Origin: Macrostomum lignano | Lineage: Eukaryota | Direction of reading: 5' to 3' | Assembly (NCBI GenBank): GCA_002269645.1 | Contig: NIVC01000168.1 | Location: forward strand, 599,297 to 663,296 | Length of the DNA: 64,000 nt | Part shown: positions 1-64,000 of the stretch, one piece after another | How positions within the stretch are numbered: position 1 is the first letter of the stretch | How the letters are laid out: every line of letters starts with the position of its first letter | Position numbers and translations under genes: made by a program | Notes under the pieces: generated by a model | Seen by the model: only the letters and a program-made list of their open reading frames with translations | Databases searched by the model: none | Told to the model about the DNA's origin: nothing

Positions 1-998
1 TGTCAATGAATCAAAATGAGTGTCAGTGAATCAAAATGAGTGACAGTGAATCAAAATGAGTGACAGTGAATCAAAATGAGTGTCAGTGAATCAAAATGAG
101 CGACAGTGAATCAAAATGAGTGTCAATGAATCAAAATGAGTGACAGTGAATCAAACTGAGTGACAGTGAATAAAAATGAACGACAGTAAATCAAAATGAG
201 TGACAGTGAATCAAACTGAGTGACAGTGAATCAAACTGAGCGACAGTGAATCAAAATGAGTGGCAGTGAATCAAAATGAGTGTCAGTGAATCAAAATGAG
301 TGTCACTGAATAAAAATGAGTGTCAGTGAATCAAAATGAGCGGCAGTGAATCAAAATGAGTGTCAGTGAATCAAAATGTGTATCAGTGAATCAAAATGAG
401 TGTCAGTGAATCAAAATGAGTGTCTGTGAATCAAAATGAGTGTCAGTGAATCAAAATGAGTGACAGTGAATCAAAATGAGTGACAGTGAATCAAAATGAG
501 TGACAGTGAATCAAACTGAGTGACAGTAAATCAAAATGAGTGACAGTAAATCAAACTGAGTGACAGTGAATAAAAATGAGCGACAGTAAATCAAAATGAG
601 TGACAGTGAATCAAACTGAGTGACAGTGAATCAAAATGAGTGTCTGTGAATCAAAATGAGTGTCAGTGAATCAAACTGAGTGACAGTGAATCAAAATGAG
701 TGTCTGTGAATCAAAATGAGTGTCAGTGAATCAAAATGAGCGACAGTGAACCAAATGAGCGACAGTGAATCAAAATGAGTGTCAGTGAATCAAAATGAGT
801 GTCTGTGAATCAAAATGAGTGTCAGTGAATCAAAATGAGCGACAGTGAACCAAATGAGCGACAGTGAATCAAAATGAGTGTCAGTGAATCAAAATGAGTG
901 TCTGTGAATCAAAATGAGTGTCAGTGAATCAAAATGAGCGACAGTGAATCAAACTGAGCGACAGTGAATCAAAATGAGTGTCAGTGAATCAAAATGAG
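1..998. repeat. 20-bp tandem repeat (TGTCAGTGAATCAAAATGAG)n, about 50 copies, runs off the window start
   Basis: Directly visible 20-bp periodicity with TGTC/TGAC/CGAC variants. Confidence 0.97.
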
Positions 999-2723
999 TA
1001 CCAGAGGGGTGCAAAATGAGGGAGAATGCGAGGCGCAGAACTTGCACTGAAAATCCATTTTTTCACGCTTCAATCTCGCTTAAAATCAAGCAGCCATTGT
1101 GCATTCGCGGCTTCTGTAGCCTGGGGACCAGCTCAGCCAGGGACACGAAGTTGAAAGTTTTGTAGCTTTAGCCGTTCATCATCAAGTGACCATTCAAAAT
1201 TAGCTCGTGAAAAGTCTCAGAAAAATTGCAAAGCGAATGTTTGCAATCGAAAATCGACAACACTCGAAAGCGCATCAATGCACATCAGTTTGATTAAAGA
1301 ACTGCTGCAACTCGGACTCGCTCAGCGAAGTGGCGGCGTGAGCAAACGCCTTGACGCAGCCCTTGAAGGATTCGTTCTTGACGATGAGCCAGTGGTGACC
1401 GAGGAAATGCCACAGAGTCTCATCTGCAGCCTCAATGTTACTGTTGACAGGCCTCTCTTCGATCAGGCCAGAGGGCCGGTCATTGAATGACAGCTTCAGC
1501 GAATCCGTCTCGGCGAGTGCGGCGACATCCACCCAGGACTCGTTGCCAGGGAGCGTCTCGCTGACCGTCTGGATGAAATATTGAGGCTGGGTCAGGCGAA
1601 GGGAAAACTCCGGTCACATTGCCTCGATGTGCTCTCACAGTTAGGCCAAGATTGTCCTATTGTTGATGCGCAGGACCTCAATTCGTGGTTGCAGCTGCGA
1701 TAGCGACTCTTGCTTCAAGCGCAGCAGCCAGGCGAACGGAGCCTTCAGACTGAACGGGCTGTCGAGAGTCACCTCCATCCTCATGAAGAGCCCCAGCTAG
1801 TCAAACTCGGTTTTATCTGCCCTAATGCCGAGCAGTCTTTGTCGAGTCCAGCAGGCTCACATGGTTCTCAAACTGTCTGGTTTGCTGGCTGGCAACTCAG
1901 ACGCCCTGGAATTCGGAGTTGAGTATCTGCAGATCCGCTGGAGTGACAGCAAAATGTGACGCATCTGTTGAGCGACGGAGCAGGTCAAGGAGCAGCAATT
2001 AACACTGGTAGATTTTCTTAGCTGAGGGGTACTGGACGAGACAGGCGCGGGTCTCCAGAACAACCCGAGCAGAAGCCGAGTGGATGCATTCGATGCCGCT
2101 GTGAGCGCCTGGCCCATTCTGGCATCCGACATCGGTGAACCGACGCTGCCAGACAACAGGGTCCTCGGATGTCACTTGTTGAAGACTACACATGTAAGCA
2201 GAGCGAACACGAGCCCATGGAGTTACCGCGGAGTCGAATGACAAATCCTAATTGATCGAGCATTCTACGAGCTAGGTTGGCGACAGTCCTCTCAGCAGAG
2301 TGGCAATTTAAATCTATGAGCTAGTTGAGAAACAACTCCACCTAAAGCTTTACTCCTTGCATAAACTTTGTGCTTCTAATAGGCATCTACGAATCTCCAA
2401 CGCACATTTATACCATAGCAGTGTTCATGGCCTCTCAAGGATGCGCTCAACAAGCAATCAAGAAACAATGAGCTGCAATTTTTACAGCTGGTATTAGCAA
2501 TTCGTAGCTCTGAGCACGAGCAAGAAGGTAAAATATTCCAGGATTTCGTATTACGAGAAACACACACTCACACACACACACACACTGTACGCTTCCATGC
2601 CGCGTATTTTTGCTTAAGAGGCTAAAAAACGAACTTTAAAATTGCATTTCGATAGCAATGGTCCTGTTGCTTTTTCATTGATGAGACAGAGATGGGAACG
2701 GCTGAAATTTTGTGACTCTCGGG

Positions 2724-3010
2724 GGGGGTATTGCTGAGATGTCAAGGCTGATGGGGGTATTGCTGAGATGTCAAGGCTGATGGGGGTATTGCTGAGATGT
2801 CAAGGCTGATGGGGGAATTGCTGAGATGTCAAGGCTGATGGGGATATTGCTGAGATGTCAAGGCTGATGGGGGAATTGCTGAGATGTCAAGGCTGATGGG
2901 GGTATTGCTGAGATGTCAAGGCTGATGGGGGTATTGCTGAGATGTCAAGGCTGATGGGGGAATTGCTGAGATGTCAAGGCTGATGGGGGTATTGCTGAGA
3001 TGTCAAGGCT
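2724..3010. repeat. 29-bp minisatellite (GGGGGTATTGCTGAGATGTCAAGGCTGAT)n, about 10 copies
   Basis: Direct periodicity. Confidence 0.95.
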
Positions 3011-4726
3011 TACGGGGAGAATTTTTGAGACGTCAAGGCTAATGCAGGAGTTGCTGAAATGCTGTGGCTCATGAGGGTTGCTCAGAGGCTTGGATTCCAA
3101 AGCTCACAGAGGATGCTGATATCTTAGGCTAGACAGCTGGCTTTCAGGGCGAATGTTTTTTGCTTTAAACGTCATTTTCTTAAGAAGCTAGCAAGGCATT
3201 GCACAAGGTCAGAACCTTACATGTAGTTATGCAAGAACTTTTATTTTTTTTCTTTGTTGCTTCTTCCGCGGAGGGGGGCGCAGCTTGCTAGTCCTATATA
3301 CTAAAACTTTTTGCCTAAAATTTCAGAGCTCGCTTTTGTATGTATGGTGGCTTTCCTAACTATTCCAATTTCATAGAGGGCAGAGCTTGGGGAGCTTCCT
3401 GATGGCTCATGCATTACACAGAAGCTGCCGAGCCACCAATCTTACTGATTGCTTTTCTGCGGAACTCGGGTCAGAGTGGCCGGTCTATCTATCTGCAACA
3501 ACAAAGTCAGTTCAGACTAATCAGCCTGGCCAGACTAATCAGAAGTCTTAATCCTTTTTATCGGCGTGTTCCGGCCGCGGGGAAGGCAAAGCGGGGAGTT
3601 GAGACTGTCTTAGAATTTTTTGAACTCTTTCCCCCAAAGTGCACTTTTTCATCGCCGAACAAAACGTCAAAATTCAAGCTCAAGTTCTAAGAGAAATTGA
3701 AACACAGCGTTGGCGAGACAAATGTTGCAAGTGCTCCCAGCATCGAAGTCGGAGGCGGATTTGCATCGACTGACAGCAACTGGGCTGAGGCTGAGGCACA
3801 TCCCAGGGGATTCAATGCGATTTTGCCAACAAAAATCGAAGGCAGACTCGGCCGCTGCTGCGGGAATGCAATTGCCAGGGGGAACAAGGAGTTGAACAGG
3901 AATCCAGGCGAGTAAGGTATAGGATAAGAAAAGCAGTTTGCGCACGAAAATCTTGGCATAAATTGATTTATTCCGCTAAAGTCACTGCGCGGCTCCGGCA
4001 GGCCAAATAAAAGCTAGAAATAGAGTCAGAGAGGATGGAAGGCGCCATTAGTGCATTCCATTTCCAAGAATGCAATTGCTCCCGACCAGTTTATGAGGAA
4101 GAATTCCCTGAACTAGCAGAGCGCGCGCCGCAGCTCGAATATTAACAGTGCTATAGCGGTCAGCGAGGACTCAGCTGGCGCAGCCGGGCAATCTCAGGTC
4201 GGAGATGCCCCGACATCATTTGTCGCTGATTTTCAACGTCCAAATGGGGGAACGGGCAGCAAAACACTTCTAATACTAATGGAGTGCGACCGAATCCCTT
4301 CGGGGAGTTGAAGTGGCCGAGCGTCCTCTCCACCCCCGAGCCGGACCAAGTCGTGACCGAGAGGAGCTGCCGAACTCCCTACACGGCCTTTCTAATTTAA
4401 CTGTGCAGGCCGATGACGTGCCACACTCTCACCTGGCATCCAGACGGAGAGGCGCGAGACAGAAAATAATTAAGTTCTGTCATTCAACTTTTTTGGGTCT
4501 CGAAAGAAAGTTCTTCTAACTCTAAAAAATCGGCAAACGACATTGCGGGTGATAAATCTGTAGCTTATTAATATTGTTTCATTTAGTCAATGGAATAATC
4601 ACCGCAGTTTTGATCAGTTTAATCAAGAGTATTGATAGAAAATCATCGATTTATCAAATTCGAATTCGCGCGATTCGTCCAATCAGAAACTTTGAGAGTT
4701 TAAAGTTCAATTTGCTCATCCAGGAT

Positions 4727-7587
4727 TTAACGGGTCAGCAGGGTCGACAGCAAGGCTCCGAGCAGTGCAGCCATCGACAGTTGCAGCCACGTGGCTCCGG
4801 CCAACCTGCCAGACGAACCGGAAGTCGTGGTTTGCGGTGGCGGCGCGGTGGTCGATGGCGGCGCCGTGGTCGAGGTGTACCAGTCATCGCCGGGACACTC
4901 AGAGCTCCACGTCAGAGGCTCGCTGCTATTCTTGTTCGCTTCAGTCAGGAAGTCGAACAGCGGCCCGAAGTACCTGATCAGGGGCGCGGCGCTGACCTCC
5001 CGAGTGCCAGTCAGCTCCTCCAGCGTGTCCTCCCAGTGCTTGGAGGAGCCGGCGGACAGCATTTTCCTGTTCAATGCAGGCGGTAGAGTTGCCCAATGTC
5101 AGGGAAGGAATGGTTTCTATAAATTGGAAGGCCTCGAGTACGAGGTGGTGCTGAGTTTGCTGGGCAGTGACGGTGGGCAAGGCTCAGACTCACTTAAGCG
5201 CGTCGCCGGCCTCCTTGCTCTGGTAAAAGTCGCACTTGTAAAGCGGGCCGGTATGACCGGACTTGTTGCACAGCGCCTCGTAGAACTGGAACTGCAGGAA
5301 GTGGCTGACAAAGTAGCGAATGTAGGGCGTGTTTCCGGGCACGTGGTACTTGGCTCCGGGGTCAAAGTCATCTTCGCTGCGCGGCACGGGGCTGGAGATG
5401 CCCTGCAGGTCGCAACGCAGCTTCCACCACGCCGAGTTGTACTGCTGAGGCGTCACTTCGCCTTTGAAGACGCTCCAGCGCCACTTGTCGATGAGGTATC
5501 CGAACGGGATGAACGCCAGCTTTTTCAGCGCCATGAGGAACATGTAGTTCACGTAGTACTCGTTGGAATCAATGGTGGAGTTGAGCAGACCAATCTTCAC
5601 CAGGTGCTCGGGGGTCATCACCGCCAGCTCGATCGTGTCGCCAACGGCCTCGTGGAATCCGGGGTTGGCGCCGTCCCTGAACGGCACTGGCTGCTTCTCG
5701 TACTGCATGAAGTACTGGATGTGCCCCATCTCGTGGTGCGTGGTGGCCAGATACGGCAGGGTGACACTGGTGCACTGCTTGACCCGGAAGTCACCCTCGT
5801 TGGTGTAGAAGTCCCATGCGGAGGCGTGGCAGTTCATTTCAACGTTTGGCAGTCGATCCATGACCGTCTTGGCCCAGAATTTGTCCGTCATATTGCCCAG
5901 GCCAAGGCTAGCAAAGAACTCTTCGCTCACTCGGAACATCGTTGTAGAATTCCAGCCCTAAAATTCGGGGCAGAGACGCCGTCAGTCTGTATGGGCCGTA
6001 CGTTATGGAACAAATTACTTGTAGTACATCTTCCCTAAATTTCACATCCTTAGGTAGTGGTTTTTAGAAATTTTTGACTTGTCTTCATTGCAACTCCAAG
6101 CTAACGCCAAGAGCCTCACTTCTAGGAAAGTCGCGAGCAGCTGCAGGGTTACAGCTGAGTCACGAGCTAGAATACGAATAGCGAATGCAAACCTTTCGCA
6201 GCATCTCCTTGGTGATGTCGACAGTCCAGGATTCCGGATAAGGCATGGTCAGATGGTCCACGTTAGCCCAGCTCTGGGCCCACATGTTGCCGAGGATGTG
6301 CGCCGGCAGGTGATTTGTGAGCGGAAAAATTTCGGAGCCGAAGTGAGGCCTGAGCTTGCTGCGCACGTAGGCGTGAAGCAGGCTGTAGTAGGGCTTGAAC
6401 TCCGTCCACAGCTTTTCCATCGTCTGCTCGAAGTCGCTAGTGGGCTCGTACCAGGACTGCCAGTACTCTGCCAGGTTTGCGTAGCCAGCCTCCCGGATCA
6501 TCGCGTTGCCAAGCTGGACGAACTCTTCGTAATCATTCTTCATCTTCTTGCCCGACTCATCGCGCCAGCCAACCCAGAAGTCGCGCTTGACCAACTGCGA
6601 GACATCCGGGTCAGCCATGGCCGCAACGATGTCTGTGGGGGGATTTCACAATACAGTCACCCTATTATCTGGATTAGAACCAAGGCTAATCCGTTTCACA
6701 GATGCTGTACTCACAAATTAATAATATTTGAAAACAGAGCTCAGGTTAATGCCGTTGCTAGGCAATGTCTCTTGACGGAAAAAATAAGGAGGTCAAATAT
6801 GCCACTATCCATCTTTCTTTTCTAAGACCACAGCAGACTTACTGGGCTCCAGGGGCACCATTTCGCCACTGCGAGGATCCTTCACTTTCGCTGTGTTGTA
6901 GAACGTAGCCAGTCGAGTTTTGACGCTGCTGTACTGCATTTGTGCGATAGAGACAGAGAGAGAGGAAGAGGGAGCAGTAATTGATTTGCTAGCAAATTCA
7001 TTTTTCACAAAAGATCAGCAGTTTCCGTGTTTGAATATCCGTTTAAATTTCCGCTACCTACCGGTATACCCAGTCATGACTCTGTTTACTTTACTCGATT
7101 TTCTTAGAAATAAGTTGGCGGACGGTAAGGACTTTGTCTATGGCAAAACCTCACTGCTAGGCGTTCTCTGGAGCTTCTCTGCAGCCTTCCCTCCCGTTGA
7201 ACATTCAACTGCGAGCCTCACCAGCTCCTGCATGGTCGCATTCGCCACAGACGTTCCGATGTCATCCGACTTGCTGAACAGTCGCGTCAGGTTTTTGTCG
7301 GTGAAATTTCTCCAAGCAAATTGTTGCATTTCGGTGCGCTTCAGCTTGAGAAACTCCGTCAGCTTGAGCTCGGCCTCAACCCGTTTGCGCGAGTTCTCAT
7401 CAGTGATGTTCACGGCGTAGTTCCAGCCGGCCTCCACAGCCAGGTTCCTCTGCACCGCCAGGTCTGAGTTGAACTGCTCAAACCATTGCCTAGCTGCTGT
7501 CTCGTTTGTACTGCCACTGGCATGGCAACAGCCTAGCAACAGCACTAGCAGCAGCGGCACAGCCAACAGGTTGCTAAGAGTCCGCAT
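4727..7587 (-). CDS. ACE: Angiotensin-converting enzyme-like peptidyl-dipeptidase (M2 family), single catalytic domain, about 666 aa, 5 exons
   Basis: Exons 7587-7222, 6933-6843, 6632-6193, 5957-5194 and 5066-4727 have GT-AG junctions and consistent phases (total 2001 nt). Signal peptide MRTLSNLLAVPLLLVLLLGCCHA; HEMGH zinc motif at 5735-5721; GFHEAVGD; FDPGAKYHV; LPAHILGNMWAQSW. Confidence 0.96.
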
Positions 7588-8769
7588 ATTCGCAAGGCAC
7601 ACTGCAAGGCAGCTACTGAATCAGGCTCGAGTAGACTAAGCGGTCAAGTGCATCCAGTTAAAAATGGATTTCCTTATCGGCCGGGCGACAGCTCCGGGCA
7701 GGCAAATTCGCCATCGAGTTGCGATAAGAAGGAAGGTTCAGCGGCTTACAAGGCTTTGCTCAACTCGGCCTTGAGGCGAACGATGGCACCTGGGAACGCC
7801 CCAAAGCCGATAGAGCTTATCGGGCTTATCGGCAGGTCTTGCGGCAACGAAGATTATGTGCAGCACGTCTCTGAGCTGTGCTTGTTTGAACATTGAACAG
7901 ATTTGTCCGCCTCAATCTGTTTTTCTTGTGAACTGGCTATCTCGCCAAACTGCTGGTTGAATTAAAATGGCGGGAGGCAGGTAAATGCTGGTTGCAGTCT
8001 GCGGCACTCGAAGCATTGCAGTTTTTTACCTCGCTCCGGCAGTCAGCTGGCGCTTTTGCTATGAAGTTAAGGGACAAAGAATGTAGCAGTCAGCTTGCAG
8101 TCTCTGCTCTCAAGCCCGCCCACAGAGAGGCTGCAGTATATTTAGCCCATACAATAGGACTCAAAAAGCAAGCACATTGTGGAATTAACATTTCAATGCA
8201 CACGCATTGGCAAAAGAAATTAGCAGACTCAGCTTCATCAGAACTACCTTTGCTAAATAATAGAATCAATTGTTTTCATGCATAGAATTCACGCAATAGT
8301 GCAAGCAGCTAGGCAAAAAGACGTACACATGAAAAGGATCACAAATATGCATTACAGACACCCATAGAGTGCAGAACTCACAGGAAGATAATATATGACT
8401 GATAAGACTCCTGATTTTCCAAAAGGAGATAAATTAAAACTTTCTGTCGAAGCGACAAGACTTCTGAAGCGTGAGACTTGTGCGCAATTTCACGACACTG
8501 TCGTGCAACTATCGACTGTACTTTAGCTACTTATCACAATATTCCAGTGTAAGATTAGTATAGTGTAATTAGACAGGTTAAAAAGTTACAAGAAATGACG
8601 GGACACAGCAGGACCCAATGAACAGAGCTCTCTGGTGGTGCGACTTGCAGCTTGAAATGTTCGGCTGGGACAGCCAGGCCCGTGGATCTGCCGCTCCCCA
8701 GCCAGCGAGAACCAATGTCAGTTTTCTGCCCTCGACTCGCTGCGCCTCCCAGAACACCATGCAGCAGCT

Positions 8770-11700
8770 TCACTCGAACCGCATCAGCAACAGCTGTCTG
8801 CGCTTCTGTTCCTCTGTTACTCCGAGCGGCTCGTCCGACAGCTCCACCTCGTCAGCTGCCTCCTCCGTCTTGCGGTTGTTCATCGGCTCCAGGCGAATCT
8901 CGTCAGTTTGAAATCGGAGGCTGCGCTGGGCAGCTGGCTTCGGCTGCTGCAGCTTCTTTCTGCGCGGCGGCCGGCCCAGAGCCAGCGCCATGTTCCGCCG
9001 GAAATTGGCGCTCCACACGCAGTAGATGAAGAAGTTCACGGCCGAGTTCAGTAGAGTGAGCAGCGAGCCAATCGAGTAGAAGTACGAGTAGAACCAGTTG
9101 CCCTTCTCAAAGTTGGTGTCGAGCAGCAGCTGCCAGACCGCGCCGGGCAGCTCGGTAGCCACAAATACGGCGATTATGACCACCAGCATCTTCGTGTCCT
9201 CAGTCCGTCGTGTCGCCTCCCGCGTGATGGTGGCTCGAATCCGGGACGCCACCAGCAGGCTGCGGATCAGCAGTGCGTTGAACACCAGCAGCCAGAGCAC
9301 CGGGCCGAGTGACAGGAAGATAAAGTGCATCAGCTTCTTGTACACCAGCATGTACACATAGCCAAGACGCTCCGGCTGGGCTTGGCTGACGTTCAGCGGC
9401 AGGCAGCGGTGCGGCACAACAGTGTACTCCAGCAGTAGCGGCAGGTTGTACAGCAGCGAGGCGGCCGACACGGAGATGCAGTAAATCCGGGACCTGCGCG
9501 GGTTGCTGCGACGGCCAGACATAAATGGATTCTGCACCACGGTGTAGCGGTCCAGAGCGACGATCAGGATGATCCAATTGCGGGCGGTCCGGGCGGCGCT
9601 GCCGAGGTACCAGACGGCCGGCAGGGCAACCTGGATGGCCGGGCTGGCGTTCAGCAGTGTCTGCAGCTGGACTCCAGCGCTGTCGCGGACCAGCACGCCG
9701 AGGCCCATATAGACCACGATGTAGGGCGCCGACAGACCGATGAACACCGTGTCGACTGCGGGCATCAGAGGTGGAGAGTTGGGGTGGGATCGAGGTTGGA
9801 GGAGGTTGACGACGCCCCGAGTTTGAAAATCTCTGCAGACTTAAGAAATTTCGCACGAGACCACCCCATGGAAACCCATTGTAGAAGTTTCCTCACGTAC
9901 TCAGAACCGGCTTACACACCCCAAGACAGCCCTTTGCAGCTCAAAACACACTCATCTCGCACATGTACATACACATGACGCACTGAAGTCCCTCGACTCT
10001 TCTAGAATCTCTCCATTCAAGCACAATAATTATTCGTTTTCTTCTTTACCACCCATTCATGCACCAGCTTCCTCCACCACTGATTGTCCTTCGCTGCTCT
10101 TCTTAACCTCTCCATCGTCCATCCGGTCCATTCCTTCAGGTCATCTTCCTCCTGATGTCCGTAATATTTGAGCTTTCTCCGCTTGATGATCTCATCCATA
10201 GATACTGGTTCCTTTCCCAATGCCTCCTTAACAACAAAATACACGGTCAGCGTCACAGGCCGCGCCTCAGGGCCAGGTCGCGAACGAACGCGTGCGCCGG
10301 CGTCAGCCAGCAGGCAGTCGACGAAACGCCGAGTGCGGCCTGTCCTTAACTTTTCTCCAAACCCGGGAATTTGTTTCTTTCTTTTCCCATGTAATCCTTA
10401 GCATTCTTCTGTAATATTTCATTTCAAACGCTTTGAGATGGATAATTAGCCGGCGGCAATCAACGGAACAGCTTGAGACGTCACGGAGCGCAGCTGACCA
10501 GCGAGCTGCATTTGAATTCCTAGAGCTTCCCGCCCTAAGCAAGATCAGGTGTTTTCCCGAGCACAGATTAGCTTCACATAATTGTGGTTGCTGTGCTTCT
10601 GCCTGCTCAATTTGGTACACAGAGCAGCTCTCCAGCTGGCTTCCTGTGCAACAGAACCTCTCGCACTCGCACCAACCCAGTAATTATTCGCCAGCTTGGC
10701 CGGCACAACTACAGCCAGGCCTTCATTTCCTGCGTCAGCGAATGACTGAGCGACTTGCGAACCAAACCGGACTTGGCAACGCTCAACTGGCTCGTAATGT
10801 CCTGCCTAGTTTAGTTGTCAATCCTAAGCTAAAAAATCCCCAAAGGGGACAGATGAAAAAGCTTTCTGCTTGCTTTTTTTCGTTTCACAAAAAGTTTTCA
10901 GGTCACACGATTAGTTTTCTGGTAATAGAAATGAAATAATACTACTTAAACAAACTTTACAAGAAGGACTGTAGGCTTGGTTGCAGTGAGTGTAGGTTTG
11001 GTTGCAATGAGTGTAGGTTTGGTTGCAGTGAGTGTAGGTTTGGTTGCAATGAGTGTAGGTTTGGTTGCAGTGAGTGTAGGTTTGGTTGCAGTGAGTGTAC
11101 CAGGTAGGTTTGGTTGCAGTGACTGTAGGTTTGGTTGCAGTGACTGTAGGTTTGGTTGCAGTGAGTGTAGGTTTGGTTGCAGTGAGTGTAGGTTTGGTTG
11201 CAATGAGTGTAGGTTTGGTTGCAGTGAGTGTAGGTTTGGTTGCAGTGAGTGTAGATTTGGTTGCAGTGAGTGTAGGTTTGGTTGCAATGAGTGTAGGTTT
11301 GGTTGCAGTGAGTGTAGGTTTGGTTGCCAGGAGCAGGGGCTGCAAGGGGCGGGGGTTGCCAGGAGCAGGGGTTGCAAGGGTCGGGGGTTGCCAGGAGCAG
11401 GGGTTGCAAGGGGCGGGGGTTGCCAGGAGCAGGGGTTGCAAGGGGCGGGGGTTGCCAGGAGCAGGGGTTGCAAGGGGCGGGGGTTGCCAGGAGCAGGGGT
11501 TGCAAGGGGCGGGGGTTGCCAGGAGCAGGGGTTGCAAGGGGCAGGGGTTGCCAGAAGCAGGGGTTGCAAGAGGCGGCGGTTGCAAGGGGCGGGGGTTGCC
11601 AGGAGCAGGGGTTGCAAGGGGCGGGGGTTGCCAGGAGCAGGGGTTGCAAGGGGCGGGGGTTGCCAGGAGCAGGGGTTGCAAGGGGCAGGGGTTGCCAGAA

Positions 11701-12068
11701 GCAGGGGTTGCAAGAGGCGGCGGTTGCAAGGGGCGGGGGTTGCCAGGAGCAGGGGTTGCAAGGGGCGGGGGTTGCCAGGAGCAGGGGTTGCAAGGGGCGG
11801 GGGTTGCCAGGAGCAGGGGTTGCAAGGCCTACTTACAGGTGGACAGCGCCAACAGCAGGACGCTCATTGAGGACTTTCCGATGTCCCGCTTCAGCACCAG
11901 AACGGAGAGCGAGTTGAGCACCAGGCCCATCACAAAGATCAGGGAGGACAGGATGACGTCAGTCAGGAGAATGAACCGCTTCTCGAAGGCGTTGAAGTGG
12001 TCAGCCAGACAGGACCCGTTCACCTCGCTGTCATTCAGCGCCAGCAGAGAAATGTTGCTCGAATTCAT
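8770..12068 (-). CDS. Class A GPCR, FMRFamide/myosuppressin/sex-peptide-receptor-like neuropeptide receptor, about 405 aa, 2 coding exons
   Basis: Exon 12068-11837 (MNSSNIS, TM1, LLLALST; donor GTAAGT) joins in phase 1 to exon 9755-8770 (acceptor cccgcag), giving LLLALSTFDTVF. Motifs ALDRY, FVATELP and LNSAVNFFIY; seven hydrophobic segments. Confidence 0.9.
10020..10440 (-). mobile_element. Decayed 3' fragment of an RTE/BovB-like LINE (family B) inside the GPCR intron
   Basis: AFEMKYYRRMLRITWEKKETNSRVWRKVK...EALGKEPVSMDEIIKRRKLKYYGH...EWTGWTMERLRRAAKDNQWWRKLVH matches the RTE C-terminal region; split by a second LINE insertion. Confidence 0.8.
10233..10342 (-). mobile_element. 110-bp 5'-truncated copy of RTE family A inserted in RTE family B
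   Basis: Homologous to the ORF end and 3'UTR of the copies at 17399 and 50883; short TGTTGTT tail; 8-bp TSD TCCTTAAC at 10225-10232 and 10343-10350. Confidence 0.85.
10975..11325. repeat. 21-bp minisatellite (GGTTTGGTTGCAGTGAGTGTA)n in the GPCR intron
   Basis: Direct periodicity. Confidence 0.95.
11320..11826. repeat. About 32-bp G-rich minisatellite (GCCAGGAGCAGGGGTTGCAAGGGGCGGGGGTT)n ending about 10 bp from the GPCR splice donor
   Basis: Direct periodicity; source of several repetitive ORFs in the track. Confidence 0.95.
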
Positions 12069-12339
12069 TATGCAGTTTGGCTTCCACTGCAATGTCAGGC
12101 GGAGCTTCTTGCCGGGCCAAGGCCGGGGGGTATTTCTAGTGGGAAGCCGAGAGCGGCAGGCTGGCCAGGGAAGGGGAGTCCAGCCAATGGGAAATGAGAG
12201 AAACAGAACAGGGAATGAGAGGCCAGGGCACGCCTGCTTGGAATATGTCTGAAAAGTCTATCTATCTATGTTGACGAAAACCGAAACTGATGGGAGCGCT
12301 AGAGAGAGAGGGAGGGGGATGCTGCAATGCATTGTCCTT

Positions 12340-12470
12340 TGCCCGCCCTTCTTATTGTACCCGTGCGCTGCATTCAGCATCTGGATTGAGGATGGAAGAT
12401 TCGCTGTCTGAAAATCAATAGTTACTCTCCCTGTATATAAATATTCCATAGCAGATATACAGCAGGTTTG
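12340..12470 (-). pseudogene. Isolated BTB/POZ-domain-like coding remnant
   Basis: AMEYLYTGRVTIDFQTANLPSSIQMLNAAHGY resembles the BTB C-terminal half (LxYLYTGxxxI...LLxAAxxY); no other exons found. Confidence 0.4.
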
Positions 12471-12511
12471 CAGGATACTCAACCAGAAATACAGCGAGAG
12501 GAAGGAAAGGA

Positions 12512-13100
<589 letters not shown>

Positions 13101-13568
13101 ATGATTCTATTCGTAGACTCGCCGACGCAAATCGCAAATTTTATTTACCAAAAGTGCACAGCCAGGCAGAGGAGATTCGCTCCCAGTGGAACTTTCTCGG
13201 GCGCAGATTTGCGCGCCAAATCTCCGGAAGCGACTCTCGCATTTGCATAATCAAATCGCGGGCAACAGTCAGCCTGGCCCGTCACCCCTAGCAACAATTC
13301 ATCGCGTTAATGCAGTTCTGAAAGCATTGCCCGTGCGTGGCCTTGCAATCCAGACTGGGGGTTTCTGCTTCCAGATCTGCTTCAAAACCCGATTGTTTCT
13401 CTCCTCATTGTGTTCGTGCGCCTAAAAATGGACTCAGAGTTTAGGGCTGCATCGATCCCAACTCATCTGAGAGGTTCGCCCTAATGCTCATATAACTCGC
13501 AGGCTCTCTCCGATGCTTTGATGCAAAGCAGCTCAGCGTCCTAACTCTCGCGCGCACATCCCCTTGAT

Positions 13569-13880
13569 CCCGTTGTAGCCTAGTGGTTAGAGCGTCGGAC
13601 TCACGACTTGAAGGTCGGGGGTTCGATTCCCGATCCTACTGGAACAGTTTGCGTCCTTGAGCAAGACACAACTCTGCACTGCTGCAGTTCACACAGCTGT
13701 AAAATGGGTGCCAGCATTAGCTGGGGTAATTGAGGGTGTGTGTGGTGACCCCCCAGTCCTTGGACTGAACAGCCGTACGCAGCCTTCAGATGAGCCGCGC
13801 AATGGCTGCGGCTGAGCTGTCGGTAGCACATCTGGCCGAATTGAGGCAGGTGTAATTGGTTATTAAAATTATTTATTAAT
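13569..13880 (+). mobile_element. tRNA-derived CORE-type SINE, copy 1
   Basis: A-box TAGCCTAGTGGTTAGAGCG; B-box GGTTCGATTCC; central TCCTTGAGCAAGACAC...CAGTT...CTGTAAAATGGG resembling the MIR/CORE domain; AT-rich tail; two more copies in the window. Confidence 0.85.
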
Positions 13881-14457
13881 TTGTCTGCGCACAGTATCGG
13901 CGCGCTTGTGTGTGCTCAGGAGTCAGCAGAATTGACGATGATGATGTGGTCAACGAAGGCGTTGCGCCGGGGTGCCTGCAGCCCTCAGATAGGGTTTTCC
14001 CCACCCTCACTTGTCTTAGTTCTCAGGTCTCACCCAGCTGCCGAATCCCCAGTCATTATCCCAAATGCCAGGAATGGCACGAAGCGATCCAGCCAAACTT
14101 GTTTTTATATTTCGATAAACAAGCCTCCGACGCGCACCTGCCGCATGGCCTGCAGAGGCACTCAAGCGTAAAAAATTAGTTTCCAATTGCAAATTATTCC
14201 AATACTCGATCGAAATACAGCCGCCCACAAGCGGAAAAAACATCTGTGACCTGAGTGGGAGGGGCGTCGAGCCTCCCCGATGCCCAATTATGGTTCATTT
14301 GAGGCGAGGTCTGACTGCTTTCTTTCTGTTTATATGATTTTCTACGCACAACACTTGTCAGATGAACCGACAGAACAACAAGTTCATACTTGCCTGTAGG
14401 GAGTGCTAACGCATAGCTAACACTTCCTGAGGAGCCTCAGTCTGACCCACCCGCATT

Positions 14458-14896
14458 ATCTGAGCTACACCCACCTGCATCATCTGAGCTACACCCACCT
14501 GCATCATCTGAGCTACACCCACCTGCATCATCTGAGCTACACCCACCTGCATCATCTGAGCTACACCCACCTGCATCATCTGAGCTACACCCACCTGCAT
14601 CATCTGAGCTACACCCACCTGCATCATCTGAGCTACACCCACCTGCATCATCTGAGCTACACCCACCTGCATCATCTGAGCTACACCCACCTGCATCATC
14701 TGAGCTACGCCCACCTGCATCATCTGAGCTACACCCACCTGCATCATCTGAGCTACACCCACCTGCATCATCTGAGCTACAACCACCTGCATCATCTGAG
14801 CTACATCCACCTGCATCATCTGAGCTACACCCACCTGCATCATCTGAGCTACGCCCACCTGCATCATCTGAGCTACACCCACCTGCATCATCTGAG
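14458..14896. repeat. 24-bp minisatellite (CTGAGCTACACCCACCTGCATCAT)n, about 18 copies
   Basis: Direct periodicity; gives the artefactual (MMQVGVAQ)n ORF. Confidence 0.96.
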
Positions 14897-16339
14897 GTTC
14901 ATAAAATTGTTTACCTCTCAGCTGGAACAGATGAGGAAATTGGATTTCGAACCGCACCTAGGACAGGATATTGATTAGAAATTCTTTGTTTCCTGAGAAT
15001 TGCCTGAGATCACAGAATTATGGCGGGAAGCGGAGGTTCCCAGATAGATGGAGCACAAAGGCAGGGATAAAAGAGGAACAAAGCAGGAATCTGAATCTTT
15101 GATTAGAGGAGGCGGAAGCGGTGCGGGGAAGGCAAAGACAAAGGGGAGAGGCGGACACTGATCCCGTTTGAGCGCCGCATTCACCGAGAGAGTTCTTTTG
15201 TGGCAAAATTTTCAATAATTTCAGCTAATTATAACTGGCTAAGGTGACTCAGAGGAAAAAAGTTTTAATACGCAAAATTTTAACAATAAGATCTCATAAA
15301 AACCTACGGGTTGGAGAGCGTAATGAAGAGTCCGTTAATGGTTAAAACAGGCAGTGCCGACCGTAATCAGGAAACTTAATTTCAAGAGGAAAAAATTAGT
15401 GGTGGGAATGGAAAATTAATAAATTTAAAATTTTTTTTTTGAAAAATGGTTAAAAAAGATAAGACCCCTGCTACCCTTGCCGCTGGGCCACCAATAAAGG
15501 GCTTCTGGTAATGGCGTAAAGCATAGGAATCTAGTCCTTGAGAATCTCAACCCTTGGAGTCTCACCAGCCCGTCAGACTCACCCTTCCAGTAGCGTCGAA
15601 CCTCTTGAGCTCCCCCTCCAAGAGCTACGAGCACTCACCCATCGAAGCTATCGTATGCTTTGAGACCCGCACCCTGTGAGGATCGAATACCCTTGAAAAC
15701 CTTGAGCTACGATATCAAAGTTGAGAGCCCACAGCTATTTATAGAGAATTAATGCAGGCCTCTCAGAGTCTGCGAGCCCACGCCAGCACCCCAGCTCTCC
15801 GACACGCTCTCTCAGAGATTCAATTTTACCCCGTCTTGAGCTCGAAAACATCTGCGGTTTTCAACCGGGGCCGGCCGCAGGAGCAGCAATCTGAAGCCGA
15901 GGCCAGGAGCCGCTCTCTCGGGCGGCCACGCCACGCCATGCACTTTATTAAACCGAGAGAACCCAGGGTCAACTCTGCTCGAAGCTCTGTAAAGCTCTAT
16001 TCAATACTAGAAGCAATACTCGCGGCTGAGCGGAGGTGCTCTGCCGGGCCTGGCCATCAATCACCCAATCACGCCACTGCACTGGAAATCAGAAGAACAA
16101 AAATACAAGGCAAACAGGGACAGCCGCGTAGCCAACTGTGAGTAATGTGGAGAATCCAAGAATTTATCACCCCAATATAACATTGCTGCAGAGGGCAAGA
16201 GGAGCACCGTGTGGGGCTGTAAAACAACTTCTACAGTCATGTGACTGCATGGCGAGTGTATTAAGCGCTTGCCTGACTGTGTGCAGACGTGATTTACAGA
16301 ATTGAGGATCTTCTAATGATTATTTAGATAGCTTTGAGA

Positions 16340-16940
16340 GCTCCATATTTGAGACTTGAAATCTTACCTTCGAGGTCTGGATATCTCACATTTGATATCT
16401 AAAAATCTCACCTTTGAGATCTGGATATTTTACCTTTAAGTCAAGAAATCCCACCTTCGAGGTCTGGAAATCTCAAATTTGAGATCAGGAAAAAATCTCA
16501 CCTTGAGGTCAGTCTGGAAATCTCACCTTTGAGGTCTGGAAATCTCACCTTTGAGATCTGGAAATCTCGCATTTGATATCTAAAAATCTCACCTTTGATC
16601 TGGAAATCCCACTTTTGAGGTCTGGATATTTCACCTTTAAGTCAAGAAATCACACCTTTGAGGTCTGGAAATCTCAAATTTGAGATCAGGAAAAAATCTC
16701 ACTTTGAGGTCTGGAAATCTCAGCTTTGAGATCTGGAAATCTTACTTTTGAAGTCTGGAAATTTCACCTTTAAGTCAAGAAATCCCACCTTTGAGGTCTG
16801 GAAATCTCAAATTTGAGATCCGGAAATCTCACCTTGAGGTCTGGAAATCTCAACTTGAGGTCTGGAAATCTCATCTTGAGGTCTGGAAATTTCATCTCGA
16901 GATCTGAAAGTCTCACCTTTGAGGACTGAAAATCTCACCA
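16340..16940. repeat. Degenerate about 22-bp minisatellite (GAGGTCTGGAAATCTCACCTTT)n
   Basis: Recurrent motif with many variants. Confidence 0.85.
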
Positions 16941-17398
16941 ACGTGGTCCCGAGACCCCGTATTAAACGTTAAAGGACTCTATTACCGGAATTAACCTTCG
17001 AACTTCAACCAAAATTTTACAAGGTTGACAAACGTAAAAAGATGGAGCAAAAACGTTCTGCCGCACACGCCAATCTTGTATACCAGTCACAAGCAGACAG
17101 CGGAGCGAAGCCCGTTCATTACAAGAGAAAAGAACAACAAACCGTGGCTGCCATAAAGCAGCAGACAGCGGCTCCACTCTCTCCCAGCCGCCCTTCCTCA
17201 TATTTCACTGCACCAGCTGACCAGCCGAGTAATTATATTACGAAGTAGCACCAGGGCTAGTGGCAAGACAGCTCAAGGAGATCTATATACTCGTAGATTC
17301 TAACTCTGGAGCGGAAGCTGATTGATTGGCCGAAGCCTGCTCTTTCAACTTGATTGAGCTGGCCCCAGATATTAAGTTGACAACAAAGATATTAAGTT

Positions 17399-17875
17399 GC
17401 CAGAGGGCGGCGCTGTTCCAGGCGGTGATCGAGACCGTCCTGTTATACAACGCCGAGACCTGGACGCTGACAGACTCGCTCGAGGCTCAAGTCGACGCGG
17501 CGCACGCTGGCCTGCTGCGCGCCGCCTTCAAGATCGGCAACGAGCGAGTCACCAACACGGCGCTCTATCATCGCGCCGGCCTGGCCCGTCCTAGCGATCT
17601 GCTGCGCCGTCGGCGACTCCAGCTGGCAGGCCACGTCATCCGCGCCGAGGCCTACTGTCCGGAGCCGGTGCAGGAGGTGCTGCTACTTACGTTGCAGGCA
17701 CCCTACCGGCGGGGACAGGCGAAGACTCGGCGCTACGTCGACTGTCTGCTGGCTGACGCCGGCGCCCCGGACTCTGCCGGCGGTGCGGCTTTTGTTCGCG
17801 CCCAAGCTTTGAAGCGCGCCATCTGACGCCGCTTTTGTGAACTGGCAGCGTACTCTGTTGTTGTTGTTGTTGTTG
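17399..17875 (+). mobile_element. 5'-truncated RTE-clade LINE (family A): ORF C-terminus, 3'UTR and (TGT)n tail
   Basis: FQAVIETVLLYNAETWTL...RRRRLQLAGHVIR; (TTG)n tail; 14-bp TSD GTTGACAACAAAGA at 17376-17389 and 17872-17885. Confidence 0.9.
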
Positions 17876-18654
17876 ACAACAAAGAGATCATATTGAATTG
17901 AGTATTTCAGAGCGCTAGTCCTCGGCTTAACTAAAAGTAAGCGCCGTAACTTTCCAAGAAAGCAAGCATGGCACCAAGAACTATTAAGATCCTACAAGTT
18001 TCCTCTCCAGAACACTCTAACAAGAACTTCATGACCAGGCCGTTATGTACACGCAAGCTGGCATTCCACACTGCAGCCGCAGAGGCTCCGATCTCCCTGC
18101 CAGATTCTCCAGCAGGCCAAAGCAGAAAAGTTCCCCAGGCCAAGCAAATCGTCAATTGGCGGGGGCCGCAGCAGCGGTGGCGCGGACGGGGCCGATCGAA
18201 ATGTCGTTCGTTCGCCGCCATCCATTCGAAATCCATCCGGCCTTTCGTCTCCCTTCCTCCCTGCTTGCCCGGCAGTCGGCAATTGTTCCTCTTTGCGCAC
18301 AGCAGCGCGAAAACAGCCTTCAGTCTGGAACTGCACTTTTCCCTCTTGATGGGGCGGGGGGACTCTTTTTGCTTTAGATGACTGTGGAGCGCCATGCGTG
18401 GCGAATTCCTCCCTAGTTCAGCTGCGCAATGGAGTGAGCACGCAGTTTAAGTTTCAAATGTTTCAATGGTTTGTTGAAAATCACTTTAGAGCTCCATTTT
18501 CTCATATTGATTGTCAAAACCAATACTCTAACTATCTTGTTTCATTTTAATACCCCATATCTCATTATTCACCAGCAAAACGGGTACTTTATCACGAAGT
18601 CAAATAGAGAACTTCAAACAAGACGCCACCATCTTCATCGTATATTTCATCCGG

Positions 18655-20823
18655 AATTTTTTTACATCTCGGCAGTGCACAACTCCCGGCGAAATGCTAA
18701 GCGATTGGGCCGGATCAGAAGGCAGTTCCGGTGTGATTGAATCTGATCATAAGGCAGTTCCGGTGTGACTGAACCGGATCATAAGGCAGTTCCGGTGTGA
18801 CTGAACCGGATCATAAGGCAGTTCCGGTGTGACTGAACCGGATCATAAGGCAGTTCCGGTGTGACTGAATCGGATCATAAGGCATTTCCGGTGTGACTGA
18901 ATCGGATCATAAGGCATTTCCGGTGTGACTGAATCGGATCATAAGGCATTTCCGGTGTGACTGAATCGGATCATAAGGCATTTCCGGAGATGTTGAATCT
19001 GATCATAAAGGAAGTTCCGGTGTGCTTGAATTGGATCATAAGACAGTTCCGGTGTGATTGAACCGGATCATAAGGCATTTCCGGTGTGACTGAATCGGAT
19101 CATAAGGCATTTCCGGTGTGATTGAATCGGATCATAAGGCAGTTCCGGTGTGATTGAACCGGATCAGAATGCAGTTCTGGTGTGATTAAATCGGATCATA
19201 AGGCAGTTCCGGAGATGTTGAATCTGATCATAAAGGAAGTTCCGGTGTGCTTGAATTGGATCATAAGACAGTTCCGGTGTGATTGAACCGGATCATAAGG
19301 CATTTCCGGTGTGACTGAATCGGATCATACGGCATTTCCGGTGTGATTGAATCGGATCATAAGGCAGTTCCGGTGTGACTGAATCGGATCATAAGGCATT
19401 TCTGGTGTGATTAAATCGGATCATAAGGCAGTTCCGGAGATGTTGAATCTGATCATAAAGGAAGTTCCGGTGTGCTTGAATTGGATCATAAGGCAGTTCC
19501 GGTGTGATTGAACCGGATCAGAAGGCATTTCCGGTGTGATTAAATCGGATCATAAGGCAGTTCCGGAGATGTTGAATCTGATCATAAGGCAGTTCTGGTG
19601 TGATTGAATCGGACCATAAGGCGTTTCCGGTGACTGGACCTGGACCAGAAGGCAGGTCTCATGATGAGTCATCATGGGTAAGACATGGGTAAGACATACA
19701 AAAGGGTTTAAAATAATTGATTAATTAAGCAGACAGCAAAGCTGGCGGCATCCGATAATGATCAAGGGATGCGATAAAACCGATTATATTATAGCCAAAC
19801 TATAATTTTTTTACATCTCGGCAGTGCACAACTCCCGGCGAAATGCTAAGCGATTGGGCCGGATCAGAAGGCAGTTCCGGTGTGATTGAATCTGATCATA
19901 AGGCATTTCCGGTGTGACTGAACCGGATCATAAGGCAGTTCCGGTGTGACTGAACCGGATCATAAGGCAGTTCCGGTGTGACTGAACCGGATCATAAGGC
20001 AGTTCCGGTGTGACTGAATCGGATCATAAGGCATTTCCGGTGTGACTGAATCGGATCATAAGGCATTTCCGGTGTGACTGAATCGGATCATAAGGCATTT
20101 CCGGTGTGACTGAATCGGATCATAAGGCATTTCCGGAGATGTTGAATCTGATCATAAAGGAAGTTCCGGTGTGCTTGAATTGGATCATAAGACAGTTCCG
20201 GTGTGATTGAACCGGATAATAAGGCATTTCCGGTGTGACTGAATCGGATCATAAGGCATTTCCGGTGTGATTGAATCGGATCATAAGGCAGTTCCGGTGT
20301 GATTGAACCGGATCAGAATGCAGTTCTGGTGTGATTAAATCGGATCATAAGGCAGTTCCGGAGATGTTGAATCTGATCATAAAGGAAGTTCCGGTGTGCT
20401 TGAATTGGATCATAAGACAGTTCCGGTGTGATTGAATCGGATCATAAGGCATTTCCGGTGTGACTGAATCGGATCATAAGGCATTTCCGGTGTGATTGAA
20501 TCGGATCATAAGGCAGTTCCGGTGTGACTGAATCGGATCATAAGGCATTTCTGGTGTGATTAAATCGGATCATAAGGCAGTTCCGGAGATGTTGAATCTG
20601 ATCATAAGGCAGTTCTGGTGTGATTGAATCGGACCATAAGGCGTTTCCGGTGACTGGACCTGGACCAGAAGGCAGGTCTCATGATGAGTCATCATGGGTA
20701 AGACATGGGTAAGACATACAAAAGGGTTTAAAATAATTGATTAATTAAGCAGACAGCAAAGCTGGCGGCATCCGATAATGATCAAGGGATGCGATAAAAC
20801 CGATTATATTATAGCCAAACTAG
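18655..20823. repeat. Two tandem copies (18655-19803, 19804-20823) of a 1.0-1.15-kb unit built around a 31-bp satellite (CGGATCATAAGGCAGTTCCGGTGTGACTGAA)
   Basis: Identical unique flanks (AATTTTTTTACATCTCGGCAGTGCAC... and ...ATAGCCAAACTA) in both copies; same order of variant units. Confidence 0.95.
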
Positions 20824-20922
20824 CAATGCAACGGGCACGGTAAATGCACGCACAGAATGGGCCAGATAGACTATCATATACTACTCATATTAACATAGTT
20901 CTTATGCACTGCTATCAGCCCG

Positions 20923-23520
20923 TCAGTCCTGCTCCGCATCCTCCTTCTGGCCGATGGCCCGGTCGGCGAAGCGCAGCCGCAGCACGAAGTTGCCGCCGCG
21001 CTCCTGCTGGCCGAGGCCGACCAGCTCGCGGTTGTTGGCCAGCACCAGCGCCTCTGTGGACAGCATCGCGTTCGGCCACTGCGCCATGCCGCCCGAGGAC
21101 TTGTCGGTCGCTCTGGCGTTGCTGAACCGCAGCGTTGAAGTTGGCAGCGGGCATTTGGCCTCGTCGAACACTCGGCGAAGCTGGTGCTCCTGGTAATAAA
21201 AGTGCGCGAAAAATACTGTTAGTAGGCTGAATTGCGTTTTCTTTCGATAAATGAAAAAATACAAAAAAACGGATTCGAAGTAATTACTATCAGATTGGAG
21301 ACAACATGTATGATGAATGGATGCGACATTTTTTAATAGCCATAGTTAGTTTGCGTCATGCATTTTGAGTCATAAGCAGTCTGGGTGAGTCATAAAGTCA
21401 CCTGAATCTGAAAACTCACCTGAATCCCGGGCGGGCAGTTCCAATAGTAGAGGGTGCGGAACGGTGGCGCCGGCTTGTTGCTGGCCGCCTGCCTCGGAGT
21501 GGTGAACCGATTGTTGGCGCAGTCCGAGTAGTCAACGAACCCGGGACTCTTGTCTGGCAGGGCCCGGTCCAGCGCCACTCCGTGCGGCGCCGAGTCCTTG
21601 GTCAGCCTGGCCAGCGGCGTCGGTGACACCCGAAGGCAGCTACCGAACATCCTGGCGCCGTCCAGGCAGCTGCCGACCCGGCAGGCCGAGGCAACGTCGC
21701 CAACTTCAACGTAGGCGCCGATCAGGGGACCGGGGGGAGGCGGCGGCTGTCCGGGTGGCAGCTGCTGGCCCGGCGGCCGGCTCAGCAGGCAGATGCCGAT
21801 CACGTTGCCGTACAGGCAGATGAGGTTGAACAGCCGGTCGCAGGTGAACACGCCGGAGTCCAGGCCGGAGAGCAGCAGCACGGGAGTGACGCGGTGGGGC
21901 GGCCCGGGCTCCTGCTGAATGCTCGGGTCGCGGGTGAAGTCGAAGGCGTCCGGGGTGTTGCGGACTATCGTGAGCTCGGGGGGCAGCGCGAAGTCCACCT
22001 GGTGTTGCGGGGGTCGGGATGGTTTTACTTCAGCAGTAATTAATCTGGACGGGTGAGAATGGATATCTTAGGTGAGAAAAGACATCCTAGATAGGTGAGA
22101 ATTGACATCCTAGACAGGGGAGAATAGACATTCTATACAGGTGAGAATAGACATCCTAGACAGGTGAGAATAGACATCATAAACGCGGGTGAGAATATAT
22201 AACATAGACAGGTGAGAATCGAAATTCTATACAGGTGAGAAGACACCCTAAACAGGTGAGAATAGACATCCCAGACAGGTGAGAATGGATAGCATAGACA
22301 GGTGAGACTGGACATCCTAGAGTTTAGAATAGACATCCCAGACAGGTGAGAATAGACATCCTAGACAGTTTAGAATGGGCATTTAAGACAGGTGAGAATA
22401 GACATTAAAAATAAGTGGGAAGGAATCCCAAATGCCAAGACCCAGGGGCTGAAATAACTGCCTCACCTTAACAGTACAGCAGCCGTCAAAGAAGTCCAGC
22501 CCATTTAGCCTGGCCTTGGCGGTCACCGCCTGTTCAATGTGAGCGAATTCAACCATAGCATGCAGCTGGCAACTCGGGCCCTTGCGAAACATCACAGCCC
22601 GGCACACCTGGCCAAACCGTGAGCAGGCGGCGTGCAGCATCTCCATGCTGACTGGCAGGCTGGGCTCGGCCCTGTAGAACACCAGCAGCAGCACCCGGTT
22701 GGGAGCCGGGAAGCCGTCGCCGCGGTGCATGATGCGGATAATGGACGACTCGACTACGTGGATGCCGCCAAGAGCGCCCGACCTGCGGGCGGGACGAGAG
22801 GGAAATATTGATGAGGGAAGGGGAAGAAATCACTTCCATGGGAAGACTGGGAGAGGAAGACGGGAAGAGGAAGACGGGGAAAGGGAGACTGGAAGAGGGA
22901 GATGGGAAGAGGGAGAGGGAAACGGGGAGAGGGAGACGGGGAGATGGGAGACGGGGAGAGGGAGACTGGAAGAGGGAGATGGGAGACGGGGAGAGGGAGA
23001 CTGGAAGAGGGAGATGGGAGACGGGGAGAGGGAGACTGGAAGAGGGAGATGGGAAGAGGGAGACTGGAAGAGGGAGAAAAGGACGAGATGGAGCCCAAAC
23101 ACACAAAGGTAAGCACCGCAGGCCCTCCAAAGCAGCCGGTGCCAGAGCTCACTTTGCCAGCTCGAAAGTCCTAGCAACGGATCTCTGCTCCTGGAATTCA
23201 ACGAGGGCCCGCCGTTTATGCGGCATCGTCCAGATTCGGCTGATTCGGCCGATGCGGCCGAACGCCTCGGACAGGTCGGCCTCGGAGACGTTCGCGGGAA
23301 GGTCGCGGGCCATCACCACCAAGGAGGACCGCTCTGAGCCCGGCCGCTGGTGCTGGGCCCGGAACTCCTCAGAGCGGCCCGCCGGGTCCGGCCGGTAGTG
23401 GTCACCGTACGGCACTCGGGCAGCGGGCCGGCCTCCGCGGCCGCCGCGACCTCTTGGGCCGCCTCTGGGCGGGCCGCCGCGAGACCCGCCGCCTCTGAAA
23501 GGAGCGCCGCGACTTGCCAT
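20923..23520 (-). CDS. HNRNPL: Heterogeneous nuclear ribonucleoprotein L-like (PTB/hnRNP L family, 4 RRMs), about 509 aa, 4 exons
   Basis: Exons 23520-23153, 22782-22467, 21998-21420 and 21189-20923 with consistent phases. RGG-rich N-terminus; ALVEF; AMVEF...AKARLNGLDFFDGCCTVKVDF; DRLFNLICLYGNV; NNRFTTPRQAASNK...PPFRTLYYWNCPP, all matching hnRNP L motifs. Confidence 0.88.
22030..22400. repeat. Degenerate about 23-bp minisatellite (TAGACAGGTGAGAATAGACATCC)n in hnRNP L-like intron 2
   Basis: Recurrent motif. Confidence 0.85.
22810..23080. repeat. Polypurine/polypyrimidine repeat (GGGAGACGGGGAGAGGGAGACTGGAAGA-like) in hnRNP L-like intron 1
   Basis: Direct. Confidence 0.9.
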
Positions 23521-24238
23521 GGTTGAAGGCGAGTGCGCGGGGGTGGGCCAGTTAGACAATGGCAACTCTGTCATGGCTAAGGTGGCTGCAAACCCTCCCT
23601 GATGCTTCAGATAGCTGGTGACTTCTCAGAAGTTACTAATAAGACTTCTTAACAAGCTTCAAAAAATAAAAGAAGCACGAACAAAAGAACCATTAAAGTT
23701 GTTCATTAGAATACTTTATCTTAATCCGCATTGCAATCAGAGGCAAATTTACCTCCAGTCTACTAAAATAGTAGTAGTTGAGTAGGGTCCGCATACACAC
23801 GAATGAGCCATATCAAAGGTTTTGGCAGCGAGAGCATAACACAGTGAGCAACAACTGTCATTCTGTTAATTACGGCACCAAAATAATTAATTAAAGGCCA
23901 CGAACATGATTAATTAAAAGCCTCAGTTAATGACAACCGGAAAACAAATACAGATAGCAATAGATTATATAATTCTTATACAATAGATTATTGATACTAA
24001 TATGACCGTCAAACGTTATTCTCGACTAGATCCCGTGTTGCATTGATCTTAAAACTATAAAGGACCAGTAAAAAGCAATGCGATAACAATTAATTCTACT
24101 TTAACCTTTTTGTTTCTAATGAACTCTTTCACTTTCTTTAGACAATAAAACTGGAAATCAACGGCATCTTTGGCAGCAAAAAAAGTACAAAGTCCCTGTA
24201 GAATGAGAAGGTTTAAAAAGGGTTCTATGAATTGACAT

Positions 24239-25289
24239 TCAACTGTCCTTCTTGGCCAGCGGCCGCTTTGCCTTGCGACCGCCGCTAGCCGTGGTGGTGG
24301 CGGCAGCCGCAGCGGCCGCAGGGTAGGCGGTGCGAATGTAGAACCGGACAATCAGGCAGGCCACGGCCGAGCTGACGCCCATCAGGTTCGGCAGCTGCAA
24401 ACGGCAGGATGGGGCTGCTGGTTTAATTTAGAAAATTTAACTTACCTGGCTACCAATCTGCCTGTGGTAAAAAGTCGTCAAAAATTCAGTTCGAGCAGGC
24501 AAACAGACAGACAGGGAAATAGACAGACAGAAGACAGACAGACAAACGACAGGACAGACAGACAGAGAGACAGACAGGCAAATAGACAAGCAGACAGACA
24601 GACAAGCAGACAGGCAAACAGACAGACAGACAGACAAGCAGACAGGCAAACAGAGAAGCAGATAAGCAGACAGACAGACAGACAGGCAAACAGACAGGCA
24701 AACAGACAGGAAACTCACCACCACATTGAAGTCGCCAATGGCCTGTCCATAGAGACTCCACAGGCCGCTGCAGAGGGCGCCGGCCAGCAGGATCGGCAGA
24801 TGGGTGCCGCCGGCGTCGCGGCTGGCCAGCATGCGGCCGATGTCCAGCAGCGGCAGCAGCATGAAGACGGTGTTCACCAGGCTGCAGCTGGCACCGAGAT
24901 GGCGCACGAACTCATCGTGGCTAGACAGCCAGTACAGGTGATAATACAGGGCTGAGAAATAGGCCAGCAGGGCCGTGAACTTGTAGCTGAAGCTGGTCTG
25001 CGGAAAATTATTCAGTTAAATATTGACCACTATACTTGAAGTAGGCATGGCGGACTGTATGGCGAAATGACAGTATCGACGTTCAGTGTGCAGGTGGCTC
25101 CTCAGGTTGGGGCAACAGTGGGAACTCAGCCAGCCAAGTGTAGACGGCAAGTAAATAATAATAATTGATTACACCTGCCCGAATGGCCAGATGTGCAGCC
25201 GACAGCTCAGCCGCAGCTATTGCGCGGCACATCTGAAGGCGGCGTACGGCTGTTCAGTCCAAGGACTGGGGGTCGCCACACACACACAG

Positions 25290-25320
<31 letters not shown>

Positions 25321-25871
25321 CACACACACACACAGCCAATGCTGGCACCCATTTTACAGCTGGGTGAACTGAAGCAACGCAGAGTCAAGCGTCTTGCTCA
25401 AGGCCACAAATTGTTCCGAGTGGGGCGAGATTCGAACCCCCGACCTATCAGTCGTGAGTCCGACACTCTAACCACTAGGCTACAACCCCTGCCAGACAGC
25501 AAGGCATGGCCAGTGAATATCCTACAAGACCCAAGCTTTTTATGCCTGGTATGCCTGTGCATCAAAACGAAGTGCAGAGTGGAAACTCACCCAATCAGGG
25601 CTGTAAATCAGGTACAGAATCACATAAGCCGAATTCAATGCCAAACCAATTCCATTTAAAGTTATAAGATTGAAGTTCCCAATTAAAGAGCCATAATGCA
25701 GCCAGCCAAGGCCACTGAAAGTGAAACCATATATAGTAATTTTTTATTAAGTAGATTATTAATACAGAGCCATAATTATGAGTAGCAACTCACTTGGCAA
25801 TTGAAAACAGAAAGAAAAGCACAGGAGCATTTGATGCGTCTTTAGTCTTGTAAACATGGTAGCTGGATGGC
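24239..25871 (-). CDS. SLC50A1: SWEET (MtN3/saliva, SLC50A1-like) sugar transporter, 5'-partial; TM1 exon not located
   Basis: Exons 25871-25794, 25714-25591, 24997-24719 and 24394-24239 in consistent phases. Motifs KTKDASNAPVLFFLFSIANGLGWLHYG, LNGIGLALNSAY, LPLLDIGRMLASRD, GLWSLYG...LPNLMG. Confidence 0.88.
24490..24712. repeat. Degenerate (GACA)n microsatellite in the last SWEET intron
   Basis: Direct. Confidence 0.92.
25153..25488 (-). mobile_element. tRNA-derived CORE-type SINE, copy 2, with an internal (CA)n expansion, in a SWEET intron
   Basis: Reverse-complement match to the 13569 copy (head, core and AAT tail). Confidence 0.85.
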
Positions 25872-26941
25872 CTAAAATGATTTAGGATTTTTGCCAGAAG
25901 TTTTAGTTTCAATTCAATAAAATGACTCACATATGCCATTAATTTTAGCTAAACCTCCCTTGAACAAAGTATAATAGTTTGACTTTAAATGAACTCTCTA
26001 TTGAAAAAAAATAATAAAAATCTAAATGTTTTATTTTGTGGCATCCTTACCTTCGAAGCCCATTTTATATACCAAGTTTATTCTAAGATTACAATATTTT
26101 AAGTCTTTAACAGCCTTGATATACATATGATGTTTGAAAGCCAAAAGGTTTGACAGCATTTTTTTAAAGACACAAGTAGTTAAGGATAGAAGCTAATGAT
26201 TCTCAAGGGCCTAAGATTTAGCCTGCTAATAATTTTAAACAATGGCTGTGAAATAATACTAGGAATAGCCTTTAAGCCTTAGCTCTCATTGACTAGTCCT
26301 ATATGTCATATTAAAAATCTGATTTGCTTATTGATTCTCTAACTTAAAATATGACCTTGTAATTAGTAATGTATATGTTTTTTTTCAGTAGATGGCCTTG
26401 GGTGATGAAGCCCTATCCCAGACGATGGTGTCTAGGACACCAGTTTGTCCAGACAAACTTAACTAAATGCACTGGGTGCTGGTAGACTCGTCAACTTTTT
26501 ATTCATCAACTGGTAATGTGCAAACGTATATTCAATTAGTATTCAATTACCTAAGCTCCTTTGTGCCACTGATCTGAGCACCCGCAAAGTCCACTATTAA
26601 AAAGTGAGGAATTTATTTTTCAAATATATTCAATATAATTTGATAAACTATACAAATTAAACAATGTTTCCACTAAAAAGAACGCATAGATTTTATACGT
26701 CATACGTTTCACAAAGGTGAATCAAAAAAGCACAGCAGTTCCACAAGAAAAATTTAGGTCAACAAATCCGTAACAAATTATAAATAGTAAAAGCGAAAAT
26801 ATTGGGCAACAAATCAAAGGCCACAAACACTGAATGCTAAGCAAAATGCATAAAAAAGTTGCAAGAAGATGTACATCCTAAACAAATGCTATAAAAATCA
26901 TTCTCTCAAGTCATTGAAAGCGTCAATGCGGCAAAGGCCAT

Positions 26942-29837
26942 CTACTGATTATGCTGCTTAGGTTTGCCAAACTTAGGCACATGACCAAGGCGCGAGAACT
27001 CCAGCAGAAATTCGCTGAGTACCAGACTGCGTGGCATTCTGGTACTGCTGCCACAGATCGTTGGTTTGCACTTGGAGACGCCTGTATTTAGGTCTGTGCT
27101 GGCGCTGCACACATCCCCGTAGAACAAGCGAAGTGTGCACTGGCACCAGAAGGGCCTCGTCATTCAAGCGCTCCAGCAGGCAGTACAGACACAGCTTGCA
27201 TTTCTCTTTAGACGGTTATGCCAGCCTTCAACCTTGTCATTCATCCGAATAGCCTGGTTGAAGATGCTGATCTCCTCCCTGCGGTGCAGTGGACTGTTTA
27301 GTCAGGTGCTGTCAACGTACTCGGCCAAGTCCAGCAGTTGTGCATGAGTGACACCGTCTACAACCTTGCTGAAGCCGGCTTCCATGTGACTACTATGGAC
27401 TCTATTATCCGTTGATTTTGGAGGTGGGGTGGGTGTCAACCCTCCTCGCCTCTCATTGGCTGGCGCCCCGATCACTAGGTGATCGATACGCGTATCGATA
27501 TCACTATCACTATCGATATCGACCAGCCGCAGGCGCACCCCCCCGACATGCACACCCTCCTGAGCCGCAGGCTCATTAGGGTCATTAGGCCGTGAACCTC
27601 CCTTTTGGTTTTCCCAAAACCGCTGTGCACCTGTGGGCTAGACATTTGCAGCAATATTTACACCTGCGTTTGTATAGTTTTATTAATCTGATATGTTCTT
27701 TACGCTTTATACATATGAGTCTGTATTATAAAACTATATATTTACACCTGCTGATATTTGCACGCCTTGTAAACCTGCTTTATACATTAATCCGATATGT
27801 ATCGAAAGTACACTTTATAAACCTGCTTTATACATTAATCTGATATGTTCTTTATGCTTTATACACGAAAGTAAGTCTGCATTATACTGTGTGTATTTCC
27901 ACCTATGTTTTATTAGCGCTTACTACACTAATATGTACCGCTTTGTATTTTGTCTATTTCACCCACTTTTCTGTCAATATATCGATAATATGCACCTACA
28001 TTGTGTGTTTTTTGCTGCCTATATGCTTAATTTTTTATGTCTGTACACCTATATGTTTTGTAATATGCATTATGCGTCATTATTCACACCTACCAAAATG
28101 TTTATCTGCTTTTTTATGTAATTATACTCAATTTCACCTACTAAAAGTAGTTTTCACGAGCCTAATATCATTGACTACATATCGGGAGAGTGTACACACA
28201 TATCGGGAGAGTGTACTGGGAGAGTGCACACACATATCAGGAGAGTGTACATCAGAGTGTACCTTTGGCTCGGGAGAGTGGGGCGCCTGCGGCATGGGCA
28301 CCTGCGGCATACATATCGGGGTACATATCGGGAGGGTGCGCCTGCGGCATACATATCGGGAGGGTGCGCCTGCGGCTCAGGAGGGTGCACACATCGGGAG
28401 GGCGCGCCCGCGGCTGGTCGGCGCTTGGCGCGTATCGATCACCCAGTGATCAGGGCGCCAGCCAATGAGAGGCGAGGAGGGCCGACACCCACCCCACCTC
28501 CAAAATCAACGGACAATAGAGTCCATAGTAGTCATGTGGTCCGCTAGAAGATATGGCAGCGCCATGAGCTTCCGACAGAAAGTGCGCATTCCAATGTCAT
28601 TGAGGTATGCTTGCCGGAGGCCATTGTTCTGGATATGGCGATATATCGCTTGTGCGTAATGAAAAAGGCACCCCTGCAATCTTGCTGTCGGGAAGAGAGA
28701 GCGCAGAGCTTGCCACACTACTCCCTCGTAGTCCATGATGAATGCTTCAACGGCAGAGACTTCGCCTCAACAATTGCAGCAGCCAGCCTGAAGCACTGCC
28801 TCTTGGCTTCTTCTTTGATCTCGGAGATCATTTTCCGCTTGGCACATTCACGCACTCTGGGCTCACAGCTGTGCTGGCTTCTGCCCATCGAGAGAATGTC
28901 CCAGGCGGCTTTTCAATAAGTGTAGCAGAGCATTTGGCATTTCTTTTAGTGCACCGCCAGTAGCGTGAGCCATGCACAGGACGTGGATTCAAGCCAAAAA
29001 CGTACTCCGATATGAACTGCATGAATCACAATATCTTTGCCTTGTTCACTTCCCTTTGGCACAATAGTAAATGCTTCCAGACACTCTGCCTCTACATCAA
29101 TTTCCTCTATGATGGGCTCCGGTGTAGGCAATGAGTCTACCAGAAGTCGAGGTGGCAATGGAGCTGGTGTCAGTGCCAGTGCATTCAGAGCAGTAAATGA
29201 TGGTGGCTCCCGCACTTCTAGCTCTGGTAGTGAGTCCCCTAACAGTTGCGGCTCTTGCACTTCTGGCTCTGGCAGTGAGTCCCCTAACAGTTGCGGCTCT
29301 TGCACTTCTGGCTCTGGCAGTGAGTACTCCAGCAGTTGAGGCTGAGGTGGCAATGGTGCAGTGTAAAGATCCTGCATAAGTATTGGATAGGGTAGGCCTA
29401 TATCAGTGTATGTTTAATGTAATATAAATAACATAAAAAATAAATAAAATAAAAATAAAATAAAATAAATAATAAATAAAATAGTAATAGGTTGATGATG
29501 CTTTACCCTAGCAATAAAATTAAAAAGCAAAACATTCTTCATACCTGCAGTAGGCTACTAGCACTAGCTGCCTCTTCCACTTCAGCAATTGCTAGCTCTA
29601 TAGCTTGCACTTCCACTGCAGCCTCTCCAGCCTCTGGCATGACTGCACATGAAGCACATGTGACACAAAGCCACGAAAAATTAGCACTGCTTTCAGCACA
29701 AAGATGGCGATACTGAGACTGTCACTCCTGAATTGCAGGTCCTATGCTGTCACAGACTACAGTTGTTGCACTGCAGGGCATGTTGTCGAGGTTGTACAAG
29801 AACAGTGCAATCTATATAATAGTCTGCCATTAATCAA
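26942..29837 (-). pseudogene. Decayed Mutator-like (MULE) transposase gene with PHD and FLYWCH domains, intron-containing and internally deleted
   Basis: PHD remnant LQCNNCSL*QHRTC...FSWLCVTC; Pro/Glu-rich linker; FLYWCH-like SRYWRCTKRNAKCSATL; MULE DYEGVVWQALRSLFPTARLQGCLFHYAQAI...LMALP; EGWHNRLKR; contains stops and frameshifts. Confidence 0.85.
27389..28532. mobile_element. 1144-bp non-autonomous TIR element inserted in the MULE transposase
   Basis: About 170-185-bp TIRs (27389-27572 and 28368-28532) beginning ACTACTATGGACTC; flanking CATGTG duplication (27383-27388, 28533-28538); removing it restores ...ADHMEAGF... Confidence 0.92.
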
Positions 29838-29913
29838 ATTAAAAAGAACAAAATATGAAGCAATAGGATGCGCTTGTATCCACAATTGGGTCATTTTAGA
29901 AAAGGGCAGTCAG

Positions 29914-29914
<1 letters not shown>

Positions 29915-29961
<47 letters not shown>
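29915..29961. repeat. (TA)n microsatellite
   Basis: Direct. Confidence 0.97.
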
Positions 29962-29964
<3 letters not shown>

Positions 29965-32900
29965 TTTATTCATAGTGAATATATATTAATAATTAATTTA
30001 CAATACCTTTTAACTCTATTTCAATGGCATACTAGTTTTATGAATTATGTGGCTATACTTTTTATACTAAACTGAAGTTGACAAATTTAACCAGGCTTAC
30101 CTAGAAACATAGTAAACTTGATAACACAGTTCACGATTAAAAAAGTTGACAAATTTACCTGGATCCAAATGCACTAGATCATATAAAAACAAAAATAAAT
30201 ATTTTTTATTTTGAAATTTTATGTAGTTACTCATACTAATTGATTTTTAGCTTAAAAATTTTGCAATATTAAACTGTATGTTTTAAAATAAAATAAAAAC
30301 TTTTTTAATTCTTTACACTTTACTATTTTTACTTTTAAATTAAAATTATGTTCAGTTAAAATTGTATTACAGATAAGTGACGAAAGTAAAAATATATGTC
30401 AATGTTACCAGTATGTATGAAAGGTTTGTAAGCCATGATTTTTTGTATACTAGAGTATATTCCAAGCCAAGTATAGCATAGCAAATGTACACCAGAGAAA
30501 TCTGTTATGTAGGCCACCTTCTTGACTATGCCTTAGCTATACTATACAAGAAAGTTTGAACATTCCTAAATATAAAATTAGTGATATCTTGATACCCAAG
30601 TCTAACATTGCCAAAACCTTAGTAACTGTATATATTTATCTAACAATATATGTTTTCTACAATTTAAGACCATTCAAGTCAGTTTAGAAGCAGTATAAGC
30701 TGAGATATAGAGCTTTAAAAAATAAAAACATGCACACTTTTTACTACTTCCTAACATATGATCCTAACTTTAAAGCTAGAATACTATATGAAAACATGTT
30801 TTTATGCAAATATATTCATATTAGGGGGCCCGAAGCTGAATAAATAATCTAAAAATGATACCACACTCAACAATTAAAATTATAATTAAAAAGTTATTCA
30901 TATAAAAATGAAAAATTCTTTTACTTTTTCAAAAAGGTCATTTCTGTAGGCCTAATATATTTTGGCCATTAAAAATGTGACAATTTTTTTACAATATGAT
31001 AATAGGCCTAACTTTTTTATTACTGAACCAAATAACTAAAGTGAGCATTTTTTATGTTCATAATAACATAGCTTATCTATTTTGTTATGAACAAAACAGA
31101 ATTTAAAATTTTCAAAATCTTACTGAAGTCTCTACTATTGAAGTTCAAAAATTTAACTTAATTATCTAAACAATCTTGGAGTCAAGTCTTAAATTGAATA
31201 AATTCAGTAACATGAATTGTCTCTAATGGAGAAGTTATAGTTACAACTTAAGGGACATATATAATGATCTTCTCTATACTCTAGGAGCTAAAAACAGAAA
31301 CAGCCAATTGAGAGAGATTGAAAACTAGTATGTGGTCATTTTGTTTGCTGCCCTTCTGTCTACCAGCAGACAAAATGACTTTTTAATAATAAGCAGCAAA
31401 ATAGGTTTTATAAATGGCTAGAAGTAATTTATAGTTTATTTGTAATAATAAGAACTTGCAAATAATTTTTCAGATTAAGAATTATATATAATTGTTGTAT
31501 TTTTTATTTTGTTTAAATTGCAATGTTTTTAAGAAATACATTTCTTCTTATATAAGCTTTAAATCTACATAAGAGTGAGATTTATAATTTGCACCATGCA
31601 TGTAGGCCTAACCAAAAGTCAAGTCTTTCAAGCATTTTTTTAATCATATTTTTATAGACAACTGAACTGCATTATTTGCCATCATGTTGTTAGACCTAAT
31701 ATTTAGAAATTGCTCATTTAAGTCATTTTATCACTAAGAAATGGTCTTGATATCTTAATCACTGTTATCTTATAATCACTATCTCAAACTAATGACAACT
31801 GACATATTTACACTTATAAAACTTTACTAGGCCTATTTGTGGCAGATGAAATGACTATATTATATTCTTGCAGACAAAAGGGTGGCAGACAAACTGGCAA
31901 CAGACAAAACAACTGTCAACCTAAAAGCTTCATAGGCCAATTAGAGCTGTGGACACTTTAAACATGCACCTAAGGCTAAGGCCTAGCCCTAGCCTTATAC
32001 ATGTGTAATACACATTAACACATATGATACAATATTAAAAATGAAATAAAAACTAATAGGTCTAGGCCTAATAAGCATATAATCAATAAATTATATGCTT
32101 ACAGTATAGGAAATTGAAGAATATAAGCCTATATAGACCTAGTTTTAACTATAGGGCCTAGGCCTAGACTAAGCAGTAGGCACACAAACAAAACTAAAAC
32201 TTACACTCCAGAAAGTATCATAAATATTGTTGCAAAAAATGTAGCCCATTGTAGCAAGGTTAGAAGAAAGTAGTCCATAGCTGAATACTGAAACTGATGT
32301 CTGATTTAGACTAGGCCTAGTCCAACGAAGATGGACAAACTAGAAATTATTCAAATGACCAAATTATTGGATAAACTAGAAAAACTAGTCCTGATAAACT
32401 AGTTAGCGTAGTTATCTACGCTAAAAAATCAAGCTACGGCACGCCGCACACCTGATCCTTAACTATATATAATAACTATATACAACTGTCGAAAAATATA
32501 TAGTATGCTAAAATTTATAACTGAAATGGTTAAATAAAGTAGTATGAATTAGATATGCTCCCAACTAAAATTTAGAAAATCCACGGTATTCATCTTTTAA
32601 AATTGAGCACTGGTGAAGCCGAAATTAAAAAGACCGCCAAAACGTGACAAAACATTACGAGGATTTACGATTAGGTATAGTAGACGAAGCCTTAAAACTT
32701 CATGAGTTCGTCAACCACATGTTTTCTGCATTAGCTCTGACTTCGTTCGTTACTGGCCTTCAGTGAGATGAAGCTTTTGGACATTCAACAGGTGACTATG
32801 GACAAACGCTGTTGCAGGGAACATCAAATTTAGTTCCAAAATGGCAGTGATGTATTAGAGCGGTGCTTTCGCTGTCGGATCCCTCGATTGGACCGGCAAT

Positions 32901-34252
32901 TAGTCTCTCTATCTCTCTATGTCTCACTTGACCACAAGGGGTTACTACGGGATAAATAGGGATCTTATTTCAACTCAAGGCTCCAGCTGGAAGTGCGATT
33001 GTACCACGCAGATGCACCAGATGTACGTACACTGTACGAGAGCTGCGCTTTCGCTTTTAGGTCACTAAGTTGAACTTAAGGCACCTAAAATTCACTTAAA
33101 AATTACTGTTGCAATCTGCGTGTAGGTAGTATTTTCTGTCTAGTGCACAGAAGTAGCTATATCATGCTTTTGCGCAAATTTTACTTGGTTTTATATATAG
33201 TTATTTTTATCTCAAGTTTTTTTTGCGTGGCAGTGAATTCAATGCATTTTGTACTTTTTTAAAGAAAGACCATTTCTGTGTAAAAGTTCGGTTTAATTCA
33301 AAGTTTCATAAACTAAACAACTTGTCCAATAAAACTTATATGTATTGCGTGTATAGTAGGAGGCAGCAGTGATCGAGTTAGAAAAACCTTATAGAGTATA
33401 TATTTAAGAGAAAGAAAATCTACAGTGTAGCGCTTTGGGAAAACTCGACCTGATCTGGTAAAATATTGCTACCTACATGTATCTCGACTGTCCAGAAGGC
33501 ATGGCGACTCGGTTCTTTGTTTGAGATGGTTTGCAACAAAAAAATAACCTGTATTCTCAAAGTTCAGGTGCCTTCGTTGCTCCATATTTTGCGCAGCAGA
33601 AGAAATTGCCAGGGGTTGCCAGAAATTGTCGTAAGTGACTAATTGTGGTATTCCTACTGTTAATAAAAACCTGCACCCTGTGACGCACGTTATATATATT
33701 TGTCTTCATCTCTTCACTCCTGAATTTTGATATTTAGTACAGGAAAGCAATTAAAAACTTTGAATCATCTGTCACGATGTTGATGTTGGCGTAGCGGCTA
33801 ACTATGGCTAGGACCCTTAAAAGGGCCGTTTTGACAAGCGTTGCAGTAAGTCGTAGTTCCAAAATAAGTTGAAGTCAACTCTTGCAAAGCGGATTGTGTA
33901 GCGGAGCACTTGGTAATAAAGGCAGGAAACTGCCGTAGTTGTTTTATTGTTAAAATCAATATTAGGCTTGGTTATTACTGTCAATACACAAACTATAGCT
34001 TCTGGGCACTGGCGGCTGCAACAATGGTTTTGAATATAATTGGAGGTGAAGTCAAGTGACAGACGAGTGATGCGATGGCGACGTAACGTAATGAGCAATG
34101 GCAATGAGCACAGTGAAGGCGGTGAGACACAGTAGGCAGGATTGGCGTCAGCCGTGGCGTGAGATAAGGAGGCTCGAGGCAGCCAGACAGAGAACAAGGC
34201 AGACAAGCCTAAGGAGAGAGAGAGAGAGCAAAACCAGGAATGAAGGTGGAGA

Positions 34253-34631
34253 CCATAGATAAAGTATACCATAGATTCCACCCCTGCCCAGAATGTACAC
34301 ACGCTCGTGTCCAAACTTTGACCACCATAAAACTCACCGTGCTCTCATTGGCTGGCGCGAAAGCCTTCCTTTCAACACCTTCGATTTCATTCCCTCACCC
34401 CTTCCACACAAGAAAGCTTTATAACTTTAATGCGCGGAACGAAAGGATGTCTTACCAGTTTCAACAGTTAAAGCGGAGATAATAGAAAAGCGGAGTTGGG
34501 GGAATGTACACACGTGGACTCAATGTGCATAGCGTGGCCCAGCCAATAGGAGCGCAGTGAATAAAGTGATGGTCACAATTTAGACACTCCGCGGGGGTAG
34601 GGGTGGAATCTATGGTATACTTTATCTATGG
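34253..34631. mobile_element. 379-bp MITE with 33-bp TIRs
   Basis: TIR CCATAGATAAAGTATACCATAGATTCCACCCCT and its reverse complement; flanking TGGAGA duplication (34247-34252, 34632-34637). Confidence 0.9.
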
Positions 34632-34979
34632 TGGAGACCCCCAGCTCGCCAGGCGAGGGTTAATAAAGGAGCGCAGAGGGGGGGTAGCACGAAGCACGAG
34701 CGGTTCTCATTGGCTGGCTAAAGAACTTAAAATTATCGATCGTGCCAGTTTTCTACGGTCGCATGAAAGGATAGCAAAATGCGCAGTGAGTTAGCGATAA
34801 GTACAAATTCATTGGGCACTACTACAAGTAAACGTTAAAATAAACTATTGGAGAAATTAAAATGAGAAATAGCAAGGGAAACTATAGTCCAACGGCCCTC
34901 TCGGGACCACTTAAACTAGCAACGTCACACATCGGTCTGATCATCTTATCTTTCATAAGCAGCTTCTATTAAGGATCTA

Positions 34980-37186
34980 CCCAGTGAAAAAAATGATATG
35001 GATTCCATGTAGATTTTTCATATGAAATCCATATGTGCATTTGTCTCCGTCCATCCATGTGGAATCAAGATATGGATTCCACATCGAAGATCCACATGGA
35101 AGTAATTATGTATTTCACATAGAATCCACATTGTCATTGATTAGCAGCCATTATACTGGTTGCCATAATAAATTGTTGCATCTTAAATCTCAAAATATTA
35201 CCAGATCTCAAAATTTCATACGAACCCCAGATCTCAATACCATATAAAAAAACTGAAACACAGAAAAACACTAAAGCCAAAAAGTATTTCTGCACAAAAA
35301 TATATTCAAAAAGGATGCCTCAATAAGTAAGGTGTATTTATGTACAGTAGTAAGTCACTGGCACACAAAGAATAAACACACTGATGTAGATATTGATACC
35401 TTTAGAGTTGCACATTATATGATATAATATATAATTTGAAACTGACATTATCAATAGCATTAATTAACAATATTATTTTATAATGCACCAGAATTAGAAC
35501 ACTCAGAAACAAGCTGCTGCCAATTGCCAGAATGCTGCTTCTTCAGGTCAGGTGAGAAACCTTAGAAAAGAAATGAGTTAAATTACAGAATTTTATTAAG
35601 TATCTGTGGATAACAGATAAATGTACATTTTGATGACAGAAAAAAATCAGTTTGTAACTAAAACTTATCACTGCTTCACAAAAGGTAGCATTCTGGATAT
35701 TAAATTCAAATTCCAAGTAGCTTTGCTTGCTTCTTGAAAGGCAAGACCAAGGTGATACTCAAGTTTCAGGATAAGCCACGTGATGTTAGGCTGAAATGAA
35801 ACAAAAAAATAGTTCTTGCCAATTGATAAATTCTTAAAGATTGATAAATTATATTAGTATACTTTTAAGGATGAATACTTAATAAAGACTATTTCAAAAG
35901 TAACAAGGCCTAAGTCAATAAATAGAAATATCAATAAAATAATGAGTACAGACATTATTATTATATATGTTTATAGATTTAATTTTTTTATTTTAAAATT
36001 GGTTCTAGACCATATAGTTTTTAGGCAAAACAATGCAAGTTCCATTTATTTGCTAGTATGATAAAACATTAGGCCTAAGTCTAAATAGGCATTATGCCCC
36101 ATGGCTATTAAATTCTAGACTTGGCCTAGCCCTACATCTGATCAAATTTACAATAATCATTATTTATTCATAATAACAACCTTAGCTGCTAGGCTAGTTA
36201 TGCCAAAAGCAAGTTGCAAGTATAATTGCAAAGAATTTGTTTATTATATCTAAAAACATTGTTTTTAAAAATGCAACAAGTCCAAAAGATGCTAACAGGC
36301 TTTCTTGCAGAAAATCATAATTTAATAGATTTAACTGAATAGCTTGATTAACTACTCAATTCACAAAGTCAAGCTACCTAACCTTAATTAAAATAGAAAG
36401 ACATAACTTGATAGATATGGCTTAAAATAGGCCTAATAACCATACATATAAACAGATAGGTAGGACTAAGAGGAAATTATGAGCTTCTGTAGGCCTATTG
36501 AAGTTAAAAATGAGTATCTAAACTATGGGCATGGTCATGGGATTCCTAGAAATTGGATAAATAATTTTATCATGAATTTTACTAAAAGTAGCCTATCTAT
36601 GAAAAAATACCGATTTATCTAATTTTGAATCCCATGGAGGCCATGGCCTTATAAGTGTTGCCTATAGGTTAGGCCTACTAAAATTTATAAGGTGCTTAAA
36701 TAGCCATAAACAAGGCAATTTATCTTTCAAGGCCTTGAACCAAGACATTGACGAATAAAAATAAAATAAATTTAATTTTAAAAAGCACGAAACATTTTTT
36801 ACTGTCCACTTCTATTTTGTCTGTTTTAACAAACAGCGTCTAATTTTTCCAATATAATTCAGCTTAAAGTTATTAAGTTTTACTTAAAAGCACATAAATA
36901 TAATAATTAAATTAATTAATTTTATAAAAACATCTGAATGTAGTATATCTCAGTTTTTTATCGAAGTGGATTCCATGTTGAATCAATATACGCGTATTTC
37001 TGATGAATTCCTTGTAAAATCCACATCTACATTAGGATAGTAAAAATAGAAAATTAATGCATAAAAAATACTTTGCATACCATTATGTAATCTTTAATTC
37101 ATTAATTTGCAAAAATAAAAGAAACGTTTAAATTCCACATGGCCACGTGGAACCCACGTGGAATCCATGAATCATTTTTCACTGGG
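34980..37186. mobile_element. 2.2-kb non-autonomous CACTA/EnSpm-like DNA transposon
   Basis: TIR CCCAGTGAAAAA(A)ATGAT-ATGGATTCCA; TA on both flanks; multiple subterminal GATTCCAC/GTGGAATC repeats at both ends; AT-rich interior. Superfamily assignment is inference. Confidence 0.8.
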
Positions 37187-38118
37187 TAAGGATTAAAAGC
37201 ACTCCGCCCCAGCTCAACATTCAGACAGCCGATGAAGAAGCTATTTGTGCAGAGCTACTGCAGCTGCATTATAAATGCATAGATTAGCTACTGACGCGAG
37301 ATCTGAGTCAAAGTAAATAATGCAATGCTGCATGCCCAGCTTTGATTCTTGGCACTGTCTTTAATGCTTTTATTGTGATTTTTTTAGCAAAAGCAGTGGC
37401 TCAACACTGCAACGATCGGGAATGGAAATGATCACACTCAGCTTTGGATTTTTTGCATCTTCTGGCGTCTTTGAAGTGCCACCGGGCTTGAAGCCAGTTC
37501 AGTTCTAGAAGCCTCAGAAAAAGATTACTAATTAATCTGGAGCCATTCGCTTCCATCCATTTGCATCCATTCTATCTCAAGCAGTACGGCTTCTCTAGTC
37601 AAGAGTTTGAGTTCAAACAGCTCGTCTTACTCTTAGGCAATCATGTTATTAAGTGGGACCAATTTGATCACAGGGCCTTAGCATATTTTTTGTCGCTCGT
37701 ACGACTTGATGGCTTGATTGGTGGCGGTATAAATGAGTCTTTTGCTGAAGGTAAGAGGATAAACTACTTGTATTAGATTATGTACTTTTAAAGAAACTAA
37801 CTAATACGCTCGCAGATACACTGTTGAGCTGGGAGGGATGTCATGGGAAAAGCATGACTGCAATCAATGCTAAGCTGCCCAGACTGCACTGCTGAGTTGG
37901 AAAAATTGACAGACATGTTAGAAAGATTAACGATTGCCGGAAACAACAGACTGCAGAAGTTTCATTGTGTTTACCTTTACTCAAGTCATGGCTTTTATAT
38001 TTTAGCAAAAGCAGACAAACACTGTGGGACCAAACAAGACAATGATATAGGTAGAATTAAATATGTTCACAGTTGAAAAGGACCAAATTAGAAAACTCTG
38101 GGATAATTTAAGCGGCTG

Positions 38119-38432
38119 ATAATAATAATAATAATAATTGATTACACCTGCCTTAATCAGCAGATGTGCAGCAGAATGAAGGATGCGTACGGCGCTGTTC
38201 AGTCCAAGGACTGCATGGGGTGGGGGGGGGGGGTCGCCACTCACCCCCAATTACCCCAGTCCCCAGCTATTGCTGGCACCCAGTTTTACAGCTTGGGTGA
38301 ACTGAAGGGGGAAGCAATGCAGAGTTAAGTGTCTTGCTCAAGGACACAAATAGTTCCAATAGGATCGGGAATCGAACCCCCGACCTTCAAGTCGTAAGTT
38401 CGACGCTTTATCTACTGTAGGCTGTACAACCC
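38119..38432 (-). mobile_element. tRNA-derived CORE-type SINE, copy 3
   Basis: Reverse-complement match to the other copies; (AAT)n tail; probable imperfect TSD AAGCGG(C/A)TGA. Confidence 0.85.
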
Positions 38433-39254
38433 CTTTACAAGCGGATGAGAAAAATAACAAAGTAAGCTTGAAGCCTCACTGCAAAAATTCAATAGCAGCA
38501 GCAGACAGGTTACATCCTAGAAATAATGGCAGCTACGTCAATAACCATGAAATCTTAACTTTCATTCGAACTTGTAGTCACAGTCCTACAAAGAAAATGT
38601 CAAATTTGTTCCTGAAAGGAAACGGCTTATTAAAAGTTTCTTTATCCCATTCGGCCATTCCACTATTGGACCAGTAATTATCGCAGAGTGTACGACTAAT
38701 TAAAAATCTCATTTGTCCACGTTATCCCAACCAGGGCTGAGTGAGATGTAGCTTGATACTGACTGCGTGAGTGAGACGCTAATATATTAGGATCCAGTTG
38801 ACACTCCATTTTGAGACGTTGACTTTTTTAACGAGCTGATCCCAATAGTAAAAACTGTATAACGGTATTTAAGATATGCATGCGCACAAAATACCAGGTA
38901 GTAGAAATGGTTGCATTGATACGGGTATACAATGTAATACACGCTTGTAACATTATGAACATTTATTGTGCTAAGCTGTATTTCATAAGTTAAAGAGAAC
39001 CGAAATTCATCTGCCTGAAAGCGACCGCATATGTTCGATTGAAACTATACAGGCTGAACAATGTCATTTTATTACTATAAAGGAACGCCACATCTGTAGA
39101 CAGGGTTTCCTGCCTAGCAAAGACGCCATCGTTTAGAAAAGGACGTCGGTTTTTACATGTAGTTGATAATAACGTCACATGTTAGATAAAAACGCTTACT
39201 GTCAAATATTGTAGTTGAAACCAAATGTTAACCAATGGTGCCATCCGATAGATC

Positions 39255-42200
39255 TCACCTATCACCGTTTCCTTTGATACAACGTGAGTTCAGCGGCATC
39301 GATTCTTTCACGTCTTCGTCGGCTTCGTCGGGGTGTCGCTGTGCATCGAACTGATCAGCGGTCTGCATCGTCTGCAGAGCCATGGAGCTGCCATCGTTGC
39401 GGCCCCGCCGGGAGCCACCAGCGGAGCAGCACAGCAGCTTCTGCAGCCGGTTGCCCAGCGGCGTGACTCTGAAGGCGCTCCGGAATTCGCTGTTGATGGC
39501 GAAGTAGGCCAGTGCGGAGGCCGCCATGCCGCTCTTGGCCATCAGCAGCGCTAGGGTGGACAGCACCCGGTACAGTCGGCCTTCGAGATGCAGCAGACCG
39601 GCGAGGCTGCTGACTGCCATAGCAGAATAGGGCGTCCAGCACAGTAAGAAGGCGCCTGGAGTGATGTAGGGATTGGCGAATACTGGAGTTGGTGCAGTGC
39701 GACTTCTTGAGGTGCTGGATGAATCCTTGTACATATGCATTAAAGTTTCCGAGATCGGAAATGGCCAACCCCCAACGGAGAGCCCAGTGGTCAAGACTTA
39801 GCATTGCTCATTTTCTTAAACTTAAGGTGCAGTCAGTCAGCGCTCTCGGCTAACTTTGAAATCTACTCCAACGCCCGTCGCCGAGAGGCTTTCGAGCTTT
39901 TCCAATTGCTTTTCCAGGCGCAATAAGTGCAGGGATCTGCAGTTTTTGCACCTGCTGAACTTTGCCCTGACTCTGATTGACTTCTATTCGGACCAGACTC
40001 TCTCATCTTCGACCGCACACGCCTCCTGAGCGGCGGAAACCTTACGTTCTGAGGAGCGGCCCGTCGGCCGTCCAGGGGCCGGCGGAATGGGTGCTGGCCC
40101 CTTCCAGCTGCGTCTTTTGGCATGGACTCTCACCTGGGCCGTCTCTCAGAGCGCCCTGCAGAAGGCCAAACAGAGCCCCAGCTTAGAGTGTCTGCATGAG
40201 TGTCTCTTCCAATAGCGTCTTCCGGAGCGCATCGCAGAAGCCTCAGAGTCACCCCCTCAGCCTCAGCTATCCCTCTCGTGACACCGCCCTAAAATATACT
40301 CGTAGAAAAGTAAAACCCGATTTCGCCCAGACAGCGTACTAAAATTAGCAAACATTTTTTCTCTACAGCTGGCTTCACGGCTCTCACGAAGAAACTCGCA
40401 GCGCGATCGAAGCAAGCACGCCACGGAAACCATAAGACGGCGTTGCTTTATAACTCGCCTGCACTTGAAAACACGTTATAAATGCAAACCTTTTTTTGTA
40501 CGCCTTATTTTGCCAGCCATATTGATCGATTGAAGCTCGAAAGCTATACAAGCGTTCCGTTGTTCATGCCACGACAGAGCTTGGAATTCGACCCATGAGA
40601 GATGGTGTGGAAGAGAGAACGATAATTTAAGGAACACCACTGCACTAGGCTATAGACGGGGTTGTGAGGCATAAATTCCGCCAAGTTTAGCATCAACTAA
40701 AGCGAAAGGTTTTACTTTAGGCAAAAACCAGGACGTGGCGTCCCATGCGGCCACACAATCCATGGGGATCGATATGTCTACCCAACCGATGCAATGCTCG
40801 GCATCGACAACTTAAGAATCTGAATGCTACAAACAATCTCTTAGACTGTTTTAGCTCTCCTAGAGAGCCAAAATGTAATTTTAGAATCAAGTCTACTTCG
40901 TGCACAGACTCTGTATGCAATTCTTAACTTATCAAGAAGCAACTTGGTTTTAATAGGGGATACAACATCTTTTAAGACCATCATCGTTTGCAGCTTTGGT
41001 GCAATCCTGAAGCGAGACTAAGGCATATGGCGCATAGGCCTCTCGAAGCCATGATTTCAAATTCAAATTGTTCAATAGAATTGAGCACAAAGATACGTCG
41101 CAAACATAACGTCTTTCTCTTCTTTCACAACAATAGCGGCGTCTTCCAGTCTTTAAAAAGTTCCAGCCCATCCTCCTGGCAGCACTATCCTGCCCAGTTT
41201 GAGGAGCATTGCTGCCCCCCCCCAGTCAAATACAAGTTGCAGCAAGTCAAGCAAAACGTAGCCACCTGCAGTAATTTCACTTATAATAATTACAGGCATT
41301 AACTGCCGTGGATGCGCGCTCAGTGTCTTGCCAATGTCATCGACACGGCGCTTTGCGTTTTTATAAGTTCGCTCGGGCAGAGCGCGAAGTAGGATTCAAG
41401 AGCGCTCATCTGTTGTTCATCTGCCTGGAATACCAAGCATTGTAATAACTGCTCCAAGCCTAGTCTCCGTGTCCGTATCCGACATTACACGAGCTAGCTC
41501 GTATTTTACGGCATCGTTTTAGCTGACTGTTTCAGTCAGGTATGTCCGCTATGAAGAAACAATGGAAAAGGCAGGCGCTACATTAGATGGCGAACTAACG
41601 GTATTTTAGGTGCTGTTGGGTGCTGTTGGTGTTGTTGGGTGCTGTTGGGTGCTGTTGGTGTTGTTGGGTGCTGTTGGTGTTGTTGGGTGCTGTTGGGTGT
41701 TGTTGGGTGCTGTTGGGAGCTGTTGGTGTTGTTGGGTGCTGTTGGGTGCTGTTGGTGTTGTTGGGTGCTGTTGGGTGCTGTTGGGTGCTGTTGGTGTTGT
41801 TGGGTGCTGTTGGTGTTGTTGGGTGCTGTTGGGTGTTGTTGGGTGCTGTTGGGTGCTGTTGGTGTTGTTGGGTGCTGTTGGGTGCTGTTGGTGTTGTTGG
41901 GTGCTGTTGAGTGCTGTTGGGTGCTGTTGGGTGCTGTTGGGTGCTGTTGGGTGCTGTTGGGTGCTGTTGGGTGCTGTTGGTTCTGTTGAGTGATGTGGTG
42001 CTTTTGGGTGCTGTTATGTGCTGTTGGGTGCTGTTGGGTGTTGTTGGGTGCTGTTGGTGTTGTTGGGTGCTGTTGTTGGGTGTTGTTGGGTGCTGTTGGG
42101 TGCTGTTGGGTGCTGTTGGGTGCTGTTGGTGTTGTTGGTTTTGTTGGGTGCTGTTGGGTGCTGTTGGTGTTGTTGGGTGCTGTTGGGTGCTGTTGGGGCT

Positions 42201-45200
42201 GTTGGGTGCTGTTGGGGCTGTTGGGTGCTGTTGGGTGCTGTTGGGTGCTGTTGGGTGCTGTTGGGGCTGTTGGGTGCTGTTGGTTCTGTTGAGTGATGTG
42301 GTGCTTTTGGGTGCTGTTATGTGCTGTTGGGTGCTGTTATGTGCTTTTGGGTGCTGTTATGTGCTGTTGGGTGCTGTTATGTGCTGTTGGGTGCTGTTAT
42401 GTGCTGTTGGGTGCTGTTATGTGCTGTTGGGTGCTGTTATGTGCTGTTGGGTGCTGTTATGTGCTGTTGGGTGCTGTTATGTGCTTCTAGGGTGCTTTTG
42501 GATGCTAATTGATTTAATAAGCCAAGTTTACATAGCATTGAAACGAGTATATTCGCCCAATAGATGTACTAGAAGGACTTTTAAAGCACGATTGAGATAC
42601 CAAGTAAAGAAGCTCCTGTCTGCTGGTTGGTGCTTTATTATTTATATGTAAGAAGTCCCCGTTAATTGTTCTCTGTAAATTAGGCTGGAAATTGTCTGTG
42701 AAACTCTGAAGAGCTGCCTGAATTTCTCCCTGAATTTCTCACTAACCAGAATTCCCTTTGTTCTACTGCTCTTAGCGTTGGGTTTGCCTACCTTAAACTG
42801 AAAGAGAAAGCTGCTCAGAGCTCTCCATACTTCCAGGAGTATATCCTCAGGGCAGCTCACCTGATTTCCCACTTTGAATGCAAGATATTTTGCTTGATAA
42901 CATGACTTGTTTCTTGCGCAAACGAATCCAAAATTATGGGTGTCTTTCTCTTAATTTTTAATAAATTATTTTTATATTCTAATTTCAAAATTTTATCCAA
43001 CTAATTTATATCCACAATTTTTGTTATTCACAGTTAATGCAGGCTTATTGAGTTACTATTTTTTATTGCTTATTTTTTAAATTTCCTACCCGCCAGGCGA
43101 AATGTCCTACCCGCCAGGCGAAATGTCCTACCCGCCAGGTGAAATTTCCTACCCGCCAGGCGAAATGTCCTACCCGCCAGGCGAAATGTCCTACCCGCCA
43201 GGCAAAATGTCCTACCCGCCAGGCGAAATGTCCTACCCGCCAGGTGAAATGTCCTACCCGCCAGGCGAAATGTCCTACCCGCCAGGTGAAATGTCCTACC
43301 CGCCAGGCGAAATGTCCTACCCGCCAGGCGAAATGTCCTACCCGCCAGGCGAAATGTCCTACCCGCCAGGCGAAATGTCCTACCCGCCAGGTGAAATGTC
43401 CTTCCCGCCAGGCGAAATGTCCTACCCGCCAGGTGAAATGTCCTTCCCGCCAGGCGAAATGTCCTACCCGCCAGGTGAAATGTCCTACCCGCCAGGCGAA
43501 ATGTCCTACCCGCCAGGTGAAATGTCCTTCCCGCCAGGCGAAATGTCCTACCCGCCAGGTGAAATGTCCTACCCGCCAGGCGAAATGTCCTACCCGCCAG
43601 GTGAAATGTCCTTCCCGCCAGGCGAAATGTCCTACCCGCCAGGTGAAATGTCCTACCCGCCAGGCGAAATGTCCTACCCGCCAGGTGAAATGTCCTACCC
43701 GCCAGGCGAAATGTCCTACCCGCCAGGTGAAATTCCTACCCGCCAGGCGAAATGTCCTACCCGCCAGGCGAAATGTCCTACCCGCCAGGCAAAATGTCCT
43801 ACCCGCCAGGCGAAATGTCCTACCCGCCAGGTGAAATGTCCTACCCGCCAGGCGAAATGTCCTACCCGCCAGGTGAAATGTCCTACCCGCCAGGCGAAAT
43901 GTCCTACCCGCCAAAGCGCATTTGTTCTTGGGCAAATTATCTTTGGTAATTCTGCATAATGAGCTCCAGTTTTCATTACGTCAAGCAACAATATTAGGGC
44001 AGTTCGAGTAAATTTTTAAATCCGATCGCGTCTAAAAACCGACTTTGCTGAAATTTTTAGAAGAATCCATTAACCCTGTCTTTCCTTTTGTTTCCTTTCA
44101 TGACGAAACTGAAATGTGTGGGCGATGGCAGCCACCCACAGTCAGCTGCACGCAAACTAGGTAAAGTCATCAAGCCGTCATTTATAATTTTTTGAGTCTA
44201 ACATCTCTCTGTCACGGTCGTCAAGGAAGTTGAGATGAAATTGAAATTTCTGTAGCGATCGCTGTGCAGCAAGGGAGCCGCTGGACAGTCGGCACGCAGC
44301 CATCCGGCTCCTGTAATTCTACACTTGATGATGCTCATGCTCCTGAAATTGTGCTTTAATTACAGAGCCATTTGCTTGCTTTTTTGTTTGAAGGCAGTTC
44401 TGCGTTAATAGCTACTCGAATCGCGTCAGCAGTGTTTGGCCTTTCAGTCTTCTTGACTGCGACAAGAATAAATCATTTTTTTGTGAGACATCCTAGCAAA
44501 GAGAAAGTAACTGTGGATACGTAGTTGTAAACTGTGATTTCTAAAATAGAGCGAGAGTGAGAGTGAGAGTGAGAGTGAGGGTGAGAGTAAGAGTGAGAGT
44601 GAGAATGAGAGTGAAAGTGAGGGTGAGAGTGAAAGTTAAAGTGAGAGTGGGAGTGAGAGTGGGAGTGGGAGTGGGAGTGAGAGTGAGAGTGGGAGTGAAA
44701 GTGGGAGTGGGAGTGAGAGTGAGTGTGGGCAAGGGTGACCCTAACACAGCCGGTCGGGAGGCCAGAGCCAGAGGCTGGCAGGCATCACAGCTCACCGATG
44801 ATGGCGAGCACGTGAATGGCGAACTTCCTGTCCCTCCTGGCCTGGCTGGAGCTCGCGGCCAGCAGCCCGGAGCTGCGGTGCCGTCGGATCTGCAATGAAT
44901 TTCCGGATGGTCATCTGTTGACTTCGGCTTGCTGACAGTTTTAAAGTACATCTCTGACAGTCAGCCCAGTGCAGCCAAAGCGGATTAGCATTTAACGCAG
45001 AATCCATGCTTGTAGCAGCTTTGGCTTGTATCTAGTCCGGAAATTAATTGTTTCACCCCACGGAAAGTGACTCGTGCTTTGCCAGTGCAAAGCATTTACA
45101 AAGGCAATTTTCGTATTCACTAAGTCACTGTTTCAAATTATTGCAAAACTCCGAATAACAAATTTTTGTATGGTGAATCTGGAATCCTAACTTCAACTGA

Positions 45201-48200
45201 CCATCGTTCTCATCCACTCAACGGAATTAAATTTTTTAATCAGGTCCATCCTGACACAGCATCCATCATCTAGATCTCACCTGACACAGCTTCCTGCATC
45301 TCGATCTCATCTGACACAGCATCCGGCATCTCGATCTCACGATCTCACCTCACACAGCATCCGGCATCTCGATCTCACGATCTCATCTGAGACAGCATCC
45401 GGCATCTAAATCTCACCTGACACAGCATCCGGCATCTCGATCTCACCTGACACTGCATCCTGCATTCAGATCTCTGACACAGCACCCTGCATCTCGATCT
45501 CACCTGACACTGCATCCTGCATCCAGATCTCATTTGACACAGCATCCTGCATCTCGATCTCATCTGACACTGCATACGTCATCCAGATCTCACCTGACAC
45601 AGCATCCTGCATCTCGATCTCATCTGACACAGCATCCGACATCTTGATCTCACCTGACACAGCATCCTGCATCCAGATCTCACCTGACACAGCATCCTGC
45701 ATCTCGATTTCACCTGACACAGCATCCGGCATCCAGATCTCACCTGACACAGCATCCTGCATCTCGATCTCATCTGACACAGCATCCGACATCTTGATCT
45801 CACCTGATACAGCATCCTGCATCCAGATCTCATCTGACACAGCATCCGGCATCTCGATCTCACCTGACACAGCTGCTGGTCTTTTTCTGAGGCAATCTTA
45901 TCTCTTTTTAAAGAAACTCAGCCTAACTAATGCGCTGTCTATCCCAGATTTGCCATCTTGAGTTGAGAACTAACAGATTTAAAAGCGATAAAAATCAATT
46001 TTCAGAACTTATTTGAAACGTCCCTAAAATGCAACGCAGACCAGGCACAGCTAAAAGCTGACGAGGTTCGAGGTTCCCATGATGAATCCTTAGCACTATT
46101 AAAGCAAGTAATTCTACCAGGCAGCTAGAATAGGCGAATAGATAAGCCAGAGGCTTATCTGTCACGGACTGTTCCTATATTAATGCCATCAATAATATAT
46201 TTATTCACTCGGCGCGTCACCGGCAAAAGCCCTACTCAAATTCCGCCTAGTAGAAAAGGAGCTCTGCTAGCTGTGAATGCTCCTGGGTCGGGCATCAGCT
46301 GGTGACTGAAGTTATTTAATCCTAAGAGAATTAGACTTCGGAGTAAGACCATTGACTCTCTACTAAGGTATTACAATAAATCCTTGGAAATACTGACTTT
46401 GCCTTGCATGCTTTCAGCTCAAATGCTCAGAGCCAATCTTTTACTAATGAGTAAGTACACTGTCTAAGTATCTTAATCCCATTATTATGCAATCCTGGAC
46501 TAGCTATAGGGATCACTAGCATCAAAGCGTCAAGACCTCAAGAACGACTAGAGGCTGTCAATCATACTAACTCTCACATTAAACCCACAACTGACATCCT
46601 CCACTGACATCCTCCACTGACATCCTCCACTGACATCCTCCACTGAAATCCTCCACTGACATCCTCCACTGACATCCTCCACAGACATCCTCTACAGAAA
46701 TCCTCTACAAACATCCTCTACAGACATCCTCCACTGACATCCTCTACAGACATCCGCAATTGCCATCCTCCACTGATATACTCCACTTGTTGTGTTCTAA
46801 TTAACACAGAGAGTTTCTTTGATTGAAGCTTTCTCGGCGAGACACAAATCTCGCTCACAATATATTTATAGAGATGAAACTCCTACTTGCACGTTGCATT
46901 GCCAAATCGATACGCAATCACCTACTCATTCTAGTCTGAGTACAGTATACGCCCACGCATTCAATAAGGTCAATAGTTAATTGTCAGTGGTCAGTTCATT
47001 GCGCAAGCATTGTCAATCACAACACCACTGACATCCTCCACTGACATCCTCCACTGACATCCTCCACTGACATCCTCCACTGACATCCTCCACTGACATC
47101 CTCCACGGACATCCTCCACTGACATCCTCACTGACATCCTCTACAGACATCCGCAATTGCCATCCTCCACTGATATACTCCACTGACATCCTCCGCTGAC
47201 ATCCTCCACTGACATCCGCAATTGCCATCCTCCACTGATATACTCCACTGACATCCTCCGCTGACATCCTCCACTGACATCCGCAATTGCCATCCTCCAC
47301 TGATATACTCCACTGACATCCTCCACTGACATCCTCCACTGACATCCTCCACTGACATCCTCCACTGCCATCCTCCACAGACATCCTCTACAGACATCCG
47401 CAATTGCCATCCTCCACTGATATACTCCACTGACATCCTCCACTGACATCCTCCACTGACATCCTCCACTGACATCCTCCACTGACATCCTCCACTGACA
47501 TCCTCCACTGATATCCTCCACTAACATTCATAACTGACATTCCCCACTGACGTCCTCCAATGATATCCTCCATTTCCCACTGACATTCTCCAATGACATC
47601 CTCCATTCTCCACTGACATCCTCCATTCCCCATTGACATCCTCCAATGACATCCTCCATTCCCCACTGACATCCTCCACTGACATCCTCCATTCCCCAAT
47701 GGCATCCTCCAATGAAATTCTCCACCCTCCACCCACACCGGACAAAGCACAGCAGAACCTGTAAGCTTCACTACCGCCTTCAAGCACCTGCCCAGCCACG
47801 TACGTGCATGAAAATCGCCGCATAGGAGGCCGCGATGACCGCCAGAGGCAGCAGAAACTCCCCAACCAGCAGGCTGACCAAGTAGGCCCGGTCGCCCGGC
47901 CGGCCGCTCTCCCAGTCCAGGTCGCAGGCGGCCACGTGGCTGACCCGACGGACCCCGGCGACGCCGAACATCGGTGGCAAACTCCAGGCGGCGCTGATGG
48001 TCGCGCAGGCTACGACTAGGGCGAAGGCGTGCCAGTTGTCGAACGGCCGGTTCCGGGTGACCATTCGGCACCGCAGAGCTGACAGCCCGGCCAGCAGGTT
48101 GATGTTAAACAGGCCGATGGCACAGGTGCTGAACACGTACCTGGAGATCGAAACTTGTTGATGGCATCTGCAGCCGCTTCTTTATCCCCCCCAGCTTTGA

Positions 48201-49289
48201 TTTAAGCAAGATTAAGAACAAGGACAAGGAGATTAATTTGATTGCGTTCACGATTGAATGAGGCGCGATTAGTTATAAAGCAAAGCTGCTTAAAGTCGGG
48301 ATTAAGTCGAAGCTGCCTTTGATCGCGGGGGTTGCAAGAAAAAATGGATCAGGTCGCTTGCGAGTCTCTGTCTTAGTGCGACCCCACGTGTCCTTTGTTA
48401 CAAAGAAACTGCTAGCTTAACAAGAGCGCTTTAACAGTCTGGAAACCACTTACAGGTGGATTACATGGTTGGTTGAAGAATAGTATCATATGTTGCATTT
48501 TCCTAGCACAATTAGACTCGATGTTTTATGTAGTTCTGCTTTTACGGACTAGCTGCTGTTGTGAATTATAGAACATGACTGACGCACATCAAAAACATAC
48601 ACAGTCCTTGACTTGTGCTCACTGGCTGTGTCGAGCTCCATTGCTTCTGCTCTCTGCGAGTACTTAGCTTTGATAGCGGTGAATTTAAACTGAAGGATGC
48701 CATCATGAGAATCTCATGAGAGCGGGGGGTCAAGAGAGTAATTCAGTACTTAATGCATCTGACTGTCGCTTATTTGGGCCAAACTTGAACTTATTCATCT
48801 GTGTGGCCAGCCCCCAAGGCACAAATTGTGTACATTCCCCACGATGAGAAAGTAAAAAGTGCTGTTGTTGGCTGTGGGTCGACTATATCGATCGCTTGCT
48901 GATTTGTGGCAGTGCCCAAGGAAACCCTCAAACTAACTACCTCGTAATTGTCTGACAGGGAAAGGTCGTGGTTTGCCAGCTGCAGCTCACCAGTAGCACC
49001 AACCGACGTGGAAGGCCCATTCGCCAGCCAGCCAGGCGGAGGTGAGATTCAGCGACGCGGCCACCAGCACGCAGATGCAGTTGCCTAGGAAACCGGCGCA
49101 CAGTACCAGCATGGATGGATTGCGCAGCGACTGCGAGGCCAAGATGTTGTACGCCGACAGAGCGTTGGAGGCGAAGCTTACGACGAACACGACGGTAAAC
49201 CAGATGGCGTTGGCGCAGTGACCCCAGCTGATGTTGGTTGAAAAGTCAGTGTAGTTACTAGGAGGAGTTGCTCCGTTTGCCGAACTCAT
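39255..49289 (-). CDS. Divergent opsin (peropsin/RGR/retinochrome-like, group 4), about 376 aa, 4 exons
   Basis: Exons 49289-48991, 48140-47804, 44889-44796 and 39655-39255 in consistent phases (1131 nt; an in-frame upstream ATG at 49451 is also possible). Motifs WCYWYVF (C110), CDLDW (C187), FLLCWTPYS (TM6) and LMAKS (K296 equivalent). Confidence 0.88.
41610..42500. repeat. Low-complexity (TGCTGTTGGG)n-type 9/10-bp repeat grading into a TGCTGTTATG variant, opsin intron 3
   Basis: Direct. Confidence 0.95.
43082..43912. repeat. 21-bp minisatellite (GAAATGTCCTACCCGCCAGGC)n, about 39 copies, opsin intron 3
   Basis: Direct periodicity. Confidence 0.97.
44552..44726. repeat. (GTGAGA/GTGGGA)n hexamer repeat next to opsin exon 3
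   Basis: Direct. Confidence 0.93.
45250..45870. repeat. 30-bp minisatellite (CACCTGACACAGCATCCTGCATCTCGATCT)n, opsin intron 2
   Basis: Direct periodicity. Confidence 0.94.
46595..47720. repeat. Two arrays of a 13-bp repeat (CTGACATCCTCCA)n at 46595-46790 and 47025-47720, opsin intron 2
   Basis: Direct periodicity, separated by about 240 bp of unique sequence. Confidence 0.93.
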
Positions 49290-50481
49290 TGCGCCAGCTT
49301 CTCTGTGATGGGTCTCAAGATGACCAGCATGACAATAGCTGCAGATCAGGCGATGGCCCAGAAGAAGAGGATATTCAAAGTCAAGACCAATCCGGCAGTC
49401 TTTAGAAACACTGCCATCTGATTGGCTGGCCGATGCAGTTAGGATGGACATTTTCCATAATATGCCTTTCCCTCCGGGGCCTTGAAGTTTTTAAACTCAT
49501 CCCAAGGCCCGAGATGGGTCTTTATCGAGATCGGCAAAAGGGAAGTAAGAAATTTGAAATGGAAGAAAAGAGGAGAAAACTCTGATATGGGAGATTGGCA
49601 CACCTGTTAAGAAATCCTAGCTGCTTGGGGCACTAATACCAACAACTTTTCTTCCGTTTTGAGGTAAGGCACCCTTGGGTCCTGCTTTCCCAGCCTTGTG
49701 TTTCCATGCAGCAAATAGGCAACTCTGATCGAGAATAACTTTTATTTATTCTTGCCATTCCTTCAATCCGACTTATTTCTATGTGTACTTTGCAGCCTGA
49801 ACTTTTCAGTGGTCATTCTGTCCAATATTATAACCCTCAAAAAATAGCCAAAAACGTGTCGAAGGAAAGTTATACTACGTCGTTGTGTAAGTAACAGTAA
49901 CATGTCTTAATTATGTGTACGTGGGTTGCCTGTAACCCATCTAATCCACATGCATTTCCTGCTAAAAAAATTGTAGTCAGCAGACTGCTTAATTTGATGG
50001 CACTTGATTTCGAAGCAATTTCAAGTCCTGGAATATTCGATTTAATAAACTATTTTACATGCGAATATGAGCACATGTTCAAAAATTTCAAGTTGTGAAA
50101 ATTTATTTGATGAGTCAATAAATCCAGAAAAAAGCTTCATGTACAGACAGATAAAGTGCATTTAAATATTTATTTTTTAATTGGTTTATCGGAGATTAAG
50201 AAATTTGGGTTCGACCCGCTATCGTTGAATGAATCTGTATCGTGTAGTTACAAGCAAAGGTCTACTTGGTTACCAATTGTACGTATATACTGTACGTTAC
50301 GTTCACTGTAAAACAAAATCTGTACCAAACCCTTGCGTGTACATATGCATGTATGTACATATCCAGGCGCGTCGCCACCGGGGGGGGCATGTCCCATCCC
50401 CAGTAAAAGCTATGGGGGGACATGCCAATGCTTCGTCCCCCCACCCCAACTACATATGTAATTGTGACCCGTTATGGTAAT

Positions 50482-53400
50482 TGATGTAGAGACTATTGAT
50501 TGACTGAGATGTCTATGGTGTAAGCTTTTATGCTATCGTTCAGTGCGCGGCATCGCTTTTATTTCAATAAAATATACATATGCAACAAAATATAAAACAT
50601 GGCGTCCCATAGCAGCGATTAACTGCCAAACGCTTTCGTGACAGCTAGCTCGTACTTTGCGACCATGATGTCGCCAACTAAAGCCCCACAGTAGTCACCA
50701 ACCAAGGCACCACCATCGGAACCAACAAAAGCTCCTCCACCGGAGAGGCTAACGAGCCAAGATGAGTCAGCGCGGAGAATTTCACTCCCGGGTCTACAGA
50801 TCCCTCGCTTAGACCTATCCACAGACACGCTGGATGAGTTCGACGCATGGCGTGCAACATTTGAGGCCTACTTCGAGGCTATTAGAACAGCTGATCTCCG
50901 CCATAATGGCGTTGTACTGTGCTACGAGAGCAGCTGTGAAGACGCCGGACGGCCTGTCGGACTCCTTCGAGACATCCTCCGGGGTGCACCAGGGGGACAC
51001 TCTAGCGCCGTTCCTGTTCGTCCTGGTGCTTGACTGGGCGCTATGAACTGCTCTTCCTACCGACGAAGACGGCTTCCTACTGCGGCGACGCGTGGGTCGA
51101 CGTCAACCGGAGAAACGGCTCAGCATGCTTGGCTACGCCGATGACCTCGCCCTGCTGTCCTCGACCGTAGAGGGTGCCCAGCGTCAGCTGGACAAGCTGG
51201 TTAGCGCTGCAGCGAGCGTCGGCCTGGTGGTCAACATGAAGAAGACCGTTGTGCTCTGCGTGCCGGCGACATCGAGGCCGCAATTTTCTGCCAAGGCGCT
51301 GGCGGGCAGGTAACGGAGCTTCCGCGCTGTCAGCAGTTCGTCTACCTCAGCGGTCTGGTACCTGACGTCCGCGAAGATCTGCGGCGTCGCTGCGGGCTTG
51401 CCTGGGCTGCCTTTCACTCTGTGAGGGCGGTCCTGCAGTCCGAGGACCTACCTGACCGCCAGAGGGCGGCGCTGTTCCAGGCGGTGGTCGAGACCGTTCT
51501 GTTGTACAACGCCTAGACCTGGACGCTGACGGATTCGATCGAACAGCAAGTCAACGCGGCACACGCTGGCCTGCTGCGCGCCGCCTTTAAGATCAGCGAC
51601 GAGCGGCTCACTAACGCGGCACTCTATCGCCGCGCCGGCTTGGCCCATCCAAGTGAACTGCTGCGACTTCGGCGACTCCAGCTGGCAGGCCACATCATCC
51701 GCGCCGAGTCCTACTGCCCGCAGCCGGTGCAGGAGGTGCTGCTGCTAACGTTGCAGGCACCCTACCGGCGCGGCCAGGCCCGAACTCGGCGTTTCGTCGA
51801 CTGCCTGCTGGCCGACGCTGGTGCCCCGGACTCTGCCGGCGGTGCGGCCTTTGTTCGCGCCCAGGCTCTGAAGCGTGCCCTGTGACGCTGCTTTTCTCCA
51901 CCTGACAGCGTACTTTGTTGTTGTTGTTGTTGTTTTTGTTGTTGTTCGAGGCTATGGACATTAACAACCTCGCAAGTGACAGCCGGGCTATTGCAGGTCA
52001 GAAAAAAGCCAGTCGCAGAGCTTGCATGCTCAACGCATTCTCAGCAGCCACGTTCTGCAAATACCAGAACCTTGCCCTGTCCGAAAAAGAGCTGAAAGAC
52101 CCCGAAAAAGTCATCAAAGCGCTTCGAGAGCATTTGACGGGCCAAGTCAATATAATAGTAGAAAGAAACAGCTTCTGGAGACGACAGCAAAAGGACGGAG
52201 AAACATTCAACGAATATGTTCTTGAGCTACGAAATTTAATGAGAACATGCCAATTCTGTGAACACTCAGACGACCTTCTGAGAGATAAAATTGTACTCGG
52301 AGTTAACAACTCAGAAACAGTGAAAAAGCTACTGGCTGAGCCGACCCTCACTCTCGCAGGAGCTCTACAAGTATGCAAAGCCGAGGAGGCGAGGATATTG
52401 GATCCTAAGCTTGAAATGGTACGCAAAGCCACAGCTACAGATCCGCACATGCAAGACTTGATCAGTGTGATAATGGCCGGATTTCCTCAAAATAAACAGG
52501 ATTTACTCGAGCACCTAAGACCATACTGGCAAGTACGTGAAAAGCTTTCAGTGGAAAATGGTGTTATACTATATGGATGCAGATGCGTGATACCGAAATC
52601 ACTGCGCCGAGAAATGCTCTCACTGCTGCACTCCAGTCATCAAGGTACCGCCAAGACAAAGCAAAGAGCTCGCATGATCCTTTTCTGGCCGAATATGAAT
52701 AAAGAAATCGAGGACACCGTCAACAATTGTTAATCATGTCAGAAAGTTTTGCCATCACAGATGCGAGAACCAATTAAGATTAGAGATCTGCCAACGTGAT
52801 GTTTTAAAGAAGTCCATGGAGATATTTCTGCGAGTATGGTGGAAAAAAGTATCCCGTGGTCGTGGATGGTTACTCAGGCTGGCTTAGTGTCTGTAACTTC
52901 AACAACCATGCACCAACGCACAAATTGATAAACGCTGGCAGGGAACTGTTTAGCCAAACATCGGTACCCGAAAAATTTTGGTGTGACTCAGGACCACAAT
53001 TCAAAACCGAAGCATTCCTAAACTTTCTAAAACGATGGGGAGTTGAGGCCTGTTTCTCCTCTCCGCACTATCATCAGAGTAACGGCAAGGCGGAAGCAGC
53101 AGTAAAAACAGCCAAGAAGATCATACGTGGATCCTGGGACACAAGAACTGGTGACATAGACAAGGACGAGTTGGTCGAGGGGATATTGCAATATCGGAAC
53201 ACGCCTATGTACGACGGGCGAGTCCCCGACATTCTAGTCTTTGGTCATCCAGCACGGGACTCGCTGCCTGCTCACCGCAGATATTTTACTCCCGAATGGC
53301 ACAAGACTGCAGCCGAGCTGGAAGCCAAAGCAGCGGAAGTGCATGAACAAGTTGTTAACAGCTACCGAAGTCATCGTGCAGAACCCGGCGAATAAGCGTT

Positions 53401-53818
53401 GGGAACTGAAGGGAAGAGTAGTGGAGATCGGAAAGAACAGAGACTACATGATTAAGATGGCCAGCGGTCGGATTCTGCGGCGTTACCGTATATTTTTAAG
53501 AGTCCCGCTCCCACTGATGAGTGAGGATTTTCGATGCACGACTCAGACCAAGACGCAACTACTACCCTAGAAGAACTACGTTGAACAACGACCGATTTTA
53601 GTCGACCCTTTCAGACGGAGCACAAGGCCGACCAAAGGAGTTCCCCCACTACGGTTGGAGTACCAGAAAATTGGAGAGCCGAAGACTGTTCGGTTTCGCA
53701 AGAGCTAAAGGGGGGAGGTGATGTAGAGACTATTGATTGACTGAGCTGTCTAGTGTAAGCTTTTATGCTATCATTCAGTGCGCGGCATCGCTTTATTTCA
53801 ATAAAATATACATACACA
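50482..53818 (+). mobile_element. Ty3/Gypsy (Mag-like) LTR retrotransposon, internally deleted (no PR/RT/RH) and pseudogenised
   Basis: LTRs 50482-50599 and 53719-53818 (TG...CA); PBS TGGCGTCCC at 50600-50608 (complementary to a tRNA-Asn-type 3' end); PPT AAAGGGGGGAGG; gag FDAWRATFEAYFEA...LLRDKIVLGV; integrase LHSSHQG...C*SC, VVDGYSGW, CDSGPQF, SNGKAEAAVK. Confidence 0.92.
50883..51944 (+). mobile_element. 5'-truncated RTE-clade LINE (family A) with RT remnant, inserted in Gypsy gag
   Basis: GVHQGDTLAPFLF and GYADDLALL RT motifs; C-terminus matches the 17399 copy; (TGT)n tail; 11-bp TSD TTCGAGGCTAT (50872-50882, 51945-51955); contains stops and frameshifts. Confidence 0.93.
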
Positions 53819-54181
53819 ATCGAGCGCCTCTTAAGCGCATCTAAAGTCAACTCGGCTTTCGCTAACAGTAATCAATAAAAAATTTTCTTCCGATTAGGGC
53901 GCCAAAATATAGCGCCTTCGGTGCCAAAATGAGTGCCTGCGGCGCTAAAATGACTGCTAGCTGCGGCGCTAAAACGAGTGCTTGTGGCGCTAAAATGAGT
54001 GCTTGTGACGCTAAAATGAGTGCTTGCGGCGCTAGAATGAGCGCTGACAACACGATTCTCCAATAATGGAAATGTAGGAATTTAGTCACATCCATGTACA
54101 TGCATGTTAAATTCTTGGTTTTGTCCCTCCACCATACAATCCATGACGACGCCCCTGTACATATCACATGCACAACGTACC

Positions 54182-54523
54182 CAGGAGCATCGCCATGGAT
54201 TTTATGGTGGGGAGGGCAAAGCCAAGAATTCTACATATTACATTACTAAATTCCTAAATGTACATTTTTGAGAGTCGGTGTTGAAGCGCGATCATTTTAG
54301 GCGCCGCAGACACCTCATTCCGACACCGCAGGCACTCATTTTGGCTCCTCAGGCCAAAAAACTAGTTATAAGTGCTCCTCATTTTGGAACCCTGAAGCAA
54401 AATATTTCCGTAACAGCATCACTTTGGGAGGGGTGGAGGGGGGCAAAGCATGCATGGCATCCCGGCCCAGCTTTTATGAGAGGGGACATGCCCCTGCCCC
54501 CCCCCCTGGTGGCGACGCCTCAG
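54182..54523. mobile_element. Second, related hAT-like MITE directly adjacent to the first
   Basis: Ends CAGGAGCATCGCCA / TGGCGACGCCTCAG; degenerate 8-bp flanks AACGTACC/CACGTAGC; carries the CACTCATTTT motif inverted relative to the first element. Confidence 0.6.
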
Positions 54524-55657
54524 CACGTAGCAACTCCTGATCGAATTAAAAGGACTGCTTTAAAGCCGTCTTTGATTTTGCTTTTTACTGAACTTGGTTC
54601 ATCGATCTAGCTATTCGCCAATAATGGGGTATACGACTGCACCCTTTCTGCTAGTGAAAAACTTTAGTGCTAGTATATTTTTTATTAGAATAATAACGTA
54701 AAAAATTAATATCCATATATATCCTTTACGTAATTTTCGACTGTCTTAGTTTAAAAAAATATTTGTTTGTCACGGTGTTCATAATTCAAATTTTTCATAA
54801 TTCAACCTCGGAAGCATGCGACGCACGCACGTGCGTTGTACATCACCCTTGGTCTACTACCTACCTAGCGCTAGCCGCTAGCATAGCGCACACTCGCATA
54901 AATTAGCACCTGAGCAAGCCTGGAAGTAAGACTTGCGGCTTGTGTAGCGATTGGATATCTGTAATTTTGGTTAACTGCATTATTCTTGAAGCTTTTCGCT
55001 TGCACTTGCAGCAAAAAATCTAAACACAACCAGTTTTTTTGGGAAGCAGTTAGAAGTTTGCGACTAAATTAGAGGCCTTTATTTTCAGTTTTGCCTTTTC
55101 ACTGAATAGTCAAAATAAAGCATAAGGCTAGGACTAATTTTGATAAGTCTAATTGGAATTTAATTTATAACTATATCTTCAGTTTGTAACAACCAATTTA
55201 TATTGATTGCAGAATCCCAACCTGGAAACCATGTTTCCAAATTTTCAAGCCTGCTGCCTGGTATTACTAATATTAGGCCTAGTGGAAATTATGCCTGGGC
55301 CCTATATGTAGTAGGGCCTAGTTAATAATAAATGTAGTCTGGATAAGTCTGGTATGTGCAAATTTTGATTTGATAAAGAGTAAAATCAAAGATAGTAAAA
55401 TAATTAGGCCTTTTGATTAAGCTAGGGCCTGTAGGGGCCTACTCACCCTACTGTTTGATTATTTCATGATAATGATTAGGCCTAAAACATGTTAGGGTCC
55501 AAGCCAATGCCAATGGCCATGCAATTAACAATGGATTCTAATTTTAATCTAAATCAAATATAACAGGCCTAAAATAAAGCAAGATTTTTTTACTACTGAA
55601 TAATTCAAATAAGCCTAGGTAATTTGATATTTGTAATTTGTAATAGCCTATGAATTA

Positions 55658-56892
55658 TAGGGTGTGGCATAAAAATCTGACCCTCCAGAAAAGAAATTTA
55701 TTGACATAATTTATTATCAGTTATATTGCACTTATAATGATAAAAGTGGATTCATAGTAAAGCTTTGAGTGTCTGTTTATTTATTCTTGATGTAGCCTCC
55801 CCCAGCTTCAAGCATAGCCTCAACATGACATCAGAAAGTATGGCAAATCTGTCAAATGAAATCTTTATCCAAAATGTCTTAGCTTAGCCAAATAGAGTAC
55901 TTCAGAGCTGCGACACATAGATGGCTGACAGCTTGCACCTCCTGCATACGCACCCAGATCCCAAAGTCCAGCAGGTTCAGATCTGGCAAGGAAGGTGTGC
56001 TTTGCTGAATGTGCTGGAGCACCTTCCTGCTGAAGATGTACCTTGTACCTACCATCAGGGTACTGTTGCTTGATCTAGGGGATGACCAAAATGTCCAAGA
56101 GTCTAATATACAAGTCTGCATTAACTTTCTCGCCTTCTACAAAGACAATGAGGAACTTCTTTACATCTAATGCTAGCACCCCGAGCACTATGACCTTGGC
56201 TAGATGCTTGGTGGCCAGGCTGAAGTGAACTTCTAGCACCACCTGCTTCTTTAGATGTGATAAGTACCTGCTATTATGGCAATTGAGCTATGGATCCACC
56301 ATGAATAGCTTCTTATCCAAGAAAATGTGCACCATGCCAGCATTTTTGGTATCCTTCAAGAAGGCAAGCAGCATCTTGCACTTGTCCAGCCTTTTCTGTT
56401 GAGTTGCTGGTGTCAGTCAGGGCCGAATCTCAACAGTACAGCTGGCCATGCCAAGGTCATTCTGAATGAGCTATGCTTAGATATCTCTATCTTGTCAGCC
56501 ATCTTCTGCATGGATTGCTGGAGATTCTCGGACACTGTCTATTGGATAGCCTTACTGTTTCCTTAGTTATCTGCAAACAAGGTTCACCATTTCCCTCTTG
56601 TCTCTCAAGACTTAGTCCACCACAGGCGGCACCTAGTGTCCTTCATCATGGTCTTGGACACTCCCAGAGCTGCCACAATTTTAGATATAGAGCGGCCCAT
56701 ATGGACCTGCTCCGACACAAGCTCACATTTGAGTCTCTCCATTGAAGTTGGCAATAGTTGTGAACTTTAGCTGATAGCAAGGGCTCTTTCACATCTTTAT
56801 GCCATCAAGAATTAAATATTGCGCACATTGGTTGCATAATCAACAACTAATGGAACATTTTCATAGGGGTCAGATTTTTATGCTACACCCTG
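55658..56892 (-). mobile_element. Decayed Tc1/mariner-superfamily (maT/DD37D-like) transposon, about 1.24 kb
   Basis: TIRs (T/C)AGGGTGTRGCATAAAAATCTGACCC; TA on both flanks; transposase remnants GRSISKIVAALGVSKT (HTH) and PSLPDLNLLDFGIW; many stops. Confidence 0.85.
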
Positions 56893-58172
56893 TAGGGGCT
56901 TAACAATTTGATATTATTGTTAGGGACCTATATTGTTAATAGGGCCTATTTATATTTAGTCCCTATATATTATATTCTATGCAAACAACCAAGGTAACCA
57001 AACCAAGGTAATAGTACTTAGTAGGCCTATTATAAATATAATTTATAAGGCTGGACCCTAATGATGAACTCAGTGTAATTATAGTTGCACAATAGATTAG
57101 TATAACTGAAGATAAGCACTATTTTAAAGAAAAGGTCCAATTAGGCCCTAGCTATATCTAATAAAGCATAGGCCCTAGACCTTCTAAATAATAGTCCAAC
57201 CAACAAAAAGAATCTCTTTTTGTCATTTTAATAAGGCCTTTATATTTACATAGGCTAGGATAGAATTATATTAGAATAAGCCTAGTTATTTTAGCTAGGC
57301 ATAGGCCTAATAGTAATGAAACTTTGATGTATAATTAAAAGTCAACTTAAGTTAATATTTGCTATTATAGATTCAAACTTAGCTTAACTAATAAATTCTA
57401 TATTATTTTTTAGCTAAATAAATGTACTAATTTCCTAGTACAAATTTTTAAATTTTGAGTTTATAAGGATATGGATATATTTCAGCATAGTAGATTTAAC
57501 TCAATTGGAACAATAATATTTACCTATAATATTGTTACTTTTATGCTTTTATGTAATTAGTTATACTACTTATATTGAGCTAAATGTTCTATTTTTATTT
57601 TGCTATAGGCTAAAATGCAATAATAATTTCTACAGATCAACTTTATTGCAATGATATAAAGTGCAACATAAATTGCACTTCCTATTTTGAGACATTCTCC
57701 TCCAGAATTGCAAATTCTACTTTGAAAGTAGCATTCACTACTCAAGTAGAAAATAAATTTTGCCATAGCTAAAGATGTAGCTCAAAGTAAATAAAGTTTT
57801 TATGAAAGTCTTATATAAGGCTCTTCTTTGAAATAGGACAGTGTCATTTACAACTGACTATATTTCCTAAGTGGATAGCCTCTGGGCTGCATTCATATGA
57901 AACTGAGTTAATGCACATCTTATCGCATCGCATCGCAGATTGGCAGAACTAGTGACCCATACCTCTCTGCTGTGTATGATGTTATAGAGCCTCAAGATTA
58001 TCCTAAGGCTCTGCCTTAGTGTATGAGTATGAGTTATAATAATTTGAGCACCATTCTCAGAGAAGTGGCCAGCAGTCTTGTTACTCGTTTGGGTATGGTA
58101 TTGTAAGCTTTTCTACTTTAGTAGATAGATTTCTTATGTTTTCTGCATGCAAACTCGCCAATTTATTAATCA

Positions 58173-59967
58173 ATGTCGCAGCAGCAGGACGTCAAGAAGG
58201 ACCTGTGCCAGCAGCTCATGACGCTGTACGAGATGCGCCTCCGCACCTTCGTCAAGTGGCCGTTCTCAGCGCCCAGCCGCTGCACCGCCGAGCGGATGGC
58301 TCGGGCCGGCTTTTACCGGATAGCTACGCCGGAGTGTCCGGATGCCGTGCGCTGTTTCTATTGCGAGAAGGTTGGCCGAATCTTCAACGTTAAACTGCCC
58401 GCTGCGCCTGCTGCCGGGTTCTGGGGGGGGGGGAAGGTCATTCTTACCGTCTTTATTATTGGTCTATTCTTCATTTTGTTCTTCATTTTCAACCTAGTCA
58501 GTTAGCTTGATTATCTCTCAGATTCTCAGTTGCTGGGCCAGCCTCCCAGATCCTCAGTTGCTGGGCCACCAGCCTCCCAGATCCTCAGTTGGTGGGCCAC
58601 CAGCCTCCCAGATCCTCAATTGCTGGGCCAGCCTCCCAGATCCTCAGTTGCTGGGCCAGCCTCCCAGATCTTCAGTTGCTGGGCCAACCTCCCAGAGTGT
58701 CAGTTGCTGGGCCAGCCTCCCAGATCTTCAGTTGCTGGGCCAACATCCCAGAGTGTCAGTTGCTGGGCCAGCCTCCCAAGTGCCAGTTGCTGGGCCAGCC
58801 TCCCAAGTGTCAGTTGCTTGGCCAGCCTCCCAGATCTTCAGTCGCTGGGCCAGCCTCCCAAGTGCCAGTTGCTGGGCCAGCCTCCCAAGTGTCAGTTGCT
58901 TGGCCAGCCTCCCAGATCTTCAGTCGCTGGGCCAGCCTCCCAAGTGCCAGTTGCTGGGCCAGCCTCCCAAGTGTCAGTTGCTGGGCCAGCCTCCCAGATC
59001 CTCAGTTGCTGGGCCAGCCTCCCAGATCCTCAGTTGCTGGGCCAGCCTCCCAGATCCTCAGTTGCTGGGCCAGCCTCCCAGATCTTCAGTTGCTGGGCTA
59101 ACCTCCCAGAGTGTCAGTTGCTGGGCCAGCCTCCCAGATCTTCAGTTGCTGGGCCAACCTCCCAGAGTGTCAGTTGCTGGGCCAGCCTCCCAAGTGCCAG
59201 TTGCTGGGCCAGCCTCCCAGATTGTCAGTTGCTGGGCCAGCCTCCCAAGTGTCAGTTGCTTGGCCAGCCTCCCAGATCTTCAGTCGCTGGGCCAGCCTCC
59301 CAAGTGCCAGTTGCTGGGCCAACCTCCCAGAGTGTCAGTTGCTGGGCCAGCCTCCCAAGTGTCAGTTGCTTGGCCAGCCTCCCAGATCTTCAGTCGCTGG
59401 GCCAGCCTCCCAAGTGCCAGTTGCTGGGCCAGCCTCCCAAGTGTCAGTTGCTTGGCCAGCCTCCCAGATCTTCAGTCGCTGGGCCAGCCTCCCAAGTGCC
59501 AGTTGCTGGGCCAGCCTCCCAAGTGTCAGTTGCTTGGCCAGCCTCCCAGATCTTCAGTTGCTGGGCCAGCCTCCCAAGTGCCAGTTGCTGGGCCAGCCTC
59601 CCAAGTGTCAGTTGCTTGGCCAGCCTCCCAGATCTTCAGTCGCTGGGCCAGCCTCCCAGATCCTCAGTTGCTGTTCCGTCGTCACCTATCCAAGGTTTCT
59701 CAACGACTCCCGCAGGAACTGGACGGCTGGGACGTCAACGACGACCCCGTGGGGGAGATGCGGCGTCACGCGCCCCACTGCCGCTACCAGGATCTGCCGA
59801 AGGCCTACGATGACATGTCCGTGGAGGAGGTGCTGAGCAGCGAGGCGGAGCGGCACATCCAGGCCTTGGAGCGGAGCCACGCGGCCTGGCAGGCCAGGGT
59901 CGACTCGGCCTCGCAGGAGCTGCTGCGGGAAATCGACCGCCAGATTGAACGGATTCAGGGGAAGTGA
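58173..59967 (+). CDS. BIRC5: Survivin-like single-BIR protein with C-terminal coiled coil, 149 aa, 2 exons
   Basis: Exons 58173-58370 and 59716-59967 (phase 0). RLRTFVKWPF...CTAERMARAGFY...CFYCEK|ELDGWDVNDDP...C, followed by a long amphipathic helix. Confidence 0.9.
58520..59675. repeat. 27/28-bp minisatellite (CAGTTGCTGGGCCAGCCTCCCAGATCCT and CAAGTGT variants) filling the survivin intron
   Basis: Direct periodicity. Confidence 0.96.
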
Positions 59968-60197
59968 GGCGTTGGCTGGCTAATTGCCATCTGCACGATT
60001 TCTGCATTAAAACCTTTGTGACTGATTGGAGAATTGAAAACATTTCAGCTTCAGTTTAATTTCCCGATTTGGCACCGCCCGTGTCGTGTCCTGGAACTGA
60101 ATTTCGATTTCATAATCCGACTGCAATTTCCGGAATCTAAGTGCAATTTTCAAGATCTTGGGTGCCAGTTCCATTATCGGAATGCCAGTACTAGATT

Positions 60198-60945
60198 CTG
60201 AATGCCATTTCCAAGAAATGGGTTGCCAGTACCAGATTCTGAATGCCATTTCCAAGAAATGGGTTGCCAGTACCAGATTCTGAATGCCATTTCCAAGAAA
60301 TGGGTTGCCAGTACCAGATTCTGAATGCCATTTCCAAGAAATGGGTTGCCAGTACCAGATTCTGAATGCCATTTCCAAGAAATGGGTTGCCAGTACCAGA
60401 TTCTGAATGCCACTTCCAAGAAATGGGTTTCCAGTACCAGATTCTGAATGCCATTTCCAAGAAATGGGTTGCCAGTACCAGATTCTGAATGCCATTTCCA
60501 AGAAATGGGTTGCCAGTACCAGATTCTGAATGCCACTTCCAAGAAATGGGTTGCCAGTACCAGATTCTGAATGCCATTTCCAAGAAATGGGTTGCCAGTA
60601 CCAGATTCTGAATGTCACTTCCAAGAAATGGGTTGCCAGTACCAGATTCTGAATGCCATTTTCAAGAAATGGGTTGCCAGTACCAGATTCTGAATGCCAT
60701 TTTCAAGAAATGGGTTGCCAGTACCAGATTCTGAATGCCATTTTCAAGAAATGGGTTGCCAGTACCAGATTCTGAATGCCATTTTCAAGAAATGGGTTGC
60801 CAGTACCAGATTCTGAATGCCACTTCCAAGAAATGGGTTGCCAGTACCAGATTCTGAATGCCATTTTCAAGAAATGGGTTGCCAGTACCAGATTCTGAAT
60901 GCCACTTCCAAGAAATGGGTTGCCAGTACCAGATTCTGAATGCCA
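60198..60945. repeat. 41-bp minisatellite (GCCAGTACCAGATTCTGAATGCCATTTCCAAGAAATGGGTT)n, about 18 copies
   Basis: Direct periodicity; the 41-aa repeat in the translated ORFs equals 3 units. Confidence 0.97.
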
Positions 60946-62628
60946 TTTCTAACATGTGACCATAATTTTCAAGATATTGATGATGGCCTTTTCCAGGATC
61001 TTGAATGCCGTTATTTTTAATTTCGAATGAGAGTTCCAGGAACTGACTGGAAATATCCATAACGAGGATGCCAATTAAAGGTTAATATAACCTGTGTGAA
61101 AAAGTAACTACTTGCAATAGCTGTGAATTAAATAATAATTTTGGCAGCTGGTTGCACTCTGGCTGGCCTCTGATCCTAAATCACTTGCGTTTATAATCTA
61201 ATTGGTGCTGCAGTTCTTTACATGTAATTTTTTACTTCGTTTTTATTCCTGCTACAAATAGTAATATGGGACAGGTTGTATTTTTGCTGAATTTATTAAA
61301 CGCATTTTTTTTTTACGGGACAGTCTTTGGTTGTTATTCTGTAACATGTTTTTCTTTTTAATAATTACCAAGTTAACACAAATGAAACAAAAAAATCAAT
61401 TACACAAAGCAATCTGGCTCGAAAATTAACATCTTTCAGCTAATTAAAAATGTGTTGTTTCTCTCTTGCTACTATTTCAGTAGTGTAGTTAGCAGTCACA
61501 GTTGGAGTATGGTCACATTAATGTCCAAGGATGAATAATTAAAAATCCTTAAAAATTACTAATAATCTCGTTGAATTTTCCAAAGCTCCGTCTTGCTGTA
61601 AGCTGGCGTAGCAACACTGAAGCCGAATCCCCGGAACATTTCAGTGTCCGCAGGATTCTTGCGCACCTCCTGCATCGCTTAGAGAAGATCAGACAGTCAA
61701 AATCACACAGCGATGGGCAATTCACCATCCGTGCGGCACAGCAGCGTTGGAGGCGAAGGCCTTCGTCGGCTGAGCGCCTGCAGCAGCAACGGCGGCTGCG
61801 ATGATGTCGGTGGCGATCAGGCAGCGGCGCCGGCGACTGTCGCTGATCGGCACCGTCTGCAGCTGGCCGCCGCCGACCCGCGGTCGCCCACCGGCGGCAT
61901 CCGGCGCACGCCTGTTGCAGTGCCGCTTGGCGGGGCCTTGCGCTCCAGGTGGCGGGCGAAACTACTGGCTGATGGTGAGCTTGCCGGCTTGCTTGATGAC
62001 AGATTTGAGTGCGAACCTGGGGCATCCTGTTGAAAACGTTACCGTGATAAGAATCGCTAGAGTCGTTGCAATCAGCTCACCAGTGACTAGCGACTCTGGT
62101 GACTTTTTAACGACCTAAATGACTGCAATGCTGAAGTTTTTTGAGTTCCTGTCCATGGGAAATAGTCGATGTCTTGTGGATTCATCTTTGCTGCAGCATT
62201 GCAAGCTGGGTTTTTTTAAGCGTCAGAATCACAATGCCATCTGGAATCCTGGGTCCAAATTCAGCATGCCAAGTTGAAAACGGGGATGCCAGATGGGCAT
62301 CGGTCAAAGAAGTTCGAAATCAAATCAAATACCAACATCTCTACAATTTCCTTTACATCTCTAAGAAACAGAAACAGAAGTTTCACAAGTCTGCAGACTG
62401 CATGTTAGTGTTTACAGATTACTCAATTTTGATCAATTGATATAAAAGTCTTGAAATCTCAGGAGTTACATAATAATTGCTACTTTAAATGAAGTATAAG
62501 TTTTAGCTAAGTATGCGCTGAACTCGATTGAACTCGCCATCTAGCCTAAAAAACGTAGTGTCGTAGTGTGCCAAAATTAAGTCATGACACGCGCTATGAC
62601 AGCCCCAGTGAGTCGCTTTTAAGAGCTC

Positions 62629-62957
62629 GAATCTTCATAAGCTCGAATCTTCATAAGCTCGAATCTTAATAAGCTCGAATCTTAATAAGCTCGAATCCTC
62701 ATAAGCTCGAATCTTCATAAGCTCGAATCTTCATTAACTCGAATCTTCATAAGCTCGAATCTTCATAAGCTCGAATCTTAATAAGCTCGAATCTTAATAA
62801 GCTCGAATCCTCATAAGCTCGAATCTTCATAAGCTCGAATCTTCATTAACTCGAATCTTCATAAGCTCGAATCTTCATAAGCTCGAATCTTCATAAGCTC
62901 GAATCTTCATAAGCTAGAATCCTCATAAGCTCGAATCTTCATAAGCTCGAATCTTAA
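62629..62957. repeat. 16-bp minisatellite (AAGCTCGAATCTTCAT)n
   Basis: Direct periodicity. Confidence 0.96.
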
Positions 62958-64000
62958 TGCCCCCAGCCCAGTGTTCAAGCCAAAGATCATCTGTATGCCT
63001 CTGTGCCAGTAAACTAGCTGGTATTTTCCATGATCAGCTATGATCTGCTCTCTTAGGTAGTTCAGCTTTAGGTAGCAAGCCGCCAGCAGAGCCTGTCTGA
63101 AGCATCTGCTAGGGGATGCGAGGAAGGTCAGGCACTGTGTGGGCGGGTTTATGCCTTTGTCCCAAGCTGGCAAACTGCCTGCAGTCTGGGCCCAACTTTG
63201 CCGCATAAGGATTTATGATGCAGCTGGCCTTAGTCCCTGTATATGCGTTCGCAGGCCCCCCCGCACACGCTCATCCAGTGTTTGCGCGCGCGTGTGTCAT
63301 CATTGCGGAAACTTCGGAAAGTCCTGGCCTATCTTCTTTTAGAAGCAGTACAATTGCAGTGAACCAGCAGAATTGTTTGCTTCAGCTTCTCGGGGAGGCA
63401 GCAGAAGCAGCAGCACTTCAAATATAGGGAATAATCGGCGGCGTCACATTCTGCCACCTTTCAGCCTCTCGGTCTGTCTGACCTTCTGTCTGAGGCTGAA
63501 GCAGCTGCCAACTTTCGGCAGCAAATATTTTAGGGAGGCCTCTCCGTTGATTACTTTAATTCAAATTCCTTTGGCTCTCTCTGCTTTTAGAAACAAAATA
63601 ATATGTTAGAAGCCAGGAATTTCGCATTATTTTATAGTTTTAATGGTTCAAATATGAGAAAAAAATTCCAATTGAAATTAGGTTAGGATAGGATGGAATA
63701 GAACAGCAGACTCTGTTCCTTCAGAGAAAAAGCATTTGTGCTGTTCTTTGTACTTTTTGTAGCTTTTCAGGCAAAGACGCTGTTAAAACTGAACTTGAAT
63801 TCGGGTGTTCGAGCTGAATGAAAAGTATGGTCTATTACAATATAGTGTTGGTTAGTTCAAAAGTGTAACCTGCACTTCTTACAGAGACGCTTTTTTCAAA
63901 TTCTTTCCTGTCTGGTCCGAAGTATTACTTCTGATTTCTATTTGAAGTGCCCGTTGCGCAGATGCTTGCAGTTTTTACTTTCATTGGATCCTTCTTAGTT

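Follow-up and report, generated by a model that had tools for sequence, protein, structure and literature searches.

A divergent opsin gene of Macrostomum lignano with Asp188 and no acidic residue at the known counterion sites

Xenopsins are found in protostomes, flatworms included. Two conserved introns are common to nearly all of them and show no overlap with the introns of c-opsins, although the source does not call these introns unique among all opsin groups (PMC5648526). Within the flatworms, a transcriptome screen of 30 species recovered xenopsin-like opsins from polyclads and triclads alone, with macrostomids yielding none (PMC6805122), and a genome survey of platyhelminths reported r-opsins and retinochromes only (PMC10097855).

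The proven counterion positions in animal opsins are only sites 94, 113 and 181, with chloride in the ASO-II opsins of corals as the one non-protein solution (PMC12401545). Site 188 adjoins both the C11=C12 bond of retinal and Glu181; bovine rhodopsin with the G188D change yields a 509-nm pigment, and the big meta I fraction of this mutant is taken by its authors to mean that the protonated Schiff base is stabilised (PMC8871353). What is to be expected of an opsin in which none of the proven positions is acidic and site 188 is an aspartate? An opsin gene of M. lignano has this combination of residues.

Gene structure and opsin identity

The gene encodes a class-A receptor on the minus strand of the window, which is the whole stretch of 64,000 nucleotides of M. 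lignano DNA that was analysed, and all of its splice sites are GT-AG (Table 1). Its third exon is hidden to a view based on long open reading frames and was revealed by a database protein, P0001, which continues past ...AIFMH; two further database proteins, P0151 and P0152, also back it. The joins of exons 2, 3 and 4 agree with P0151, which is the M. lignano entry PAA90994.1 in GenBank. That entry is truncated, with neither exon 1 nor TM1-3, and bears the label 'hypothetical protein'; this may explain why the gene has been overlooked before.

Table 1. Features of the opsin gene, with positions counted along the window and sites numbered as in bovine rhodopsin
Feature	Position	Strand	Length and phase	Content
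Gene	39255-49289	-	376 aa	four exons
Exon 1	48991..49289	-	ends in phase 2	start codon at 49289; NYT and NIS glycosylation motifs in the N-terminus; TM1; TM2 with N at both 83 and 94; TM3 start (C110); end falls inside W112 codon
Intron 1	48141..48990	-	850 nt, phase 2	interrupts the codon that aligns with bovine 112
Exon 2	47804..48140	-	ends in phase 0	TM3, TM4, ECL2, TM5 (E at 211); ends after H229
Y113 codon	48139-48137	-		TM3
LRC codons	48076-48068	-		TM3
V181 codon	47944-47942	-		ECL2
C187 codon	47926-47924	-		ECL2
D188 codon	47923-47921	-		ECL2
D190 codon	47917-47915	-		ECL2
Intron 2	44890..47803	-	2.9 kb, phase 0	exactly 15 residues past Pro5.50, before bovine 230; 13-mer and related minisatellites
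Exon 3	44796..44889	-	94 nt	TM5 end, ICL3, TM6 start; D at 247
Intron 3	39656..44795	-	5.1 kb, phase 1	in the Gly codon of bovine site 259, six residues ahead of Trp6.48; 6-, 10- and 21-mer arrays
Exon 4	39255..39655	-		TM6 (CWTPY), ECL3, TM7 (with L292), helix 8 (NSEFRSAF), CC palmitoylation pair, C-terminal tail; stop 39257-39255
K296 codon	39536-39534	-		TM7
SALAY codons	39518-39504	-		TM7

A three-exon model (49289-48991, 48140-47804 and 39725-39255; 368 aa) is also in frame but gives TM6 a proline-rich, non-helical start, and it was dropped once P0001 and P0151 had shown the additional exon. The Pfam, PDB, first homologue and exhaustive library searches were run with this shorter model, and the key residues lie outside the altered segment. 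An upstream ATG at 49451, which would add 54 residues, was likewise set aside, as its frame is disrupted by indels in a second genomic copy of the gene (L001), leaving the ATG in Table 1 as the conserved start. The neighbouring gene is an intronless GPCR.

That the protein is an opsin which keeps the retinal lysine had been proposed from the sequence at the outset, and the searches agree. It matches Pfam 7tm_1 (E = 2.6e-14), and its best sequence matches among solved structures are the S-cone opsin, the long- and medium-wave cone opsins and rhodopsin. The Lys of LMAKS, Lys284 in the protein's own numbering, aligns with K296 both in HMMER alignments with human S-cone opsin (8y02), human rhodopsin (6cmo) and human long-wave cone opsin and in a MAFFT alignment of 150 sequences, the numbering of which is anchored on what is assumed to be the bovine rhodopsin sequence. 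Nearly all of the best 150 among 1.84 billion representative proteins have K296, and those with names are opsins. The AlphaFold model (pLDDT 85.6, pTM 0.82) includes an opsin-like beta hairpin in ECL2 (residues 163-166 and 171-174), and its top Foldseek matches are squid, jumping-spider and bovine rhodopsin. Clade HMMs give 151-164 bits for three opsin clades versus 122 bits for non-opsin GPCRs. The pair C110 and C187 is in place, as originally described. The locus is a real and intact gene of the opsin family.

The second copy has all four exons with the same splice sites, an intact exon 1 and every key residue, including K296. Between the copies the exons are 97-100% identical (exon 3 100%), versus 84-94% for introns and flanks. 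Overall the dN/dS ratio is 0.26 (p = 0.001); for the 7TM core it falls to 0.14 (p = 1.4e-4) and for the C-terminal tail it is a near-neutral 0.75, and the core is thus under purifying selection. These figures bear on whether the gene could be a decaying redundant duplicate in a neopolyploid genome, drifting towards a pseudogene. The relaxed tail and the fragmentary database models would fit such a fate, but both copies have intact frames and splice sites, and the preserved key residues together with the core ratio show that this is not a pseudogene; decay is disfavoured and is given only the slightest probability. Searches for orthologues in other species were made twice with a word-index homologue search, the first being empty and the second returning only the gene's own cluster.

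Descent within the opsins

The clearest indication of descent comes from the introns. Two of the three (230/phase 0 and 259/phase 1), which flank exon 3 on both sides, match in column and phase in all four xenopsin-clade genes that were mapped (Owenia xenopsin3, Lingula, Pinctada and Pecten), and they are absent from all five mapped non-xenopsin opsin genes (amphioxus c-opsin, bovine rhodopsin, Asterias, Tubulanus and Glandiceps). In this comparison the intron positions of bovine rhodopsin are an assumption, and those of r-opsins come from the literature. None of the c-opsin introns (121/phase 1, 233/phase 0 and 313/phase 0 in bovine numbering) occurs in the Macrostomum gene; the intron nearest to 233/0 is that at 230/0, three codons off in a stretch that is ungapped back to Pro5.50. 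The remaining intron, the first, coincides in position and phase with the first intron of a hemichordate gene named as a peropsin.

The sequence itself is less decisive. The xenopsin HMM gives the top score with a margin of only 5 bits, where true clade members have 40-80 bits. A tree had been called for in the initial annotation and has been built, but neighbour-joining bootstraps (200 replicates, two gamma shapes) yield no stable placement: the protein forms a long branch that is not recovered with the xenopsins, and its sister is a c-opsin in about 30% of replicates, a non-opsin in about 23% and a xenopsin in 17-23%. Since both xenopsin introns are shared in position and phase, the gene is most likely a very divergent xenopsin.

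The same introns argue against the earlier suggestion of an affinity with chromopsins. In that group Pro292 is reported to be conserved (PMC9368030), while the Macrostomum protein has Leu292, and the intron at 145/phase 1 that is common to the peropsin-named genes of Tubulanus and Glandiceps (the two mapped) is missing. Another candidate was an Asterias-type group, which shares the C-D-(L/I)-D after C187 as well as a hydrophobic residue at 134; it was rejected on its different introns (246/0 and 318/0) and the lowest HMM score. Nor does the gene belong with the ASO-II opsins, given its Leu292 and its flatworm host, and P0074, the ASO-II sequence of Exaiptasia, stands no nearer to it than other opsins do.

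Counterion sites, retinal pocket and signalling motifs

Sites 83, 94, 113, 181 and 292 are N, N, Y (within CYWY), V and L, respectively, so that the original reading of 94, 113, 181 and 292 as non-acidic stands. Read directly, the sequence is free of Asp and Glu throughout TM2, in TM3 between C110 and R135, along TM7 as far as helix 8 and in ECL2 from the PP motif to C187; realignment can therefore not bring back a known counterion. An alternative opsin-like exon that would restore the ECL2 glutamate was sought across the window by tblastn and none was found. Among 115 relatives that bear Lys296, site 181 is E or D in 109, and Glu181 is found throughout the 13 xenopsin-clade sequences. The missing counterion is beyond what would be expected by chance.

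On the beta-ionone side the retinal pocket is mostly kept (G121, W167, W191, F212, F261, W265, Y268 and A295). The polar ECL2 partners of the ancestral Glu181 counterion have all turned hydrophobic (Y178V, E181V and S186A) and the Schiff-base neighbourhood has been remodelled (G114V, A292L and S298G). The residues at 114, 178 and 181 are unique or nearly so among the 115 relatives, with Val114 in none of them, and Leu292 is rare (about 2%). Val114 and Leu292 crowd the region of the Schiff base to a degree that retinal binding could fail.

Could the protein then be an opsin-derived receptor that is blind to light, with a chemo-, thermo- or mechanosensory or an orphan role, its lysine either inherited or used for another ligand? 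Its extreme divergence (about 160 bits on opsin HMMs, where typical opsins reach 250-370), the peculiar residues just listed and the non-opsin sister in part of the bootstraps would all suit such a role. Against it stand the lysine and the aromatic cage of the pocket, which are kept in both copies under purifying selection, and a change to a non-light function is judged unlikely.

The site that holds an acid is 188. The motif CDLDW places Asp at 188 (Asp173 of the protein), as initially noted, and also at 190, and Asp173 is the sole acidic side chain at a pocket-lining position. The reading preferred here, to which about an even chance is given, is that of a functional, fast-evolving opsin of the xenopsin lineage which carries retinal on Lys284, with Asp188 as the likeliest stabiliser of the Schiff base and with atypical signalling. 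Retinal would still be bound through this lysine, and Asp173, on a strand next to that which normally bears Glu181, would be the likeliest group to stabilise the protonated Schiff base, possibly jointly with Asp190, Glu192 and the adjacent Arg179 and Arg180. The outcome would be a visible-light pigment with a relocated counterion. The charge on Asp188 may, though, be cancelled by a cross-strand salt bridge to Arg179, and the Asterias-type group has Asp188 alongside Glu181, so that an Asp at this site need not be the counterion. The fuller claim, that this is a xenopsin-lineage photopigment, previously unrecognised in M. lignano, whose counterion has shifted to the neighbouring ECL2 strand, with Asp188 taking over from Glu181, is more doubtful, if still a contender.

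Two other kinds of pigment have to be weighed. In the first, retinal is bound and the Schiff base is unprotonated in the dark, giving absorption near 360-380 nm; the hydrophobic V114, V181, A186 and L292 would leave it so, and Asp188 would matter only to the protonated photoproduct, if at all. The lack of an acid at 94, 113, 181 and 292 and the hydrophobic turn of several sites near the Schiff base point this way, and some of the counterion-less ASO-II coral opsins are UV-sensitive (PMC12401545). Known UV opsins, however, usually retain E113 or E181, Asp188 would lie near the polyene chain, where G188D rhodopsin retains a protonated Schiff base, and no sequence rule is known to predict protonation reliably; a UV pigment is considered unlikely. 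In the second, a chloride ion would be held in ECL2 by Arg179, Arg180 and His183, as in coral ASO-II opsins. The motif VRRVSHV puts these three basic residues around site 181, and His181 and Lys184 are the chloride-binding residues of long-wave cone opsins. Chloride has been shown to be the counterion in the ASO-II opsin Antho2a (PMC12401545). But site 292 is not the Glu or Asp that ASO-II opsins use for the photoproduct, the gene is unrelated to theirs and one of the arginines is probably paired with Asp190 or Asp188, all of which makes an anion counterion very unlikely. The spectral options originally listed (D188-stabilised, UV and anion-dependent) remain the right set, and the protein is a good candidate for an unusual light pigment.

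With respect to signalling, the E/DRY and NPxxY motifs are LRC (134-136) and SALAY (302-306), exactly as first described, and E134, N302, P303 and D83 are all replaced. The conclusion that the G-protein motifs had been lost was nevertheless overstated, because R135, Y223, Y306, the acidic 247 (D) and CWxP persist, as does P215, and a non-acidic 134 also occurs in many undoubted opsins among the relatives. The changes of D2.50 to N and N7.49 to S would have been made in tandem, beside Leu for E3.49 and Ala for P7.50, and with R3.50, Y5.58, Y7.53, an acidic 6.30 and CWxP still in place some signalling would survive, probably atypical rather than abolished. A photoisomerase in the manner of RGR or retinochrome would bind all-trans retinal and make the 11-cis form in light, with no signalling. 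The replaced D83, E134 and N302 would accord with this, as would the SAxxY form of NPxxY, since RGR, with its NAxxY, likewise has Ala at 7.50 (PMC9368030). However, the gene is not a chromopsin by descent, the signalling residues named above are kept and NAxxY need not stop a GPCR from signalling (PMC9368030), and a photoisomerase is thus held to be distinctly unlikely.

Comparison with known systems

A bilaterian opsin that is under purifying selection, with Asp188 but no known counterion, offers a natural test of counterion movement along ECL2 and a possible scaffold in opsin engineering. Were Asp188 to act as the counterion it would be the fourth natural counterion position in animal opsins, and the protein could supply the pigment so far missing from the putative ciliary photoreceptors of macrostomids, a group whose transcriptome surveys turned up no xenopsin. 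Since RNAi and in situ hybridisation are routine methods in M. lignano, a laboratory model, these questions are directly testable.

With the xenopsins, for instance Maritigrella crozieri xenopsin (QEQ50488.1) and Owenia fusiformis xenopsin3 (ASM47593.1), the gene shares both diagnostic introns in position and phase, and L122, W191, E192, WTPY and the FRxAF of helix 8 match the xenopsin consensus. Unlike them, to which it is about 23-25% identical, it has Val181 for Glu181, has lost Tyr178 and Ser186, changes D83 to N, DRY to LRC and NPxxY to SALAY, has NSE for the NxQ of 310-312 (itself variable in one xenopsin subgroup) and contains an additional intron at codon 112. RGR and retinochrome likewise have a derived NPxxY, in RGR also with Ala at 7.50, but the Macrostomum protein lacks Pro292, differs in gene structure and shows no phylogenetic affinity with them. 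They also retain Glu181 as counterion.

At the counterion sites a likeness is seen in a bilaterian c-type opsin of Branchiostoma belcheri named 'pinopsin-like' (XP_019648011.1, P0023), which has both Tyr113 and Val181 and an ECL2, THVAAMTVCSLDW, that resembles that of Macrostomum. It differs in falling with the c-opsins in the tree, in Ser188, in keeping D83 and in its partly derived SRY and NTxxY, and the likeness is probably convergent. The ASO-II opsins (Acropora Antho2a; PMC12401545) are the sole characterised pigment-forming animal opsins that also do without an acid at 94, 113 and 181; they are a clade confined to cnidarians in which the dark state relies on chloride and the photoproduct on Glu292, whereas the Macrostomum protein is bilaterian and has Leu292, Asp188 and xenopsin-type introns. 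Finally, a charged or reactive side chain at 188, by the C11=C12 bond, is also found in G188D bovine rhodopsin and in the Cys188 opsins (Opn5L1 and AtAntho2c), where Cys188 powers thermal re-isomerisation. All of these retain Glu113 and/or Glu181 or Asp292, whereas the Asp188 of Macrostomum would act alone.

The opsin gene, its second copy and their surroundings

The minus-strand opsin gene has four exons, spliced into an open frame of 1131 nt (376 codons), and its introns lie at 112 (phase 2), 230 (phase 0) and 259 (phase 1) in bovine rhodopsin numbering. A three-exon model was in frame yet gave an implausible TM6, and was replaced once the short exon 3 had been recognised from a database fragment (P0001) that runs on past ...AIFMH. 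The exon 2-3-4 joins are exactly those of PAA90994.1 (251 aa, 'hypothetical protein BOX15_Mlig015728g1'), a public M. lignano model from which exon 1 and the start of exon 2 are absent, and an M. lignano UniRef entry (P0152) is identical to the window across exons 2 and 3. An exact-sequence look-up of PAA90994.1 led to a second locus, L001 (GCA_002269645.1, contig NIVC01000099.1), where all four exons are present with splice sites as in the window and the frame intact. An in-frame ATG further upstream, at 49451, was considered as the start, but its frame is not kept in L001 and the start is therefore placed at 49289. Exon 1 is undamaged in the window and in L001, whereas PAA90994.1 and the UniRef models A0A1I8H915 and A0A1I8J5A0 begin at Met126, without TM1-3 (47804-49289 on the minus strand of the window; 8363-10261 in L001), and two of these three continue past the donor of exon 3 into intron sequence (...IIGEL...).

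Features of the window, with the strand and the basis of each assignment
Feature	Position	Strand	Basis or remark
Angiotensin-converting-enzyme-like peptidase exons	about 4700-7600	-	Pfam Peptidase_M2, E = 7e-123 for one exon
Class-A GPCR, 331 aa, single ORF, unrelated to the opsin	8770-9765	-	7tm_1 and Srw-like; no exact match to the product in the gene collection
Arrays like those of the opsin introns	about 10.9-13.2 kb, 14.4-15.0 kb, 58.5-60.6 kb		suggested by ORF translations
RNA-binding protein gene, PTB or hnRNP-L type	21390-23574	-	exons with RRM_5 and RRM_1
AT-rich block, directly downstream of the opsin gene	30001-38000		GC 27-38% versus about 48% elsewhere
Opsin exon 4	39655-39255	-	GT-AG borders; stop at 39257-39255
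Minisatellites filling opsin introns 2 and 3	41609-42506, 43079-43913, 44548-44727, 45250-45873, 46590-46787, 47025-47724		10-mer x92, 21-mer x40, 6-mer x30, 30-mer x20, 13-mer x53
Opsin exon 3, 94 nt	44889-44796	-	GT-AG borders; found through P0001
Opsin exon 2	48140-47804	-	GT-AG borders
Opsin exon 1	49289-48991	-	GT-AG borders
Retrotransposon remnant, 2.6 kb upstream of the opsin start	51915-53395	+	integrase zinc-binding domain and rve core in two separate ORFs
BIR (inhibitor-of-apoptosis) domain exon	58173-58505	+	coding for this domain
Proline-/glutamine-rich repeat ORF, long, following the BIR exon	58507-59967

The exons of the two copies are 97-100% identical and their introns and flanks 84-94%. 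The coding differences comprise 14 synonymous and 11 non-synonymous changes, corresponding to a dN/dS of 0.26 overall (p = 0.001), 0.14 in the 7TM core (p = 1.4e-4) and 0.75 in the C-terminal tail, and the residues discussed below are the same in both copies, site 177 apart. That the gene is a pseudogene is unlikely given this low dN/dS, the intact frame and splice sites of L001 and the retention of the key residues. No orthologue of the opsin from another species was found among 1.84 billion representatives or in a 5.8-billion word index.

The whole region is duplicated, with NIVC01000099.1 466735-498142 collinear with about 32600-57700 of the window. The second region is probably a homeologue; the title of a cited paper calls M. 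lignano neopolyploid, which would explain the second opsin copy. The retrotransposon insertion probably predates the duplication, since the L001 alignment spans it too. The window is rich in minisatellites, whose arrays differ in length between the copies; those in introns 2 and 3 give long spurious ORFs on both strands.

A putative retinal pocket without a known counterion

What does the protein retain of a functional opsin? The product matches Pfam 7tm_1, and in sequence searches of solved structures cone opsins and rhodopsin rank top. An AlphaFold2 model built on a 91-sequence alignment (mean pLDDT 85.6, pTM 0.82) shows seven helices plus helix 8, and its ECL2 folds into a beta hairpin (residues 163-166 and 171-174), where V166 (site 181) closes strand 1 and C172-D173 (sites 187-188) lie within strand 2. 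A Foldseek search of the PDB ranks squid rhodopsin, jumping-spider rhodopsin-1 (rmsd 2.0 Å over 284 columns) and bovine rhodopsin highest.

Site residues were read from the solved-structure alignments and from a MAFFT alignment in which the best 150 relatives were numbered against bovine rhodopsin. Both place the lysine of LMAKS (Lys284 of the protein) at K296, as the initial annotation had proposed, and its reading of a Cys110/Cys187 pair, Asp188, LRC at sites 134-136 and SALAY at 302-306 also holds. It had further claimed that no acidic residue occupies a known counterion site, and the residues are indeed Asn at 94, Tyr at 113, Val at 181 and Leu at 292. The absence does not depend on alignment, because Asp and Glu are missing from the whole of TM2, of TM3 between C110 and R135, of TM7, and of the ECL2 stretch that runs from the PP motif to C187. 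ECL2 is coded wholly by exon 2, and tblastn across the window found no further opsin-like exon, so neither realignment nor another exon structure can restore an acid there. By comparison, site 181 is Glu or Asp in 109 of the 115 relatives bearing Lys296, and Glu in all 13 xenopsin-clade sequences.

Across 46 pocket and near-pocket positions compared with relatives, the beta-ionone side is retained (G121, L122, W167, W191, Y203, F212, P215, F261, W265, Y268, A295 and K296) and the Schiff-base side is changed (Y178V, E181V, S186A, G114V, A292L and S298G). All 115 relatives have Tyr or Phe at 178 and nearly all of them have Gly or Ala at 114, and A292L is rare. The pattern reads as if the polar residues with which ECL2 surrounded the ancestral counterion had been exchanged together for hydrophobic ones, with an Asp appearing at 188. 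Besides Asp188, the extracellular half has acids at 190 (Asp), 192 (Glu, frequent in xenopsins) and 211 (Glu, close to the ionone ring), and a single Glu in each of ECL1 and ECL3. In rhodopsin D190 forms a salt bridge with R177; here the residue at 177 is Gly in the window copy and Arg in L001.

The G-protein motifs had been described as lost, which is true only of part of them: E134, D83 (here Asn), N302 and P303 are replaced, but R135, Y223, Y306, an acidic 247, P215 and CWTPY are kept. The Phe-Arg of helix 8 and the CC palmitoylation pair are likewise retained, sites 310-312 are Asn, Ser and Glu, and a non-acidic 134 is frequent among the relatives. From these residues 'atypical' is the better word.

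The amphioxus c-type opsin P0023 (Branchiostoma belcheri XP_019648011.1) likewise has Tyr113 and Val181 and no acid at 94, 188 or 292, and is a second bilaterian opsin without known counterions. Its ECL2 resembles that of the M. lignano protein: THVAAMTVCSLDW.

Asp188 as a candidate counterion

The counterion puzzle is a real one, for which Asp188 offers a reasonable candidate; what is said here of light absorption and signalling we infer throughout. Provided that the pigment absorbs visible light, Asp188 would most plausibly serve as the Schiff-base counterion, since site 188 adjoins both the retinal C11=C12 bond and Glu181, and since bovine rhodopsin G188D forms a pigment at 509 nm, the sole red-shifted one among nine G188 mutants (PMC8871353). 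This mutant accumulates meta I, and its authors credit the introduced Asp with stabilising the protonated Schiff base (PMC8871353). The same site matters elsewhere, with Cys188 reacting with retinal in Opn5L1 and being essential to self-regeneration in the coral opsin AtAntho2c. The alternatives to an Asp188 counterion are that the Schiff base is unprotonated and the pigment UV-absorbing, that the R-R-V-S-H stretch of ECL2 binds an anion as counterion, or that light sensing has been lost altogether.

An acidic 188 recurs among other opsins. Two unnamed vertebrate-type opsins, P0119 and P0097, combine Ser181 with Glu188, the former also having Glu113 and the latter being a fragment that does not cover site 113, and an echinoderm-type (Asterias-type) group (P0017, P0026 and P0098) pairs Asp188 with Glu181, site 134 being hydrophobic. 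Judged from these residues, an interplay between sites 181 and 188 may be recurrent.

Descent of the opsin

The best non-self matches reach only 25-30% identity and are spread over amphioxus c-opsins, echinoderm 'pinopsin-like' proteins, TMT, pteropsin, nemertean and octopus peropsins, and xenopsins. In a neighbour-joining tree the protein forms a long branch between opsins and the non-opsin outgroup, and over 200 bootstrap replicates its sister is c-opsin in about 30%, non-opsin in about 23%, xenopsin in 17-23%, cnidarian opsin in 10-14% and tetraopsin in 8-10%. Clade HMMs score it at 163.6 bits for xenopsin, 158.6 for chordate-type c-opsin, 151.1 for tetraopsin and 121.7 for non-opsin, where in leave-one-out controls the own-clade HMM leads the others by 40-80 bits for true members. 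The clade is not told by sequence alone; it is gene structure that discriminates.

For this comparison the exons of representative relatives were mapped to genomic loci and their introns projected onto a common alignment. The 230/phase 0 intron, 15 residues past Pro5.50, and the 259/phase 1 intron, in a Gly codon six residues ahead of Trp6.48, share column and phase with Owenia xenopsin3 and the xenopsin-clade genes of Lingula, Pinctada and Pecten, both matches being exact and ungapped when counted from these invariant anchors. The introns of amphioxus c-opsin and bovine rhodopsin lie at 121/1, 233/0 and 313/0, those of the Asterias gene at 246/0 and 318/0, and two peropsin-named genes have other intron sets than this xenopsin-type pair. 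Vöcking et al. (PMC5648526) describe a pair of introns that xenopsins have in common, with position and phase conserved; the first is near an intron of c-opsins, and the second is clearly separate. On this agreement the gene likely belongs to the xenopsin lineage, as a strongly divergent member. A Glandiceps talaboti 'peropsin-like' gene, which has none of the xenopsin introns, carries its first intron (SGCK|WYAF) at the alignment column and phase of intron 1 (48141-48990; codon 112, phase 2, GWCY|WYVF); this shared intron is either old or a parallel gain.

The suggested chromopsin affinity finds no support, since the intron set differs from those of the two mapped peropsin-named genes and Leu stands in place of the Pro292 conserved in chromopsins (PMC9368030). 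A photoisomerase-like role is possible, though descent gives no indication of it.

M. lignano is a laboratory model, so the questions raised by this opsin are directly testable. Among previous surveys, a screen of transcriptomes from 30 flatworm species recovered xenopsin-like opsins in polyclads and triclads only, macrostomids yielding none (PMC6805122), the M. lignano listing of Vöcking et al. (PMC5648526) comprised an r-opsin alone, and r-opsins and retinochromes were the only opsins that a genome survey reported for platyhelminths (PMC10097855). Relative to these three studies, the placement of an M. lignano opsin in the xenopsin lineage is new.
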